Shown: piece by piece, positions 1 to 46,280 of the stretch
Layout: every line of letters begins with the position of its first letter
Position numbering within the stretch: position 1 is the first letter of the stretch
Source: a virus
IMG/VR virus record: IMGVR_UViG_3300044816_000012
Location: 1 to 46,280 of that record
Strand: one strand, 5' to 3'
DNA length: 46,280 nucleotides
The notes under the pieces: generated by a model
The model's input: the letters and a program-made list of their open reading frames with translations, nothing else
What the model was told of the DNA's origin: nothing
Database searches by the model: none
Program-made: the position numbers and the translations under genes

Positions 1-127
1 AACTTTGGCTGCCCGCGCGGCTTGATAATCAAAGGTTCAAATACGTCCTTCCAGGTCTCTTTTGTGGCCTTCTTATCCAGCAGCTTAGCAGCCTGCGGAG
101 CAGTGATAACCTTCTGCGGCGCGTAGG
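1..127. repeat. Terminal direct repeat, left copy; identical to 46154..46280 (assembly overlap of a circular or terminally redundant genome)
   Basis: Direct comparison: bases 1-127 (aactttggctgcccgcgcgg ... ctgcggcgcgtagg) recur base-for-base as the last 127 bases of the window; a reverse-strand ORF reads through the junction uninterrupted. Confidence 0.95.
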
Positions 128-1154
128 CACGTTCAGGACCAATAAGCGGGTTCTGTAGCAGCAGGTCTTCCGCCTCCTGCTCATTGGCCCACTTGCGTGC
201 GCCTTCCTTGCCTTCCACGAACTTGTACGGCAAACCGTCAGGGCCGTTAACCGGCGTACCTGCTGCGGTCAGCCGATGCACTTCGGCGCTGACCGCTTTA
301 CACCATTGCTCGATAAGCGGCATCGCGGTATACGCCTTGGATAGTTTGTCCACATCGCGCGGCGCATCCGCTGGTACGATGTCATCAAAATCCATACGAA
401 CCTCATCCGCTACGAACTTAGTGAGCGCAGGGCATACGGCCTTAGCCCTACACCACCGGCACTGCTTCTCGCCGGGAACTAAGAACCGTCCAGGGGCAGC
501 ATCTGCCATCGCCTCACCGGCTTTTACTACCGCTTCGGCTGCGAGGTCTGCAAAGTTCATAAGCTCGCTTACTGTAATCGTATGCTCATCTACATGATGC
601 AAGCGTGGCTGGCAGATGACGCCCTTGACTCGCTCCACACAGTAGCCCATAAGCTCAATGTCTTTCAGTGCGCCTAGCAGATACAGTCCTAACTGCGGGT
701 TTATCTTGCGCTCATATATAGCCGACACCTTCTCGCCCGTACCGTACTTTAAGTCCTCTACGATCAAGGTCTTGGTTGCCGGCATGTAGATCAAAGCATC
801 CGCCGTGCCCCCTTGTCCTTCGCCGAGGTATTCGGATAGGTCAACGCGGTACTCAACGAATAGCTTGCCGCCGATAGCACGACGCCGTACATCGTCTAGA
901 TACATTTGGACGAAAGCCCCCCGGTCTTCGTCCATTGTGTAGCTCTTGCCGTTTAGCGCTTGGACGTGTCCGAAGTACGCAATAGCGTCTAATCGATCCG
1001 TGAGGCACGATGCAGCCCACTCGTGGCTGGCCGTACCGTCGTCAGCGAAGGTAGAAGATCCGCCATCTGCATGGTTCTCAGCGAACGCCATGCTTCCGGG
1101 GCATGAAATCCAACGGTGCGCGGACGAAGGCGAGAATAGCGAATGGCCGCTCAT
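1..1154 (-). CDS. Cas4-like PD-(D/E)XK exonuclease (DUF2800-type), N-terminal 384 codons; continues across the circular junction into 46072..46153
   Basis: Absent from the ORF track because it runs off the window edge. My translation from ATG 1154..1152: MSGHSLFSPSSAHRWISCPGS...GTADALIYMPATKTLIVEDLKYGTGEKV...NPQLGLYLLGA...GEKQCRWCRAKAVCPAL. It shows a D...DxK nuclease core, a QxxxY motif and a 1+3 cysteine pattern as in Cas4/DUF2800. ATGA overlap with the stop of ORF 1151..1339. Confidence 0.85.
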   Translation of the reverse strand, partial: MSGHSLFSPSSAHRWISCPGSMAFAENHADGGSSTFADDGTASHEWAASCLTDRLDAIAYFGHVQALNGKSYTMDEDRGAFVQMYLDDVRRRAIGGKLFVEYRVDLSEYLGEGQGGTADALIYMPATKTLIVEDLKYGTGEKVSAIYERKINPQLGLYLLGALKDIELMGYCVERVKGVICQPRLHHVDEHTITVSELMNFADLAAEAVVKAGEAMADAAPGRFLVPGEKQCRWCRAKAVCPALTKFVADEVRMDFDDIVPADAPRDVDKLSKAYTAMPLIEQWCKAVSAEVHRLTAAGTPVNGPDGLPYKFVEGKEGARKWANEQEAEDLLLQNPLIGPERAYAPQKVITAPQAAKLLDKKATKETWKDVFEPLIIKPRGQPK

Positions 1155-1339
1155 AACTGCGCCGCACCGCGACGAAATAGAAGGTCCTTAGTCGCACCGC
1201 TCAGATGTGGTGCTTGCGCGATTACGGCTAGCTCCGCCAGCACTACAGGATGCGCGCCCTTAGGGGGATTGCGCAGCAGGTTACGGCGCATGGCACGTTG
1301 TCGGCGGACTTCGGGATCTAGTTTGCAGATTGTACTCAT
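1151..1339 (-). CDS. hypothetical protein (62 aa, basic)
   Basis: ORF with SD-like taggagccacaATG; its stop overlaps the Cas4-like start (ATGA). Confidence 0.65.
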   Translation of the reverse strand: MSTICKLDPEVRRQRAMRRNLLRNPPKGAHPVVLAELAVIAQAPHLSGATKDLLFRRGAAQL

Positions 1340-1356
1340 TGTGGCTCCTAGTTATG

Positions 1357-1384
1357 CCTGTGCGCTAGGCAGCTAGCGCACAGG
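1357..1384 (-). other. Perfect 12-bp stem / 4-nt loop GC-rich hairpin in an intergenic gap
   Basis: cctgtgcgctag gcag ctagcgcacagg read directly. It lies 9 nt after the stop of gene 1394..1897 and just before the SD of gene 1151..1339. No U-tract follows on the minus strand. Confidence 0.6.
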
Positions 1385-1393
1385 GCTTTCAAC

Positions 1394-1897
1394 TTAGACG
1401 GACATCAGCACCGCTTCGGACTCTTCAATAAAGGCTGCGTAGTCAGCGGCCTTTACCGTGGATACCGATGTTGCGCCGAACTTCTTCAGAAGCGCGACCG
1501 CTTCCTTACGCTTATTGGCCTTGAGCATCGATTCCACGGCCAGCGCGACGGCATCACGCGATACAGACTCGGCTTTGTCGGCTGCGTCCTTAGCCGCTTC
1601 CTCTTCCGCCTCCTGAGCGGCTTCGGTAGCCGCAATGCGCGCAATGGACTTAGCTACAAGCTCTTCCTCTGAGATAGCCGGCTTCTTAGGTGCAGTTACG
1701 GTCTTTGGCTTAGCGGCTACAGGTTTCACCGTTTCGACTGTTGGGATAGCGGCTTCTGCTACGGACACATCCGCACCTTCAATAAAGGCGTTGAATATCG
1801 TAGCAATTGCAACAATGCGCGTTGCGTCGCTACCCTGGTGTGGGGCATCAAACTTGACGGCTTCGGCTAGTGCGATTGATCTAGTGGCTTCTGACAT
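1394..1897 (-). CDS. hypothetical Ala/Glu/Lys-rich protein (167 aa from the preferred start)
   Basis: ORF 1394..1936. The ATG at 1897 has GGAG 9 nt upstream; alternative starts at 1903/1912/1936 lack good spacing. Low-complexity AEAK-rich centre. Confidence 0.7.
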   Translation of the reverse strand: MSEATRSIALAEAVKFDAPHQGSDATRIVAIATIFNAFIEGADVSVAEAAIPTVETVKPVAAKPKTVTAPKKPAISEEELVAKSIARIAATEAAQEAEEEAAKDAADKAESVSRDAVALAVESMLKANKRKEAVALLKKFGATSVSTVKAADYAAFIEESEAVLMSV

Positions 1898-1942
1898 TTT
1901 CATGTTCTCCATTGGTTGCGGGGTTTTCAGGATCATAAACGT

Positions 1943-4156
1943 TTACGCGGTGATGTCAACAGTTTCTTTTCGGATATGCGCCATTACATCGATACTAGAC
2001 GCGGTTCCCCACATCTCGTAGTTACGCAGGATTATGCACCTATAGGAGCCTTTACCAATACGCAGTATTCTGCTTTTACCGTTAAACGGAGCCTTGGCCA
2101 GCAGTTTGCCAACTCTATCGTTAGACGGCTTAGTGGTGCAATGTTTGCGCACATGCTCTGCAACTTCGGACGTTATAACTACGTCTGTATCCAGCGGTTC
2201 GGCGTATTGCTCTAAAGCTGTCTGTAGTAGTTCCATGTCTGAGCTTATGGAAGACGCCACCATTGCTTGTCTGGCTTCTGTGTGCGGAGCCTTAGCGGAT
2301 GCCGTGAAGTCGCCTAGGGATAGATTCAAGAAGTAATGCCGCAATGCGCCAGCAGCACGGGAGGTAAGTAGGAAGTCGGTATAGATCCAGTCTTGCTCCT
2401 CCACGGTAAACTGCGGCGCGTTCACGTGGTGTATTCCCCAGCGCCTATCATCGTTATCAACAGCAGCGGCATCTTCCTTATTGCTGGTTGCTGTCACGAA
2501 AAAACAATTAGGCATGGAATACCCGGCACTGCCTTTAGGGTGAATGCTAATCGAATCGTCCGTTATCCAGGGTTTTAACTTCTCCGTTATGGCTTCACGC
2601 TTACCCCTGGTATCCGCCCGGAACTCGGTTAGGTTTATATGCCAAGCGCCTAGCAGAAAGTCGTTAAAGTCGCTATTCAATAGCGCGCCTGTAACCTCTT
2701 GTGAGTACCGCAGTCCGACTAGCAAGCTGGGTATCATCTTAAGTAGTGTCGTCTTACCGTTACCTTGCGTCTCGGACCATATGAGCGGCGCTGACTTAAT
2801 CTTTACCCCCGGTTTCTGTACGACGTGTGCGAAAAACTGCTTGAGCCAATCGCGGTACAAGGTATCGTCTATGCGGGCGAATAGCCACTCAATACGTTCA
2901 AGTTCGCCCGCTGTAGGCTCCAAGGGCTCAGGAAGCACGTTACGGTAGGTGTTAGCGAACGTAGCGTTGTTACCGCTGAATATCGCCCCCTCTCCGGGAT
3001 GAAAGCCTATACCATCGACGAAGCGCTTAGTGCTGCTTTCCTTTAGTATCTTGACCGGGCTAACACGTCCGGCCCTGCCTTTAGGCATCATGCTGGTAAA
3101 CATATGTTCAATAGCGTTGTCGCTACCGATAACCTTATGCCGCTCGCAATCGAAGTAGCGCTCGGCACTATGGACGAATACCAAACGGCTCTCTAGATTC
3201 TGCACCGCGACGGCGCGCAATTGCGCCTTGCTGGCGTTTACGAGCGCTTCCGTAGTCTCTTCGTCTGCTAGCGCAGAGGTTGTGCTTTCTTCGGGGAACT
3301 CTTCCGCCTCCGCCGGCAATTCAGCAACTAGCGCCGCGCCTGTAGCTACGTGCTTGCCGGGAGTGCTGACGAATGATAGGTAGCGCATCTTCAGATGGCT
3401 ATCGCCGGGGTACTTGATGCGTTTGACGCCCTTGGACCATTCGCACCATATGTCCAGCCCTTCCTGTGCGCCGCCTGTTGCGTCGTGAATTTGCATCCCG
3501 ACCTTGAGCCATTCGTCGTGCTCTGCATCTGGCGAATGCTTGAACGTCGCCTTACGCAGCTTGGCTAGATCAATAGCCGGTTTAGCCTTCACCGGGGAAG
3601 TTACCGGGGAAGTTACCGGGGAAGTCGGCTCAGTATTAACAGGTTCTGTAGCAGTCAATTGCCGCCAGCACGCCAATAGCGTTGCGGGGATTGGGGGGAG
3701 GCTGCGCCAATCGCTTAGCAGCCCACCGGCCCATTGGTATTGCCGCCCGCTTGGATGGTAACTGGGGGGCAGCACGTCTTGAACAGATGCGCCTGCGGCA
3801 GTCGCACAGCGCAATTCGACTCCGCTACCTTTCGGCTTTAACGTGCGTAGCGGTCGCTTCATCGCGTATAGGAGCTTTGCACGGTTAGGCGTACCGCTAG
3901 TTATTTGTACCGCATCATCTGCCGCAAGTAGCGCGTCTACATCGACTCCCCTCTCCGCGAGCCATGGCCTAGCGGCTGATAGGGAGTCTATATCCAAACA
4001 TGCGGTGCCGGATAGGGCATGAAGCAGGCCTGCCCCGTCAAGGCCATCAGCCGCAGCTATAGGCTTCGTATTCCAGCCTGGCGCAGTCGGAGCCTTGCTG
4101 CCCTTATCTATGGCACAAAGCTTCCAACCGGCGTCTACGTAGTCCTTAAAGCTCAC
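1943..4156 (-). CDS. Bifunctional primase-polymerase / D5-type SF3 helicase (737 aa)
   Basis: N-terminal Prim-Pol-like segment (DAGWKLCAIDKGSKAPTAPGWN), PriCT-2-like segment (HDEWLKVGMQIHDATGG..WCEWSK), Walker A (SETQGNGKTTLL) and Walker B-like (CFFVTATSN). GTG start overlaps the upstream stop. Confidence 0.88.
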   Translation of the reverse strand: MSFKDYVDAGWKLCAIDKGSKAPTAPGWNTKPIAAADGLDGAGLLHALSGTACLDIDSLSAARPWLAERGVDVDALLAADDAVQITSGTPNRAKLLYAMKRPLRTLKPKGSGVELRCATAAGASVQDVLPPSYHPSGRQYQWAGGLLSDWRSLPPIPATLLACWRQLTATEPVNTEPTSPVTSPVTSPVKAKPAIDLAKLRKATFKHSPDAEHDEWLKVGMQIHDATGGAQEGLDIWCEWSKGVKRIKYPGDSHLKMRYLSFVSTPGKHVATGAALVAELPAEAEEFPEESTTSALADEETTEALVNASKAQLRAVAVQNLESRLVFVHSAERYFDCERHKVIGSDNAIEHMFTSMMPKGRAGRVSPVKILKESSTKRFVDGIGFHPGEGAIFSGNNATFANTYRNVLPEPLEPTAGELERIEWLFARIDDTLYRDWLKQFFAHVVQKPGVKIKSAPLIWSETQGNGKTTLLKMIPSLLVGLRYSQEVTGALLNSDFNDFLLGAWHINLTEFRADTRGKREAITEKLKPWITDDSISIHPKGSAGYSMPNCFFVTATSNKEDAAAVDNDDRRWGIHHVNAPQFTVEEQDWIYTDFLLTSRAAGALRHYFLNLSLGDFTASAKAPHTEARQAMVASSISSDMELLQTALEQYAEPLDTDVVITSEVAEHVRKHCTTKPSNDRVGKLLAKAPFNGKSRILRIGKGSYRCIILRNYEMWGTASSIDVMAHIRKETVDITA
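3591..3626. repeat. 12-nt tandem repeat x3 inside the primase linker (encodes TSPV TSPV TSPV)
   Basis: accggggaagtt accggggaagtt accggggaagtc read directly; in frame, between the Prim-Pol and PriCT domains. Confidence 0.9.
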
Positions 4157-4335
4157 GGACTACGGAGCCATGCGCGCGAGGACCGTGCGTAGTCGCGTAG
4201 TTGAGGAAGCGGCTTCGCCTCAAGGATAGCGGCTATGCGCAATTCGGCTGCGGTGAAGTCTACGACTGTTGGCACGTAGGGCAGTGCCGCGACAGTGCGC
4301 CTGGGGCGAAGCGCGAAGGGTATTATGTTGCTCAT
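4153..4335 (-). CDS. hypothetical protein (60 aa)
   Basis: ORF chained by stop-start overlaps at both ends. Confidence 0.55.
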   Translation of the reverse strand: MSNIIPFALRPRRTVAALPYVPTVVDFTAAELRIAAILEAKPLPQLRDYARSSRAWLRSP

Positions 4336-4430
4336 ACCAATACCCTCAGTAGCAGCATCAAGGCAAGCGTGAATACGAACATTTGTATGCAGCCGAGTAG
4401 CGCTCGCTGGCCTTCGCTAGGATCGTTCAT
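4332..4430 (-). CDS. small single-pass membrane peptide (32 aa)
   Basis: Not in track (<60 aa). MNDPSEGQRALLGCIQMFVFTLALMLLLRVLV; ATGA overlaps with both neighbours. Confidence 0.5.
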   Translation of the reverse strand: MNDPSEGQRALLGCIQMFVFTLALMLLLRVLV

Positions 4431-4531
4431 TCGTCACCCGGTTTATCAGTCGTCTTATCGGCGAGTATCTTGCCTACTACTGATGCTAGCAGGAAATACC
4501 CTAAGAGTACCAAAAGGATCGTGGTTATCAT
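4427..4531 (-). CDS. small single-pass membrane peptide (34 aa)
   Basis: Not in track. MITTILLVLLGYFLLASVVGKILADKTTDKPGDE; ATGA overlaps with both neighbours. Confidence 0.5.
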   Translation of the reverse strand: MITTILLVLLGYFLLASVVGKILADKTTDKPGDE

Positions 4532-4752
4532 TTGAGTAGGTCATCCTCTGTGATGGGCTGGCGCTGCAACCAGTTGTGAATGATGTTCGCAGTGTTCTCA
4601 AGCTCCGCAGTATGGTGTTCTTGCATGTACTCGTGTATTGCCTCCTCGATATCCTCTAGTCCTTCACGCGATAGGGTAGTTTCTAAGGGCCATATCGGAT
4701 ACTTCGCTGGTTCCGCACAGTCGCACGCTTGACCACAGCCTAAGCACATCAT
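4528..4752 (-). CDS. hypothetical acidic protein with N-terminal Cys cluster (74 aa)
   Basis: ORF; MMCLGCGQACDC N-terminus; ATGA overlap downstream. Confidence 0.6.
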   Translation of the reverse strand: MMCLGCGQACDCAEPAKYPIWPLETTLSREGLEDIEEAIHEYMQEHHTAELENTANIIHNWLQRQPITEDDLLK

Positions 4753-4934
4753 GGATATTCCTTGTACTCAATCCGACAAAGAGGTCTGTTGAGCGTCCAA
4801 AAGTTATACGCCTCTTGTGACCGTAGCGCAGCCAATCGTGCTTGTCGTCGGTTAACGCCTATGCCAACGGAGAAGACCTTATCCTCTACGTAGAGGATAG
4901 CTTTGTAGTCTTGTTTCACGGATACAGCGCCCAC
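4749..4934 (-). CDS. hypothetical protein (61 aa)
   Basis: ORF in the operon chain; overlaps neighbours by a few nt. Confidence 0.5.
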   Translation of the reverse strand: MGAVSVKQDYKAILYVEDKVFSVGIGVNRRQARLAALRSQEAYNFWTLNRPLCRIEYKEYP

Positions 4935-5149
4935 ATGCTACCAATCTCGATTGGCTTGAGTACCGTCAATTTACCGCCTTGCCATGCTGCGTTAGGGGTT
5001 TCGTGGATGCGCACTGTACGCCATGCGGCTACGCCAGCGCAACCATTAGCGAGCGAACGGCCGTAGCTTGCTGCTTCATGCTCAGTCGCAAATATCATGC
5101 CGGCGGGACTGTGCCAGTGTTCACGAAAGACTTGAGTTTCGTGGCTCAT
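4916..5149 (-). CDS. hypothetical protein (77 aa)
   Basis: ORF in the operon chain; its start ATG overlaps the stop of upstream micro-ORF 5146..5238. Confidence 0.55.
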   Translation of the reverse strand: MSHETQVFREHWHSPAGMIFATEHEAASYGRSLANGCAGVAAWRTVRIHETPNAAWQGGKLTVLKPIEIGSMWALYP

Positions 5150-5238
5150 GGTCTGAATATCCGTTCTAAAAGCAGCACGGTATGCGCCAGCACTACAAAT
5201 CCTAAGGCTAGCTCTAGAAACGCAATTATGATGCTCAC
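5146..5238 (-). CDS. small hydrophobic peptide (30 aa, GTG start)
   Basis: Not in track. (M)SIIIAFLELALGFVVLAHTVLLLERIFRP; GGAGGA 7 nt upstream; GTGA and ATGA overlaps. Confidence 0.45.
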   Translation of the reverse strand: MSIIIAFLELALGFVVLAHTVLLLERIFRP

Positions 5239-5414
5239 GTCGTAATCCTCCAAATCGCGTATACGAACCCTAGCGAGGCGAGCGCAACGCCATAGTCTCC
5301 ATGTATCGCCAACCAGTCTAAGCGCCGTGCTACGACCTTAGGGTGCGTCTGTGATTGCCAGTAGTGTATAAGGCGCTGATCGAATCTAACCGAGTAGCGG
5401 GTCTGACGGCTCAT
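5235..5414 (-). CDS. hypothetical protein (59 aa from the preferred start)
   Basis: The track ORF is 5235..5462, but the ATG at 5414 is preceded by ataggagtattctca (AGGAG). Confidence 0.5.
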   Translation of the reverse strand: MSRQTRYSVRFDQRLIHYWQSQTHPKVVARRLDWLAIHGDYGVALASLGFVYAIWRITT

Positions 5415-5559
5415 TGAGAATACTCCTATATGACGGTTCTTTAGCTTTCCAGTCGGCTGCATGCTCGGCTAGCGCCCGAAGATGCAGGCCGAGCCACATA
5501 CGGTGATCTTTACACGTATCGCACAGGCATGCAGCATCGGGTTTGTGCGACTGGCTCAC
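5386..5559 (-). CDS. possible small Cys/His protein (57 aa, GTG start)
   Basis: Not in track. (M)[37 protein letters not shown]...; GTGA overlap with the pentapeptide gene stop; overlaps the next gene by 29 nt. Confidence 0.35.
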
Positions 5560-6227
5560 GGTTTCATCACGTCGCGGATGACCGCCTTAACCGATGCGCC
5601 ATGACGTTTCCACCATACCGTGGCGTTTTTGTTCATCGCGCGTATCCATCGGGGATCGGCTTTTAACCATTTTATGTTAGCATGTTGCTGACAGCCTATA
5701 GTTGTATGCGTAGGGGTTACGGTTACGGGCCATCCGCCGAAGTCTAGCCGCGCAATGCGATAACCTTCCGGCAGGTCAGCGCCCTGCAGGTTAGCGCCCC
5801 ACAGGTTAGCGCCCGTCAGGTAAGCGCCCGTCAGGTTAGCGTCCGTCAGGTAAGCGTCCGTCAGGTTAGCGCCCCTCAGGTAAGCGCCCCACAGGTTAGC
5901 GCCCGTCAGGTAAGCGCCCGTCAGGTTAGCGTCCGTCAGGTAAGCGTCCGTCAGGTTAGCGCCCCTCAGGTAAGCGCCCCACAGGTAAGCGCCCGACAGG
6001 TAAGCGCCCGTCAGGTAAGCGCCCGTCAGGTTAGCGCCCGTCAGGTAAGCGCCCATCAGGTTAGCGCCCGTCAGGTTAGCGCCCGTCAGGTTAGCGCCCG
6101 TCAGGTTAGCGCCCGACAGGTTAGCGCCCGTCAGGTTAGCGCCCCTCAGGTCAGCGCCCCGCAGGTCAGCGCCCGACAGTACGGGGACTTCTCTAGCTGG
6201 CGAACCGTCTAAGAATTTGATTAACAT
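5556..6227 (-). CDS. Pentapeptide-repeat protein A (223 aa): about 27 consecutive A(N/D/Y)Lxx units plus a 70-aa unique C-terminal domain
   Basis: [44 protein letters not shown]...; the preferred start at 6227 has GGAGAAATAAT upstream, identical to paralog B. Confidence 0.9.
5771..6178. repeat. 15-nt tandem coding repeat array of pentapeptide gene A
   Basis: Units caggt(t/a)agcg(c/t)cc(g/c/a)(t/c/a) read directly; includes a perfect 90-bp tandem duplication, 5801..5890 = 5891..5980. Confidence 0.95.
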
Positions 6228-6228
6228 A

Positions 6229-6297
6229 TTATTTCTCCGATAATCCAAGGCAGATAGTGATGGTCAACCATGTGCAGATGAATGTGAATAGCATCAT
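6229..6297 (-). CDS. possible 22-aa hydrophobic micro-peptide
   Basis: Not in track. [22 protein letters not shown]; TAATG overlap upstream, and its stop lies 1 nt before the pentapeptide A start. Confidence 0.3.
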
Positions 6298-6737
6298 TAT
6301 CGGCGTCCTCCGGTGATTAGCCGCTTGCGCTCAGCGCTTTTGCGCCCTGCGGTGAATGCCGCGACTATGCGCGATAGTCGCTTAGCGTAGGGAGTTGATA
6401 GCGGCTTACCATTATTACGTGATACGACTTCCGCCGTGAACTTTATGTGGTTGAATTGCCCTCGGCTATAAAACTGCGGCATTAGTGCTTGGATATCGCC
6501 TATGGGCGGCGCTTGAGTCCTAGACTGATTCTTGTAGGGTGCTGCGGGTATCGGCTGGCAGGCGCTACCGTAGGCGCGTATCGCAAGGCTAGCAACGTTG
6601 TAGGCGTCATCTTTCGGTAGGCGTACCGCTTCCCTTGGGTCTGACACCCATCGGTACGCTTCGGCATCGCCGGTTGCTGCTAGGTACATTGGGGTATCAC
6701 GAAACGTTCGGAGAACCAGGTATTGCTGTGTGTTCAT
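6297..6737 (-). CDS. hypothetical protein (146 aa, basic C-terminus) between the two pentapeptide genes
   Basis: Track ORF 6297..6812 trimmed to the ATG at 6737, which sits 1 nt after the stop of gene B (TAAAATG). Confidence 0.65.
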   Translation of the reverse strand: MNTQQYLVLRTFRDTPMYLAATGDAEAYRWVSDPREAVRLPKDDAYNVASLAIRAYGSACQPIPAAPYKNQSRTQAPPIGDIQALMPQFYSRGQFNHIKFTAEVVSRNNGKPLSTPYAKRLSRIVAAFTAGRKSAERKRLITGGRR

Positions 6738-6738
6738 T

Positions 6739-7662
6739 TTAGTATGCTTCCGCTTCTGCGCGAGTGATAAAGAAATGGATACCCTGGGCGCATTCGATGC
6801 GCTTATCGTCACAGAAACCGTCAGGGCGCACGGTCCCCCCGGTGACGTAGGCTATCGTACGGGAGTAACTGTCCTTAGCGCCTGATGCATCTAGAACGTT
6901 GACGTATTCTGCACGGCATTTGCGCGAGCCATAAGCGTTTAGTCGCTTGACGTTAGCCGGTATGCTAAGAATGGCTATAGAGCCGTCGGATAGCTTTTTG
7001 TAGCCAATCAGATTGCCGTCCGGAGTGATGCATTGTTGCTCAAGGCCGGTAACGCCCATCAGGTCAGCGCCCATCAGGTCAGCGCCCATCAGGTTAGCGC
7101 CCATCAGGTTAGCGCCCGACAGGTTAGCGCCCCACAGGTTAGCGCCCCACAGGTTAGCGCCCCACAGGTTAGCGCCCGTCAGGTTAGCGCCCGTCAGGTC
7201 AGCGCCCCTCAGGTCAGCGCCCCTCAGGTAAGCGCCCCTCAGGTTAGCGCCCGACAGGTTAGCGCCCGTCAGGTTAGCGCCCATCAGGTTAGCGTCCGAC
7301 AGGTCAGCGCCCCTCAGGTTAGCGCCCGACAGGTTAGCGCCCCGCAGGTCAGCGCCCATCAGGTAAGCGCCCCTCAGGTAAGCGTCCGACAGGTCAGCGC
7401 CCGACAGGTAAGCGCCCATCAGGTTAGCGCCCCACAGGTTAGCGCCCGACAGGTTAGCGCCCGACAGTTTAGCGCCCCTCAGGTTAGCGCCCCTCAGGTT
7501 AGCGCCCCTCAGGTTAGCGCCCCTCAGGTTAGCGCCCCTCAGGTTAGCGCCCCTCGGGTCAGCGCCCGACAGGTTAGCGTCCGACAGGTTAGCGTCCGAC
7601 AGGTTAGCGCCCAGCAGTACGGGGATTTCACGTGACGTACCGTCTAAGAATTTGATTAACAT
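6739..7662 (-). CDS. Pentapeptide-repeat protein B (307 aa): about 38 repeat units plus a C-terminal domain ending in GIHFF
   Basis: [43 protein letters not shown]...; C-terminal [14 protein letters not shown]...[17 protein letters not shown] resembles the module I recall as recurrently fused to viral pentapeptide proteins (DUF5758-like; from memory, unverified). Confidence 0.9.
7050..7616. repeat. 15-nt tandem coding repeat array of pentapeptide gene B
   Basis: Read directly; includes five perfect consecutive copies of agcgcccctcaggtt (7471..7545). Confidence 0.95.
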
Positions 7663-7672
7663 ATTATTTCTC

Positions 7673-8065
7673 CTATCCTACGTAAAAATAAATTCGGCCA
7701 TCGTCGCCGCGGAAAATGTCATGCGCTGCATTGTCGTCCGCTTCGTAGGATGTCCATTCCTCTTCTGTCGTGTCCGGAGATAGATCCGCCTCCCGAACGG
7801 AGGCGGAGACCCATTGAATGCACAAAGCGTTCAACGCTTCGTTAGACCACGTGCTGAATTCATCCGCCTCCGAGAATCCGGCAGACTTCGCGAGTGCCTT
7901 GAACGCTTCGCGCTGTTCCGCGGTCGACAGTAAGGGGTAATCCTCGCTGTCGTCGTTGGCTGCGCGCCAAGTGTCAGGACCAGCATCGCGGCCAATCTCT
8001 GTAACGCTTGCGCTGTAGTCCGTTGGAGCGGCATTGTTGAAAAATTCTGTGATGTCGAGTTCCAT
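7673..8065 (-). CDS. strongly acidic hypothetical protein (130 aa; I count 29 D/E vs 8 K/R)
   Basis: ORF with ctaggagccgcacacATG; the composition was counted by hand from the translation. Confidence 0.75.
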
Positions 8066-8076
8066 GTGTGCGGCTC

Positions 8077-8691
8077 CTAGTTCGAAAAGATCGCGACGTT
8101 GCCGTTGCTCATTTCAATTTTGTAGATATCGCCGCCGAGCACCATGTCGCGGGCGAAGGCTGCGCAATCGAAATAGTTACGCAGGTTCTCCGGCATTGAA
8201 TCGAGCATGCCGGAATTATCTATGTAGTCCTCCGCGTATTTTTCGACGCTCTCCCATTCGCCGCTGTAGTGGTCGCGGAAATCGTCCGGGTCCGGCAAGT
8301 CTACGCCGCAATGCCCTGTATACAGCGCGTACGCTTCGCCATGCTCGGCGATTAGCTCTGCAGCTTTGGCCACATCGGCGAATGATGTTGACTCACCAAC
8401 CAGACCATAGAAACCTTCATGGTCGTGGATGGCCCATTCCTCGGCGCTCGAAACTTTGGTAGTTCCGTTGCATGTATCACATTCCAGGTTGTCCAAGTCT
8501 GACGGATGCTGTATATCGCAGTCGGGACAATCCACCATCACGTTCGGATGCTTGGACGTGCGCAGTAGCACGTTCACTTCGTCTTGAATGTCCTCGGCTG
8601 ATTTGCCGTCGCAATCGATCCATGCGCCGTGCATCTCGCCGTTGTTGTAGTCCGCGAGGACTGCAACGTAAATTCTTGTGTCATCGCTCAT
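8077..8691 (-). CDS. ardA: ArdA-family antirestriction protein with an inserted CxxC...CxxC zinc-ribbon-like segment (204 aa)
   Basis: RIYVAVLADYNNGEMHGAWIDC..., EEWAIHDHEGFYG, YFDCAAFARDMVLGGDIY...VAIFSN match the ArdA pattern as I know it; the insert is CPDCDIQHPSDLDNLECDTC. Confidence 0.82.
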   Translation of the reverse strand: MSDDTRIYVAVLADYNNGEMHGAWIDCDGKSAEDIQDEVNVLLRTSKHPNVMVDCPDCDIQHPSDLDNLECDTCNGTTKVSSAEEWAIHDHEGFYGLVGESTSFADVAKAAELIAEHGEAYALYTGHCGVDLPDPDDFRDHYSGEWESVEKYAEDYIDNSGMLDSMPENLRNYFDCAAFARDMVLGGDIYKIEMSNGNVAIFSN

Positions 8692-8697
8692 TTGTCT

Positions 8698-8733
8698 ATT
8701 TTCCTATGTGTGTCTATCGAAGTGTTCAACGTG
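8698..8733. repeat. Dispersed ~36-nt repeat, copy 1 (immediately upstream of the ardA start on the minus strand)
   Basis: attttcctatgtgtgtctatcgaagtgttcaacgtg vs copy 2 attttcctgtgtgtgtgtctatcgaggtgttcaacgtg; differences are 2 substitutions and a GT indel. Confidence 0.85.
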
Positions 8734-8841
8734 GACGCTTACCAATGTATCGATGGCGGAGTGCAGCGAGCTTACCGCGATGTGCGCCGCGTAGGCGCCG
8801 GAGGCAATCGCGATTAGCAAGCAGAAAACAAGGGTTTTCAT
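8704..8841 (-). CDS. small secreted-type peptide (45 aa) with Sec-like signal sequence and His-rich tail
   Basis: Not in track. MKTLVFCLLIAIASGAYA/AHIAVSSLHSAIDTLVSVHVEHFDRHT; ATGA overlap with the upstream stop. Confidence 0.5.
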   Translation of the reverse strand: MKTLVFCLLIAIASGAYAAHIAVSSLHSAIDTLVSVHVEHFDRHT

Positions 8842-9032
8842 GACTGCGCCTTGAGTATTGCGCGTTCTTCTTGGCGGGCGAAATCGTCATAGTCGCATGC
8901 GCAAGCTAATGCGAATTCGCGCAATCTGTCATTACTGGTGGCGCCCGCGGCTCGCAGGTACCGCTCGCTCATTGCACGGTAATGCGCAACCATTCGGCGT
9001 TGCGGGAAAAGGGGATTGATGTCGAGTTCCAC
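8838..9032 (-). CDS. hypothetical protein (64 aa, GTG start)
   Basis: ORF; its N-terminus MELDI is shared with gene 7673..8065 (ggaactcgacatca is identical). Confidence 0.55.
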   Translation of the reverse strand: MELDINPLFPQRRMVAHYRAMSERYLRAAGATSNDRLREFALACACDYDDFARQEERAILKAQS

Positions 9033-9038
9033 GTGTTC

Positions 9039-9076
9039 ATTTTCCTGTGTGTGTGTCTATCGAGGTGTTCAACGTG
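9039..9076. repeat. Dispersed ~36-nt repeat, copy 2 (immediately upstream of gene 8838..9032)
   Basis: See copy 1. Confidence 0.85.
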
Positions 9077-9177
9077 TACCAAGACTGATGCATCCGTCGT
9101 GCCAACAGCCATTTGTGGATACCGGACGGCTGTTTTGGTGATTTGCTGTTTTAGCGCTTACCATAAAATGTGACTGC

Positions 9178-9236
9178 TGCATTGCGGTGACAAAGTTTGT
9201 CAGGCCAAAGTAGTCGTTTTTTGTCACCGCAATGCA
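9178..9236. promoter_or_regulatory. Perfect 17-bp inverted repeat (25-nt spacer) containing a nested 7-1-7 palindrome TGACAAAgTTTGTCA
   Basis: tgcattgcggtgacaaa (9178..9194) pairs with tttgtcaccgcaatgca (9220..9236). The palindrome is at 9188..9202 and a third TTTGTCA half-site at 9220..9226. The element abuts the stop of gene 9237..9521. Confidence 0.6.
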
Positions 9237-9521
9237 TCAAACTATCTGCCCTAAGCTGCGTAGACGCTTAAGCAGGTAACCTTCGCGAGTGTTCTCAGCG
9301 ATGGTTACGACGTTAACATTGCTTAGGGCATAACCGCCTTGGTCCCACATACGGGCTAATACCAAGCGCTCTCCTAAAACCTTCCTGTGCCAATGCGGAG
9401 CCCATATCCGCGACCATTGCTCGAAGGTAAGTTCCCAAGGTATGCGCCTTGCTGCGGCTCCTCCGCGTGCGCTTATGAAGCTGGCATGCATATCGGTTGA
9501 CGGTGTAGTGGTCCAAGTCAT
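9237..9521 (-). CDS. first gene of the leftward arm; hypothetical protein (94 aa) with weak resemblance to HNH-associated DNA-binding modules
   Basis: ORF. RIPWELTFEQW and WDQGGYALSNVNVVTIAEN recall motifs seen in small HNH-type phage proteins, but no catalytic His/Cys set is visible. Confidence 0.6.
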   Translation of the reverse strand: MTWTTTPSTDMHASFISARGGAAARRIPWELTFEQWSRIWAPHWHRKVLGERLVLARMWDQGGYALSNVNVVTIAENTREGYLLKRLRSLGQIV

Positions 9522-9644
9522 GTGTTTTTAACCCCCCGGTTGTGGGTTTGTGGAGTACACCACACTAGTTGCTCGGCCGTAAAGTATTTTCGCCCTTCTT
9601 GTTAATAATATAATTTAACACTGCGAACTACTGTATAAAACTGT

Positions 9645-9690
9645 ATGGCACGATTCTCTTTTTAGTGCATTAATGTTAAATGGCACGATT
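9645..9690. repeat. Two copies of atggcacgatt spaced 35 nt apart in the AT-rich segment
   Basis: 9645..9655 and 9680..9690, read directly. Confidence 0.8.
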
Positions 9691-9840
9691 ATTGCGGTTT
9701 CACGTGGCTATTTGACTTATGCTGAAATTAAGGTTGTGGGCGCTCGGCTGGTCACTGGTTACGCTAGGTACGCTTCGACGCATAAAGTAAGTCGCACGGC
9801 TTAGTTGGTATATTTTCTGTGGGACAATATCTATCTTTAA

Positions 9841-9867
9841 GAGTAACAAGAGTAACAAGAGTAACCA
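9841..9867. repeat. 9-nt tandem repeat x3 (gagtaacaa gagtaacaa gagtaacca)
   Basis: Read directly. Confidence 0.85.
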
Positions 9868-10036
9868 TAGGTACTATTCTCCGGGGAAAAGCAAGTTACG
9901 CTTTGCGTTACGCATGGCAGCCAAAATGGTTAAGTGTAACCGAACTGTTAAATAGCCCAGGGCAAATGGCATATCGACCATTCAGCCACGCGCTAGCCAC
10001 GAATAGCCTAGGACGCACGGAGAAGCCCTAGGAGCC

Positions 10037-10071
10037 CCTCTAGCCCTTAGGGGCATGCCTTGGGCTAGAGG
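10037..10071. other. 10-bp stem hairpin (cctctagccc ... gggctagagg) in the GC-rich leader
   Basis: Read directly. Further stems are at 10179..10195 (catcgc/gcgatg), 10293..10326 (cctctt/aagagg) and 10324..10336 (aggcc/ggcct). Confidence 0.6.
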
Positions 10072-10344
10072 CGCATGATCGCCGGGCTGCGGGGCGCTGA
10101 ACGTGCGGTGGGCTGCGATAGGCGTGCTATTTAGGCTGACGGGGTAGGGGTACGGGGGAGAGGCCCTTTGCTGAGGCTCATCGCTGGCGGCGATGGGGGC
10201 GCTAGGTTCAAGGCGATGCGAGGGACCCAAACAGGTACTTGCATTCAGGTACCCGCCGGATGGTTGACGGCCCCACCCTCCGGGGGTATAACCCTCTTTA
10301 GCCGCTCAATCGTTCGAATCAAGAGGCCGGGGGCCTACCAAACC

Positions 10345-10488
10345 ATGCGCACTTCGTACCTAATCACCCTGGCGTTCATCGCAACCTTTGGTGCAGGATT
10401 CGTCTTGGCACATTACATCACGCGGCCAGTTAACGTATTCGTGCCAATCCCCATCACGGTAAACTGTACGCACGGGACCATCACCTAA
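10345..10488 (+). CDS. small membrane protein (47 aa), first gene of the rightward arm
   Basis: MRTSYLITLAFIATFGAGFVLAHYITRPVN...; TAATG overlap with the next gene; the track lists it inside a longer, unlikely ORF 10168..10488. Confidence 0.55.
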   Translation: MRTSYLITLAFIATFGAGFVLAHYITRPVNVFVPIPITVNCTHGTIT

Positions 10489-10805
10489 TGATTCCGGCTA
10501 AAGGCTCCTATGTCTATACCCTCTTATTGGCTCTGGACCGCTTTGCTGCGGCCATTCTGTTCAACCGTGCGGACATCACGATATCGTCTCTATGCTGGGT
10601 GGCACGGAATATGCTCACCACTCCGCCCGACCCAATAGCCGCAGCGGCATCCGCAATTCTCAAATTCGCACCGTGGCAAGTCTGGTTCTTGACCCATACA
10701 GCCACCGCCCTAGAGTTCCTCCAAGCGGGCCATTGCGCCGAGGCACGGCAGACGGATATCGAGACGGCAGACACGACTGAGGCGCTGCTACGTGGCCATA
10801 CGTAA
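10488..10805 (+). CDS. hypothetical protein (105 aa)
   Basis: ORF translationally coupled to its neighbours. Confidence 0.6.
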   Translation: MIPAKGSYVYTLLLALDRFAAAILFNRADITISSLCWVARNMLTTPPDPIAAAASAILKFAPWQVWFLTHTATALEFLQAGHCAEARQTDIETADTTEALLRGHT

Positions 10806-11124
10806 CTCTTCGAAACAGACACTATTCCGTAACGCCGATAGCCTGGCACGCGAGCACACAGATCGTGCCATCTCGACACTGGCCGAAGTTATGGACGATC
10901 CGTTCGCGGAGAATCGCGACCGGCTACGAGCCGCAGAATCATTACTGGATAGAGGCCATGGCAAGGCAGCGCAAGCCATCATTGCGGTGCCGGCCAACCG
11001 ACAGCAGGCCGCCTTGCTGGCAGCCATGAGCGATGATGAACTTATGACGATCTTGGCGTCTACCCAGTTGCCGCGCCTTACGCAAGATGAAGCAGATGTA
11101 CTCTCAGATCCTCTATTGGCATGA
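10792..11124 (+). CDS. putative small terminase subunit (110 aa, GTG start)
   Basis: Lies immediately upstream of and overlaps (ATGA) the large terminase. RLRAAESLLDRGHGKAAQ resembles a motif I associate with small terminase/DNA-binding packaging proteins. Confidence 0.45.
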   Translation: MAIRNSSKQTLFRNADSLAREHTDRAISTLAEVMDDPFAENRDRLRAAESLLDRGHGKAAQAIIAVPANRQQAALLAAMSDDELMTILASTQLPRLTQDEADVLSDPLLA

Positions 11125-12167
11125 GCGCCCAAGCAGATCCGCAGCACGTAGCCACTGAACTGCTACGCAGACAGCGTGCCCGTGCGAGCTTGGTGGAATT
11201 CTCGCAAGCCATTGAGATACCCGGCGTCCCGATGGTTGACATCGTTGACGAGGAGGACGAAGAAGGGAAACTCAAGAATCGTTTCGAAACACAGGCAGTA
11301 ACATATACGCCTGTAGAATCGCGCATAGCGCTTCATCACCTACTAATGATGCGGGCTATACAGCGTTGCATAGAAACACCAAGAGGACGGCTAATTCTGG
11401 CCGCGCCACCCGGTTCAGCCAAGTCCACGTATGCAAGCGTCATAGCGCCAGCGTGGGCTATGGGACGCAAGAAGAACACGCAGATAATCCTAGCATCCTA
11501 CGGAACATCCATAGCCGCGAAGCAATCACGCAAGGTTCGTTCTATTTGCAGAGACAAGCGGTATACATCGCTGTGGGCGGAGAAGCCTACACTGCTAGAC
11601 GACCAGCGAGCGGTAGACGACTGGCAGTTATCGAACGGATCTTCCATGATGGCAGCGGGCTTACTTGCAGGGATCACCGGCAATCGTGCGGACGGTATTA
11701 TTATCGATGACCCCTGCGCTAATAGAGAACAGGCGGACTCCGCTACGATTCGTGAGAAAACATATAGCGAGTACATAGACACCGCTATGACTCGCGCCAA
11801 GCCCAAGATGTGGGCAATCATAATCATGACACGATGGCACGAAGAAGATTTGGCAGGTGCTATCCTACCGGCAGACTACAACGGGGAAAGCGGAATGATC
11901 CCGTGCCGCGACGGCCAGACTTGGGAAGTACTCAGCATACCTGCTGAGGCGGAGCAGGAGGACGACCCCTTGGGCCGCAAGCCCGGAGAGTTCTTGTGGC
12001 CGGAGCATTGGCCGCGTGAACACTGGTCAACATGGAGGGACAACCCGCGTGCGGCTCGTACATGGTCGGCGCTGTATCAGCAGCGGCCTGCACCGTTCTC
12101 TGGTGTACACTTCTCCCGCGAGATGTTCAAGCGCTTCGACCTAGACCGCCCGCGCGAGGACGTATGA
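11121..12167 (+). CDS. terL: Terminase large subunit, ATPase domain ORF (348 aa)
   Basis: Walker A LILAAPPGSAKST, Walker B ADGIIIDDP, coupling motif IIMTRWHEEDL, linker SALYQQRPAP; ends at TGA 12165..12167. Confidence 0.88.
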   Translation: MSAQADPQHVATELLRRQRARASLVEFSQAIEIPGVPMVDIVDEEDEEGKLKNRFETQAVTYTPVESRIALHHLLMMRAIQRCIETPRGRLILAAPPGSAKSTYASVIAPAWAMGRKKNTQIILASYGTSIAAKQSRKVRSICRDKRYTSLWAEKPTLLDDQRAVDDWQLSNGSSMMAAGLLAGITGNRADGIIIDDPCANREQADSATIREKTYSEYIDTAMTRAKPKMWAIIIMTRWHEEDLAGAILPADYNGESGMIPCRDGQTWEVLSIPAEAEQEDDPLGRKPGEFLWPEHWPREHWSTWRDNPRAARTWSALYQQRPAPFSGVHFSREMFKRFDLDRPREDV

Positions 12168-12814
12168 CCTTAAACCTGTACAACCCCGACGACCTTACTG
12201 CACTGCCGTCCTCCCTGCGCGTGTACGGGGCCTCGGACTATGCCACTATGGAGGCACGTGCCGGCAAGCGGGAACCGGACTTCACCGAGCACGGCATCTG
12301 GGGTGTGGACCGTAATGGTGACTTGTGGGCTATGGATTGGTGGAGCGGGCAGACGGAGACGGATAAGAGCATAGCGCAGTTTCTGCGACTGGTAGGACTG
12401 TACAAGCCTATCAAGTGGTTCCATGAAGGGGGATTGATCGACAAGGCCATCGGCCCAGCTATCCGCTCAGAGATGCGCCGTAGTCAGAAGTTCACATCCC
12501 TCGAAGCACTGCCATCATTGCAGGATAAAGCGATCAAGTTGCAGTCCTTCCATTCACGCGCTACTGCCGGCACAGTGCACATACCCATCCGTCGCAAATG
12601 GGCAGAGGATCTAATCGAACAGCTTGTCAAGTTTCCCGCCGGGCGGTGGGACGATAAGGCGGACGTTTGCGGACTTATCGGGCGAGGCGTGGACTTAATG
12701 TTTGACGCCAGCCTCCCAATGGTGGAAACTAAGCCGACTCTGATCCCGTTCACGGGAGCCTGGTTAGAACACGGTACCAATGATGACAAGCCCAAAGTGA
12801 GGTTCTTTAGCTAA
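12164..12814 (+). CDS. terL: Terminase large subunit, RNase H-like nuclease domain ORF (216 aa)
   Basis: Starts at ATG 12164 (ATGA overlap, -1 frame relative to the ATPase ORF). LRVYGASDYA, WFHEGG and FPAGRWDDKADV are typical acidic nuclease motifs. Confidence 0.85.
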   Translation: MTLNLYNPDDLTALPSSLRVYGASDYATMEARAGKREPDFTEHGIWGVDRNGDLWAMDWWSGQTETDKSIAQFLRLVGLYKPIKWFHEGGLIDKAIGPAIRSEMRRSQKFTSLEALPSLQDKAIKLQSFHSRATAGTVHIPIRRKWAEDLIEQLVKFPAGRWDDKADVCGLIGRGVDLMFDASLPMVETKPTLIPFTGAWLEHGTNDDKPKVRFFS

Positions 12815-13083
12815 TGCGACACTATCGCCCCGGCATGGCACCAGTTATTACCGACGAACCGGACGCACCTGCGCCCGTCACTTCTATCGTCGCGCCGTTG
12901 GCCTCAATTGAGGCTGCAATGGCAGCGGCTATTGCACGACAAGCGGCGGCTGACGCTGCGAGGGAGGCCGCTAAGCCTGAAATCATCGCAAACCCTACCC
13001 CAAGCCCGGTTGTTACTATGACTGGGCAGAACATGCAGCCATCTCTAAACATCCAGCCTACATTGCTTGGCGTAAAGGGTTAA
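12814..13083 (+). CDS. hypothetical Ala/Pro-rich protein (89 aa)
   Basis: ORF with TAATG coupling to terL. Confidence 0.6.
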   Translation: MRHYRPGMAPVITDEPDAPAPVTSIVAPLASIEAAMAAAIARQAAADAAREAAKPEIIANPTPSPVVTMTGQNMQPSLNIQPTLLGVKG

Positions 13084-13087
13084 CGGC

Positions 13088-15277
13088 ATGGCAACGTCTG
13101 GCGCATCTGGTAGCAGTCCTGGTGGCGTAGCAGGTATCCAATCGGACCCGCGACAAGCAGCCAATGGCGGCATGGATGGGGATGACCTAGAGGAAGATCC
13201 CAAGAATGAAGAAGATGAACGTAAGGAAGAAGCACTAGCCCGCAAGCTTTGGCAGTGCTACGACAATGCTCGTAAGTTTGACGAGAACTTCCGTAAGCAA
13301 GTTGCTATCGACCGGCGCTACGCGGCGGGCACATCTGATTTGGCTTGGGCGGTATCGACTAATCTTATCGGTGCCTTCATCGATGTTTTAGTCGCGTTAC
13401 TCTACGCACGCAACCCCGATGTATCAGTAACGAAGTCGCCGCAGGTTGACGAAGACGGCACGCGGGATATGGAAGTCTTCGCCCGCACGCTAGAGATTGT
13501 AATATCTGCGCTATGGAAGAAAGGCAAGATGAAGCAAGCTGCGCGCAAAGGCGTGCGCTCAGTGCTCAGCAATGCCGAAGGTTGGTTTAAGTGCATGATG
13601 GTTTCCGAGAAGGAACCGCAGCCGGAAGTGGAGACGGCGCTTAATGATGCGAAGGAAACCATCTCCCGCTTGCAAGCGCAACAGAAGTTGCTAGAAGATC
13701 CGCAAGATAGCGATCCTGAGACTATGGAAGCGGAGATGGAGGAGAAGCAGGCACTTGTTGAGGAACTGCAATCAAAGCTTGAACTTGCCGTCAATAAGAT
13801 GTTCGTCATTGACTACGTTGCAACCGAGCGCATGCAGGTTTCCACCGATATCTCAAGCATTTCTGATTACCTTGAAGCCGACTGGATCGGTAACGAGATG
13901 TACTTCACAAAAGAAGACACGATGGCGCGTTTCCCTCGGCTAGATGCGGAAGACGTTAAGAGCGCGAAGATTTATTACCAGCGTCCGCCGAAAGAAATGA
14001 CGACGCGAGACATTGATAACGTATTGCCGCAGGGAATGCTGACGGCGGAGAGCGCACAGGCGTTCACGACTAGCACATCGTCTGAGGAATCCCCGGCGTT
14101 CCTTCGTGTGGTAGAGATTTGGGATCGGCGCGACAAGAAGATTCGAACAATGGTTGACGGCGTTAAGAAATGGGCTAAAGAGCCGTACGCGCCGCCGTAC
14201 CCTTCAAGCCGGTTCTACCCGTACTTCTACTTTTCGTTCTATGAAGTGGACGGTTCACGCCATGCGCAGTCTCTTTCGTGGCGGTTATACAAGCTTCAAG
14301 ACGAATATAGTGCTACGCGCTCCAATTTTCGTATTACTCGTGAGCGCAGTATTCCTGGCGTGCTATTCAACGCTACGATGTTGGATGATACGGAAGCTAA
14401 GAAGCTAACTGAGTCCAAGCATCAGGAATATACGGCGCTACGTCCTAGCGATCCGACTATCCCTATTGCGAATATGTTCGCGCCTAAACCCGTCCAAGCG
14501 ATTGATATGAGGCTCTATGACCCGGCACTCATCCTATCCGACATGGAGCGCATATCGGGAGTGCAAGAGGCATTGTCCGCTGCTGTCAACGGACCTGGAA
14601 ATCCAAAGACCGCCACCGAAGCCAACATCCAGCAGTCTGGTACTGCGGCGCGTACGACCTCGGATAGGGACAACCTAGAGACGATGCTTACCGATATGGC
14701 GCAGTACACTGCGGAGCAAGCGCTACAATGTCTTGAGACTAGGGACGTACAACGGATGGCGGGCCCGAAAGCCTTCTGGCCGGCGGGAATGGACATTGAA
14801 GACTTATTCACGCTGGTTGAGGTTAAGATCGAAGCCGGCACTACGGGCAAGCCGCGTCAGCAGGTAGACCAGCAGGCGTGGTCTACGATCCTGCCGCTTA
14901 TCAAGCAGACATTGCAGGAAATCAATCAGGCTATGTCCACCGGCAACATGCCGATGGCTAATTCATTGATCGAACTGGTTAAAGAGACTATGATTCGCTT
15001 GGGTGACGAAAGCGATATTGAGCGGTTCATCCCGCGTGTACCGCCGCCAGGCTCACCGGGCGCAGGCGCACCGCCGCCGCCAGTCATGCCGACGATTAGC
15101 ATTAGCCTTAAGGGCGACTTGCCGCCGGGCGCAGCGGCTGCGCTGGTAGCCCCTGCGGTTACTGCCGATGCAGTTAGCGCAGCACCGCCTAAACCCGCGC
15201 CTGGGGCAGCACCGCCACCCGGTCCAGGCCCGGGGCCGACACCAGGCGCACCGCCGCCCGGCGCGGGACCGATGTAG
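13088..15277 (+). CDS. Portal protein (729 aa) with Pro/Ala/Gly-rich C-terminal tail
   Basis: Size and position (after terminase, before scaffold/capsid); the C-terminal ~80 aa are PPPGSPGAGAPPPP...GPGPGPTPGAPPPGAGPM. Confidence 0.8.
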   Translation: MATSGASGSSPGGVAGIQSDPRQAANGGMDGDDLEEDPKNEEDERKEEALARKLWQCYDNARKFDENFRKQVAIDRRYAAGTSDLAWAVSTNLIGAFIDVLVALLYARNPDVSVTKSPQVDEDGTRDMEVFARTLEIVISALWKKGKMKQAARKGVRSVLSNAEGWFKCMMVSEKEPQPEVETALNDAKETISRLQAQQKLLEDPQDSDPETMEAEMEEKQALVEELQSKLELAVNKMFVIDYVATERMQVSTDISSISDYLEADWIGNEMYFTKEDTMARFPRLDAEDVKSAKIYYQRPPKEMTTRDIDNVLPQGMLTAESAQAFTTSTSSEESPAFLRVVEIWDRRDKKIRTMVDGVKKWAKEPYAPPYPSSRFYPYFYFSFYEVDGSRHAQSLSWRLYKLQDEYSATRSNFRITRERSIPGVLFNATMLDDTEAKKLTESKHQEYTALRPSDPTIPIANMFAPKPVQAIDMRLYDPALILSDMERISGVQEALSAAVNGPGNPKTATEANIQQSGTAARTTSDRDNLETMLTDMAQYTAEQALQCLETRDVQRMAGPKAFWPAGMDIEDLFTLVEVKIEAGTTGKPRQQVDQQAWSTILPLIKQTLQEINQAMSTGNMPMANSLIELVKETMIRLGDESDIERFIPRVPPPGSPGAGAPPPPVMPTISISLKGDLPPGAAAALVAPAVTADAVSAAPPKPAPGAAPPPGPGPGPTPGAPPPGAGPM

Positions 15278-15306
15278 AATGACCCACCAACGAAAGGGAG
15301 CCTAAA

Positions 15307-16434
15307 ATGGCCGACGAGTCAGTATTAGACGCAGTTAACTTTGCGCTTGAAAACAATGGAGCATCACCCAGTGAAGAATTGGAGGTTGATAGCGTTATTG
15401 AGGATGATTCCGACGCTGATACTTCTAATCCTGAGACGGAAGGCGATACGGGTTCTGTTGAAGGTGACGAAGGCGCTGATAGCGAGCCTGGTGAAGGAGA
15501 AGACGGAACTGACACGGGTGAAACTCCTGATGTCAAGGGCGCTGCCCCGGCACGGGAGCGCAATGCGGATGGTACTTTCAAGACCGCCGAGCAAAAAGCT
15601 GCTGACAAAGCCACAAGCGAAGCTGCGGCTGGTAAGAAAGTCGCCGATCCGATAAACGACCCGGTTCCGAGGGACCTAAAGCCCGCGACGCAAGAGCGTA
15701 TCCGCACATTGGTTGCTACCGCCAAGGAAGTGACGGCGGACCGCGACCGCGTTAAGCAAGACTTTGACTACATGGTCCAAGGCGTGCAAGCTACGGGGGC
15801 GTCCCCAGAGCAGTATGGCGAAACCCTTAGCTGGCTGGCGATGTTTAATAGCAACGATCCGACTCAGCAGGAGAAAGCCCTTGAACTGGTTGAAAGCGTT
15901 GCAGACCGCCTATCTACTCTACTCGGTAAAGAGCGCAATGTGGGCGATCCGCTTAGCGCACATGCTGATCTGAAGGATGCAGTAGCGCGCGGGCAGGTTA
16001 CGGCTAAGTACGCATCAGAAATTGCCAGGACACGTAACTCTCAGCAGTTTCGCGGGCAGTTGACGGCGCATAGCCAGCAGCAGACTCAACAGGCGCAGGC
16101 GCAGGCCCATGAGCTTGGTACCGCTCGCAATGATCTTACGACGTTGGAGAATACGCTCCAGGCGACTGATCCGCAGTATGCGACTAAGAAGTCAATCCTG
16201 GTGGCAGCCCTCAAGCCAGTCTTTGCGTCTATCCCACCTTCCCAGTGGAAATCGAAGTTCGAAGAGGCTTACCGCAACCTGAAGGTTCCGGGCGGCGCTA
16301 AACCAGCGGTTAGGGCCGCAGTGCCCGCCAACCAGCCCATGCGCGCAGGCAAGCAGCCGGCGGGTGGACAAGCAAGGCAGGCTGGCAGTATGCTAGAGGC
16401 AGTATCAGGAGCCCTCGCGGGCATGAAGGGGTAA
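15307..16434 (+). CDS. putative scaffolding protein (375 aa)
   Basis: Lies between portal and capsid; acidic N-terminus, helical Q/A/K-rich body; SD aagggagcctaaaATG. Confidence 0.6.
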   Translation: MADESVLDAVNFALENNGASPSEELEVDSVIEDDSDADTSNPETEGDTGSVEGDEGADSEPGEGEDGTDTGETPDVKGAAPARERNADGTFKTAEQKAADKATSEAAAGKKVADPINDPVPRDLKPATQERIRTLVATAKEVTADRDRVKQDFDYMVQGVQATGASPEQYGETLSWLAMFNSNDPTQQEKALELVESVADRLSTLLGKERNVGDPLSAHADLKDAVARGQVTAKYASEIARTRNSQQFRGQLTAHSQQQTQQAQAQAHELGTARNDLTTLENTLQATDPQYATKKSILVAALKPVFASIPPSQWKSKFEEAYRNLKVPGGAKPAVRAAVPANQPMRAGKQPAGGQARQAGSMLEAVSGALAGMKG

Positions 16435-16437
16435 TCA

Positions 16438-16704
16438 GTGGCTCACGTATCCGTTATGGTGCCTGAAGGGCATACAATCCAGATCCACCCTCCGGGGCAC
16501 GTGTCACCGGCTGGTGAAGGCATGATTCACGATCCGGCGCATGCCGGAGCGCTGGCGGCGATGAACGCCGCCATGCCGCTCCCCAACGAGCAGGCATTGA
16601 CTCCGAAGGATGCTGAGCAGCCTAAGCGTAAGGCAAAGCCCAAGAGCGATAAGAAGGAAGTCGAGAAGCCGAGCGGAGAGCCTAGGGCTAAGGGCAAGAA
16701 GTAG
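16438..16704 (+). CDS. hypothetical protein (88 aa, GTG start) with His/Pro-rich N-terminus and Lys-rich C-terminus
   Basis: ORF; aagggg SD-like sequence upstream. Confidence 0.5.
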   Translation: MAHVSVMVPEGHTIQIHPPGHVSPAGEGMIHDPAHAGALAAMNAAMPLPNEQALTPKDAEQPKRKAKPKSDKKEVEKPSGEPRAKGKK

Positions 16705-16743
16705 CAGTTGACTTCTTTCTTTTAAATAGTTAACCTACGGGGT

Positions 16744-17277
16744 ATGAAAACCCCAGACGAAAAACGCGAATACATGCGCCGGTATATGGCAGAGCGCCGG
16801 CTTGACCCAGTGCAGGGCGAGAAGAACCGCGAAGCTTCCCGCAAGTGGCGAGCAGCTAATCGGGAGAAGGGAAACACCATTGCTAAGGCCTGGCGAGATA
16901 GAAATCCAGAGCGTGTAAAAGAGCTAAACCGCGCATGGTGCGAGAAGAACGCACGGTACAAAGCAGAGTACCAAAAAGCCGAGTATCGGCGTGTTAGACG
17001 GTCAACGCATCTAGGTAAGAAATTCGGTCTAACAGAAGAACAATACGAAGCAAGAGCACTTGCGCAGGGCGGGCACTGCGCGCTATGCTCCTATCCTGAT
17101 ATACCAGAAAAAAGACTTGCCGTAGACCATTGCCACAAGACGGGGGCAGTACGCATGTTGCTATGTGCTGATTGCAACCGTGGACTAGGACTATTTAAGG
17201 ATGACCCTAAGTTGTTGCGAGATGCAGCAGCCTATGTAGAAGCGCACCAGTTGACAAGTACTGATTTGTTGGCATAG
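16744..17277 (+). CDS. Free-standing HNH endonuclease of the Endonuclease VII type (177 aa)
   Basis: HCALCSYPD...LAVDHCHKTGAVRMLLCADCNRGLGLFKDDP matches the Endo VII/HNH zinc-binding core; flanked by non-coding gaps of 39 and 87 nt. Confidence 0.9.
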   Translation: MKTPDEKREYMRRYMAERRLDPVQGEKNREASRKWRAANREKGNTIAKAWRDRNPERVKELNRAWCEKNARYKAEYQKAEYRRVRRSTHLGKKFGLTEEQYEARALAQGGHCALCSYPDIPEKRLAVDHCHKTGAVRMLLCADCNRGLGLFKDDPKLLRDAAAYVEAHQLTSTDLLA

Positions 17278-17364
17278 ACTTTGCAGCACTGATGGCTGCA
17301 TGTCGTGATTTAGTAGGTTTCGGCACCCTGCAAACTCCAAACGGCCTCTTGGGAAGAACCCTTT

Positions 17365-18465
17365 GTGTTTTTCTTATATGAGGTATTTGCAGCCATTCCT
17401 TTTACAAACGAACAACTCTCGTATGCCGGCAACGCCGCGATCAATTTTTTCTTAAGAAATGATCCGGTGGACCAGATCAACATTAATAGACCGCTTATTA
17501 AGAAGCTGATGGAAGGTAAAAAGCCTTACGTCGGCGGTCTCCAGTATGTTGTGGAGCAGCTGAGATATTCCAACGATTCAAACTTTCAGTCTTACTTCGG
17601 CGATACCCAGGTCACCTACAACCGCAAGCGCACTTTGCAACAGGCGAAGTACACTTGGGGAAGCTTCCATGACGGTTTCGGTCTGAACGAAGACGAACTG
17701 GCGCAGAACGGCATTGTCATGACGGACGACAAGTCGAGCGTTCCGAGCGAAGCTGAGAAGGTGCAACTCACTAATTTGCTTCAAGAAAATAGTGAAACAC
17801 TAAAATTGGGCTTTCAGGAAAACTTTGACTACATGCTGCACCGCGACGGTACGCACAGTACGACTGACATTCCGGGCCTTGACCTTCTGGTTTCCACGAC
17901 TCCGACAGCCCCTCAGGTTGTGGGTGGTCTTGACCAGTCTGTCTATACCTGGTGGCAGAATACGGCGATTACGGGCATCAGCACCGCGACCGCTGGCACC
18001 TTGACCCAGCAAATGGAAATTGCATGGCGCGATGCGACTCGTTACGGTGGGTTCGCTCCTGACTACATCCTGGTTGGTGAAGCGTTCTTGGATGCCTACC
18101 GCTTGGATGCGAAGCAGACGATCAACCGCACTGTGTACATGAAAGACGATGCGAAGCCGACGGATCTTGATACGGCAGTTGGTGAGGGCACCAAGACGGG
18201 CTTGTACTTCAAGAATGTTGAATTGATTTGGGACCCGGTGTTCACGGTCCTCGATACTCTCGACAGTCCGGCAATCACCTGGCAGAAGCGTTGCTACTTC
18301 TTGAACTCACGGTTCCTGAAGTTGCGTCCGATCCAGGGTCATTGGATGATCAACCGCACGCCTCCGCGCGTGTACGATCGCTATGTTCACTACTTCGCGC
18401 TTACGGCGAAAGCAGCACTGACGACTGGCAAGCGAAACGCTCATGCCGTCCTCAGCATCGCCTAA
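17365..18465 (+). CDS. Major capsid protein (366 aa; GTG start, start uncertain)
   Basis: Size and position after the scaffold, followed by a terminator-delimited capsid block. The only canonical in-frame start after stop 17314 is GTG 17365; the first in-frame ATG is about 150 nt further in. Confidence 0.7.
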   Translation: MFFLYEVFAAIPFTNEQLSYAGNAAINFFLRNDPVDQININRPLIKKLMEGKKPYVGGLQYVVEQLRYSNDSNFQSYFGDTQVTYNRKRTLQQAKYTWGSFHDGFGLNEDELAQNGIVMTDDKSSVPSEAEKVQLTNLLQENSETLKLGFQENFDYMLHRDGTHSTTDIPGLDLLVSTTPTAPQVVGGLDQSVYTWWQNTAITGISTATAGTLTQQMEIAWRDATRYGGFAPDYILVGEAFLDAYRLDAKQTINRTVYMKDDAKPTDLDTAVGEGTKTGLYFKNVELIWDPVFTVLDTLDSPAITWQKRCYFLNSRFLKLRPIQGHWMINRTPPRVYDRYVHYFALTAKAALTTGKRNAHAVLSIA

Positions 18466-18488
18466 GCCAAAGGAATAGGAGAAAATTT

Positions 18489-19124
18489 ATGCAAGTTCTT
18501 AGTGTTACCAACATGCCGATTTATCTGCCGTATGACTCGGCACCGATCCCTTTCGGCGACCCGTACTCAGACGTTACTGCAACTGCGGCAGCGCCTGGCA
18601 TCTTCACGGTTCCGGGGTACAACGCTCCGGTAGCGGGGGACGCGGTATGCTTCTCCTTCCAGGCTGGCGGATCGCTTCCGGCTCCCTTGACTGTCATCGG
18701 CGGTACGGTAACGAACGCGGGCCTTAACAGTGCGACCATCTACTATGTAGTGGCCCCCATTGTTAATAACACGTTTGCGGTCTCCGCCACGAAGGGTGGC
18801 GCTGCGATTACTACGACCACGACTGGTTCGTTGTTCACCATCCACTTGCTCTCTGGACAGGTTGACGGTGCGCCGATCCCCTTCGAAGTCGGGTATTCGG
18901 CGGTGTGCATGAACCTGACGGCAGGTTCGCTGGTGCTCCAAGGTGCTCCGGATCTTAACGACTTGCCGGCGGCCTACGCTGGTGGCCAGTACGGTAATCC
19001 GAAGGGCCCAGGCACCTATGTGACCCTGGCGACGGTTCCGGCGGGCAGTGCACAGGTTGTGCAGTTGAGCCAAAGCTGGATTCGTGTGTCAACTGCTGCT
19101 ACCCTTGTGTTGCTCCAGAACTAG
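18489..19124 (+). CDS. virion-module protein (211 aa), possible capsid accessory/decoration protein
   Basis: ATG 18489 is preceded by aataggagaaaattt; the track ORF 18228..19124 extends upstream into the MCP gene and is trimmed. Confidence 0.7.
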   Translation: MQVLSVTNMPIYLPYDSAPIPFGDPYSDVTATAAAPGIFTVPGYNAPVAGDAVCFSFQAGGSLPAPLTVIGGTVTNAGLNSATIYYVVAPIVNNTFAVSATKGGAAITTTTTGSLFTIHLLSGQVDGAPIPFEVGYSAVCMNLTAGSLVLQGAPDLNDLPAAYAGGQYGNPKGPGTYVTLATVPAGSAQVVQLSQSWIRVSTAATLVLLQN

Positions 19125-19148
19125 GAGTTCCACACAAAGGTCGCAACT

Positions 19149-19544
19149 ATGCGATATGTAAGAGTGATGATTAAGCGGGACACGCAGACGACTCACAATC
19201 GGGCTGTCCCGCCTTGGGAAGTTCCCGTTCTCGAATACCTGTTCGAGGACGGGAATGTCACGGTAACAGAAGTCTATGACGAAGTAGCCGATGGTGAATA
19301 TCCTGATCCCGGTCAGGAGTTCCACCGGTTGACACAGCGGTACGGGCAAGACTTGGATAGCAAGCTTCCCTACGTAGCTTTGGTGTATGGTAACGCCAGT
19401 GTCGGCGTTCGTGCGCTGAATAAGGCGATTTTAGAAGCGAAAGCTGAGGACGAAGCAGCAGAATCGGTGGCTAAGCCCGCGCCGGTTGTAGTTGCGGCAG
19501 TCAAAGGCAAGCGGAAGGCCGCTGCCGATAGCCTAATGGGTTGA
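19149..19544 (+). CDS. hypothetical virion-module protein (131 aa)
   Basis: ORF followed by an intrinsic terminator. Confidence 0.7.
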   Translation: MRYVRVMIKRDTQTTHNRAVPPWEVPVLEYLFEDGNVTVTEVYDEVADGEYPDPGQEFHRLTQRYGQDLDSKLPYVALVYGNASVGVRALNKAILEAKAEDEAAESVAKPAPVVVAAVKGKRKAAADSLMG

Positions 19545-19577
19545 GTGGGGCTCCTATCGTGGTTACACGATAGTTCG

Positions 19578-19606
19578 GGGTCCGGAGCAGTCCGGACCCT
19601 CTTTTG
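19578..19606 (+). terminator. Rho-independent terminator after the capsid block
   Basis: gggtccgg agcagt ccggaccc (8-bp GC stem) followed by tcttttg; preceded by a second hairpin, ctatcgtg gtta cacgatag (19554..19573). Confidence 0.7.
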
Positions 19607-19617
19607 AGGGGTAAAAC

Positions 19618-20622
19618 GTGGCAGGTAACGGCGATCTTCAGAATCCGCTAGCCTGGAATAACACGGCTTCCACAATCAGTACTGGCACGGTGGCACCACC
19701 GACCGCCAAAGGCAATCCAGACGACTACATAGGGCTTAAGGACCCAGACAGTATCTCAGGGCTAGTAGCCTGGAATGTCACGGCTCCGACCATTAGCGTA
19801 GGCACCGTGACGGCTACGCATGGGCATGGCGACGTAGGCGACGTATACGGTAGCCCGGATTTAAGTACGCAAGATCCCAGCGTCTCAGGGCTCATGGCTT
19901 GGAGCACCAACACCCCGACTATAGGCGTTGGCACGGTATCCCATCCCGGCGGGCACGGCGACGTTGGCGACGTAGCCACCAGCCCTGAGTTCACCCACAT
20001 AGACCCAGTCGCTTCAGGACTGGTTGCCTGGAACGTCAACGCTCCAACAATCGGTGTAGGGACTGTGGCAGCGGCTACAGGTAGGGGGGATGTAGTTGGG
20101 GACTACGGCAATATCGAAGCCGGTGCGTACTTCATAAACACGTGGAACGCCAGTGCACCGACAATCGGCACGGGGACGGTGACTTTGACTACCGGGCACG
20201 GGGATGTCACGAACCCCTACGCTTGGGAAGATGCCGTATTCTATTTGACCAGCCGGATATACCCTTTGCTGGTAATCGAGCAATTCACAAGTGGCGGATT
20301 GATGCGCTACGCGCCTCAATACCAAGAGACGGAACACGTACAAAGCATTGGAGCGTTCCTGGCGGGGACGCTGAATGCTTCGCTGATATCGTATACCTTC
20401 TGGCCAGAAGAGAACATAACGAGCGGTCCCGGCGCGTTTATCAGCGGGACGCTAGTGTCTGGGTACCAGGCATACACGTTCTGGCCCAACGAGCACGTAA
20501 CGAGCGGTCCGGGGGCTTTCCTTGGAGGAACCCTGGCATTGGGGTATATTGCTTATACATTCTGGCCCAATGAGCACATAACAAGTGGTCCGGGCGCGTT
20601 TCTTGGAGGAACCTTGGTATGA
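19618..20622 (+). CDS. Repeat-containing virion protein (334 aa, GTG start)
   Basis: Five AWN-x-APTIgvGTV...GHGDV cores (about 43-aa period), then three 27-aa YTFWPNEH(V/I)TSGPGAF units (81-nt period, 20392..20619). Confidence 0.75.
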   Translation: MAGNGDLQNPLAWNNTASTISTGTVAPPTAKGNPDDYIGLKDPDSISGLVAWNVTAPTISVGTVTATHGHGDVGDVYGSPDLSTQDPSVSGLMAWSTNTPTIGVGTVSHPGGHGDVGDVATSPEFTHIDPVASGLVAWNVNAPTIGVGTVAAATGRGDVVGDYGNIEAGAYFINTWNASAPTIGTGTVTLTTGHGDVTNPYAWEDAVFYLTSRIYPLLVIEQFTSGGLMRYAPQYQETEHVQSIGAFLAGTLNASLISYTFWPEENITSGPGAFISGTLVSGYQAYTFWPNEHVTSGPGAFLGGTLALGYIAYTFWPNEHITSGPGAFLGGTLV

Positions 20623-21551
20623 TTCTTATCCCGAAGTACAAAGACTTGATCCTGCCGCTTGAGATACCGAAGACACGGTTGGCGGGCATGTACAAGATTG
20701 AAGCTATCGGCTTGGACGGTAGGAAGCGGGTACTGGCTGATTGGTTCCCCAATCTCATAACCACGAACGGTGGAGAACTTATCGCTACAACCGGTGGTGC
20801 GCTAAGTTGGTGCGCTGTCGGTTCAGGCAACGCAACTCCAGCATTAGGCAACACGACGTTGCAAACATTCGTAGCGGGAACAAGTAACATAGTAAGTCAA
20901 ACGACAACCGCTCAGTCAAGCGCACCGTATTACAGTACCTTCACTGCCACATACCGCTTTGCAACGGGAACCGCAGCGGGCAACCTATCTGAGGTTGGGG
21001 TAGGACCTAACACATCAGGGACCAATCTATTCAGTCGTGCACTCATTTTGGATAGCGTTGGCAGTCCGACTACAATAACCGTGCTGTCAACGGAGGTGCT
21101 AGATGTAACATACCAGATACGGAACTATGTTCCGACCGCAGACGTTACGGGGTCGGTTACGATAGCTTCGGTGTCTTACGCTTATACACTACGCGCCCAA
21201 AACGCTACTAATAGTAACTGGGCATATACAGGTACAAATACGCTCAGCAGCACGCCGCAAAGCGTGGTGTACAATGGTTCCATAGCAGCAGTTACAGGTT
21301 CGCCGTCGGGAGCCACTGGCGGGGGGCCGAACGGTACGTATAGCAGCTATTCAGCGGGATCGCGCACCGCCGTAGCCAACTATGCTTTTGCCATTACTGA
21401 CGGTAACGTTGCGGGCGGCATCTCCGCCATATCCTTTATATTCAACGGAATGGCGTACTATCAAGTCGGGGTCAGTCCGAGCATACCTAAAGATTCTACG
21501 AAAACCATGACCCTGAGCGCTAGCACCAGTTGGAACATAAACGTACCGTAA
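20619..21551 (+). CDS. hypothetical tail-module protein (310 aa, T/S/G/A-rich)
   Basis: ORF with ATGA coupling. Confidence 0.75.
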   Translation: MILIPKYKDLILPLEIPKTRLAGMYKIEAIGLDGRKRVLADWFPNLITTNGGELIATTGGALSWCAVGSGNATPALGNTTLQTFVAGTSNIVSQTTTAQSSAPYYSTFTATYRFATGTAAGNLSEVGVGPNTSGTNLFSRALILDSVGSPTTITVLSTEVLDVTYQIRNYVPTADVTGSVTIASVSYAYTLRAQNATNSNWAYTGTNTLSSTPQSVVYNGSIAAVTGSPSGATGGGPNGTYSSYSAGSRTAVANYAFAITDGNVAGGISAISFIFNGMAYYQVGVSPSIPKDSTKTMTLSASTSWNINVP

Positions 21552-22186
21552 TGCTACCAGGCAATGTGCTATCAACAACTCCGGAACCAGCGGTATTCCT
21601 GCTGCCACGTACCGGCATACGGTTTTCCGCAGCTTCCGGCCTGAGCGATATCTCCTTTGGGGGTATCGCGCTGGGCGATCCAAGTGCAGGTATTATTTAT
21701 CAGCTATGGACGGCCTTCATACAGAACGGAAGCATATGGCTATCCGCGCCCAATACTCCGCCGTTTGTCCTGCTACCCGGTGTCGGCGCTGTTTGGGTAG
21801 CCCTAGCGTTTGACCAGAATGCACGTGTATTCGTGGCATACTCATTGGCCAATGGCTCTTCGTTCTATTATTGGTACGATTCCTTGGTGTCGGGATACGT
21901 GACTTCTGCCCTACCTGGATTCGTCCCGCGTGTTTTCGCAGCGCTTGACGACGTGCGTCCGGCAGAAGCTAGCTCGGCGGATGTGATTCTGGCATATGTC
22001 CGAGCTGGCGAGTTGTACTTCCGCGCTCAGCGCGACCGTTTTGAGGTAGAGTACGATTTAGGTCCGTCTCCTGCTACACTAGTGCAGATTGGCATGAATC
22101 ACGGTAACCGCTTTCAATTTGCCTTCCAGAACGTGCAAGGGAGCCATTCCGTACCGCCAGCAGAGTTTAGTCCAGGAGCCATCTAA
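21551..22186 (+). CDS. hypothetical tail-module protein (211 aa)
   Basis: Track ORF trimmed to the ATG at 21551 (TAATG coupling). Confidence 0.7.
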   Translation: MLPGNVLSTTPEPAVFLLPRTGIRFSAASGLSDISFGGIALGDPSAGIIYQLWTAFIQNGSIWLSAPNTPPFVLLPGVGAVWVALAFDQNARVFVAYSLANGSSFYYWYDSLVSGYVTSALPGFVPRVFAALDDVRPAEASSADVILAYVRAGELYFRAQRDRFEVEYDLGPSPATLVQIGMNHGNRFQFAFQNVQGSHSVPPAEFSPGAI

Positions 22187-23688
22187 TGCCGATTATCGAC
22201 GTTCCCGCACCGACAAATGCAGACGGCCGCTACTATTGGTTCGGTAGCGCTTCTGGGGTGACTGGCGGGCAAATAAACTTCGTCGGTGATTTAACACTTC
22301 TGACTGGCAATGCGGCGCTTACCTGGACGGTGCTACAGCGCTCAGGCGACGGTAGCTATCCGGTTGTTACATATTCCACGGACGGCGGTACTACTTTACA
22401 TAGTGCTCAAGTCGGGAGCGAAGGCACACCGCAGGAAGTCATCAATGAGAGCGGGGATATCGTCGTATCCCTGACGGCGGCGACGGGTTTTATCGTCAAC
22501 GTTACGACTGCGGGCGGAGCGCCGATAACCGGCGCTAAGCAGTGGATTCTAGCGATTGCCATCACGCGCAATACCAATGAGACGTTGGCTTGGGACACTC
22601 CTAATCCTTTTGATCCAGTAAATTACAATGCCCAGCGCTTAGACTTCTCCGGATACCCCTCGGCGACATTGCTGGCATTGCGCACCCGGATGATAAACCG
22701 CCTTGGGTTCAAGACGCTGCTAAATGAAGTTCCGGGGCTGACGCTACTTCAGATGCAGACCTACCTCATGCAACGCTTGGGGTTCTCCAACCAGGCGGCT
22801 AACCCGCCTCCCGGCATGGCTGCATTGCTGACATCGATTATCAATGAGGCACAGCAGGGGCTATACCGCAGGTACGCGCAGGATACCTATATAGACGCAG
22901 CACCGCCCCTACTGGTCAACCCCACGGATACCTTGACGCTTGACAATCTGGCGGTACAGTTACTGGCTACTGCTACGGGTAAGGCGCATTACGGTCAGAA
23001 GGACGCCAGCATCATAGGCAACCAGTTTGAGAACTACCTAGCAGAACTGAAGGTACGCTTTCCGCCGAACCTGGTTAACATCCTGAATGACTTCTTGACC
23101 AGCGCTCAGACCTACCTTTATCGGCGATACACCGCGCTCCATACGCGCAGGTTCTTCCGGTGGAAGGTCATACCGGGCCAGCGGTTCTATTCCCTCAAAG
23201 ACAACGATGAGGACATCTTGGGGGCCTTCCATCTTGACCCGGCTAAGAAAATTGAATGGGTAGGCATCCAAGATACGCGCAATGTCTGGTATCCGCTTAT
23301 CCAGGGCATACCGCCGCAACTCTATACGATGATCACGAAGCCTTGGAGGCCAGCACGATATGACATCCGACAGGCAATCGAGCTTTACCCCGCTCCCGAC
23401 CAGACCTATTGGCTGTGGATGCGCGCGCACTTTGGATTGCTTGCTTTTAGCGCGGATACCGATACAACGACTATCGATAGTGAACTGGTGTTTCTGCATG
23501 CGCTTGCAAACGCAAAATCCCACTTCAAGCAGCCAGACGCCAATAACATAGAGGCGCAGGCTAACGCCTACCGCGCTGAGTTGATTGCTGGCACGCACCA
23601 GACGGCACATTACATCCCTGGAACGATAGCGGTGCCACCAGCCGTTCGTCCAACCCTGATTCAGTTCGACGCTAATCAGGGGGCATAG
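22186..23688 (+). CDS. virion structural protein (500 aa), possible adaptor/tail-tube component
   Basis: Large ORF with TAATG coupling; the function is guessed from position only. Confidence 0.7.
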   Translation: MPIIDVPAPTNADGRYYWFGSASGVTGGQINFVGDLTLLTGNAALTWTVLQRSGDGSYPVVTYSTDGGTTLHSAQVGSEGTPQEVINESGDIVVSLTAATGFIVNVTTAGGAPITGAKQWILAIAITRNTNETLAWDTPNPFDPVNYNAQRLDFSGYPSATLLALRTRMINRLGFKTLLNEVPGLTLLQMQTYLMQRLGFSNQAANPPPGMAALLTSIINEAQQGLYRRYAQDTYIDAAPPLLVNPTDTLTLDNLAVQLLATATGKAHYGQKDASIIGNQFENYLAELKVRFPPNLVNILNDFLTSAQTYLYRRYTALHTRRFFRWKVIPGQRFYSLKDNDEDILGAFHLDPAKKIEWVGIQDTRNVWYPLIQGIPPQLYTMITKPWRPARYDIRQAIELYPAPDQTYWLWMRAHFGLLAFSADTDTTTIDSELVFLHALANAKSHFKQPDANNIEAQANAYRAELIAGTHQTAHYIPGTIAVPPAVRPTLIQFDANQGA

Positions 23689-26381
23689 TGCGTCCAGTTG
23701 CGCTGTCCGTCCTGACTGCTGGTATCTCCAGGCTCCGTGTTAAAGGCGGGGCTAGCAACCAGCAGTTGTATGATTTGGTTAACGCTTACGTGACGCAGGC
23801 AGGTTCTATCGTGCCTAGAGAAGGCACAATACGGTCGCAGACGCTTGACGGAACTACCGTTGGTCTCGCCGCCATGAACGGCATATTCCAGGTATTTTCT
23901 AACACCTTCGTCACTGTGCCCGCCGGGTACAACGATAACGTACTGGTTAACCCGGTAAACCCAGCGCTAGCAGTTACGAAGATATGGTTTGCCAAGCCAT
24001 TCTTGGGGTTCCTATATGTCGTAGCGCAATTCAGCGACGGCAGCATCTACCACTACTGGCTACAGAGCACGGGAGTATGGACCGCTAACACGGTGTATTT
24101 CAACAGTAGCATCGTTACCCCTACACCGGCTAACGGACTGGCATACCAAGCAACGCGAAACTTTCCAGTCAACTCTACATGGTCTCCGCAGTCGGTAATC
24201 ACGCTTAACCAGTACGTAGAGCCGACGGCATATACAGGATTCGCATACAGGGCGGTAGCGGTAGCGGGGGCTACGCCACACACCGGAAGCACTGAACCGG
24301 TATGGCCTATTGTAGCTGGCGGCACGATAGAGGAATTTGGCGATTTCGATACATCATCGACGGATGCAGGGACTACGCAATCTACGAATACCTCTACGGG
24401 AGCGCAACCGCTTGGATCTAATATCACGGATAGGTACGGAAACTCTGCGACCATATCAGGCAGTGGCACTTCGTCAGGATCGGCTACGACTGCGGTAGTA
24501 GCCCAGACGACAGTGACCGTGTGGGCACCAGGGACGCTGTACGCCCCCGGTGCTGTCGTTCAGCCGAGCACTAGTCAGGGCGCGTTTATAAACGCCATCC
24601 CGAACGGTGATTTTGAGAACGGTAACGACGGTAACTGGGTGCTGAGTGCCGGTGTCGCGTATAATACCGCTCAGCAGTACCAAGGCAATGAATGCCTTAT
24701 AATGACTGCGACTAATAACGTAGTTACGGCTACGATGTTCAATTTCGGTGTAGTCACTCCGGGGCAGAGCGTAACGGCTAGTGCCTATGTCAATCCGAAT
24801 AACGTCGGCGCAGACTTGTCCATGTATGTCAGCCTCCGCTGGTATAACAGTAGCGACACGTTCATAAGCCAAACAGACGGACCAATAAACCAAGGTGGGG
24901 GTTACCGTCCTACGCACGTAACCGGCACGGCTCCTGCGACTGCGGCGCATGTCAGGGTGCGAATCAATGCGGGTAACGGCACTAGCGCACGGCAAGGTGC
25001 AGTGGATCTTGTGACTTGGAGTCTTGAGCAACCTGCCGCTATCAGCAACTTCATCTATGAAGCGGTGCAAGCGGCGGCTGCCAGTTCAGCGTCTACCGAG
25101 CCTGCATGGCCTACGGTAGCCGGCGGTACGGTTATTGACGGTGGAGTTACCTGGGAAGCTATCGGAACCTCCATTATCAACTGGCAAGCCATCCCCCTCA
25201 TGAAGTCGGGTGCTACGCAGCCGACCTTCCCTACAACGATAGGGGTAGCGGTTAACGATCCTAGTACGTTCACTGACCTGAACGGCGCGGTAATCAATAC
25301 CAGCATGTCCTGGGTAGCCATTGACAGGCACATAGCCGATATAAACGATCCCAATACTAAGGCCGTGGCGCTGGTAGCTTCGCACATCTTCGCGGCTAAT
25401 AAGGACATCGTTTCGTACTCTGCTGCGGTAGATCCAACCGACTGGACTAGCGCCAATAACGCGGGATACCTACCTACAGGGCTAAATAACTATGGGGACA
25501 ATCCGGTAGCCGTGCTGGCGCTCTACCGTTCTAATCTGGTTGTCTTCAATGCTGGTGGCTACCAGATGTGGCAGGTAGACCCAGACCCAGCCAACATGGC
25601 TCTTTTGGATGCGCAGCCCGTCGGTTCGATCTACACTCGCGCCGCGCAGTCGGTTTCGAACGACTTGCTGTTTTTGACCGAAGTTGGGGTAAGGAATCTT
25701 GGCACGGTAGGCGCAACCGCTAATATGCAGATAGGGTCTTCTGGGCAGGCTATAGACCCGCTGGTTAAGGCGCAGTTGCAGGCAGGCACCTACGACCCTC
25801 TTTCGCTCTACTATCCCGGTAGGGGGCAGTATTGGCTTATCTTCGGGCCGCAAGCTTTCGTCTTCACGGTTAACGGCGATGGCCTGCGCACGTGGAGCCG
25901 CTATGTATTTCCCGATGTGATCACGGATTGGACCCTTAACGGAGCAACGCTATACTTGCGTAGCGCCGGTAACCTAGTATGGCAGTTTGACGCCAATACT
26001 CACGTTGACGACTTCGGGGGCGCGAACGTTGGATTTAAAGGGGTCGTTCAGTGGCCCTATCTGGATCTTGACACGATTGGTATTAACAAAATGCTGGTTG
26101 GCATTGACCTTATTGGCATAGGCGATGTCAGTATTCAAGTAGGGTTCCTTCAGACTGACCTTACTACATTCAGCGATAACGCAGGGTTCGCCACATCGCT
26201 TAATGTCACCGCACCATACGATGTGCCGATAGGCGATACCGTACCAGGTGAACCGCTGCCAATTCCGATTAACGCTCCTAGCTACTCGCTGATTCTTACG
26301 TTCTCAGCTAATCAGGCTTGGGAGTGGGAGGCTGCTAATATGTACCTAACAGAAATGACAGGCGGAGGGGCTACAGGATGA
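23688..26381 (+). CDS. Large tail protein (897 aa) with CBM-like jelly-roll insert; possible nozzle/tail-tube B analogue
   Basis: NAIPNGDFENGNDGNWVLS...YVSLRWYNSSD...VRVRINAGNG resembles carbohydrate-binding module (CBM4/9-like) signatures. It is flanked by duplicated (S/T)TEP(V/A)WP..AGGT motifs. Confidence 0.75.
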   Translation: MRPVALSVLTAGISRLRVKGGASNQQLYDLVNAYVTQAGSIVPREGTIRSQTLDGTTVGLAAMNGIFQVFSNTFVTVPAGYNDNVLVNPVNPALAVTKIWFAKPFLGFLYVVAQFSDGSIYHYWLQSTGVWTANTVYFNSSIVTPTPANGLAYQATRNFPVNSTWSPQSVITLNQYVEPTAYTGFAYRAVAVAGATPHTGSTEPVWPIVAGGTIEEFGDFDTSSTDAGTTQSTNTSTGAQPLGSNITDRYGNSATISGSGTSSGSATTAVVAQTTVTVWAPGTLYAPGAVVQPSTSQGAFINAIPNGDFENGNDGNWVLSAGVAYNTAQQYQGNECLIMTATNNVVTATMFNFGVVTPGQSVTASAYVNPNNVGADLSMYVSLRWYNSSDTFISQTDGPINQGGGYRPTHVTGTAPATAAHVRVRINAGNGTSARQGAVDLVTWSLEQPAAISNFIYEAVQAAAASSASTEPAWPTVAGGTVIDGGVTWEAIGTSIINWQAIPLMKSGATQPTFPTTIGVAVNDPSTFTDLNGAVINTSMSWVAIDRHIADINDPNTKAVALVASHIFAANKDIVSYSAAVDPTDWTSANNAGYLPTGLNNYGDNPVAVLALYRSNLVVFNAGGYQMWQVDPDPANMALLDAQPVGSIYTRAAQSVSNDLLFLTEVGVRNLGTVGATANMQIGSSGQAIDPLVKAQLQAGTYDPLSLYYPGRGQYWLIFGPQAFVFTVNGDGLRTWSRYVFPDVITDWTLNGATLYLRSAGNLVWQFDANTHVDDFGGANVGFKGVVQWPYLDLDTIGINKMLVGIDLIGIGDVSIQVGFLQTDLTTFSDNAGFATSLNVTAPYDVPIGDTVPGEPLPIPINAPSYSLILTFSANQAWEWEAANMYLTEMTGGGATG

Positions 26382-26863
26382 CGCTTCAGGTCTATACTAA
26401 TCCGCTATTACTGGATTTCATCAAAGTATGCATCGACATGCCTCAGGATGAACGCGAACAACTAGAAGCGTTTACCGGGCAGCCTTACGATATCGATGCG
26501 GCGGCGGTCGGGAACTTTTCCGCTCCAGGCCCTAAGTGGGTTATCAAGGCGGACGACGTTCCTATCGTTATTGGCGGCTTTGTCCCAGAGCGACCGGGCG
26601 TCTACCGGGACTTCATGCTAACAACCCCTACTGCTTGGGGGAAGCATTGGTTTCCGGTAACTCGTATTTGCCGACGGATCATGGACGCTATGCTCATGAC
26701 TGAGGCGCACCGACTAGAGTGCATCGCACCGCTTCCCAGGCTAACGGCCCGTCCAGCCATCGCGAAATGGTATGGGGTGCTAAATTACCATCAAGAGGGT
26801 ATCCTGTACGGGTATTGCGCTAACGGGGCGGACGCTGCCATATTTTCGAGGGTTAAACACTGA
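26378..26863 (+). CDS. hypothetical virion-module protein (161 aa)
   Basis: ORF with ATGA coupling. Confidence 0.7.
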   Translation: MTLQVYTNPLLLDFIKVCIDMPQDEREQLEAFTGQPYDIDAAAVGNFSAPGPKWVIKADDVPIVIGGFVPERPGVYRDFMLTTPTAWGKHWFPVTRICRRIMDAMLMTEAHRLECIAPLPRLTARPAIAKWYGVLNYHQEGILYGYCANGADAAIFSRVKH

Positions 26864-26866
26864 GCT

Positions 26867-27478
26867 ATGGGAACGGATAATAGTGCTGCGACAGCAGCCG
26901 CAGCGTCAGACGCAGCGCGACAACAGCAGATCCAGCAGTCAATTGGCCAGATTACGGACGCCTATTCTTCGCCTGCGCGCCAGCAGCAGTATGCCGATTA
27001 TGGTAAGAGCCTTAACGATTATTACACTGGCAACGTAAAGGACCAAGAAGCAACGAACGCTCGCAACCTGAAATTCGCTACGGCGCGTAGCGGCCTGACT
27101 GGCGGTTCGGCTGCGGTTGACGCTAATACGCAGTTGCAGAAAGACTACACAAAGGGTTTGTTGCAGGCATCTCAGCAGGCGCAGGCCGGGCAGTCGGCAT
27201 TGCAGCAGTCTGACATAAATTCCAAGAATCAGCTTATCAGCCTCGCGCAGCAGGGCAACTATACCGGCGCGATCCCAACGCAAGTTGCGCAGGCGCAACA
27301 GGCGTCCTTGGGCGCAGCGCAGAACTATAACAACGCTAACGCCTTGGGCACACTGTTTGGGGGCACGGCGCAGATTTACAATAACGAGCAGACAGCAGCG
27401 GCTAACCGCAAAGCGCAGATAACGCCGATTGGCAGTATCTACGGCGGTAGCGCCAGCACGTCTTCACCTTACGGGTAA
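26867..27478 (+). CDS. Gln/Ala-rich low-complexity virion protein (203 aa), possible internal/ejection protein
   Basis: ORF; composition. Confidence 0.65.
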   Translation: MGTDNSAATAAAASDAARQQQIQQSIGQITDAYSSPARQQQYADYGKSLNDYYTGNVKDQEATNARNLKFATARSGLTGGSAAVDANTQLQKDYTKGLLQASQQAQAGQSALQQSDINSKNQLISLAQQGNYTGAIPTQVAQAQQASLGAAQNYNNANALGTLFGGTAQIYNNEQTAAANRKAQITPIGSIYGGSASTSSPYG

Positions 27479-27481
27479 CCT

Positions 27482-27946
27482 ATGGGTGGTCATAACTTCT
27501 TCTCTAAAGTAGCCAGTATCGACCCTATAGCCCAAGCGGTGCACGCGCCCGGCTATAACGATGAGGCTAACTACCAACTGAAGCAGCACATGCCAGGCTC
27601 CAACGGTCCTTATTCTGGTGTTACGGCGTCGCTTGCTGGCGCTAATGCAGGCTACGCGGCTGGTGGTCCTGGGGCTAATGCCGATTGGAAGGCCCCGGTT
27701 CCCTGGCACCAGGGCGGCATTATGGGTGCTTTGCAGGGGGCTGCTTCTGGTGCCGATCCGCAGCGGGCGATACAGGCGGGACCGGGAGCTTACGGCTTGC
27801 CGAATACCGGAACGTCTACAGGACCGGTCGGGCAGTCTGGGTATAATGATACGTCAGCGTCCTACGTCAATGCAGCACGTAACGCGGTTCCTCGCCCGGT
27901 AATGACCGGAACGCAGGGCCAGATAGCACCGCCGAGGAGCTTTTAA
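27482..27946 (+). CDS. Gly/Ala/Pro-rich virion-module protein (154 aa)
   Basis: ORF. Confidence 0.6.
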   Translation: MGGHNFFSKVASIDPIAQAVHAPGYNDEANYQLKQHMPGSNGPYSGVTASLAGANAGYAAGGPGANADWKAPVPWHQGGIMGALQGAASGADPQRAIQAGPGAYGLPNTGTSTGPVGQSGYNDTSASYVNAARNAVPRPVMTGTQGQIAPPRSF

Positions 27947-27947
27947 T

Positions 27948-28157
27948 ATGGGAACGAAGTTCTTTAAAGCCCCAGGTAAAATGTCGGCTCCCGGCATGAA
28001 TATGACATCACGTGCCATAGGCGCAGCGTCATATGCCGGAAAAGGCGCGGCCATCAGCGCTCAGAAAGATTTGGGCGCAGCATCGGCGCTTGGTAAAGTC
28101 AAAGCCACGAAAACTACAGGTAACTCGGCATATGCGCCAGGGCCTAAAAAGCTATAG
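27948..28157 (+). CDS. small Gly/Ala/Lys-rich protein (69 aa)
   Basis: ORF. Confidence 0.55.
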   Translation: MGTKFFKAPGKMSAPGMNMTSRAIGAASYAGKGAAISAQKDLGAASALGKVKATKTTGNSAYAPGPKKL

Positions 28158-28172
28158 GAATCAGATACTTAT

Positions 28173-28886
28173 ATGGGCACAGAGGCTTTTTGGGTTCCGG
28201 CAGTGCTTGCAGCAGCAAGCGCAGGGGGTCAGTACGTAAATCAGAAGCAGGCGGCGAATCGGCAGGATACCGCCGAGGCGCAGTCTATCCGCGACCAGCA
28301 GGATATCCAGCAGAAGGCCGCAGGAGAAGTAAACTCGCTGACGAAGCAGATAGCCCAGAACAGTCCTAACCAGATTCAGGGTAAGGCTACCGGCGATTAC
28401 GTTAACCAATTGCGCACCGCTGCGGCCAGCGCCGATAGCAACAAGTCGCCAACCTTCGGCGCTTCGACTTCAGGACTAGCGCCTGTTGCCGGAGCAAGCG
28501 GTCGCTATAACGCGGATGTCGGCAAATCGCAGCAGCAGGTACAGGACTACGGTAATACGACCGCTGGCGAGATGGGTGCAATGGACGCAGCGGTACGTCA
28601 ACGGCAGAATGAGGGGCTTGCTCAGCAGACGCTTGGTACGAATCTTAATACTTTGGGCGCGCAGTCATACACGAAGAGCTTCGTGGATCAACTTAGAGCG
28701 CAGGCAGCGGGCGTACAAAATCCTTGGGTAACTCTGGGAACGGGTATGCTAGGCGCGGGGGCTAAGGGCTATTCGGGTGCCGGCGCTGCGGGAAGCGGAC
28801 TAGTGTCTACCGGCGCAGCAGCCAGTGGTGTAAACTCTACCGGAGCTTATAACGACCTGCTTAACTCAATCTATAAGGTACAGTAA
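28173..28886 (+). CDS. Gln/Ala-rich virion protein (237 aa) with N-terminal hydrophobic segment
   Basis: ORF; FWVPAVLAAASAGG, then a Q-rich body. Confidence 0.65.
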   Translation: MGTEAFWVPAVLAAASAGGQYVNQKQAANRQDTAEAQSIRDQQDIQQKAAGEVNSLTKQIAQNSPNQIQGKATGDYVNQLRTAAASADSNKSPTFGASTSGLAPVAGASGRYNADVGKSQQQVQDYGNTTAGEMGAMDAAVRQRQNEGLAQQTLGTNLNTLGAQSYTKSFVDQLRAQAAGVQNPWVTLGTGMLGAGAKGYSGAGAAGSGLVSTGAAASGVNSTGAYNDLLNSIYKVQ

Positions 28887-30122
28887 ATGGCAGACTCACA
28901 AGGGCTATTCGACGCATTGGCCGGTGCTGCGGGCCATCCGATAAACCGCCCCGCGTTAGATAACTTCGTGGCTCAGAGCCAGGCGCGCAACGGTTTAGTA
29001 TCGGCGCAGACTGATGAAGCTATTGGTAAGGCAAGGGCCGCGCAGGAAGAACAAGCGGCCAAAGGCCAGTTGCAGCAATCCTTGCGGACCATGATGGGTC
29101 CTAATAACCAGTCGCAAGCCGATGCTGCTGCAAACGTCATGCTAGCTGGCTTCAGCGATGCCAAAGGCGCTATAACGGCTCTTAACGAGTGGCAACAGAA
29201 CCAGCAGCGTGCGACGCTTGGAGACCCTAACCAGTTGGGTTCTCCAGCGCAGACAGCCGCACAGCAAGGGCTTCAGGGCAAGATTGCGGAGCCTATTGCA
29301 GTACCAAAGGAATATGCCACATTGCCGGGCGCGTACAAACCGGATGTGCAGCAAACGCCGCTCGGACAGGCGGATACCGCAGCGATGAGCGCTAACGCTG
29401 GTTTGCATCAGGCGCAGGCTGATGCCGGGGGTTTCAATCCCCATACCGGCGCAAATACCGGCAATCCAGAGCAGGACGCAGCGCTTAATAAGGCAGTAAT
29501 CGAAGGCCGCCTGGACCCTGCTAAGTTAAACAGTCGCACTGCGCCTATTTTCGCGAGAATGGAGATGGCAACGCCCGGAACCAATTACAACAGGTTGACG
29601 GCAGATGCTGCGCTACAACGTAACTCAGGATTCCAGCAGAAGGCTATGGTATTCGAGGCGCTACCTACAATCATGACGCACATGACCGAACTGGGTAAAA
29701 AGGTTGGGTATAGTGACTACAGCACAATCGGAAAGATGCAGCAGTTCATGAACGGTCAGCTTAACGATCCTGACTATACTGAGTACATGGCCGTCCGCAA
29801 CGACGCCTTAATGAACATTGCAAGCGTGATGCGCGGTACGGGCATGTCGGATCAAGCGCACAAAGCAGAAATGGAGGCGGCATCCCCGACGCTATCACCA
29901 CTAGCCCTAGACGGATGGCTCAAAGGCCAGATGGCGACACTTAAGCCTAGGCTACAGCAGGTTCAGCGTGTAGAGCATCACGGCGACCGTCCTGACACTC
30001 CCGTTGGTCAGAATGACACAGGGCAGGGCGATACGGCCACGCCGCAAGCCGCCGCTACCGCACCGCAGAATATCGCAAAACCCATGACCCTTGACGAATA
30101 CCTGAAATCACGGGGGCACTAA
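28887..30122 (+). CDS. putative internal virion/ejection protein (411 aa)
   Basis: Position and size; Q/A-rich. Confidence 0.6.
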   Translation: MADSQGLFDALAGAAGHPINRPALDNFVAQSQARNGLVSAQTDEAIGKARAAQEEQAAKGQLQQSLRTMMGPNNQSQADAAANVMLAGFSDAKGAITALNEWQQNQQRATLGDPNQLGSPAQTAAQQGLQGKIAEPIAVPKEYATLPGAYKPDVQQTPLGQADTAAMSANAGLHQAQADAGGFNPHTGANTGNPEQDAALNKAVIEGRLDPAKLNSRTAPIFARMEMATPGTNYNRLTADAALQRNSGFQQKAMVFEALPTIMTHMTELGKKVGYSDYSTIGKMQQFMNGQLNDPDYTEYMAVRNDALMNIASVMRGTGMSDQAHKAEMEAASPTLSPLALDGWLKGQMATLKPRLQQVQRVEHHGDRPDTPVGQNDTGQGDTATPQAAATAPQNIAKPMTLDEYLKSRGH

Positions 30123-32263
30123 TGCCCGTCGTAACGATGCCGGATGGTGCGCAAGTAGAGATGCCGGATGTAATCGATCCGGCACTCGGCGCGCGGCTGC
30201 GTTCACTTCACGATACGACACCACACGAAGTTACCGAAGGCCCCCAAGGGTTCCTGAACGGCGTAGCGGAAATCGCCGGTAAAGGCATTGGCAATATCCC
30301 CGGCGCTGCGGCACACGGCGTAAAAGACCTTTACAGCCGCATAGCGCACGGTCAAGGTGCGGGACCCTCTGCGCCTACCTTCCCCTTAAGCCCAAATGCC
30401 AAGAGTGTGGGTCAGGGCATAGGCGATGCGCTAGGCGCTGCGTCCGCTCCTTACCAACTACCCAAAGCCGCAACGGAAGCTGTTGACCAATACGTAGCGC
30501 CAGTAGTTAGTGATGTAGGGGCCATAGCGCCAGTGGCGGGGGCCGTCGGTAATATGACCGGTGCATTTTCCGCCGCAGAAGCAGCGGCTAATGCGCCTGA
30601 TTGGGCTAGATATGGTTATCGTACTGAGGAAGCGCACCCCATAGCGGCAGGCGCAGCGGGCAGCACTGGCACACAAGCGCTTACACTCCAGCATCAAGGC
30701 ATAAGCAATACGCTAGCCGGTGCTGAAGCTGGCGTACCGCATGGCACGAAGTTAAGTTATGAGGCACTAGCTAAAGGACAGGAAGCGCCTAACGCTGTTT
30801 TCGGTCGTGTCGCTGCGGCGCTACCAGAATCGCCACTAAGCCCGGCGGCCCAATCGATGGTTAGCGCCGTAGGGGACATCGGAAACCGAATAACGAAAGG
30901 CACACCGAATGCGCGTGCAAATATCGGCTCCCTCAAAGAGGACTTCTTGGCCCCTGACACTAAGTTCTCCGGGAACCAGATCGTAAATGAAATGCGCGGC
31001 TTGCGGCAGGAAGGGTATGCCAATATAGGCTCTGAGGACGTTAGCAATCAGCAGCTAGGTAAGGCGCAGCTTGATATGTCCCGTGCTTTGGAACAGCACG
31101 TACGAGATACACTACCCACTACCGCTGACGTATCAATGGACCAACTTGCGGCTGCTCGTACCGCCTTGGCTAAGAATCATGCGGTACAGAGCGCGCTACA
31201 CGGTTCAAACGTAGATCCCGCAGCCCTTGCGCGGGTTCAGCGTGCGGACCCTGACTTGCTTACCGGCGGCCTCAAGACGGTAGCTGACTTCACTAATGAG
31301 CACCCGGCGATATCCAAGCTGGCTAATAGCATTGAGTCACCGCCGAGTTTCCAGAGGGACCTAGGTAAGGCCATAGGCGGAGAACACCAGGACATTACGG
31401 GTCGCTTGTTCCGTGCCACCGGCATAGGGGCGGGAGCCCGCCGCGTGCTTACAGGCAATCCGCAGAAGGCTTTGGAGGCTGCGCAACGCGCGCCAGTTAC
31501 CGGTCTTGGCGATGAGTTCGCGCCTATCGATCAGGGCGCACCGCAACCGCCGCCGGGGCTTACCGCAGGGCCGATGGGTGCACCGCCGCAGGCTCCCGCA
31601 GCCAATCCCGGCGATATCCCGCTGGCCGATTTGCTATCGCACGGTGTCGAACAGCCGCCCACTGCGGGACTGTCCTTGGGTCAAGCACCACAACCAACAG
31701 GCATTCCGTTTAGCCATAACGCTGAGCACATGGCAGGTGACCTATCACTAGCCGATGAGTCAACGCAAGCCAGTCCGTTCAAAGGGCAGCCCCTGAGTAT
31801 GAGCGACTTTGCGGGCGTCAAGAGTCAAGGCGTACCAGAAGGCATAATGCAGCGCGCACCGGGCCGCGCGCCGTCGCGACTTAGCGATACCATAGACTTT
31901 GAGCCGAACAGCCTGAAGTTGGAGCGGCCCGCTGGCAAGGCATTTGAGCCTATGCAACGCGACCTCCTACAGAACAACGCTTCCGGAGAATCGGCGGCTA
32001 GCCTTGAGGCACAAAACCGACCGAAGCTAAACTTGGTCCAGTTCAATGGCGATACTGAAAAGCCGATCCTTAAGGACGTTACCCAAGCGGACATTGAGCC
32101 GGACAAAGGCCATGTCATCATAGACCGGGATACCGGTAGGGTTGTCAAAAGTGGCAAGATGGCTCCTAACCTAGTTAAGGGCCTTCTAGCTCGTTGGAAG
32201 AACTTCCAAGCCGAACCGAAGGGCGGCCCTTCACTAGCCGACGAGTTCGCGCCCGGTGGTTAA
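30122..32263 (+). CDS. putative internal virion/ejection protein (713 aa)
   Basis: Largest ORF before the fibre genes; TAATG coupling. Confidence 0.6.
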   Translation: MPVVTMPDGAQVEMPDVIDPALGARLRSLHDTTPHEVTEGPQGFLNGVAEIAGKGIGNIPGAAAHGVKDLYSRIAHGQGAGPSAPTFPLSPNAKSVGQGIGDALGAASAPYQLPKAATEAVDQYVAPVVSDVGAIAPVAGAVGNMTGAFSAAEAAANAPDWARYGYRTEEAHPIAAGAAGSTGTQALTLQHQGISNTLAGAEAGVPHGTKLSYEALAKGQEAPNAVFGRVAAALPESPLSPAAQSMVSAVGDIGNRITKGTPNARANIGSLKEDFLAPDTKFSGNQIVNEMRGLRQEGYANIGSEDVSNQQLGKAQLDMSRALEQHVRDTLPTTADVSMDQLAAARTALAKNHAVQSALHGSNVDPAALARVQRADPDLLTGGLKTVADFTNEHPAISKLANSIESPPSFQRDLGKAIGGEHQDITGRLFRATGIGAGARRVLTGNPQKALEAAQRAPVTGLGDEFAPIDQGAPQPPPGLTAGPMGAPPQAPAANPGDIPLADLLSHGVEQPPTAGLSLGQAPQPTGIPFSHNAEHMAGDLSLADESTQASPFKGQPLSMSDFAGVKSQGVPEGIMQRAPGRAPSRLSDTIDFEPNSLKLERPAGKAFEPMQRDLLQNNASGESAASLEAQNRPKLNLVQFNGDTEKPILKDVTQADIEPDKGHVIIDRDTGRVVKSGKMAPNLVKGLLARWKNFQAEPKGGPSLADEFAPGG

Positions 32264-33596
32264 GAAAGTCCAGCTTCCGGTAATCGGCGGTGTCCGCAAG
32301 ACGATTACAATTCCGGACATAACTCCTGGTACGACTATTGCAGGCTTCGCCGCGCAGACGCTTACCATAGCGCAACTCCGCCAATTGCTGGGTGTCGTTA
32401 CTCCCCCTCTAGGCGGCGGAAACATCGGTGGTGGCGGTGGTACTGGTGCGGCTATTATCCTAGGGCCGGGGCTGTCAGGCGGCGGTCCCTTAGTTGGGAA
32501 CGTCCCTATAAACCTAACCGCACCAATACCGGTATTCATCTTTGACGATGGCGGCGGGGATGGTGACGGGGGCTCCGGCCCGCCCGGACAGCGGGGGGCG
32601 GACGGTGCAACGGGCAGCCAAGGGCCGGCAGGACCTGCCATCTACCTTTCGGCCAATGACGGTGAAGATGGCTTCATGGCCGTCCCTGGGAACCCCGGCG
32701 CTGCTGGTACAAATGGTGCAACCGGAGCGCCCGGTACGGCAGGACCAGCCATATACCTTACTGCTGAGCCCGGTGAGGACGGCTGGAATGCTATCCCTGG
32801 GAACCCCGGCGCTGCTGGTACAAATGGTGCAACCGGAGCGCAAGGTCCTGTAGGACCGGCGCTTATGTTTTTCGCCCAGGACGGAGAGGACGGCGCAGCA
32901 GGACCGCCGGGCGTTAGCGGAACTGGCGGCGGAGTTACAAGCCCGTTCAACGTTACTCCCGATACCCACTTAGCGCTACCGACTGGGGTAGGGCTTGGTC
33001 CTAACGATGAGTTTGAAACAGGTTCCTCTATAGACACCGCTGGCACTAGATATGCAGGGGCTACGCCGTGGACGGCATTTAACGCAGTGACCGGTACAAC
33101 TACCAATGTCGATTCAGGATCGTTAGTGCTCACCGCCGCTAACGTTACCTTGAGCAATAACGGGTACTCACAACCTATCGTCGGCGCCACCTGGGAATAC
33201 ACCTGCCGGCTTGCCATAACTATGCAAAGCGCCGCGGCTTACGGCATGCTGCTTGCAACGGCGGCAGGCGCTAGCGGGGCTATACTGCAAATTGTCGTAT
33301 ACTCCGGTACTACGGCATATGCCCAACGGTACAACAGTGCTACGTCTTTTAACAGCAATATGGCAAATACCGCCGTATCAGCACAGTTCAACTATTTGCG
33401 GGTAGGGTATGACGGAACTAACCTAAACCTTTATGTTAGCACTACCGGCGTAGGGTCAACATTTGTGCTGCTATATTCAGAAACACCTGCCGCTTTTTTG
33501 GGCAGCGTACCTACACTTGTGGCAGTTTCAGGAAACATAAACGGCGGCAACGCCGCATCTCAGGGCGTATTTGACTGGTTCAGGCGAACAGCTTAA
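32256..33596 (+). CDS. Collagen-like tail fibre protein (446 aa, GTG start)
   Basis: G-X-Y runs (GPPGQRGADGATGSQGPAGPA; GNPGAAGTNGATGAPGTAGPA twice), then a beta-rich C-terminal domain. Confidence 0.8.
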   Translation: MVKKVQLPVIGGVRKTITIPDITPGTTIAGFAAQTLTIAQLRQLLGVVTPPLGGGNIGGGGGTGAAIILGPGLSGGGPLVGNVPINLTAPIPVFIFDDGGGDGDGGSGPPGQRGADGATGSQGPAGPAIYLSANDGEDGFMAVPGNPGAAGTNGATGAPGTAGPAIYLTAEPGEDGWNAIPGNPGAAGTNGATGAQGPVGPALMFFAQDGEDGAAGPPGVSGTGGGVTSPFNVTPDTHLALPTGVGLGPNDEFETGSSIDTAGTRYAGATPWTAFNAVTGTTTNVDSGSLVLTAANVTLSNNGYSQPIVGATWEYTCRLAITMQSAAAYGMLLATAAGASGAILQIVVYSGTTAYAQRYNSATSFNSNMANTAVSAQFNYLRVGYDGTNLNLYVSTTGVGSTFVLLYSETPAAFLGSVPTLVAVSGNINGGNAASQGVFDWFRRTA

Positions 33597-33620
33597 ACTC
33601 ATGGCAATTGGAGGAATCTT

Positions 33621-33992
33621 ATGGCGCAGAACAAGAAACTGAATATCGCACCGATTGCCGTTACGGCATCCGTCACCAATTTGCTCAATTGCAATGTGAC
33701 GGCGGTCACAGGGCCGGTAGGGTTCACTATGACCCAGCCGTATCTGCTTATCAAGCATATTCGTGCAGTCAATACGACTGCCGGCGCTCTGACCCTTACG
33801 CTCTATAAAGGTGCAACCGGCGCTAGTGCGGCGGGCACCCAGTTCATGTTTGCCGGTACCTCGATTCCTGCCAATTCCTATGTGGACATGTATACGGAAG
33901 CACGCTTTGACGCGGTTGACTTCCTGACTGGTATCGGCAGCGCTACCGGCATCACGCTTGATATATCTGCTGAAATCGGAGTCTCAGGCTAA
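33621..33992 (+). CDS. hypothetical tail-module protein (123 aa)
   Basis: ORF with SD ggaggaatcttATG. Confidence 0.7.
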   Translation: MAQNKKLNIAPIAVTASVTNLLNCNVTAVTGPVGFTMTQPYLLIKHIRAVNTTAGALTLTLYKGATGASAAGTQFMFAGTSIPANSYVDMYTEARFDAVDFLTGIGSATGITLDISAEIGVSG

Positions 33993-34291
33993 TGGCTCTC
34001 ATGTACGTTACAGAATACGCGGGCTTAGGTACGGACCCAAACGGATCTACGCAGGCGGTAGCTACGCCTCCTCTTGTGGAGCAAACGCCCGTCGCTATTG
34101 GCGCTGCGGCGTCTTCCTTGCCGTTCGGGGTTAACACGACCATAGTCCGCATCCACGTCGATGCTATCGCTTCTGTCAACATAAACATTGGCGGAGCGGC
34201 TACGACTTCTAGCGGACGGATGGTTGCCGGGCAGACAGAGTACTTCCGCGTGGCTCCTGGGCAGCGGGCTAACGTGATAACTAACACATGA
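33992..34291 (+). CDS. hypothetical tail-module protein (99 aa)
   Basis: ORF with TAATG coupling. Confidence 0.65.
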   Translation: MALMYVTEYAGLGTDPNGSTQAVATPPLVEQTPVAIGAAASSLPFGVNTTIVRIHVDAIASVNINIGGAATTSSGRMVAGQTEYFRVAPGQRANVITNT

Positions 34292-34470
34292 CCGGCGATA
34301 TCGGAGCCATAGGGGCGATAGGCACCCTTGGCATAGAATCACCGATCATCGGTTTCACTTCTGGCGCTGGCGGCGGCTCAGGCCCCGGCACGACTGCTGC
34401 GTTGCAATACAACGTAGCGTCTAACTCCATGTACCGCATAAGCACAGGTTTAGGAATAGGGGTAGGATAA
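34288..34470 (+). CDS. small Gly-rich protein (60 aa)
   Basis: ORF with ATGA coupling. Confidence 0.5.
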   Translation: MTGDIGAIGAIGTLGIESPIIGFTSGAGGGSGPGTTAALQYNVASNSMYRISTGLGIGVG

Positions 34471-36267
34471 ATGGCTACGATTACGGTACTTGACTCTACT
34501 GGCGCAACGCAAACAGTTGCTAAGGTCGTAAATACCGGCACCGTAGCAGACGCTAACAGCCTTCCTGTTACCCAATCAACCGAAGACAAAGCAGTAGCTA
34601 CAGCATCAGGCGCATCCCTCGCATCGATTGACGCCAAGACCCCCGCGCTATCAGGAGGAACCGTTCCCGTAAGCGCTGCTGCGCTCCCCCTACCCGCAGG
34701 AGCGGCTACGGAAGCTACGCTTGCCGGGATAGGCAACCGCTTCTCTGCTAGCGTCCCTCTAGAAACTACGCAAGCACTACCGATTACCCAAACACCCCAA
34801 AAAACTTGGCGCGCTGGATTCGATGCGGCCGTAGCAGCGGGCCCCGACACGACGTACTTCACCGCCATAGCCAACGGATCGGGTATTGCGGTAGCGCAGT
34901 CTGGCGGATCGCTCGTTATTACTACGGGAGCCACCGCATATTCTGAAACTATTTTGAGGTCAGTCCCGTCGTGGATGGGCACCAATAAGAGTAGGTATAG
35001 CCTGACGCTATCCCAGCGCATCGTTAACTGTGAAGTGTACATCGAACTGGTGGACGTTATTGGTGATGGTCTAACTATCGTCCATACCAGTTCGACTACT
35101 GTCGTCGTAACAATACCGAGCAATCCGTTTACTGCTGCTAACGTTGGGCAAAGCGTCTACATCGGCGCTATCTCGGTAGCAGCGAGTTTGAACCAGCGGG
35201 CGGCTATTACGTCAATAAGCGGCAACGATGTGACCTTCACGGGCGCGGGCTTCGCAGCTACCGGCACCGGAACATGTTCGCTATTTGGATGGAACTACCA
35301 CCATGCGTATTACGACGGTACGGTAGCAACGTCGACGAAGTACGGCACTTGCCGCAATGGCTGGGCCTCGGCGGATGTCGCAGTCACCATAAACACAACC
35401 GCCACCGGGCATATCGGCGTAGTTACCGCAGAGGCGGGCAAGGGTGCTTACCTCGATCAACTATCAGCATCGTCTACGACGGTGGAGTTAGTGCAGCGTG
35501 GGTCTTCGGTTCGCAACGTTCCTGAAGATCAGACGGCGTTACGTTACCAGATCCGGGTGCGCAATCTCGCTACTGCACCGGCATCGACGACTACGGTAAC
35601 GGTCGGTTTTGTGGAGGCTGATCAGTTTGTTGCGCAGCAGATGTCCCTAATCGGCGTTGAAGCAATGTCCGCTAACCAGGCGTTGCCGGTACAGTTAGTA
35701 GGCACGACGGGCACCGTTGGCACTGTTACTACGGTTTCCACCGTCACTGCGGTAACCACATTGGCAAACGGCCAGACGGCGCATTCTGCCGCTTCGACAG
35801 GGTCCCCGGTTCGTGTCGGCGGGCGGGTTAATACTACCGTAGATACTACGCTGGTGGCCGGCGATGCGTCAGACCTATTTATTACGACTAGCGGTTCGGC
35901 GGTCGTTAAACAGTACGCTGCGCCAGAACTTGACTGGAGTTATGCGGCAGCTACGGGGGGTATTACTAATACGACTGCCGCCGTAACTGTCAAAGCAGCA
36001 GGCGCAGCGGGTGTGCGAAACTACATCACTGGCGTACAGCTTTCCACTGATACGTTAGGCGCAGCGACCGAGTTTGCTATACGGGATGGCGCAGCGGGCA
36101 CGGTAATCTGGCGCTGCAAACTTAACACTACCGCTCTTCCGCTGCTTACCATAGACTTCCCGACACCGCTACGGGGGACCGCCGCGACGCTGGTAGAGAT
36201 AGTTACGCTTACCGCGTCCGTTACTGGCGGTGTCTTCGCTAATCTACAGGGCTACCAGGCCCCTTAA
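34471..36267 (+). CDS. Tail fibre/spike-like protein (598 aa, T/A/V/G-rich)
   Basis: Size, beta-type composition, and position at the distal end of the structural arm. Confidence 0.7.
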   Translation: MATITVLDSTGATQTVAKVVNTGTVADANSLPVTQSTEDKAVATASGASLASIDAKTPALSGGTVPVSAAALPLPAGAATEATLAGIGNRFSASVPLETTQALPITQTPQKTWRAGFDAAVAAGPDTTYFTAIANGSGIAVAQSGGSLVITTGATAYSETILRSVPSWMGTNKSRYSLTLSQRIVNCEVYIELVDVIGDGLTIVHTSSTTVVVTIPSNPFTAANVGQSVYIGAISVAASLNQRAAITSISGNDVTFTGAGFAATGTGTCSLFGWNYHHAYYDGTVATSTKYGTCRNGWASADVAVTINTTATGHIGVVTAEAGKGAYLDQLSASSTTVELVQRGSSVRNVPEDQTALRYQIRVRNLATAPASTTTVTVGFVEADQFVAQQMSLIGVEAMSANQALPVQLVGTTGTVGTVTTVSTVTAVTTLANGQTAHSAASTGSPVRVGGRVNTTVDTTLVAGDASDLFITTSGSAVVKQYAAPELDWSYAAATGGITNTTAAVTVKAAGAAGVRNYITGVQLSTDTLGAATEFAIRDGAAGTVIWRCKLNTTALPLLTIDFPTPLRGTAATLVEIVTLTASVTGGVFANLQGYQAP

Positions 36268-36277
36268 GGATGTTTTT

Positions 36278-36556
36278 ATGAACTACCAGATCAGAACAGT
36301 ACTCAACGTACCCGGTTTTCCAAGTGCTGGTGCGTGGGGCATACCGCGTGCGAGTGATATATACGGGGTTCCCTCTACAGGGATACAGGTATACGCGGGA
36401 GATGTTATTGTAGCTTGCCAGAACTTAACAAATCCCGCTGATTACTCTGTGGTGTTCCACAGAAACATAGTTCAAGACCAGCAAATAACGCAGGTAAATA
36501 CGAACGATTTTTCAGCTAATATGTATCTGCTTGTTATCGGTACGCCGGTATTGTGA
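36278..36556 (+). CDS. hypothetical protein (92 aa)
   Basis: Track ORF trimmed to ATG 36278 (aagga SD). Confidence 0.6.
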   Translation: MNYQIRTVLNVPGFPSAGAWGIPRASDIYGVPSTGIQVYAGDVIVACQNLTNPADYSVVFHRNIVQDQQITQVNTNDFSANMYLLVIGTPVL

Positions 36557-36586
36557 TGGGTGTTAAATTAGCGGTGGCACCGTAAT

Positions 36587-36961
36587 ATGGACATCACTGG
36601 CGCAGGCGAGATTGCGACGGCGGCCAAAGGCATCCTTGGCATGTTCTTTCCGGATAAAACCGAGGAAGAAAAGTCCAAGATTGCTGCAACGCTGGCCATG
36701 CTCACCGCGCAGACCGACATCAACAAGGCCGAGGCCCAATCCACCGATCCACTTCAACATTGGCGCGGCGGCATGGGCTGGGTCTGCGTCTTGGGTTACT
36801 TCCATAACTTCATCTTCCAACCACTATTTACCGATGTCGTAGCATTCATGGGGAAGAATGTAGTTCTACACCCGCTTGATATCGGCCCCTTGGCGACACT
36901 CACCCTCGGTATGCTGGGACTCGGCGGCTTACATGTCGCTCAACAGGTAGGCAAGAAATGA
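36587..36961 (+). CDS. Holin, 3-TM GTA-holin-like family (124 aa)
   Basis: N-terminal FFPDKTEEEK, then QTDINKAEAQSTDPLQHWRGGMGWVCVLGYF and two further hydrophobic segments; lies upstream of the endolysin. Confidence 0.7.
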   Translation: MDITGAGEIATAAKGILGMFFPDKTEEEKSKIAATLAMLTAQTDINKAEAQSTDPLQHWRGGMGWVCVLGYFHNFIFQPLFTDVVAFMGKNVVLHPLDIGPLATLTLGMLGLGGLHVAQQVGKK

Positions 36962-37113
36962 ACCATAAAGTAAACTTTTGGGCGTGTACCAGCGCTAGTA
37001 CCTGCATAACCGGGTTCGTAATATGGTCCCTCCCCTATCTCCAATTCATTGCCGTAGTCATCTCGATAGCCGCAGGCATTCGGGCCTACCTGGTTAGCCG
37101 TAAGCAGAAATGA
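36958..37113 (+). CDS. small two-TM lysis-cassette protein (51 aa), holin/antiholin partner candidate
   Basis: Not in track. MNHKVNFWACTSASTCITGFVIWSLPYLQFIAVVISIAAGIRAYLVSRKQK; ATGA overlaps with both the holin and the endolysin. Confidence 0.6.
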   Translation: MNHKVNFWACTSASTCITGFVIWSLPYLQFIAVVISIAAGIRAYLVSRKQK

Positions 37114-37538
37114 TGCAGTTAGGCACTAAAGGCAAAGCGCTAATCCAGGGGTTTGAGAAACTAGCGCTAACGGCGTACCAAGATCAGGGCGGCATCTGGA
37201 CTATCGGCTGGGGGCACGTTAACTCCGGCATACGTGCCGGTGACAAGTGCTCCCCGGAGCAGGCGGATGCGTGGTTTGAGCAGGACGTGCAGCGCGCGGT
37301 GCTGGCGGTATCTGATACTATCAACGTGCCCCTAACGCAGAATCAATTCGACGCGCTTGTGGCCTTTACGTACAACGTAGGCGCTACCGCGATGGCGCAT
37401 TCTACCCTTATCAAGCTACTGAATCAGGGCCGCCCTGCCGCAGGCGAATTTGCCAAATGGAATAAGGTAAATGGTCAACCGTCTGCCGGTCTTACCCGCC
37501 GTCGAGACGCCGAATGTAAACTGTTCCTCGCCCCTTGA
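37110..37538 (+). CDS. Endolysin, GH24 (T4-type) lysozyme (142 aa)
   Basis: GFEKLALTAYQDQGGIWTIGWGH shows the E-x8-D-x5-T catalytic triad spacing; also YNVGA and GLTRRR. Confidence 0.9.
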   Translation: MMQLGTKGKALIQGFEKLALTAYQDQGGIWTIGWGHVNSGIRAGDKCSPEQADAWFEQDVQRAVLAVSDTINVPLTQNQFDALVAFTYNVGATAMAHSTLIKLLNQGRPAAGEFAKWNKVNGQPSAGLTRRRDAECKLFLAP

Positions 37539-37638
37539 TACCCTAGGGGTATAATGGCGGCATGCACCGACCACACCCTCTACCGACTTGCGCGCCCGAC
37601 GCAGACCATCACGAATACGACGTATGGGGTAAAGGGGA

Positions 37639-37660
37639 TGAGCCCTCCCTTGAGGGCTCA
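37639..37660. terminator. Hairpin at the convergence point of the two arms (9-bp stem, 4-nt loop)
   Basis: tgagccctc cctt gagggctca. On the minus strand it lies 18 nt after stop 37678 and is followed by tcccctttacc; there is no T-run on the plus side. Confidence 0.5.
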
Positions 37661-37677
37661 GAAGACGGAGACGATTA

Positions 37678-39141
37678 CTAGAGACGGTGCTTGCCGTTAA
37701 CGATGGTTATTAGCTGACTCTTGCCGCCTTTGTAGATGAGCAAGTCCGTATGCATCCAACTTGACGGGCTACCCAGGGCATAAGGCTGGCTGGCCTTCGC
37801 ATTGTGCCCCACCTGCCGAGCACCGCCGCTAGCACCTGGCCCGTGACCGTGTGCTATCGCTACCTTGTCGCCCAATCGGCTCATATTCTTGAGGGAACCC
37901 CGTGAACCATTTGGGCCTTTATGCCCGTGGTAGCCGCACTGGGTTTTCTCGATAACGAGCGATTCTCCGAGCGATAGACAGTGGATGTTATCCAATCCGC
38001 GCTGCTTTATGCAGTAGGGGAAGGGGCTGGGATAGCTAGCCATGCCGTCGTTTAGCGTAGCGCCTGCATCCATTGCCGCAGCCATCTGCAAATAGAACTG
38101 GCGGTTCTTGGCAGCCAACAGTTTCCAGTCGCTTTTGACTACCCAACGGCGTAGGAAGTCGTCATGGTTGCTAGCTACGACGTACGACTGCGCGCCCTTC
38201 GGAGTGCGGGATTCCACCCAGTCTATAGCCTGGTTAACCTCGCCCGCGACGTAATCCTTATTGCCCGTCGCTAGTGCCTTTTGGATAAAAGGGTCTTCCG
38301 CTTCGTGGGGATTGACACTCTGGCCGTCGAATAGATCGTGCCAAACTATGCGCTTCGGCTTGTACCGCGTGACAATGCCGTCCTTGCCGAAGGTAGCCTT
38401 ATCGACTCGCAAGTCGGTAGTAGCCACGTGGGTATCACCCAGAATGATAGCCTCGGGCGGCGGTGCTGCTTGCACTCCCGAAGGGGTGAATAGCGTATCC
38501 AGGTCAGTGCATTCGCCAGCTTCATTGAAGTTTAGATGCCGCAGATAGAAAATGCCGTCCTTATCCAATTCTACAAGAACCGCGCCGTAGCAATGGTGGA
38601 ACTCGCCGCCGGCACCGGACCGTGAGTTGCTATAGTTTGGCTCAGTGCATGCGCCGGTAGTGGTCATGATCTTAGCCATTTTACCGCTGGTCACAGGAAC
38701 AGTCGTAAACTGATAGCGGGTATGGCCCAGGATAAGCGATTCTCCGCCCGTTAGCCCTTCGAACCCTGAGAGCGGCGTAACTGCCGTAGGTACGACCTTA
38801 ATGTCGCCTGCGCACGTCAGATTGCGGTTAACGATCATCCGCTGGTTAAGCCAGTACGGTTTCGTTGCAGGGTCCCAGTTCTCTGCGTTCTCTTGCGATT
38901 GGGAGAATTGCGATGTGGGGTTTTTATACCGCAGTTGGATAACGGAGAGATGCGCTTTGTAGTGCTCCCGGATGACTTGCAGCGTCTTCCACGTAGGAGC
39001 ATGCACTGGCGTAGCATTCTGGGCTGCGGTGAACAGGTAGCGGACCGTACCCTTGGGCGCTGGATTGGTATGTACCTCCCACACCTTGGACGCTTGCGCC
39101 AAAGGGTGATGGGCCGTTACGAAGTCGTCAAATGTTTTCAT
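37678..39141 (-). CDS. Calcineurin-like metallophosphoesterase with ~230-aa N-terminal domain of unknown function (487 aa)
   Basis: Ordered motifs ILGDTHV, WHDLFDG, VVASNHDDF, GYHGHKG and IAHGHGPG match the metallophosphatase signature GDxH / GDxxD / GNHD / H / GHxH, with substitutions. Confidence 0.75.
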   Translation of the reverse strand: MKTFDDFVTAHHPLAQASKVWEVHTNPAPKGTVRYLFTAAQNATPVHAPTWKTLQVIREHYKAHLSVIQLRYKNPTSQFSQSQENAENWDPATKPYWLNQRMIVNRNLTCAGDIKVVPTAVTPLSGFEGLTGGESLILGHTRYQFTTVPVTSGKMAKIMTTTGACTEPNYSNSRSGAGGEFHHCYGAVLVELDKDGIFYLRHLNFNEAGECTDLDTLFTPSGVQAAPPPEAIILGDTHVATTDLRVDKATFGKDGIVTRYKPKRIVWHDLFDGQSVNPHEAEDPFIQKALATGNKDYVAGEVNQAIDWVESRTPKGAQSYVVASNHDDFLRRWVVKSDWKLLAAKNRQFYLQMAAAMDAGATLNDGMASYPSPFPYCIKQRGLDNIHCLSLGESLVIEKTQCGYHGHKGPNGSRGSLKNMSRLGDKVAIAHGHGPGASGGARQVGHNAKASQPYALGSPSSWMHTDLLIYKGGKSQLITIVNGKHRL

Positions 39142-39413
39142 CAGATTGCCGCTCGCATTTTGGCCGCTAGTGCTTTAGATCCGCAGTAGATCCGCTTCTT
39201 ACCAGAGTTAACAGTAATTATGAAGTCCTCAAAGCCGCCTCGGTAGACCGCACCGTCCATATTGCCTATAGCGTTAGCCTTGTAGAACTCGGCTTCATAC
39301 TCCCAGCCAGCAGGGGTAAGCGCCTCGATACCCGCTTTAATCTTCGCAGGGATGATATGGGATTTAACGTGAACCGGCTTGAAATCGTCGAATGTCTTGA
39401 CTTTCTTGCTCAT
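39141..39413 (-). CDS. hypothetical protein (90 aa)
   Basis: SD aggagccaccaacATG; its N-terminal KTFDDF motif is shared with the downstream phosphoesterase; TGATG coupling. Confidence 0.65.
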   Translation of the reverse strand: MSKKVKTFDDFKPVHVKSHIIPAKIKAGIEALTPAGWEYEAEFYKANAIGNMDGAVYRGGFEDFIITVNSGKKRIYCGSKALAAKMRAAI

Positions 39414-39435
39414 GTTGGTGGCTCCTATCGTGGTT

Positions 39436-39615
39436 TTAGAACTGATCGCCTAGCGGTACGTCCGCCTTCTTTTTGTGGTGTTTACGTGCTGGCAGCGGCC
39501 CGGCAGGCGTTGCTGCTACGAAGTCTGCTCCTACGCTCTTAGGGATACCCAAGGTGCTCTTACCTTCCTTAGCGGCATACATCGCTCGGCGCTGGGCTTC
39601 ACTCACCGCCGGCAT
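39436..39615 (-). CDS. DUF3008-like small protein (59 aa)
   Basis: Not in track. [32 protein letters not shown]... matches the [19 protein letters not shown] signature I know from a widespread small phage/bacterial family; TAATG coupling. Confidence 0.65.
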
Positions 39616-39821
39616 TATGGGAAACTCTCGCCTAGGGGCTTATCGCCGTTGGCTTCCGCCTCCTGGCTATCAAGCTTGGCTTTGCGCTGGGTTATGGCCT
39701 TCGGGCCGAATGCCTTAGCAGCAGCGCCGATAGCGTCGCTGATAGCCCCGCCGATACCGGGCGAAGCAGCTTTCGGCTGGCCGTTAGCATCTACCCATTT
39801 TCCATTAGCGTCATACGGCAT
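39615..39821 (-). CDS. hypothetical protein (68 aa from ATG 39821)
   Basis: Track ORF 39615..39857 (TTG start) trimmed to MPYDANGKW..., which has an aaggg SD. Confidence 0.5.
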
Positions 39822-39972
39822 CTGATTGACCCTTAGCCCAGGCGGGCCATTTAGCAAACATGGTTTCTAACTGTTTCCGCAGGTCTAGGCGTATCGTCGC
39901 TTGCGGTCGGAGTATGCCTAGATCTAGCTTCTGTTCGCCCGGCGCTGGCTCGAATATGTTATCTTGGCTCAT
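39811..39972 (-). CDS. hypothetical protein (53 aa)
   Basis: Not in track. [53 protein letters not shown]; ATGA overlap with the upstream stop. Confidence 0.45.
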   Translation of the reverse strand: MSQDNIFEPAPGEQKLDLGILRPQATIRLDLRKQLETMFAKWPAWAKGQSDAV

Positions 39973-40316
39973 AAGTCAAGTTCCGACCGTGGCGGTAAGT
40001 CCTGATTATATTCAACCTGCGCCTCAATTGCTAGCTGCAAAGCCGCCAGCGCTCTCCAAGCGGCTTTGGCTAGGTGCATAGTGCCATCCGTGTCAAACGC
40101 CTTGCCGGCGTGATGGTCCAGCATATGCCGTAGGATCTTGTTCTCATGGTCAGTGGATATACCGCGCTCCCAGCGCAGCTTGCCGCCAAAACCATACTGT
40201 TTATTGCCCGCAACTGAGACTTTGGCTATCTCAGCCCAGCAGTCAGGGAAGTAGGCTAGGCAGCCATCCCAGATAGGGAGGGCGTTACGTGCATCGCGAT
40301 TAGTCGGAAGCGCCAT
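39969..40316 (-). CDS. DUF5664-like protein, possible dATP/dGTP diphosphohydrolase-type domain (115 aa)
   Basis: ALPIWDGCLAYFPDCWAEIAKVSVAGNKQYG..LRWERG...ILRHMLDH fits my recollection of the dGTP_diPhyd_N/DUF5664 pattern (P..fp.al..va.v...G..KY..W..G......RH); start trimmed to ATG 40316. Confidence 0.45.
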   Translation of the reverse strand: MALPTNRDARNALPIWDGCLAYFPDCWAEIAKVSVAGNKQYGFGGKLRWERGISTDHENKILRHMLDHHAGKAFDTDGTMHLAKAAWRALAALQLAIEAQVEYNQDLPPRSELDL

Positions 40317-40317
40317 G

Positions 40318-40542
40318 TTATTTGTTCCCGAATTTAAGGCCATTAAACCAGCGTCGTAGCACGTAGCTGCGGGCTAGGGATATCAGCGTATATAGCAGCC
40401 CTAGCTCAAAGTTGGACTTTAGCGTCAGCGACGAAAAGCCGAACAAGGGAAGTAGTATCCAGTTTGCCGCAAAGTTAATCGAGAAGCCTACGGCGATGTT
40501 CGCCAGAGATTCTGCTATAGATCCTACCTGGGTTTGGGCCAT
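40318..40542 (-). CDS. two-TM membrane protein (74 aa)
   Basis: ORF with hydrophobic segments; TAATG coupling to the SNF2 gene. Confidence 0.6.
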   Translation of the reverse strand: MAQTQVGSIAESLANIAVGFSINFAANWILLPLFGFSSLTLKSNFELGLLYTLISLARSYVLRRWFNGLKFGNK

Positions 40543-41915
40543 TACATTCTCCGTTTCATTGCTTCAAGTAAAAGGTCTTGCACGCTGCGCTTGCTGCTGT
40601 GCGCCTGTATCACCGTCTCATCGACAGTTTCAAGTGCAATTATGTCGTACACAAATACAGGGCGGTCTAGTCCGGCTTGCATCTGTCTTACAGGGCCGAT
40701 CCGTTCAAGCATCTGCATCCGCTCTCCTAAGTTCCAATCGTGCCCGTACCGTACTAGGATGTTAGTCACGCTCTGAAGCCCGTCGATCCCGTGGCCCATA
40801 GACTTAGCGTGTGCGAGGCCAATACCTGCGTTGCCGGATCGGAAAGCTGCCATTCCCGCGCTCGTTGATAGCTCGACAGCGCGCGGGAAAGCCGCCTTAA
40901 TTCTAGCCAAGTCGGATTTAAACGAATAAGCGACAAGCAACGGAGTACCACCGCTTTCCGCTTCAATGGATCGCAACGCCTCGATTTTCTCGTCATGTAC
41001 CGGTATCCATTTGGGGTAGTCAATGTATACAGCACCGTTAGCTAATTGCAAGCACTTATTTGTAAGAGCCGCAGCGTTGAACACTTCGATATTACCTAGC
41101 GCCCCCATTTCGGCGAATAGCTCTTTCTCCAAGGTCTTGTACAACGCCCTCGCCTTCGGCGGCAGTATCACGTTGATAGTCCTGACGATAGGGTCTTTAA
41201 GGTCGAAGTAGTCCTTCGGATCAATCGTAAGGCACACGTCCTTTAGCGCCGCATGGATTTCCTTACCGGCATGGGGCATCGGCTCTACGCCGTGACCGCT
41301 CCATTTGGGCCTAAACCAACGGTTCATAAAGGCGCTGTACGTGCGCCCTAAGCGTTCGCCTTTATCTATGTACCACGTCTGACCCCACAAGTCCTTAAGT
41401 CCGTTAGGTGCTGGCGTACCTGTAAGGTTGATCCAACGGTCCGTTAGGTTGTGGGCTATGCGCCCTAACTGGTGAGCGCGCATGCCCCCCTGGTTCATGC
41501 GGAAGCCTTTAAGTCTGTCACTCTCATCTGCTACCACTTGGCGAAAGGGCCATTTAGCCTGGTACTGGGTAACAAGCCAGGGAGCAAGCTCATAGCTTAT
41601 GGTGTATATATCAGCTTTACGTTTCAAAGCGTCAATGCGCTGCTTAGGGCTGCCGCTGAGCGCTACGATACGCAAATCCTTGAACTGGTCCCACTTGGCT
41701 ACTTCTTCGGGCCACGTATCTCTAGCTACTCGCACAGGGCCTATGACTAACGTTGGTGAGGTTCCGATATCACCCAGGAGTTTGAGAAGGTCTAGGGTGT
41801 AGAGCGTTGCCGATGTCTTGCCAGTACCCATACCTGCATACAACGAGCAGCGTTTAGTGTGCCGGATGAAATCCACCATTGGTTGCTGTATCGGCCTTAA
41901 GACTAGTCCGTTCAA
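40542..41915 (-). CDS. SNF2-family helicase (457 aa, TTG start)
   Basis: LRPIQ, AGMGTGKT, VADESDRLKG, LTGTPAPNGLKDLW, and C-terminal SMGHGIDGLQ. Confidence 0.88.
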   Translation of the reverse strand: MNGLVLRPIQQPMVDFIRHTKRCSLYAGMGTGKTSATLYTLDLLKLLGDIGTSPTLVIGPVRVARDTWPEEVAKWDQFKDLRIVALSGSPKQRIDALKRKADIYTISYELAPWLVTQYQAKWPFRQVVADESDRLKGFRMNQGGMRAHQLGRIAHNLTDRWINLTGTPAPNGLKDLWGQTWYIDKGERLGRTYSAFMNRWFRPKWSGHGVEPMPHAGKEIHAALKDVCLTIDPKDYFDLKDPIVRTINVILPPKARALYKTLEKELFAEMGALGNIEVFNAAALTNKCLQLANGAVYIDYPKWIPVHDEKIEALRSIEAESGGTPLLVAYSFKSDLARIKAAFPRAVELSTSAGMAAFRSGNAGIGLAHAKSMGHGIDGLQSVTNILVRYGHDWNLGERMQMLERIGPVRQMQAGLDRPVFVYDIIALETVDETVIQAHSSKRSVQDLLLEAMKRRM

Positions 41916-42235
41916 AACGGCACGCAGTATTCGCTGACGTAGCTATCTACCTGCTTCATCGTCCAGAGCACAAATACGGCGCAGCCAAGCTTGCGCCGTC
42001 GGGCATGGTCTCGCTCTTGTCCTGATTCGCACTTGCCACCTAGCGTCTTAAGCTCCACGAAGTGGATACGGGCGAAGCCATAGGCGGGCCACGTTACCAG
42101 CCTATCTGGCACGAATTTTTTACCGGGCGACGTGAATTTTTCTGTCATGCCGCCAGCCTTCTCAACTTGCTCCACGAAGTACCGCTCTACGGTGACTTCC
42201 TTAACGGAACAACGCTTGACTTTTGATGCGCTCAT
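41912..42235 (-). CDS. VRR-NUC domain nuclease (107 aa)
   Basis: FVPDRLVTW...IHFVELKTLGGKCESGQE shows the PD...E.K core; ATGA coupling to the polymerase. Confidence 0.8.
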   Translation of the reverse strand: MSASKVKRCSVKEVTVERYFVEQVEKAGGMTEKFTSPGKKFVPDRLVTWPAYGFARIHFVELKTLGGKCESGQERDHARRRKLGCAVFVLWTMKQVDSYVSEYCVPF

Positions 42236-44277
42236 TTCTGAAACCTATATCCTGTTCGGCCTTTAGCCGCTAGCGGCAAGCCGTCAGCCCATAGACTAGA
42301 CGTTACCAACAAGCGACTAAGGTCTTTGTCATTGTACCGGTCTTCGTCTGGCGGTTCGGTGATGGCTTGGTCATGGACGCTAAGCACGGGGCTATACCCG
42401 GCTTCCTCAGCGGCTATCAATCCATCCATCATGATGTCCGCAGCGCCGGCCTGTACGATGTTCTCCGCGCGCTTGCCGCTGTAGGTGCTAAGCCGCTTCC
42501 ATTGTTTGGTGTAAGGATCGATCCCTAAGAACGAACTGCTGTAATCGTCGCACTGCGCTGCGGGGTAGTTGAGGTACCGCCCGCTGGGCAGCTTGATACG
42601 CAGCCAATTAGCTTTGCGGTCAACCGATATGTGCGCTCCGACCTTAAACGTCTTGTTGGGTACGCGCGTCGCCATCTTCGTTGCTTGATCTAGCTCCGCC
42701 CAGAAGTTGACTATCGCGGGATGAGCAGCCCGCCAGAGGAGTACCAGAGAGTGGCAGACAACCCATACTCTTTCAGTAAGTCCATAGGTTCGGTTTCGCT
42801 TGATGGCTTTATGCCAAGCGGTATTTGCTTCTCGCTTGGTATCGGTAGGAATGACTGGCCATGCTGACTTAGCCAGGTCTTCAAGGCGCAGGCCGTATAC
42901 TTCTGCCATTGAACAAAAGGCACCAACCCCGCCGTAGTACTGAAGGGCCAATTCCATGACCTTTCCGATTTGCCGGCGGTCGTCTCCCTCATCAGCGATA
43001 TCATTAGGATTAATGTTGAAAGCACGCGCATATGCCACCTTGTATAGATCAGGACCTTCCTTCCTATCGAACGCGGCGAAGGCGTCTAGCTTCCACTGTT
43101 CGCCGGCAACCCAGGCCATGAACCGACCTTCGATATTTGCAAGGTCAGAATCGACAAGGCGCTTGCCTGGTGCTGCGATAATGAGGCCGCGCAGGCAACT
43201 AGACGCCAAGCCAAGCACAGCATCGGGATCGTATAAATCAATCTCACCCAGTTGGAACATCCGTATCGCAAAGTCTATCTCCGACTGTTTGTGTTTTGGC
43301 CTTGGGAGATTCTGCGGCTGTAGTGTGCGCCCAGCCCATCGGCCAGTGCGAGCAGCACCACAAAAGACAAGAAGGTTACAAAGGCGACCGTTGACGTGCT
43401 GATTAAGCACACGCCGGTACTTAGCAGTGCTCGCCTTACTAGCTTGCTGACGGACACGGAGTAACTCCTTAATATGTTCGGGTAGGGACTCATCTTCTAG
43501 CCGTCGTTCTACGGTATCTGCCGTCAGGTCTGGCAGGTCTACGCCGTACGCCGACATGTAGGCCAGCAACCGGTTGCGCTGGGTAGTTGACTCAACTTCA
43601 TTGTTGGTAAGTTCCGCTGTGCGAGCGGCCATCTGGCGCTTGGCTTTAGTCGTAGCCGCTACTGCGCCGGCAGCTAGCTTCAGATCCATAGCTACGCCAC
43701 GTTCGTTCATCTTCTGATCAAGGTGCCAAACCGCCCACATGCGCGGCGTTGCATTCCACTTTGGAAGCGCTTTGTGTATCGCGCGCATGGCGATGACATC
43801 TTGCTCCCCATACGACAGAAATTCAGCCCATTCCTTAGGGTGCGACTTACTGTCGCTGTACCCGTATTTATGCGGGATGCAGAATAGCTGGATAAGCGCC
43901 ATTCCGCGTTTATCCTTAGCCTCCTCACTGGTCAACTTGAATATCTCACTTAGCGGTCCCAGCCCACCCGGCAATCCGTGCATCCGCGCAAGCGCCGCAG
44001 TGCAACGCCATTTCTCTAAGGGTATGAGTGGCCACCAACTAGTGGTTTCGAGCACCGTTCGGTCAAATTCGGCGTTATGCGCCCAAATTTCATCCGCGTT
44101 GGTGGCTGCGTCTATCAGTGCAGGGGATGGCGGTCCCGCTGTTAGGTCCTCTACGGTAATAGGGCCATCGTCTACCGCCCATTGCGCCATGATGACTTCA
44201 ACGCCAGTAGCGTACTTGACGGTGCCATGCCTGATGGGCACGGCGCTACGGGTTTCACAGTCTATCCAGAAGCGCAT
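42232..44277 (-). CDS. polA: Family A DNA polymerase with 3'-5' exonuclease domain (681 aa from the preferred start)
   Basis: Exo I FWIDCETRS, Exo II HNAEFD, Exo III YGEQDV. Pol motif A DSDLANIEGR, motif B RRQIGKVMELALQYYGG, motif C SVHDQ. ATG 44277 follows aaaggatttgag; the track start 44319 would overlap the upstream gene by 41 nt. Confidence 0.92.
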   Translation of the reverse strand: MRFWIDCETRSAVPIRHGTVKYATGVEVIMAQWAVDDGPITVEDLTAGPPSPALIDAATNADEIWAHNAEFDRTVLETTSWWPLIPLEKWRCTAALARMHGLPGGLGPLSEIFKLTSEEAKDKRGMALIQLFCIPHKYGYSDSKSHPKEWAEFLSYGEQDVIAMRAIHKALPKWNATPRMWAVWHLDQKMNERGVAMDLKLAAGAVAATTKAKRQMAARTAELTNNEVESTTQRNRLLAYMSAYGVDLPDLTADTVERRLEDESLPEHIKELLRVRQQASKASTAKYRRVLNQHVNGRLCNLLVFCGAARTGRWAGRTLQPQNLPRPKHKQSEIDFAIRMFQLGEIDLYDPDAVLGLASSCLRGLIIAAPGKRLVDSDLANIEGRFMAWVAGEQWKLDAFAAFDRKEGPDLYKVAYARAFNINPNDIADEGDDRRQIGKVMELALQYYGGVGAFCSMAEVYGLRLEDLAKSAWPVIPTDTKREANTAWHKAIKRNRTYGLTERVWVVCHSLVLLWRAAHPAIVNFWAELDQATKMATRVPNKTFKVGAHISVDRKANWLRIKLPSGRYLNYPAAQCDDYSSSFLGIDPYTKQWKRLSTYSGKRAENIVQAGAADIMMDGLIAAEEAGYSPVLSVHDQAITEPPDEDRYNDKDLSRLLVTSSLWADGLPLAAKGRTGYRFQK

Positions 44278-44278
44278 C

Positions 44279-44626
44279 TCAAATCCTTTTGACAGTTGTG
44301 GCCCGGTCGATGCGTTCAATTTCCGCCACGATCAAAGCGGCGGCGCGCACCAGATCACGCCTAGCATCCTTTGGCTTCCACCATCCCCCATTGAAAGGCC
44401 ATAACGCCGTGAGGATTTTGTCCTTATCCAACTTCGGCGCGGGCTTTTCGTTGTTCCGCCGTCTGAGCAAATACTGCGCTTGATAGGCATAGCAGGCAGC
44501 AGCGGCGGCCAATGTCCCGCCCTCATGTCCATCATCGTGTGCAAGGTCCCAGCCTTCTGCGTCCTGCTGGCGATGCCGCTCGGTCGTTACGTCGATGATC
44601 GCTTGACTGTCAAGGTAGGTTTTCAT
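44279..44626 (-). CDS. conserved-looking hypothetical protein (115 aa)
   Basis: ORF. ERHRQQDAEGWDLAHDDGHEGGTLAAAAACYA and WPFNGGWWKPKDARRDLVRAAALIVAEIERI resemble a recurrent phage family whose name and function I cannot assign. Confidence 0.7.
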   Translation of the reverse strand: MKTYLDSQAIIDVTTERHRQQDAEGWDLAHDDGHEGGTLAAAAACYAYQAQYLLRRRNNEKPAPKLDKDKILTALWPFNGGWWKPKDARRDLVRAAALIVAEIERIDRATTVKRI

Positions 44627-44712
44627 GGTTTGACGCCTTCTGGGTCGACGCCGCAGTGCGGGCAGACGCGCTCAAGGATCTCTCCGTCAGTCACGACGAT
44701 GCGCCGCTTCAT
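44623..44712 (-). CDS. 29-aa peptide with CPHC motif
   Basis: Not in track. MKRRIVVTDGEILERVCPHCGVDPEGVKP; ATGA overlaps at both ends. Confidence 0.4.
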   Translation of the reverse strand: MKRRIVVTDGEILERVCPHCGVDPEGVKP

Positions 44713-44966
44713 GACAGCAACTCAATCATGCCTTTGTCTTTGTCCCCGTTCTTCGGCGCATTAACAATGCGCTGGGATAGGAGGAACAGCGCATACGCAG
44801 TGCCCAAGGCTACCGCCGCGCTTTTCGGGTTATCCTTCTGCAAGGCTACAACCGTCTTCTCTACCAGAAGCGCAGCCCACTTACACCGCTGCTGTTCGCT
44901 AGGGGGAATGCCCGCCAGCAATTCGCGGATAGTCTCAAGGTTGCCGTCAATACTGTCGGTAAACAT
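44709..44966 (-). CDS. hypothetical protein (85 aa)
   Basis: ORF in the operon chain. Confidence 0.6.
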   Translation of the reverse strand: MFTDSIDGNLETIRELLAGIPPSEQQRCKWAALLVEKTVVALQKDNPKSAAVALGTAYALFLLSQRIVNAPKNGDKDKGMIELLS

Positions 44967-44968
44967 GT

Positions 44969-45073
44969 TTAGATTCCGTCTATTAGAGTGACAAGTCCAA
45001 AGATGGCAAGTGCAGCTATCATTATGCCGCCAATTACCGCCAGTGCTATTATCGCAGGGCTTACTAGAACCAT
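44969..45073 (-). CDS. single-pass membrane peptide (34 aa)
   Basis: Not in track. MVLVSPAIIALAVIGGIMIAALAIFGLVTLIDGI; SD ttaggagcaccacaATG. Confidence 0.55.
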   Translation of the reverse strand: MVLVSPAIIALAVIGGIMIAALAIFGLVTLIDGI

Positions 45074-45156
45074 TGTGGTGCTCCTAAAATTGGCTGGGAG
45101 GGCGCGGGCCGGGAGTTAACCCGTTTACCGTTATCGCCTCCCCCAGCCCGCGAACA

Positions 45157-45720
45157 TTAAGCAGTCAGATCGCCGTCTTCAGCGGCATCGTCGGCCACCG
45201 AGATTTCATCGAACTCATTCGCCTCAGCGGACTTACCGCCGCCTGCGAATGCATCGCCATCGCGCAAGAACTGCACTCCGCGAAGTTGCGCGTTAATGCG
45301 CTTGCCAAAGCCGTTGTCCTGCGCCCACAACTCAATGCTGGCGTTGACATAGCAACCGCTGTAAGGCTTGCCGTCGGCTTCTGAAAGTTCCTGCCGCTGT
45401 TGGTCAAATACAGTCGGACGTATCTTGCTGCGGGAGCTAATGTACAGGTTCCCGCTAAAGCCTTCGTAGTCGGCCTTAGTATCGCCATTGTGCAAACAGG
45501 TCTTGTCGGAAGCCTCAAGCGCTTTGACAACCGCATCGGCCTTAGCAGCCCACTTCTCTTTCGCAACGCCTTTCAGCGCGGCTTTGATTTCAGCAAGTTG
45601 CTTATGTTTGAGAGGAATCAGGAAGGAAGCGGAGAAAGCTGGCTCGCCACCAGTCTTCGGCGCAGTGGCTTTCCAGAGGGAGGGAAAGGCCAATCGAACA
45701 TCACGTAGCATCAATCGCAT
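45157..45720 (-). CDS. DUF2815-type phage ssDNA-binding protein (187 aa)
   Basis: MRLMLRDVRLAFPSLWKA N-terminus and acidic C-terminal tail (DEISVADDAAEDGDLTA); canonical position between the DUF2800 nuclease and PolA. Confidence 0.7.
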   Translation of the reverse strand: MRLMLRDVRLAFPSLWKATAPKTGGEPAFSASFLIPLKHKQLAEIKAALKGVAKEKWAAKADAVVKALEASDKTCLHNGDTKADYEGFSGNLYISSRSKIRPTVFDQQRQELSEADGKPYSGCYVNASIELWAQDNGFGKRINAQLRGVQFLRDGDAFAGGGKSAEANEFDEISVADDAAEDGDLTA

Positions 45721-45746
45721 TGTGGTCTCCAGTTAGTAGATCGGTT

Positions 45747-45899
45747 TCAGCTATTCGCTTTTGGCGAAGGCGGAGTGTATCGCGGCATACCGCCAGTTGC
45801 AACTCGGCATTCATCGCACATGATATGCCCTGGTAGTACTGGTTTATAGCACTTTTGGTTATCGCCGCTATTGGCACAATTATGGGGAACATCGCTCAT
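45747..45899 (-). CDS. possible zinc-ribbon mini-protein (50 aa)
   Basis: Not in track. MSDVPHNCANSGDNQKCYKPVLPGHIMCDECRVATGGMPRYTPPSPKANS; ATGA overlap with the upstream stop. Preferred over track ORF 45701..45892, which is in another frame and would overlap the SSB start. Confidence 0.45.
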   Translation of the reverse strand: MSDVPHNCANSGDNQKCYKPVLPGHIMCDECRVATGGMPRYTPPSPKANS

Positions 45900-46075
45900 C
45901 GCTGCCCTACCCGCCAGTTCTCAAGGCCGATTGCGCCGGCAAAGTCGTATGCCGCACGTGCGGTTTCGAAGTGCAAGGCGTCTGCCACATCGTACACAGG
46001 GGTATCGACTCCGGTGTACGCTTCACCATGGGTTACCGGATCTTCACGGAAAATCACATAGTGCACATAGCTCAT
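45896..46075 (-). CDS. hypothetical protein (59 aa)
   Basis: Not in track. MSYVHYVIFREDPVTHGEAYTGVDTPVYDVADALHFETARAAYDFAGAIGLENWRVGQR; ATGA overlaps with the Cas4-like stop and the next start. Confidence 0.5.
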   Translation of the reverse strand: MSYVHYVIFREDPVTHGEAYTGVDTPVYDVADALHFETARAAYDFAGAIGLENWRVGQR

Positions 46076-46280
46076 TCTGTTACTCCTAGTTCTTCAAACT
46101 CTGACATGTCGGCGCTACCGACAAACGGCGGCCGTGGATCGCTACCGGGTACCAACTTTGGCTGCCCGCGCGGCTTGATAATCAAAGGTTCAAATACGTC
46201 CTTCCAGGTCTCTTTTGTGGCCTTCTTATCCAGCAGCTTAGCAGCCTGCGGAGCAGTGATAACCTTCTGCGGCGCGTAGG
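46072..46280 (-). CDS. C-terminal end of the same Cas4-like exonuclease CDS (46154..46280 duplicates 1..127)
   Basis: Reverse translation continues ...IIKPRGQPKLVPGSDPRPPFVGSADMSEFEELGVTE then stop TGA at 46074..46072; total reconstructed length is 411 aa. Confidence 0.85.
   Translation of the reverse strand, partial: YAPQKVITAPQAAKLLDKKATKETWKDVFEPLIIKPRGQPKLVPGSDPRPPFVGSADMSEFEELGVTE
46154..46280. repeat. Terminal direct repeat, right copy; identical to 1..127
   Basis: Same comparison as the left copy; the repeat starts at aactttgg (46154) and runs to the window end. Confidence 0.95.

Follow-up and report, generated by a model that had tools for sequence, protein, structure and literature searches.

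The genes between positions 5556 and 8691 of the analysed viral DNA (the window; 46,280 nt, IMG/VR record IMGVR_UViG_3300044816_000012) probably form a mosaic accessory region of independently acquired host-interference cassettes rather than one machine. The cassettes comprise an ArdA homologue, a putative acidic decoy, and two pentapeptide-repeat proteins (PRP-A and PRP-B) with their VNTR arrays. A sequence-only reading of the same DNA had proposed a candidate multi-component counter-defence battery; its interpretation is partly supported.

Organization of the block

The ORF map of the window confirmed the six tightly packed minus-strand ORFs at 5556-8691, all at the positions reported earlier. 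The block and its surroundings contain the following features:

5556..6227, minus strand: PRP-A (Pfam Pentapeptide; hhalign of the C-domain)
5768..6179, minus strand: 15-bp coding tandem array of PRP-A (TRF; 27.5 copies, founder unit the same as that of PRP-B)
6229..6297, minus strand: 22-aa hydrophobic ORF, candidate gene (ORF map; strong Shine-Dalgarno sequence)
6297..6737, minus strand: basic, near-orphan protein (ORF; database searches)
6739..7662, minus strand: PRP-B (Pfam Pentapeptide and DUF5758; AF2)
7053..7612, minus strand: 15-bp coding tandem array of PRP-B (TRF; 37.3 copies of GGC GCT AAC CTG NNG)
7673..8065, minus strand: acidic early protein (phrog_24784 match, AF2 model)
8077..8691, minus strand: ArdA-family anti-restriction DNA-mimic protein (Pfam, PHROG and PDB matches)
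8707..8751, minus strand: 45-nt element immediately upstream of the ArdA start (repeat search and sequence)
9522..10167, no strand assigned: divergent intergenic region (ORF map, sequence, TRF)

As the gaps between the genes are 1-11 nt and a search of the minus strand from 8691 to 5556 found no terminator-like site, co-transcription of the six genes is plausible. The contig is a circular short-read assembly with a 127-bp terminal overlap. Terminase, capsid and tail genes occupy the plus strand from 11.1 kb; on the minus strand, the block is followed downstream by genes for Prim-Pol, SSB, DNA polymerase and an SNF2 helicase. The block lies promoter-proximally in the early/replication arm of this phage, whose circular genome measures 46 kb, and the string of cassettes would form a promoter-proximal accessory region in this complete genome. 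The A+T-rich intergenic region at 9522-10167, with three copies of AAGAGTAAC, separates the minus-strand early arm from the plus-strand packaging/structural arm and is the presumed early promoter region. No consensus σ70 site was called within it and, since the promoter search found none, early expression of the block is proposed from gene order and analogy. A second copy of the 45-nt element (9050-9094, 80% identical) lies upstream of a 64-aa ORF (8838-9032); the element may be a cassette leader or a regulatory sequence.

Homologues of both PRPs and of the acidic protein were located in early/replication modules in all contexts examined. The early-arm position suggested by the sequence-only reading was borne out, the genes standing at the 5' start of that arm, and the consistent virion association of homologues that it had named as counter-evidence was seen in none of these contexts.

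ArdA and the acidic protein

The first gene of the block encodes a bona fide ArdA family member, as had been recognized earlier. The 204-aa protein (net charge -32; homologues -24 to -34) matched Pfam PF07275 (E 2.9e-35; 122.6 bits, cut-off 27), PHROG 2059 'anti-restriction protein' (E 1.9e-32) and PDB 2w82 (E 2e-10). A CxxC...CxxC insertion of about 40 aa (residues about 55-99), common only to one subfamily of viral ArdAs, sits between domains 1 and 2. ArdA (Tn916 Orf18, PDB 2w82) and T7 Ocr inhibit type I restriction-modification by mimicking DNA, and from its family membership the protein encoded in the window would be expected to act in the same way.

The previously noted composition of the acidic protein was also confirmed: 29 D+E versus 8 K+R in 130 residues, net -21. 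It matched PHROG 24784 (E 8e-24), a conserved phage family, and has 146 homologues in the protein database; the family retains a strong negative net charge, from -8 to -24 (mean -17). Its AF2 model is of high quality (pLDDT 95.4, pTM 0.89), sequence and profile searches against PDB gave no match, and neither did Foldseek against PDB and BFVD (best E 3.7 and 1.0, respectively). The protein is therefore confidently predicted to adopt an orphan fold, which we count among the new findings. In a survey of eight loci (six metagenomic, two phage genomes), the six metagenomic loci had the gene inside a series of small ORFs, all on one strand, whose transcription leads away from packaging genes (four loci) or replication genes (two loci), for example away from terminase/portal genes in L005-L007 and from a primase-like gene in L003. 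The homologue in phage Salvo is among the leftward early genes, and at one locus the homologue is downstream of a Lar restriction-alleviation gene. The acidic protein may act on a host protein that binds nucleic acids, either as a decoy or as an inhibitor. Acidity by itself does not make a DNA mimic, and no relative with a known function was detectable.

Association of the genes in other viruses

Viral loci carrying one of the components were inspected for the others: (i) none of 28 ArdA loci (375 kb) contained a PRP array, the acidic protein, DUF5758, the GCQ domain of PRP-A or the basic protein; (ii) none of 80 DUF5758 loci (541 kb) contained ArdA, the acidic protein, the basic protein or the GCQ domain; (iii) none of the eight acidic-family loci contained ArdA or a PRP. 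Judged by the gene content of these loci, the six genes are not conserved together as a multi-gene system, and the coordinated battery proposed earlier is not supported, its parts having been found together at none of the loci inspected.

The 146-aa basic protein, whose charge was confirmed (net +13, pI 10.4), had no match in Pfam, PHROG, PDB, NCBIfam or PADLOC and only seven matches at E<=1e-3, itself included, among 1.8 billion representatives. The neighbouring 22-aa ORF has a GGAGGA Shine-Dalgarno sequence in front of it; it overlaps the stop of the basic-protein gene with its start and ends 1 nt ahead of the PRP-A ATG. A single co-evolved counter-defence system made up of all six genes, for example through pairing of the acidic and basic proteins or delivery of ArdA by the PRPs, would fit their common orientation, the short gaps without an internal terminator, and the type I anti-restriction gene ral that adjoins a PRP gene in ST64T. 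The survey and the near-orphan status of the basic protein argue against it, however, and we regard such a system as very unlikely.

Domain structure of the pentapeptide-repeat proteins

PRP-A (223 aa; Pfam Pentapeptide E 1.4e-68) has 27 pentapeptide units (nt 5769-6173), in line with the earlier estimate, followed by an 'IGCQxH...W...AM' C-terminal domain of about 70 aa (nt 5556-5768). Its true start is almost certainly the ATG at 6227: 35 nt from GGAGAAATAATATG through the first eight codons (MLIKFLDG) are identical to the start of PRP-B. A start at TTG 6248 is disfavoured by this identity of ribosome-binding site and N-cap with PRP-B.

PRP-B (307 aa) consists of an N-cap, 37 uninterrupted in-register G-A-N/D/Y-L-x units (nt 7057-7611) and a DUF5758 domain (nt 6739-7041), with Pfam E-values of 8e-80 (Pentapeptide) and 1.8e-13 (DUF5758). 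The latter corresponds to the GIHFF-ending domain described before, while the count of about 38 units had to be corrected to 37 clean ones. The two PRPs share ribosome-binding site, N-cap and repeat codons and differ in their C-terminal domains; by these sequence features they are paralogues. The AF2 model of PRP-B (pLDDT 87) has a beta-helix followed by a beta-rich domain, and its Foldseek matches are HetL, a synthetic solenoid, QnrB1, AlbG, MfpA and EfsQnr. The expected quadrilateral beta-helix is thus predicted with good confidence for PRP-B.

The sequence-only reading had suggested that the phage may use several DNA-shaped or DNA-charged decoys at once and that the PRPs may be aimed at a DNA-binding host enzyme or a defence sensor. 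If the PRPs were DNA-shaped rods of the Qnr/MfpA/AlbG kind, their partner would be the DNA gyrase or topo IV of the host, with the effect either of modulating supercoiling for phage replication or of protecting gyrase from host or competitor toxins. The PRP-B model resembles QnrB1, AlbG, MfpA and EfsQnr at the fold level, broad conservation of DUF5758 suggests a conserved target, and gyrase is, as far as is known, the sole target on which a molecular activity of bacterial PRPs is well characterised (PMC7897471). However, the best fold matches, HetL and synthetic solenoids, are generic PRPs, and the NCBIfam Qnr/MfpA models scored 49-84 bits against cut-offs of 240-360, so that membership was rejected. 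The arrays are uninterrupted and therefore lack Qnr loops A/B, a globular C-domain takes the place of the dimerising helix, and 0 to 45 repeats among homologues are incompatible with a fixed, DNA-gate-sized mimic. The net charges of the two proteins are +6 and +2, with uncharged or aromatic surfaces (Thr/Tyr/Trp/Met/Arg). Mimicry of DNA shape or charge by the PRPs is thus not supported, in keeping with the caveat on electrostatics raised in the earlier reading itself, and a topoisomerase target is unlikely.

PRP-A and the gp60/Orf-232 family

The earlier remark that the functions of phage PRPs are essentially uncharacterised is slightly outdated. Deletion of gp60 (SBVc24_0060) is reported to sensitise Vibrio phage 24 to the RexAB-like abortive-infection system Sucellos, with gp60 escape mutations in outward-facing repeat residues (preprint 10.1101/2024.07.02.601686). 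gp60 is 48% identical to Orf-232 of Salmonella phage ST64T (E 1e-54), which is encoded directly after ral within the early-left operon. The C-domains of gp60, Orf-232 and PRP-A all match phrog_31567. With hhalign, the PRP-A C-domain gave 87% against Orf-232 alone and a probability of 98.1% (E 8e-14) against a profile of four members, namely gp60, Orf-232 and the bridging isolates Caulobacter BL94 gp020 and Ralstonia DU_RP_II p036. Only the C-domain of PRP-A can be aligned with gp60 (about 20% identity), and the PRP-A subfamily is rare (five database homologues, one IMG/VR locus). This relationship places PRP-A in what is so far the sole family of phage pentapeptide proteins with a reported activity against bacterial defence. 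The analogy draws on one preprint and on a distant relative of PRP-A.

In unit register, gp60 Y112 and N115 correspond to positions i+1 and i-1, both of which vary in the window arrays. Given the Sucellos phenotype and the location of the escape mutations, PRP-A is proposed to be a protein-binding anti-defence factor. Contact with a host sensor would be made by the surface of its beta-helix (positions i-1, i+1 and i+2 in every unit), and the GCQ domain would serve as anchor or effector.

DUF5758 and PRP-B

The DUF5758 domain is present in phages of Actinobacteria, Firmicutes, cyanobacteria and Proteobacteria, at no fewer than 511 loci in IMG/VR, and is 45-66% identical across very distant hosts, with a fixed C-terminus. 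K222, R240, R247, K248, R250, Y272, G294 and H296 are invariant, and C249, E290 and C291 are kept in at least 90%. Because the repeat tract can be wholly absent (DUF5758-only proteins exist), the conserved core of the family is, on comparison of its sequences, the C-domain and not the rod. Mycobacteriophage Filch gp59 (PRP and DUF5758) is encoded by the third gene of an operon divergent from the immunity repressor, and the metagenomic PRP-DUF5758 genes neighbour small early ORFs. PRP-B would be an early protein with DUF5758 as its conserved core, marked by the invariant basic RKCRAE motif and by EC..GIHFF. This core is likely to bind or modify some conserved component of the host, and the rod of repeats would act as a variable-length adaptor. 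The breadth of DUF5758 across phage hosts is more in keeping with a conserved housekeeping target than with a fast-evolving defence system.

PRP-B, and possibly PRP-A, might instead be host-takeover effectors with no anti-defence role, DUF5758 being a small enzyme or binding module that acts on conserved host machinery and the rod only a spacer or solubility scaffold. The identity over distant hosts, the invariant basic/Cys/His/Glu constellation, the fixed C-terminus, the proteins without repeats and the number of IMG/VR loci favour this possibility. On the other hand, searches found neither a catalytic fold nor a PDB relative for DUF5758, the rod shows variation restricted to its surface and turnover of its copy number, which point to diversifying pressure on the rod itself, and the adaptive mutations in the gp60 family are on the repeat surface (preprint 10.1101/2024.07.02.601686). 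We consider a takeover function doubtful, though less so than a topoisomerase target.

Evolution of the repeat arrays

TRF scores of 579 (PRP-A) and 735 (PRP-B) place the repeats far above chance. In the PRP-B array, Ala is encoded by GCT in 37/37 units and Leu by CTG in 36/36, and variation is limited to unit nucleotides 2, 7 and 13-14. The PRP-A array contains an internal 90-bp (six-unit) duplication, seen as a 104-bp exact repeat at 90 bp offset. In 45 of 59 DUF5758-linked arrays and in all 50 Orf-232-type arrays, Ala and Leu are each encoded by one codon that is specific to the array. One 15-bp unit is the difference between phages L and ST64T (PMC8022706), and 16 loci with identical C-domains have 10 to 26 units; copy-number differences between assemblies may in part reflect assembly error, as 23 of 75 contigs are broken within the array. 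New are the observations that these arrays in phage PRP genes consist of coding 15-bp tandem repeats with codons uniform within and different between arrays, that they vary almost solely in outward-facing residues, that copy number differs among genes with identical C-domains, and that the two paralogues of the window have RBS, N-cap and repeat codons in common. The arrays would evolve as coding 15-bp VNTRs, each with a single codon per buried residue and with other codons in other arrays; together with substitutions almost solely at surface positions and rapid copy-number turnover, this is the pattern expected of an arms-race interface.

Long arrays could be artefacts of short-read metagenome assembly, the real genes being short or disrupted. 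The contig was assembled with k=127 and circularised, arrays of this kind often break assemblies, and the phage 24 array needed re-sequencing and was corrected by Sanger (preprint 10.1101/2024.07.02.601686). However, exact repeats inside or between the arrays do not exceed 104 bp, none reaching 127 bp, and the assembled copy number is therefore internally unambiguous. Neither ORF is disrupted or out of frame, their N-caps and C-domains are conserved, and comparable arrays exist in isolates (BL94 about 25 units, DU_RP_II about 30, Filch about 26) and in IMG/VR (up to 45). An artefact is thus extremely improbable.

Comparison with known systems

The window ArdA aligns with Tn916 Orf18 (2w82) over domains 1-3 and is equally extreme in acidity, but differs in carrying the CxxC...CxxC insertion. 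Like T7 ocr, it is encoded by one of the first genes of the early arm. The PRPs are not members of the Qnr/MfpA/AlbG family: they lack its loops, C-terminal dimerisation helix and acidic surface and carry extra globular C-domains.

PRP-A shares with gp60/Orf-232 (phrog_37032) a short N-terminal cap, a 15-bp uniform-codon array and a GCQxH...W...I..MD C-domain, as well as a place in an early operon adjoining anti-restriction functions; its natural variation is at i-1 and i+1, where the gp60 escape mutations fall. The N-cap itself is different, and the 27-unit surface of PRP-A is Thr/Tyr-rich whereas those of gp60 and Orf-232 are Arg/Asp/Cys-rich.

Like TAL-effector repeats and bacterial contingency VNTRs, the window arrays are tandem coding repeats near-identical at the DNA level, in which few surface codons vary and copy number shifts between close relatives, a likeness in mode of evolution and not in homology. 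Their unit of 15 bp encodes 5 aa of a beta-helix, compared with 102 bp in the helical TALE repeat, and the window arrays give no sign of a one-unit-one-ligand code.

PRP-B has the two-domain architecture and all invariant residues of gp59 of the cluster E mycobacteriophages (244, Cjw1, Filch; PF19062), with 45% identity in DUF5758, and gp59 is likewise an early gene. The gp59 repeats are a diverged, old array with mixed codons, whereas the PRP-B array is uniform in codon usage.

Genome organization and position of the block

The two ends of the window overlap exactly over 127 bp (1-127 and 46154-46280), and the window is a complete, circular genome from a short-read assembly with k=127. When the block and 20 kb of the window were compared by megablast with 50,697 phage records, no match was returned; the phage has no close relative among them. 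Plus-strand genes between about 10.2 and 37.5 kb encode packaging, capsid and tail functions, together with lysozyme and holin. A single long minus-strand arm begins at about 9.5 kb and runs leftward; since the contig is circular, this early arm passes through position 1 and extends as far as about 37.7 kb. In addition to a primase, it encodes an Enc34-type SSB, a DNA polymerase and an SNF2 helicase. The block is located in the promoter-proximal part of this arm.

Main features of the two arms and of the block
11121-12167, plus strand: terminase, within the packaging/structural arm
17365-18465, plus strand: major capsid, within the packaging/structural arm
1943-4156, minus strand: Prim-Pol/D5-like primase, replication arm
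8077-8691, minus strand: ArdA homolog
7673-8065, minus strand: acidic 130-aa protein
6739-7662, minus strand: pentapeptide-repeat protein (PRP) PRP-B, repeats followed by DUF5758
6297-6737, minus strand: basic 146-aa protein
6229-6297, minus strand: 22-aa ORF
5556-6227, minus strand: PRP-A, repeats followed by a C-terminal GCQ domain

All six ORFs that the sequence-only reading had placed at 5556-8691 are present as described; they are separated by gaps of 1-11 nt, and no terminator-like sites were found on the minus strand inside the block. The array of PRP-B is likewise present, with 37 clean units counted instead of the roughly 38 first reported. PRP-A almost certainly starts at the ATG at 6227 and is identical to PRP-B over 35 nt, from the Shine-Dalgarno sequence GGAGAAATAATATG to codon 8. 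A 200-aa ORF on the plus strand (7033-7635) was rejected as a gene, being an antisense reading of the PRP-B array.

A consensus promoter scan of the divergent intergenic region yielded nothing usable. This A+T-rich region contains three tandem copies of AAGAGTAAC (9839-9865) and two copies of AATCGTGCCAT (about 9640-9700), which are candidate operator or promoter elements. A 20-nt inverted repeat (9175-9239; arms 95% complementary, spacer of 25 nt) is located directly downstream of the arm's first ORF (9237-9521) and, ahead of the ArdA block, may act as an operator, attenuator or terminator. Two copies of a 45-nt direct repeat, 80% identical to each other, are found immediately upstream of ArdA (8707-8751) and of a 64-aa ORF at 8838-9032 (9050-9094), a placement that fits cassette-like mosaicism. 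A 20-nt repeat spans the start codon of the acidic gene in one copy (8050-8069) and that of the same 64-aa ORF in the other (9017-9036); both products start with MELDI. The 45-nt and 20-nt repeats may be cassette-boundary or regulatory sequences.

Two further observations concern genes outside the block. A 124-aa protein encoded at 39969-40343 on the minus strand matches the dATP/dGTP diphosphohydrolase N-terminal domain (PF18909, E 5e-13); this diphosphohydrolase is the MazZ-type enzyme of those phages whose purines are modified. In the plus-strand ORF 32256-33596, a 111-bp tandem repeat (32604-32894; 2.6 copies, 76% identical) encodes a Gly-rich, collagen-like sequence, and the gene is a probable tail fibre gene.

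ArdA and the acidic protein

The proposed ArdA homolog was confirmed by a PF07275 score of 122.6 bits (cut-off 27); the PHROG label of the 8077-8691 product is 'anti-restriction protein', and residues 3-27 and 83-189 of the protein align with the Tn916 ArdA structure 2w82 (E 2e-10). Its net charge of -32 over 204 aa is strongly acidic, as is typical of DNA mimics, and 13 viral ArdA homologues range from -24 to -34. In contrast to Tn916 ArdA, the protein carries a zinc-ribbon-like CxxC...CxxC insertion of about 40 residues (approximately 55-99) between domains 1 and 2; the insertion is common to a viral ArdA subfamily (loci L020, L022, L023 and L025), while other viral ArdAs are devoid of it. 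The assignment is secure at the level of sequence and designates an ordinary, already known kind of protein, which on entry would block type I R-M enzymes.

The acidic protein is a member of phrog_24784, a family with 146 metagenomic homologues and with relatives in Xylella phage Salvo and Xanthomonas phage XacN1; viral contigs scanned with the acidic protein as single query gave no match. Net charge in the family is -8 to -24 (mean, -17). In six metagenomic loci (L003-L008) the gene lies within a run of small unannotated same-strand ORFs. This run is adjoined by opposite-strand terminase genes in three of them (L005-L007), and L003 has a primase-like gene on the same strand a few kb upstream, while the neighbours in the two shortest loci (L004 and L008) are uninformative. 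A gene for Lar restriction alleviation precedes the acidic gene in two overlapping loci, and in Salvo the family member is one of the leftward genes located at its cos end. In locus L007, a second 130-aa ORF (4904-5296) is present about 700 bp upstream of the acidic-family gene (6001-6393) and could be its paralogue; tblastn with the window protein, in which one match was kept per locus, listed the 6001-6393 copy.

The AlphaFold model of the acidic protein is very confident (pLDDT 95.4, pTM 0.89). Foldseek searches with this model found no match in the PDB or in BFVD (best E 3.7 and 1.0, respectively; TM <0.3), and sequence and profile searches of the PDB gave nothing meaningful. Given the conserved family, the confident model and the empty fold searches, the protein appears to be a well-folded acidic early phage protein without a known fold relative. 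Its charge and position suggest that it might serve as a decoy or DNA mimic. A strongly acidic family that is predicted to be well folded and has no structural relative is a candidate new inhibitor.

Fold of the pentapeptide-repeat proteins and relation to Qnr and MfpA

Members of the PF00805 superfamily have at least eight contiguous A(D/N)LXX units. The arrays of PRP-A and PRP-B comprise 27 and 37 units, uninterrupted and in register, with Pfam Pentapeptide E values of 1e-68 and 8e-80, respectively. [quoted passage not shown] The AF2 model (pLDDT 87) places the helix at approximately residues 18-205, with a short strand recurring at five-residue intervals between residues 20 and 205, and a beta-rich domain after it; Foldseek matched it to PRP structures with E values down to 6e-14 and TM up to 0.80. 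The full-length protein matched only PRPs, both generic ones and Qnr, AlbG and MfpA. PRP-A would, judging from its array, adopt the same beta-helix fold.

Membership of the two proteins in the Qnr or MfpA families was rejected, with scores of 49-67 bits against the NCBIfam cut-off of 240 for Qnr and 56-84 bits against that of 360 for MfpA. Loops break the helix in Qnr, whereas there are none in the 27 or 37 units of PRP-A and PRP-B; Qnr and MfpA have a C-terminal dimerising helix, in place of which the window proteins carry globular C-domains; and the surface of MfpA is acidic, while the net charges of PRP-A and PRP-B are +6 and +2. On these grounds, the earlier caveat that electrostatic DNA mimicry is not to be expected of the PRPs holds.

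PRP-A is related to gp60 of Vibrio phage 24

Database homologues of the PRP-A C-domain (about 70 aa) number only five, and each is a PRP fusion. Weak tblastn matches (E 3e-4 to 3e-5) were obtained in Ralstonia phage DU_RP_II and in Caulobacter phages (BL94), whose proteins have 25-30 repeat units; sequence and profile searches of the PDB with the C-domain gave nothing meaningful. In hhalign, the domain matched that of Orf-232, a PRP of Salmonella phages ST64T and L, at 87% when the latter was used alone, and its profile matched a four-member profile at 98.1% (E 8e-14, 55 columns). Orf-232 is in turn homologous to gp60, the PRP of Vibrio phage 24 (48% identical, E 1e-54), and phrog_31567 is matched by the C-domains of PRP-A, gp60 and Orf-232 alike. 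PRP-A displays the features of the PRP-GCQ family (phrog_37032, phrog_31567), namely C-domain homology over the pattern GCQxH/Y ... W ... I..MD ... A..W/F and a codon-uniform 15-bp array that is fused directly to the GCQ domain and located in an early/replication module. Sequence and profile comparison thus shows PRP-A to be homologous to the gp60 family.

In phages L and ST64T, orf232 belongs to the early-left operon (PMC8022706), and in ST64T it immediately follows the anti-restriction gene ral. Phage 24 mutants that escape Sucellos, a RexAB-like abortive-infection system, have the changes Y112R and N115D in gene 24_60, which encodes gp60, and deletion of 24_60 greatly raises sensitivity to Sucellos; from these effects an anti-defence role of gp60 was proposed, the repeat-surface mutations strengthening its counter-Sucellos effect (preprint 10.1101/2024.07.02.601686). 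The gp60 family is the only one among phage PRPs for which a function, counter-defence, has been reported. By C-domain homology PRP-A belongs to it as a distant member; within the family, counter-Sucellos activity is reported for gp60 alone. PRP-A might bind a host sensor via its Thr/Tyr/Trp-rich helix surface.

The GenBank record of phage 24 (KJ572844.2) has gene 24_60 at 12900-13322 with only eight repeat units (140 aa). As the numbering of Y112 and N115 within the repeats needs a longer array, the deposited record appears to contain a collapsed repeat. In phage CP-T1, otherwise collinear with phage 24, gene 24_60 is absent according to the record's own notes.

PRP-B and the DUF5758 domain

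DUF5758 (PF19062) was recognized in PRP-B with 50.8 bits (gathering score 26.9). Residues that are invariant across homologues (K222, R240, R247, K248, R250, Y272, G294 and H296) or near-invariant (C249, E252, E290 and C291) are all kept in PRP-B, and the C-terminal end is fixed; identity across hosts is 45-66%. The domain occurs in 158 phage records, 152 of which belong to Mycobacterium cluster E, where the protein is annotated 'gp59, pentapeptide repeat protein'; the remaining ones are from Synechococcus, Ralstonia, Rhizobium and Thiohalocapsa phages. At least 511 loci were found in IMG/VR, and the domain is also present in a few Bifidobacterium and Enterococcus megaplasmids. Neither sequence nor profile searches with DUF5758 revealed a relative in the PDB. 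In mycobacteriophage Filch the gene is the third of an operon divergent from the immunity repressor, and in metagenomic contigs DUF5758 genes lie among small early ORFs.

The number of repeat units in IMG/VR homologues varies from 0 to 45, which indicates that the DUF5758 domain rather than the repeat rod is the constant core; this range also rules out that the window arrays are uniquely over-expanded. DUF5758 of PRP-B may engage a conserved host factor, with the rod (Arg/Ser-rich, then Trp/Met-rich) possibly serving as an adaptor.

Evolution of the repeat arrays

Both window arrays are 15-bp tandem repeats at the DNA level, with 89% unit identity. Throughout the 64 units, Ala is always encoded by GCT, Leu by CTG (with one Pro exception), Gly by GGC, and Asn, Tyr and Asp by AAC, TAC and GAC; the fifth codon has the form NNG without exception. 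Units differ from one another at nucleotides 2, 7 and 13-14, plus one AAC>AAA and one CTG>CCG change, and the sole synonymous pair is AGG/CGG (Arg), found once in each array. In the pentapeptide fold, the side chains of the central Leu (position i) and of Ala (i-2) point inward, and those of i-1, i+1 and i+2 outward. Taken together with the variable nucleotides, this means that practically only outward-facing residues vary. Two of about 21 variant types are synonymous, whereas about 37% would be the crude neutral expectation for the synonymous share among tolerated substitutions (p ~0.005; a rough estimate and not a formal test).

Other arrays are equally uniform but use other codons for Ala and Leu: GCG/TTG in locus L009, GCG/CTG in locus L011 and DU_RP_II, GCC/CTG in ST64T and BL94, and GCA/CTA in phage 24. 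Codon uniformity was seen in 45 of 59 DUF5758-linked arrays of at least six units and in all 50 Orf-232-type arrays. Filch gp59 and the Bifidobacterium gene have codon-diverse arrays, which are old. Copy number differs widely, with 10-26 units in 16 prophage loci of identical C-domain sequence and 8-32 units in seven others; phages L and ST64T, more than 99.9% identical, are one 15-bp unit apart (PMC8022706). Part of this variation may be an artefact, since the arrays are hard to assemble: 23 of 75 Orf-232-type contigs (L129-L208) end inside the pentapeptide array, which is a recurrent breakpoint in prophage and draft genomes, and the array of phage 24 needed re-sequencing (preprint 10.1101/2024.07.02.601686). 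The longest exact repeat in the window arrays is 104 bp, which is below the assembly k-mer of 127.

The unusual GCT founder codon is common to both window arrays, yet the DNA of their N-caps is only 69% identical; this points to exchange between paralogues or to a common recent seed. In other contigs, one N-cap precedes both types of C-domain (protein P0223 versus P0130 and P0132), suggesting that recombination inside the arrays exchanges the C-terminal modules. A diversity-generating retroelement was considered as the cause of the variation and rejected: a Pfam scan of 51 window proteins found no reverse transcriptase domain, and the variation is among tandem units and not between a TR/VR pair.

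In the unit register, the phage 24 escape positions Y112 and N115 correspond to i+1 and i-1, and the same positions vary in the window arrays. The array signature argues for the repeat surface being an evolving interface, in agreement with these escape positions. A literature search did not find this signature described, which consists of codons uniform within an array but differing between arrays, surface-only substitutions and copy-number spread. A practical consequence is that PRP array genes are systematically mis-assembled, truncated or labelled 'Qnr-like resistance' in databases.

Independent cassettes rather than a co-evolved system

The sequence-only reading had put the block forward as a candidate multi-component battery for counter-defence. 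As a co-evolved system this could not be sustained, because the components were not encountered together in the other loci surveyed. In 28 viral ArdA loci (375 kb) there was neither a PRP array nor any other part of the block, none of 80 DUF5758 loci (541 kb) contained ArdA, a GCQ domain, or the acidic or basic protein, and none of eight acidic-family loci contained ArdA or a PRP. The basic protein is a near-orphan with seven matches at E<=1e-3, itself included, among 1.8 billion representatives, and searches of the PDB with it gave nothing meaningful. PADLOC returned no match in the block, so nothing points to its genes being defence genes.

Anti-defence genes form clusters where phage early regions begin, and reportedly also in plasmid leading regions. 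A plasmid leading-region reading of the block was rejected: DUF5758 is found in only seven plasmid or megaplasmid records, all non-mobilisable, and the acidic protein in none. The most fitting description of the block is an accessory island of anti-defence type in the early region, an arrangement of known kind. On balance, the evidence leans slightly towards an early island of independent host-interference or anti-defence cassettes, of which at least PRP-A takes part in counter-defence.

Wider reading and comparison with known systems

A broader and rather doubtful proposition is that early PRPs of phages are a general, rapidly re-tunable inhibitor scaffold. Under this proposition, a coding VNTR of 15 bp would build the beta-helix, and slippage or recombination combined with selection would reshape its length and outward residues; recombination within the array would join the helix to interchangeable C-modules such as the GCQ domain and DUF5758. 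Phages could thereby quickly evolve binders of host immune sensors, for example RexAB-like systems. PRP-A and PRP-B, which have ribosome-binding site, cap and founder unit in common, would capture a stage at which duplication has been followed by an exchange of modules; the acidic protein next to them, with its orphan fold, would represent a new class of decoy.

To our knowledge, the neighbours of known anti-defence genes are mostly uncharacterised. The locus described here ties two abundant phage families to an early anti-defence setting, namely PRP-DUF5758, with its at least 511 IMG/VR loci, and the gp60/Orf-232 type of PRP-GCQ proteins. Compared with known systems, ArdA is familiar, and the PRP families are known as widespread but uncharacterised, one of them with an emerging anti-defence precedent; new are the evolutionary signature in both PRP families, the relation of the two window proteins as apparent paralogues with swapped modules, and the acidic family with its orphan fold.

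Follow-up and report, generated by a model that had tools for sequence, protein, structure and literature searches.

Why should a phage place, at the very end of one of its gene arms, a metallophosphoesterase and a small protein that begins with the same residues? The question is raised by a viral genome analysed here over its whole 46,280-nt stretch (the window). Both ends of the contig are an exact 127-bp direct repeat, which indicates a complete genome of 46,153 bp; such a repeat is a mark of circular or permuted assembly. The leftward arm runs from 8691 through 1/46153 to 37678 (~17 kb), and the two genes are the last of this arm, as the first-pass annotation had placed them. They form a cassette that closes the arm, lies inside the replication module rather than in a pre-early position, and comes after the genes for Pol A, VRR-NUC and SNF2 proteins. 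The adjoining genes encode the SNF2 helicase, a nucleotide-pool enzyme of the dGTP_diPhyd_N family and small ORFs (Table 1), and no SMC-like, SbcC or Rad50-like ATPase is encoded among the cassette neighbours. Neither a long terminal repeat nor a first-step-transfer region was found in the window. The MAG bins of the nearest relatives suggest a host among the Pseudomonadota. Our answer, to which we give a probability of about 0.55, is that the pair is a two-subunit nuclease, in which a catalytic protein like A1 of phage T5 would be joined by a detachable DNA-binding subunit that docks via a helix shared by the two N-termini.

Both ORFs are present. The stop codon of the smaller, upstream gene and the start codon of the larger overlap in TGATG, as had been noted at first sight, and the junction reads ...GCAATCTGATGAAAACA...; this overlap couples the translation of the partner and nuclease genes, which in homologous loci are spaced by -4 to +13 nt. 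A convergent terminator had also been proposed next to the pair. A hairpin does lie between the two arms (dG -17.2 kcal/mol, z -2.4, for the minus-strand RNA), but it is not followed by a U-tract, and a consensus scan detected no canonical intrinsic terminator at the arm junction. The dGTP_diPhyd_N family recurs near the cassette in two other loci (L004 and L007) and near 14 of 80 IMG/VR loci with A1-like genes. In L004 the cassette comes after the DNA polymerase gene, and in L007-L009 it lies between the portal and Mu-F-like head genes.

Table 1. Coordinates of the features of the cassette and its surroundings in the window.
Feature	Position	Strand	Basis
487-aa T5 A1-like metallophosphoesterase gene, proposed catalytic subunit	37678..39141	-	ORF call
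Metallophosphoesterase catalytic domain, residues 229-487, motifs I-V	37681..38457	-	motifs, invariant ligands and Foldseek
Motifs I, II, III, IV and V	38425-38445, 38323-38340, 38155-38172, 37915-37935, 37834-37851	-	motif mapping
A1-family N-terminal core domain, residues 21-228, beta-strand-rich	38458..39081	-	T5 A1 alignment
Motif at the A1-like N-terminus, KTFDDFVTAHHP, residues 2-13; putative docking helix	39103..39138	-	motif mapping
TGATG stop/start overlap; partner TGA and next ATG share one base	39139..39143	-	read from sequence
90-aa basic winged-helix-like partner gene, proposed detachable DNA-binding/targeting subunit	39141..39413	-	ORF call
Motif near the partner N-terminus, KTFDDFKPVHVK, residues 6-17, start of helix alpha-1	39363..39398	-	motif mapping
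AGGAG ribosome-binding site of the partner gene, 8 nt before ATG	39422..39426	-	read from sequence
124-aa dGTP_diPhyd_N protein, nucleotide-pool enzyme	39969..40343	-	PF18909, E 4.9e-13
GC-rich 9-bp hairpin between the convergent arms, without U-tract	37639..37660	.	folding

The 487-aa protein is identified by PHROGs only, its best match being phrog_1745, 'DNA transfer protein' (E 1.2e-133; residues 24-484 against profile positions 78-538 of 542); Pfam, including its Metallophos family, NCBIfam and PDB sequences returned nothing for it. BLASTP aligns residues 21-484 with residues 90-553 of T5 A1 (30% identity, E 1e-52). Judged by sequence, the protein is a whole-length T5 A1 homolog and hence no new enzyme. 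Relatives are matched by tblastn in 1131 phage records, in 1117 of which at least 80% of the query is covered, and its nearest homologs in cultured phages all share less than 40% identity with it. Homologs of phrog_1745 are present in Demerecviridae, phiCbK, Xoo-sp13, Palo/Paso and elemoviruses. By itself the A1-like enzyme is thus ordinary, non-T5-like A1 homologs having already been reported (phiCbK, Palo and Paso).

The five metallophosphoesterase motifs recognised in the first-pass annotation are present in order (ILGDTHV 233-239, HDLFDG 268-273, SNHDDF 324-329, GYHGHKG 403-409 and HGHGPG 431-436). The metal ligands D236, H238, D269, N325, H326, H405, H431 and H433 are invariant in an alignment of 70 family sequences and fall within motifs that align with GDIH, HDVHD, SNHD, HGH and GHTH of T5 A1. 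The residues of motifs II and III that had appeared non-canonical are therefore family traits (HD...D and SNHD), found in T5 A1 as VHDVHD and ESNHD. The metal site, whose loss had been named as an argument against the assignment, is intact on alignment, and neither SbcD homology nor an SbcC partner, the other argument named, was found. The N-terminal region, which had been described as a large unknown domain, is likewise shared with T5 A1: residues 21-228 pair with T5 A1 residues 90-300 in the BLASTP alignment and form a conserved core of the A1 family rather than an add-on. This core has no Pfam match; in the 70-sequence alignment it contains the invariant motifs TAAQNATP and RYKNPTS, and T38, A40, T44, P45, N74, S77, W89, T119, P123 and H140 are among its invariant residues. 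The AF2 model of the protein (pLDDT 91, pTM 0.90) has only phosphoesterase folds among its top Foldseek matches (Vps29, the PolD DP1 exonuclease, SapH and purple acid phosphatase), all with weak scores (E of at least 0.007, TM below 0.3), and, as regards the N-terminal core, the model aligns to the whole of PolD DP1 only weakly (374-402 columns, TM ~0.28). The likeness to Mre11-Rad50/SbcCD and PolD DP1 consists in the binuclear metallophosphoesterase nuclease fold and in the pairing of a catalytic subunit with a separate DNA-engaging subunit. Unlike Mre11-Rad50/SbcCD, the window protein lacks an ABC-ATPase partner, and a capping domain of the Mre11 type was not detected in it.

The genetics of A1 and A2 in phage T5 have been known for about 60 years, and A1 is essential there. 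This, together with the matching position of the A1-like gene in the syntenic relative L031 and the presence of such genes in the replication and nucleotide-metabolism arms of other phages, speaks against the view of the pair as accessory, moron-like cargo. T5 A1 is necessary and sufficient for degradation of the host chromosome in vivo, and A2 is a DNA-binding protein needed together with A1; no in vitro nuclease activity has been obtained for A1 so far, and activation of a host nuclease is possible (bioRxiv 10.64898/2026.04.02.716235). A1 and A2 associate with each other (bioRxiv 10.1101/866236), A1 also associates with membranes and RNA polymerase (bioRxiv 10.1101/866236; 10.64898/2026.04.02.716235), and a DNA-binding domain is predicted for its residues 1-60 (bioRxiv 10.1101/2022.08.27.505566). 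The window protein resembles T5 A1 in its five motifs, HD and SNHD variants included, in its N-terminal core domain, and in having a nucleotide-pool enzyme encoded nearby, as dmp in T5. It differs in lacking the first ~89 residues of T5 A1, with the predicted DNA-binding domain, and in carrying instead a helix of 20 residues that contains the motif. The location of the gene is also different, as it closes the replication arm in a genome of 46 kb instead of lying in a terminal-repeat/first-step-transfer region. Because the gene is not pre-early, an immediate host shut-off of the T5 type is not guaranteed, and the A1-like protein may act in the metabolism of phage DNA.

The partner is comparable to T5 A2 in its small size, in the place of its gene, immediately upstream of the A1-type gene and on the same strand, in its genetic tie to an A1-type enzyme and in the prediction that it binds DNA. 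In T5, in contrast, A2 (a 135-aa DNA-binding dimer) is separated from A1 by the gene of a 65-aa membrane protein, and A1 and A2 have no clear common N-terminal motif. Homology of the partner to A2 was rejected, as hhalign probabilities did not exceed 0.2% with single sequences or profiles (a partner profile of 101 sequences was compared with T5 A2 and with an A2 profile built from 20 sequences). Pfam was uninformative in this comparison, T5 A2 itself being unrecognised by the copy used.

The 90-aa partner domain has no match in Pfam (HTH families included), NCBIfam, PDB sequences or PHROGs. An exhaustive profile search recovered 399 cluster representatives of its family, against nine found by a word-seeded search; one apparent homolog, P0150, was a false positive (a 3046-aa cadherin-repeat protein). 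No match was obtained by tblastn among 50,697 cultured-phage records, with the window protein and the consensus-like member P0157 as queries, nor in a GTDB scan with a narrow partner alignment. The protein is basic (pI 9.55; family median 9.35), and its AF2 model (pLDDT 88) has the topology H8-32, E, H, H, H, E, E, H. The top 50 PDB matches of this model in Foldseek are mostly winged-helix repressors of the ArsR/SmtB or MarR type, all of them weak (E 0.05-0.35, TM 0.3-0.5). The partner is thus a member of an undescribed winged-helix-like family with about 400 cluster representatives and present in no domain library. Some members are longer and carry Pfam HTH domains, the shared motif being internal in these forms, after the ~50-aa HTH. 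Since all structural matches are weak, the 90-aa domain itself is no more than predicted to bind DNA.

The N-termini of the two proteins are MKTFDDFVTAHHP and MSKKVKTFDDFKPVHVK, and the KTFDDF start pointed out in the first-pass annotation is present in both. The motif is found nowhere else in a six-frame translation of the window. The shared motif is not due to chance, because it is conserved across dozens of loci; its consensus in the partner family is K-[ST]-L-x-[DE]-F-R-x-x-[HY]-D-K. The N-terminus of the A1-like protein is modelled as two helices (residues 4-11 and 13-19) which, given their low pLDDT (54-71), are probably not packed on the body of the protein. Motifs of cognate proteins are alike at 5.5 of 12 positions, versus 4.50 +/- 0.21 for non-cognate pairs, and the observed likeness was reached in none of 10,000 shuffles. 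The two motifs thus show concerted evolution. Codon identity at identical motif residues is barely higher in cognate (52.6%) than in non-cognate pairs (48.4%), which points to selection at the protein level and leaves recent gene conversion between direct repeats unsupported as the source of the motif. A function as an N-terminal sorting or cleavage signal is unlikely, considering the internal location of the motif in the long partner forms and its presence in only two proteins of the genome. The motif resembles the capsid-targeting sequence of T4, MKTYQEFIAE (a lead only).

A cassette was defined as a partner-family gene directly upstream of a phosphoesterase gene with the N-terminal pattern K-[ST]-[LF]-x-[DE]-F-x3-H-x-[PG]. 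This arrangement was found in the window, in 19 of 19 partner-anchored loci, in 29 of 29 IMG/VR loci and in four of four GTDB loci. Conversely, the partner lies directly upstream in all 33 motif-bearing A1-like loci of IMG/VR and GTDB, although independent evolutionary events are fewer than these locus counts because the compared loci are mutually related. In the non-redundant IMG/VR set, the partner precedes 25 of 25 A1-like genes that match the regular expression and another four with a degenerate motif, versus none of 41 without motif; on GTDB contigs the figures are four of four with the motif and none of ~25 without it. None of the ~65 A1-like genes with a fused Cys4, a fused HTH or no extension has a partner gene next to it. 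Motif and partner are therefore strictly coupled. Moreover, the gene downstream of each partner homolog examined encodes a phosphoesterase with the motif at its start, and these enzymes belong to three classes (A1-like, phrog_284 and phrog_7339), of which the non-A1 ones hit PHROGs labelled 'exonuclease' or 'DNA repair exonuclease'. The idea that these other effectors are truncated A1 proteins was ruled out by hhalign, as their similarity to the A1-like family is at motif level only; between the 345-aa and the 281-aa class, hhalign does show a relationship (probability 96%).

Where motif and partner are absent, the enzyme can carry another module. L031 is syntenic with the window (identities of 74% for SNF2, 75% for dGTP_diPhyd_N and 60% for the A1-like protein) and has, at the same genomic position, a Cys4-fused A1-like gene without partner. 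L141 has a fused HTH, whereas its 65%-identical relative L020 has partner and motif, and the HTH of the long partner forms is found fused to A1-like cores as well (E 4e-18 in L116, ~1e-4 in L097 and L137). The fused proteins, e.g., those of L031, L116, L097 and Xoo-sp13, have the same catalytic core (45-60% identity) with a DNA-binding-type module in cis, and lack both the N-terminal motif and the partner gene. The Cys4 N-termini give only sub-threshold Pfam matches (Zn_ribbon_InsA, E 0.03), so that the zinc-ribbon label reflects their Cys pattern. The N-terminal feature of the A1 family hence varies between HTH, Cys4, motif or none, and modules are swapped among A1-like proteins. A1-type cores almost always come with a DNA-binding-type module, which can be a fused HTH, a fused Cys4 or a separate motif-marked protein.

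These swaps bear directly on the alternative in which the partner restrains the nuclease, as an antitoxin- or immunity-like inhibitor or an autoregulator, or protects the phage DNA, with the shared motif as its grip. The layout is that of type II toxin-antitoxin and nuclease-immunity pairs, in which a small DNA-binding-like protein is encoded upstream of a toxic enzyme with an overlap of 1-4 nt. Furthermore, the T5 homolog of the downstream enzyme is highly toxic, and how T5 DNA escapes A1 is an acknowledged question (bioRxiv 10.64898/2026.04.02.716235). We nevertheless consider restraint unlikely. Neither window protein belongs to a known toxin-antitoxin family, T5 A1 and Xoo-sp13 A1 have fused DNA-binding-type N-termini, and close relatives replace partner and motif by a Cys4 or HTH fused in cis to the same enzyme. 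Such a replacement fits a module needed by the enzyme better than an inhibitor, and speaks for a partner that activates or targets the nuclease instead of neutralising it.

Quite unlikely, too, is that the enzyme acts on the phage's own DNA, as an Mre11/SbcD- or PolD-DP1-like exonuclease of replication, recombination or end processing that the partner recruits to replication intermediates. This would suit the place of the cassette after Pol A, VRR-NUC and SNF2, and after the DNA polymerase in L004, as well as the location of the phiCbK A1 homolog close to its DNA polymerase (PMC3556154), the exonuclease names of the other effector classes and the presence of the PolD DP1 proofreading exonuclease among the best fold matches. 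However, the only genetic data for the family, those of T5, concern host DNA degradation and shut-off, no SbcC/Rad50-like ATPase was found nearby, and the recurrent neighbours are nucleotide-pool enzymes, as dmp in T5. It is improbable that the motif, instead of being a site of mutual contact, is a tag by which both proteins are addressed to something else, such as the membrane, the RNA polymerase of the host or a virion component that packages the two for co-injection, even if the motifs evolve in concert and resemble the T4 capsid-targeting sequence. The position of the L007-L009 cassette beside head genes and the association of T5 A1 with membranes and RNA polymerase (bioRxiv 10.1101/866236; 10.64898/2026.04.02.716235) would also agree with a tag. 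Against it, the motif is internal in the long partner forms and so no N-terminal signal there, is carried by only two proteins of the genome, and is absent from fused-module relatives, which ties it to the partner and not to a universal target. Finally, of the roles proposed at first pass, host DNA degradation is backed by the homology to T5 A1, whereas a Ser/Thr phosphatase of the lambda-PP type, or a phosphodiesterase for the destruction of cyclic-nucleotide signals used in defence, is barely credible, as only the generic metallophosphoesterase fold is in common, no such family was matched in Pfam, NCBIfam or PDB sequences, and the PPP signature (GDxHG / GDxVDRG / GNHE) is absent from a protein with GDTHV / HDLFDG / SNHD and whole-length homology to T5 A1.

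In the two-subunit nuclease that we favour, the A1-like subunit is a binuclear metallophosphoesterase that, by its homology with T5 A1, would likely act as a DNase, degrade host DNA and thereby shut down the host, and the breakdown products would feed the nucleotide-processing enzymes encoded nearby. Its N-terminal helix of ~20 residues (KTFDDFVTAHHP) stands where T5 A1 has its fused DNA-binding domain (1-60). The partner, probably a dimeric DNA-binding module of basic, winged-helix-like type, would be translated from the nuclease mRNA, immediately ahead of the enzyme, by way of the TGATG coupling. The nuclease helix would then mimic alpha-1 of the partner and dock into the helix-helix interface of the latter, tethering the enzyme to DNA as fused HTH and Cys4 modules may do in cis. 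In T5, this tethering role is perhaps played in trans by A2.

A tentative extension, possible but doubtful, is that the shared helix is an interface-mimicry plug, by which the alpha-1 surface of a winged-helix adaptor captures any phosphoesterase nuclease bearing a copy of it. Three enzyme classes and one adaptor family would then make up a plug-and-play two-component system, interchangeable with cis-fused HTH or zinc-ribbon modules. If this is true, the adaptor could steer nucleases of the A1 type towards the DNA of the host and keep them off that of the phage. In all, the cassette offers a testable model of a catalytic core with an exchangeable targeting module, in a small and tractable system composed of a 53-kDa enzyme, a 10-kDa partner and a 12-residue motif. 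It bears on the questions posed by A1 and A2 of T5, namely by what means host DNA is destroyed and that of the phage is spared, and for what reason A1 needs a DNA-binding partner.

The real finding in this genome is a 90-aa partner protein, whose family a shared, co-evolving N-terminal peptide ties to three phosphoesterase nuclease classes, among them that of the 487-aa protein encoded directly downstream. The contig starts and finishes with an exact direct repeat of 127 bp, so that the window represents an entire phage genome (46,153 bp; circular or permuted), in which the rightward arm carries structural and lysis genes and the leftward arm encodes an anti-restriction protein, a primase, a Gp2.5-like SSB, DNA polymerase A, a VRR-NUC protein, an SNF2 helicase and a dGTP_diPhyd_N protein. 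As described in the first-pass annotation, the pair are the last two genes of the leftward arm, their stop and start codons overlap and their products have a common N-terminus (MKTFDDFVTAHHP and MSKKVKTFDDFKPVHVK), all of which is found in the window sequence. The partner stop codon, TGA, overlaps the following ATG by a single base, a ribosome-binding-type AGGAG lies 8 nt 5' of the partner ATG, and the two genes are translationally coupled. The convergent terminator proposed beside them holds only in part: a GC hairpin exists past the large gene, but it has no U-tract and a consensus terminator scan called no terminator there. Window positions 30000-46280 have no megablast match among GenBank phages. 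Seven ORFs of 334-729 aa in the structural arm are without a PHROG match (E <= 1e-5), which points to a virion module highly divergent from described phages. At the start of the leftward arm, two proteins with 4-5 internal repeats each adjoin the phrog_2059 gene, and their repeats match phrog_7713, whose function is unknown, along with several further PHROGs of the unknown kind.

Positions of the features discussed, in window coordinates
Feature	Position	Strand	Remarks
Direct repeat, first copy	1-127		exact, 127 bp
Repeat-containing protein gene	5556-6248	minus	early arm
Repeat-containing protein gene	6739-7662	minus	early arm
Anti-restriction-like gene	8077-8691		phrog_2059; first of leftward arm
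PHROG-less ORF	13088-15277	plus
PHROG-less ORF	15307-16434	plus
PHROG-less ORF	19618-20622	plus
PHROG-less ORF	22186-23688	plus
PHROG-less ORF	28887-30122	plus
PHROG-less ORF	30122-32263	plus
PHROG-less ORF	34471-36267	plus
GC hairpin	37639-37660		intergenic; 9 bp; dG -17.2 kcal/mol, z -2.4
A1-like gene	37678-39141	minus	487 aa
Stop/start junction	39139-39143		CTGATGAAA
Partner gene	39141-39413	minus	90 aa
dGTP_diPhyd_N gene	39969-40343	minus	adjoins cassette
Direct repeat, second copy	46154-46280		exact, 127 bp

The large protein, whose metal site is intact, is a homolog of the phage T5 pre-early protein A1. Searched against Pfam, NCBIfam and PDB sequences, it returned nothing; in PHROGs, phrog_1745 ('DNA transfer protein') covers residues 24-484 (E 1.2e-133), and tblastn matches 1131 phage records (1117 at 80% query coverage or more), annotated as A1, A1-like or DNA transfer protein. 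Because residues 21-484 align with T5 A1 residues 90-553 (BLASTP, 30% identity, E 1e-52), what had been read as a large unknown domain is a conserved part of the A1 core, its N-terminal half, which bears the invariant signatures TAAQNATP and RYKNPTS. The five phosphoesterase motifs noticed earlier are present at residues 233-239, 268-273, 324-329, 403-409 and 431-436, and the metal-ligand positions D236, H238, D269, N325, H326, H405, H431 and H433 are all invariant in a 70-sequence alignment; the supposedly non-canonical motifs II and III are instead family traits, as T5 A1 likewise has VHDVHD and ESNHD. Identity is below 40% to every cultured-phage homolog and 45-84% to metagenomic relatives, and the enzyme as such is not novel but a rather distant new member of the A1 family. 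Foldseek searches of PDB with its confident AlphaFold model (pLDDT 91, pTM 0.90) gave no strong match; the top matches are phosphoesterase folds, namely Vps29 (E 7e-3), the PolD DP1 proofreading exonuclease (E ~0.05, aligned over 374-402 columns), SapH, the Pol delta B subunit and purple acid phosphatases. A1 homologs are known outside T5-like phages, e.g., near the DNA polymerase of phiCbK, as noted in 2012 (PMC3556154), and in the ~46-kb podophages Palo and Paso (PMC7844081, PMC7862964).

The partner belongs to a new, undescribed family that is winged-helix-like. A word-seeded search finds nine relatives, and an exhaustive profile search finds 399 cluster representatives at E <= 1e-3 (271 at E <= 1e-10); one apparent relative (P0150, E 1e-25) is a false positive, a 3046-aa cadherin-repeat protein with 14 weak repeated matches. 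Many members have 130-160 aa, with an N-terminal HTH (matched by Pfam HTH_8, HTH_50, HTH_23 and others) followed by a domain of about 90 aa; the window partner is the short form. Pfam, NCBIfam and PHROGs contain no family for the 90-aa domain, and tblastn with the window partner and a consensus-like member finds no match in 50,697 GenBank phage records. The confident model of the partner (pLDDT 88) consists of a long alpha-1, three short helices, a beta hairpin and a C-terminal helix, and its weak structural matches (E 0.05-0.35) are nearly all ArsR/SmtB- or MarR-type winged-helix repressors. The protein is basic (pI 9.55; family median 9.35). Profile-profile comparison with A2, the second T5 pre-early protein, gives a probability of at most 0.2%.

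Across the family, the 90-aa domain opens with K-[ST]-L-x-[DE]-F-R-x-x-[HY]-D-K, and in all 19 partner-anchored loci the gene directly 3' encodes a protein starting with K-[ST]-[LF]-x-[DE]-F-x3-H-x-[PG], with an overlap or gap of -4 to +13 nt in those loci that have an unambiguous start; the KTFDDF-type N-terminus singled out in the first reading is thus a real, conserved signal. The downstream proteins are A1-like (485-515 aa, phrog_1745), of about 345 aa (phrog_284 'exonuclease', E 1e-31 to 1e-44) or of about 281 aa (phrog_7339 'DNA repair exonuclease', weak Pfam Metallophos); the last two classes are mutually related (hhalign probability 96%) and resemble A1 in the catalytic motifs alone. 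Motif and partner are strictly coupled. Among non-redundant IMG/VR loci having upstream DNA, the partner lies upstream of 29/29 A1-like genes with the motif (25 regex-positive, 4 degenerate) and of 0/41 without it (35 with a Cys4 start, CPxCG..., and 6 others), and on GTDB contigs of 4/4 with the motif and none of about 25 that are Cys4-fused, HTH-fused or bare. In the window, only the two proteins of the pair bear the motif. Furthermore, partner and enzyme motifs evolve in concert, since cognate motifs agree at 5.5 of 12 positions, as against 4.50 +/- 0.21 for shuffled pairings (28 distinct pairs from mutually related loci, and so fewer than 28 independent events; 0/10,000 shuffles reached the observed value). 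For example, both proteins of one locus (L025) carry RPPEDF and both of another (L103) carry KSL[A/D]DFRKAHD. Codon identity at identical residues is nearly equal in cognate and non-cognate pairs (52.6% vs 48.4%, the former slightly lifted by the common genome), which argues against recent gene conversion and indicates that the likeness is kept at the protein level.

The partner is interchangeable with DNA-binding-type modules (HTH or Cys4) fused in cis. An IMG/VR contig syntenic with the window (L031; identities of 74% for SNF2, 70% for a 74-aa membrane protein, 75% for dGTP_diPhyd_N, 71% for orf59 and 60% for the A1-like protein) lacks a partner and encodes, at the position of the pair, an A1-like protein with a Cys4 extension. 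Similarly, the enzyme of GenBank MW202713 (L141), of the 345-aa class, has an N-terminally fused HTH and is 65% identical to that of L020, which has a short-form partner and the motif. A profile built from the HTH extensions of 97 long partners matches extensions fused to A1-like cores (L097, E 1e-4; L137, E 2e-4), and a Burkholderiales MAG contig (L116, 2024-3886) encodes an A1-like protein with two tandem N-terminal copies of this HTH (E 4e-18). The same enzyme slot is therefore served by a fused HTH, a fused Cys4 or a 20-residue motif with a separate partner. HTH-like extensions also occur on T5 A1 and Xoo-sp13 A1; a GcrA-like DNA-binding domain has been modelled at T5 A1 residues 1-60, where 4/5 A1 missense mutations escaping retron-Ec67 fall (Stokar-Avihail et al., bioRxiv 10.1101/2022.08.27.505566). 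The 412-aa HTH-fused phosphoesterase of MW202713.1 (2282-3520) is labelled 'archeal DNA polymerase II', probably a mis-annotation via phosphoesterase-domain likeness to the PolD small subunit. Cys4 A1-like genes are also found on 134-285 kb GTDB contigs of CPR/Patescibacteria MAGs (L120-L134; Lloydbacteria, Parcubacteria, Saccharibacteria and others) and on an 'uncultured archaeon' bin (L138), and could belong to prophages, mis-binned phage contigs or chromosomes. This interchange weighs against the partner being an inhibitor or immunity factor of the enzyme, a reading that the toxin-antitoxin-like architecture would favour.

We liken the pair to an A1/A2-type two-component phage nuclease, of which activity and docking are the putative parts. 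Chromosome degradation in vivo requires T5 A1, a predicted metallophosphatase, and A1 suffices to cause it, its nuclease activity in vitro being yet to be demonstrated (bioRxiv 10.64898/2026.04.02.716235); second-step transfer needs A2, a dimeric DNA-binding protein that associates with A1 (bioRxiv 10.1101/866236). Homology to T5 A1, taken with the T5 genetics, suggests that the enzyme would be a DNase with host DNA as its target. DNA binding by the partner is suggested by its fold and charge, by the HTH on its long forms and by its taking the place of fused DNA-binding modules. The N-terminal helix of the enzyme would mimic alpha-1 of the partner and in this way dock on it. In ArsR/SmtB-type dimers alpha-1 contributes to the dimer interface, an analogy tempered by the weak fold assignment of the partner. 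A docking peptide agrees with the low pLDDT of the enzyme N-terminal helices in the monomer model, which suggests that they are unpacked, and with the motif ending in Pro or Gly in enzymes while the helix runs on in partners.

A DNA-breakdown role agrees with the nucleotide-pool enzymes that recur beside A1-like genes in unrelated phages (L002 and L003 included). A dGTP_diPhyd_N gene lies nearby in the window, L004 and L007 and in 14/80 IMG/VR A1-like loci; the nucleotide-pool genes of L004 (7614-8667) also include a YfbR-like 5'-nucleotidase and those of L007 (5662-6620) DUF4406, Flavobacterium elemoviruses have a MazG-like gene and Nostoc phage NMeng1 an N-deoxyribosyltransferase beside the A1-like gene, and in T5, in parallel, dmp adjoins A1. 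An enzyme serving phage replication or recombination would suit its place among the replication genes, the names of the PHROGs and the likeness to DP1, but the sole genetics at hand, that of T5, opposes this role. In three Logan contigs (L007-L009, ~3827-5631) the cassette sits in the head-morphogenesis module instead of the replication arm, between portal and Mu-F-like head genes, and is followed by DUF4406 and dGTP_diPhyd_N. This location amid head genes would favour the motif being an address for a third party, e.g., for virion packaging; however, long partners carry the motif internally, and relatives with fused modules do without it. Nothing supports the protein phosphatase or cyclic-nucleotide phosphodiesterase roles proposed at first. 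In all, the partner and its motif provide a testable model for a question that T5 A1/A2 has long posed.
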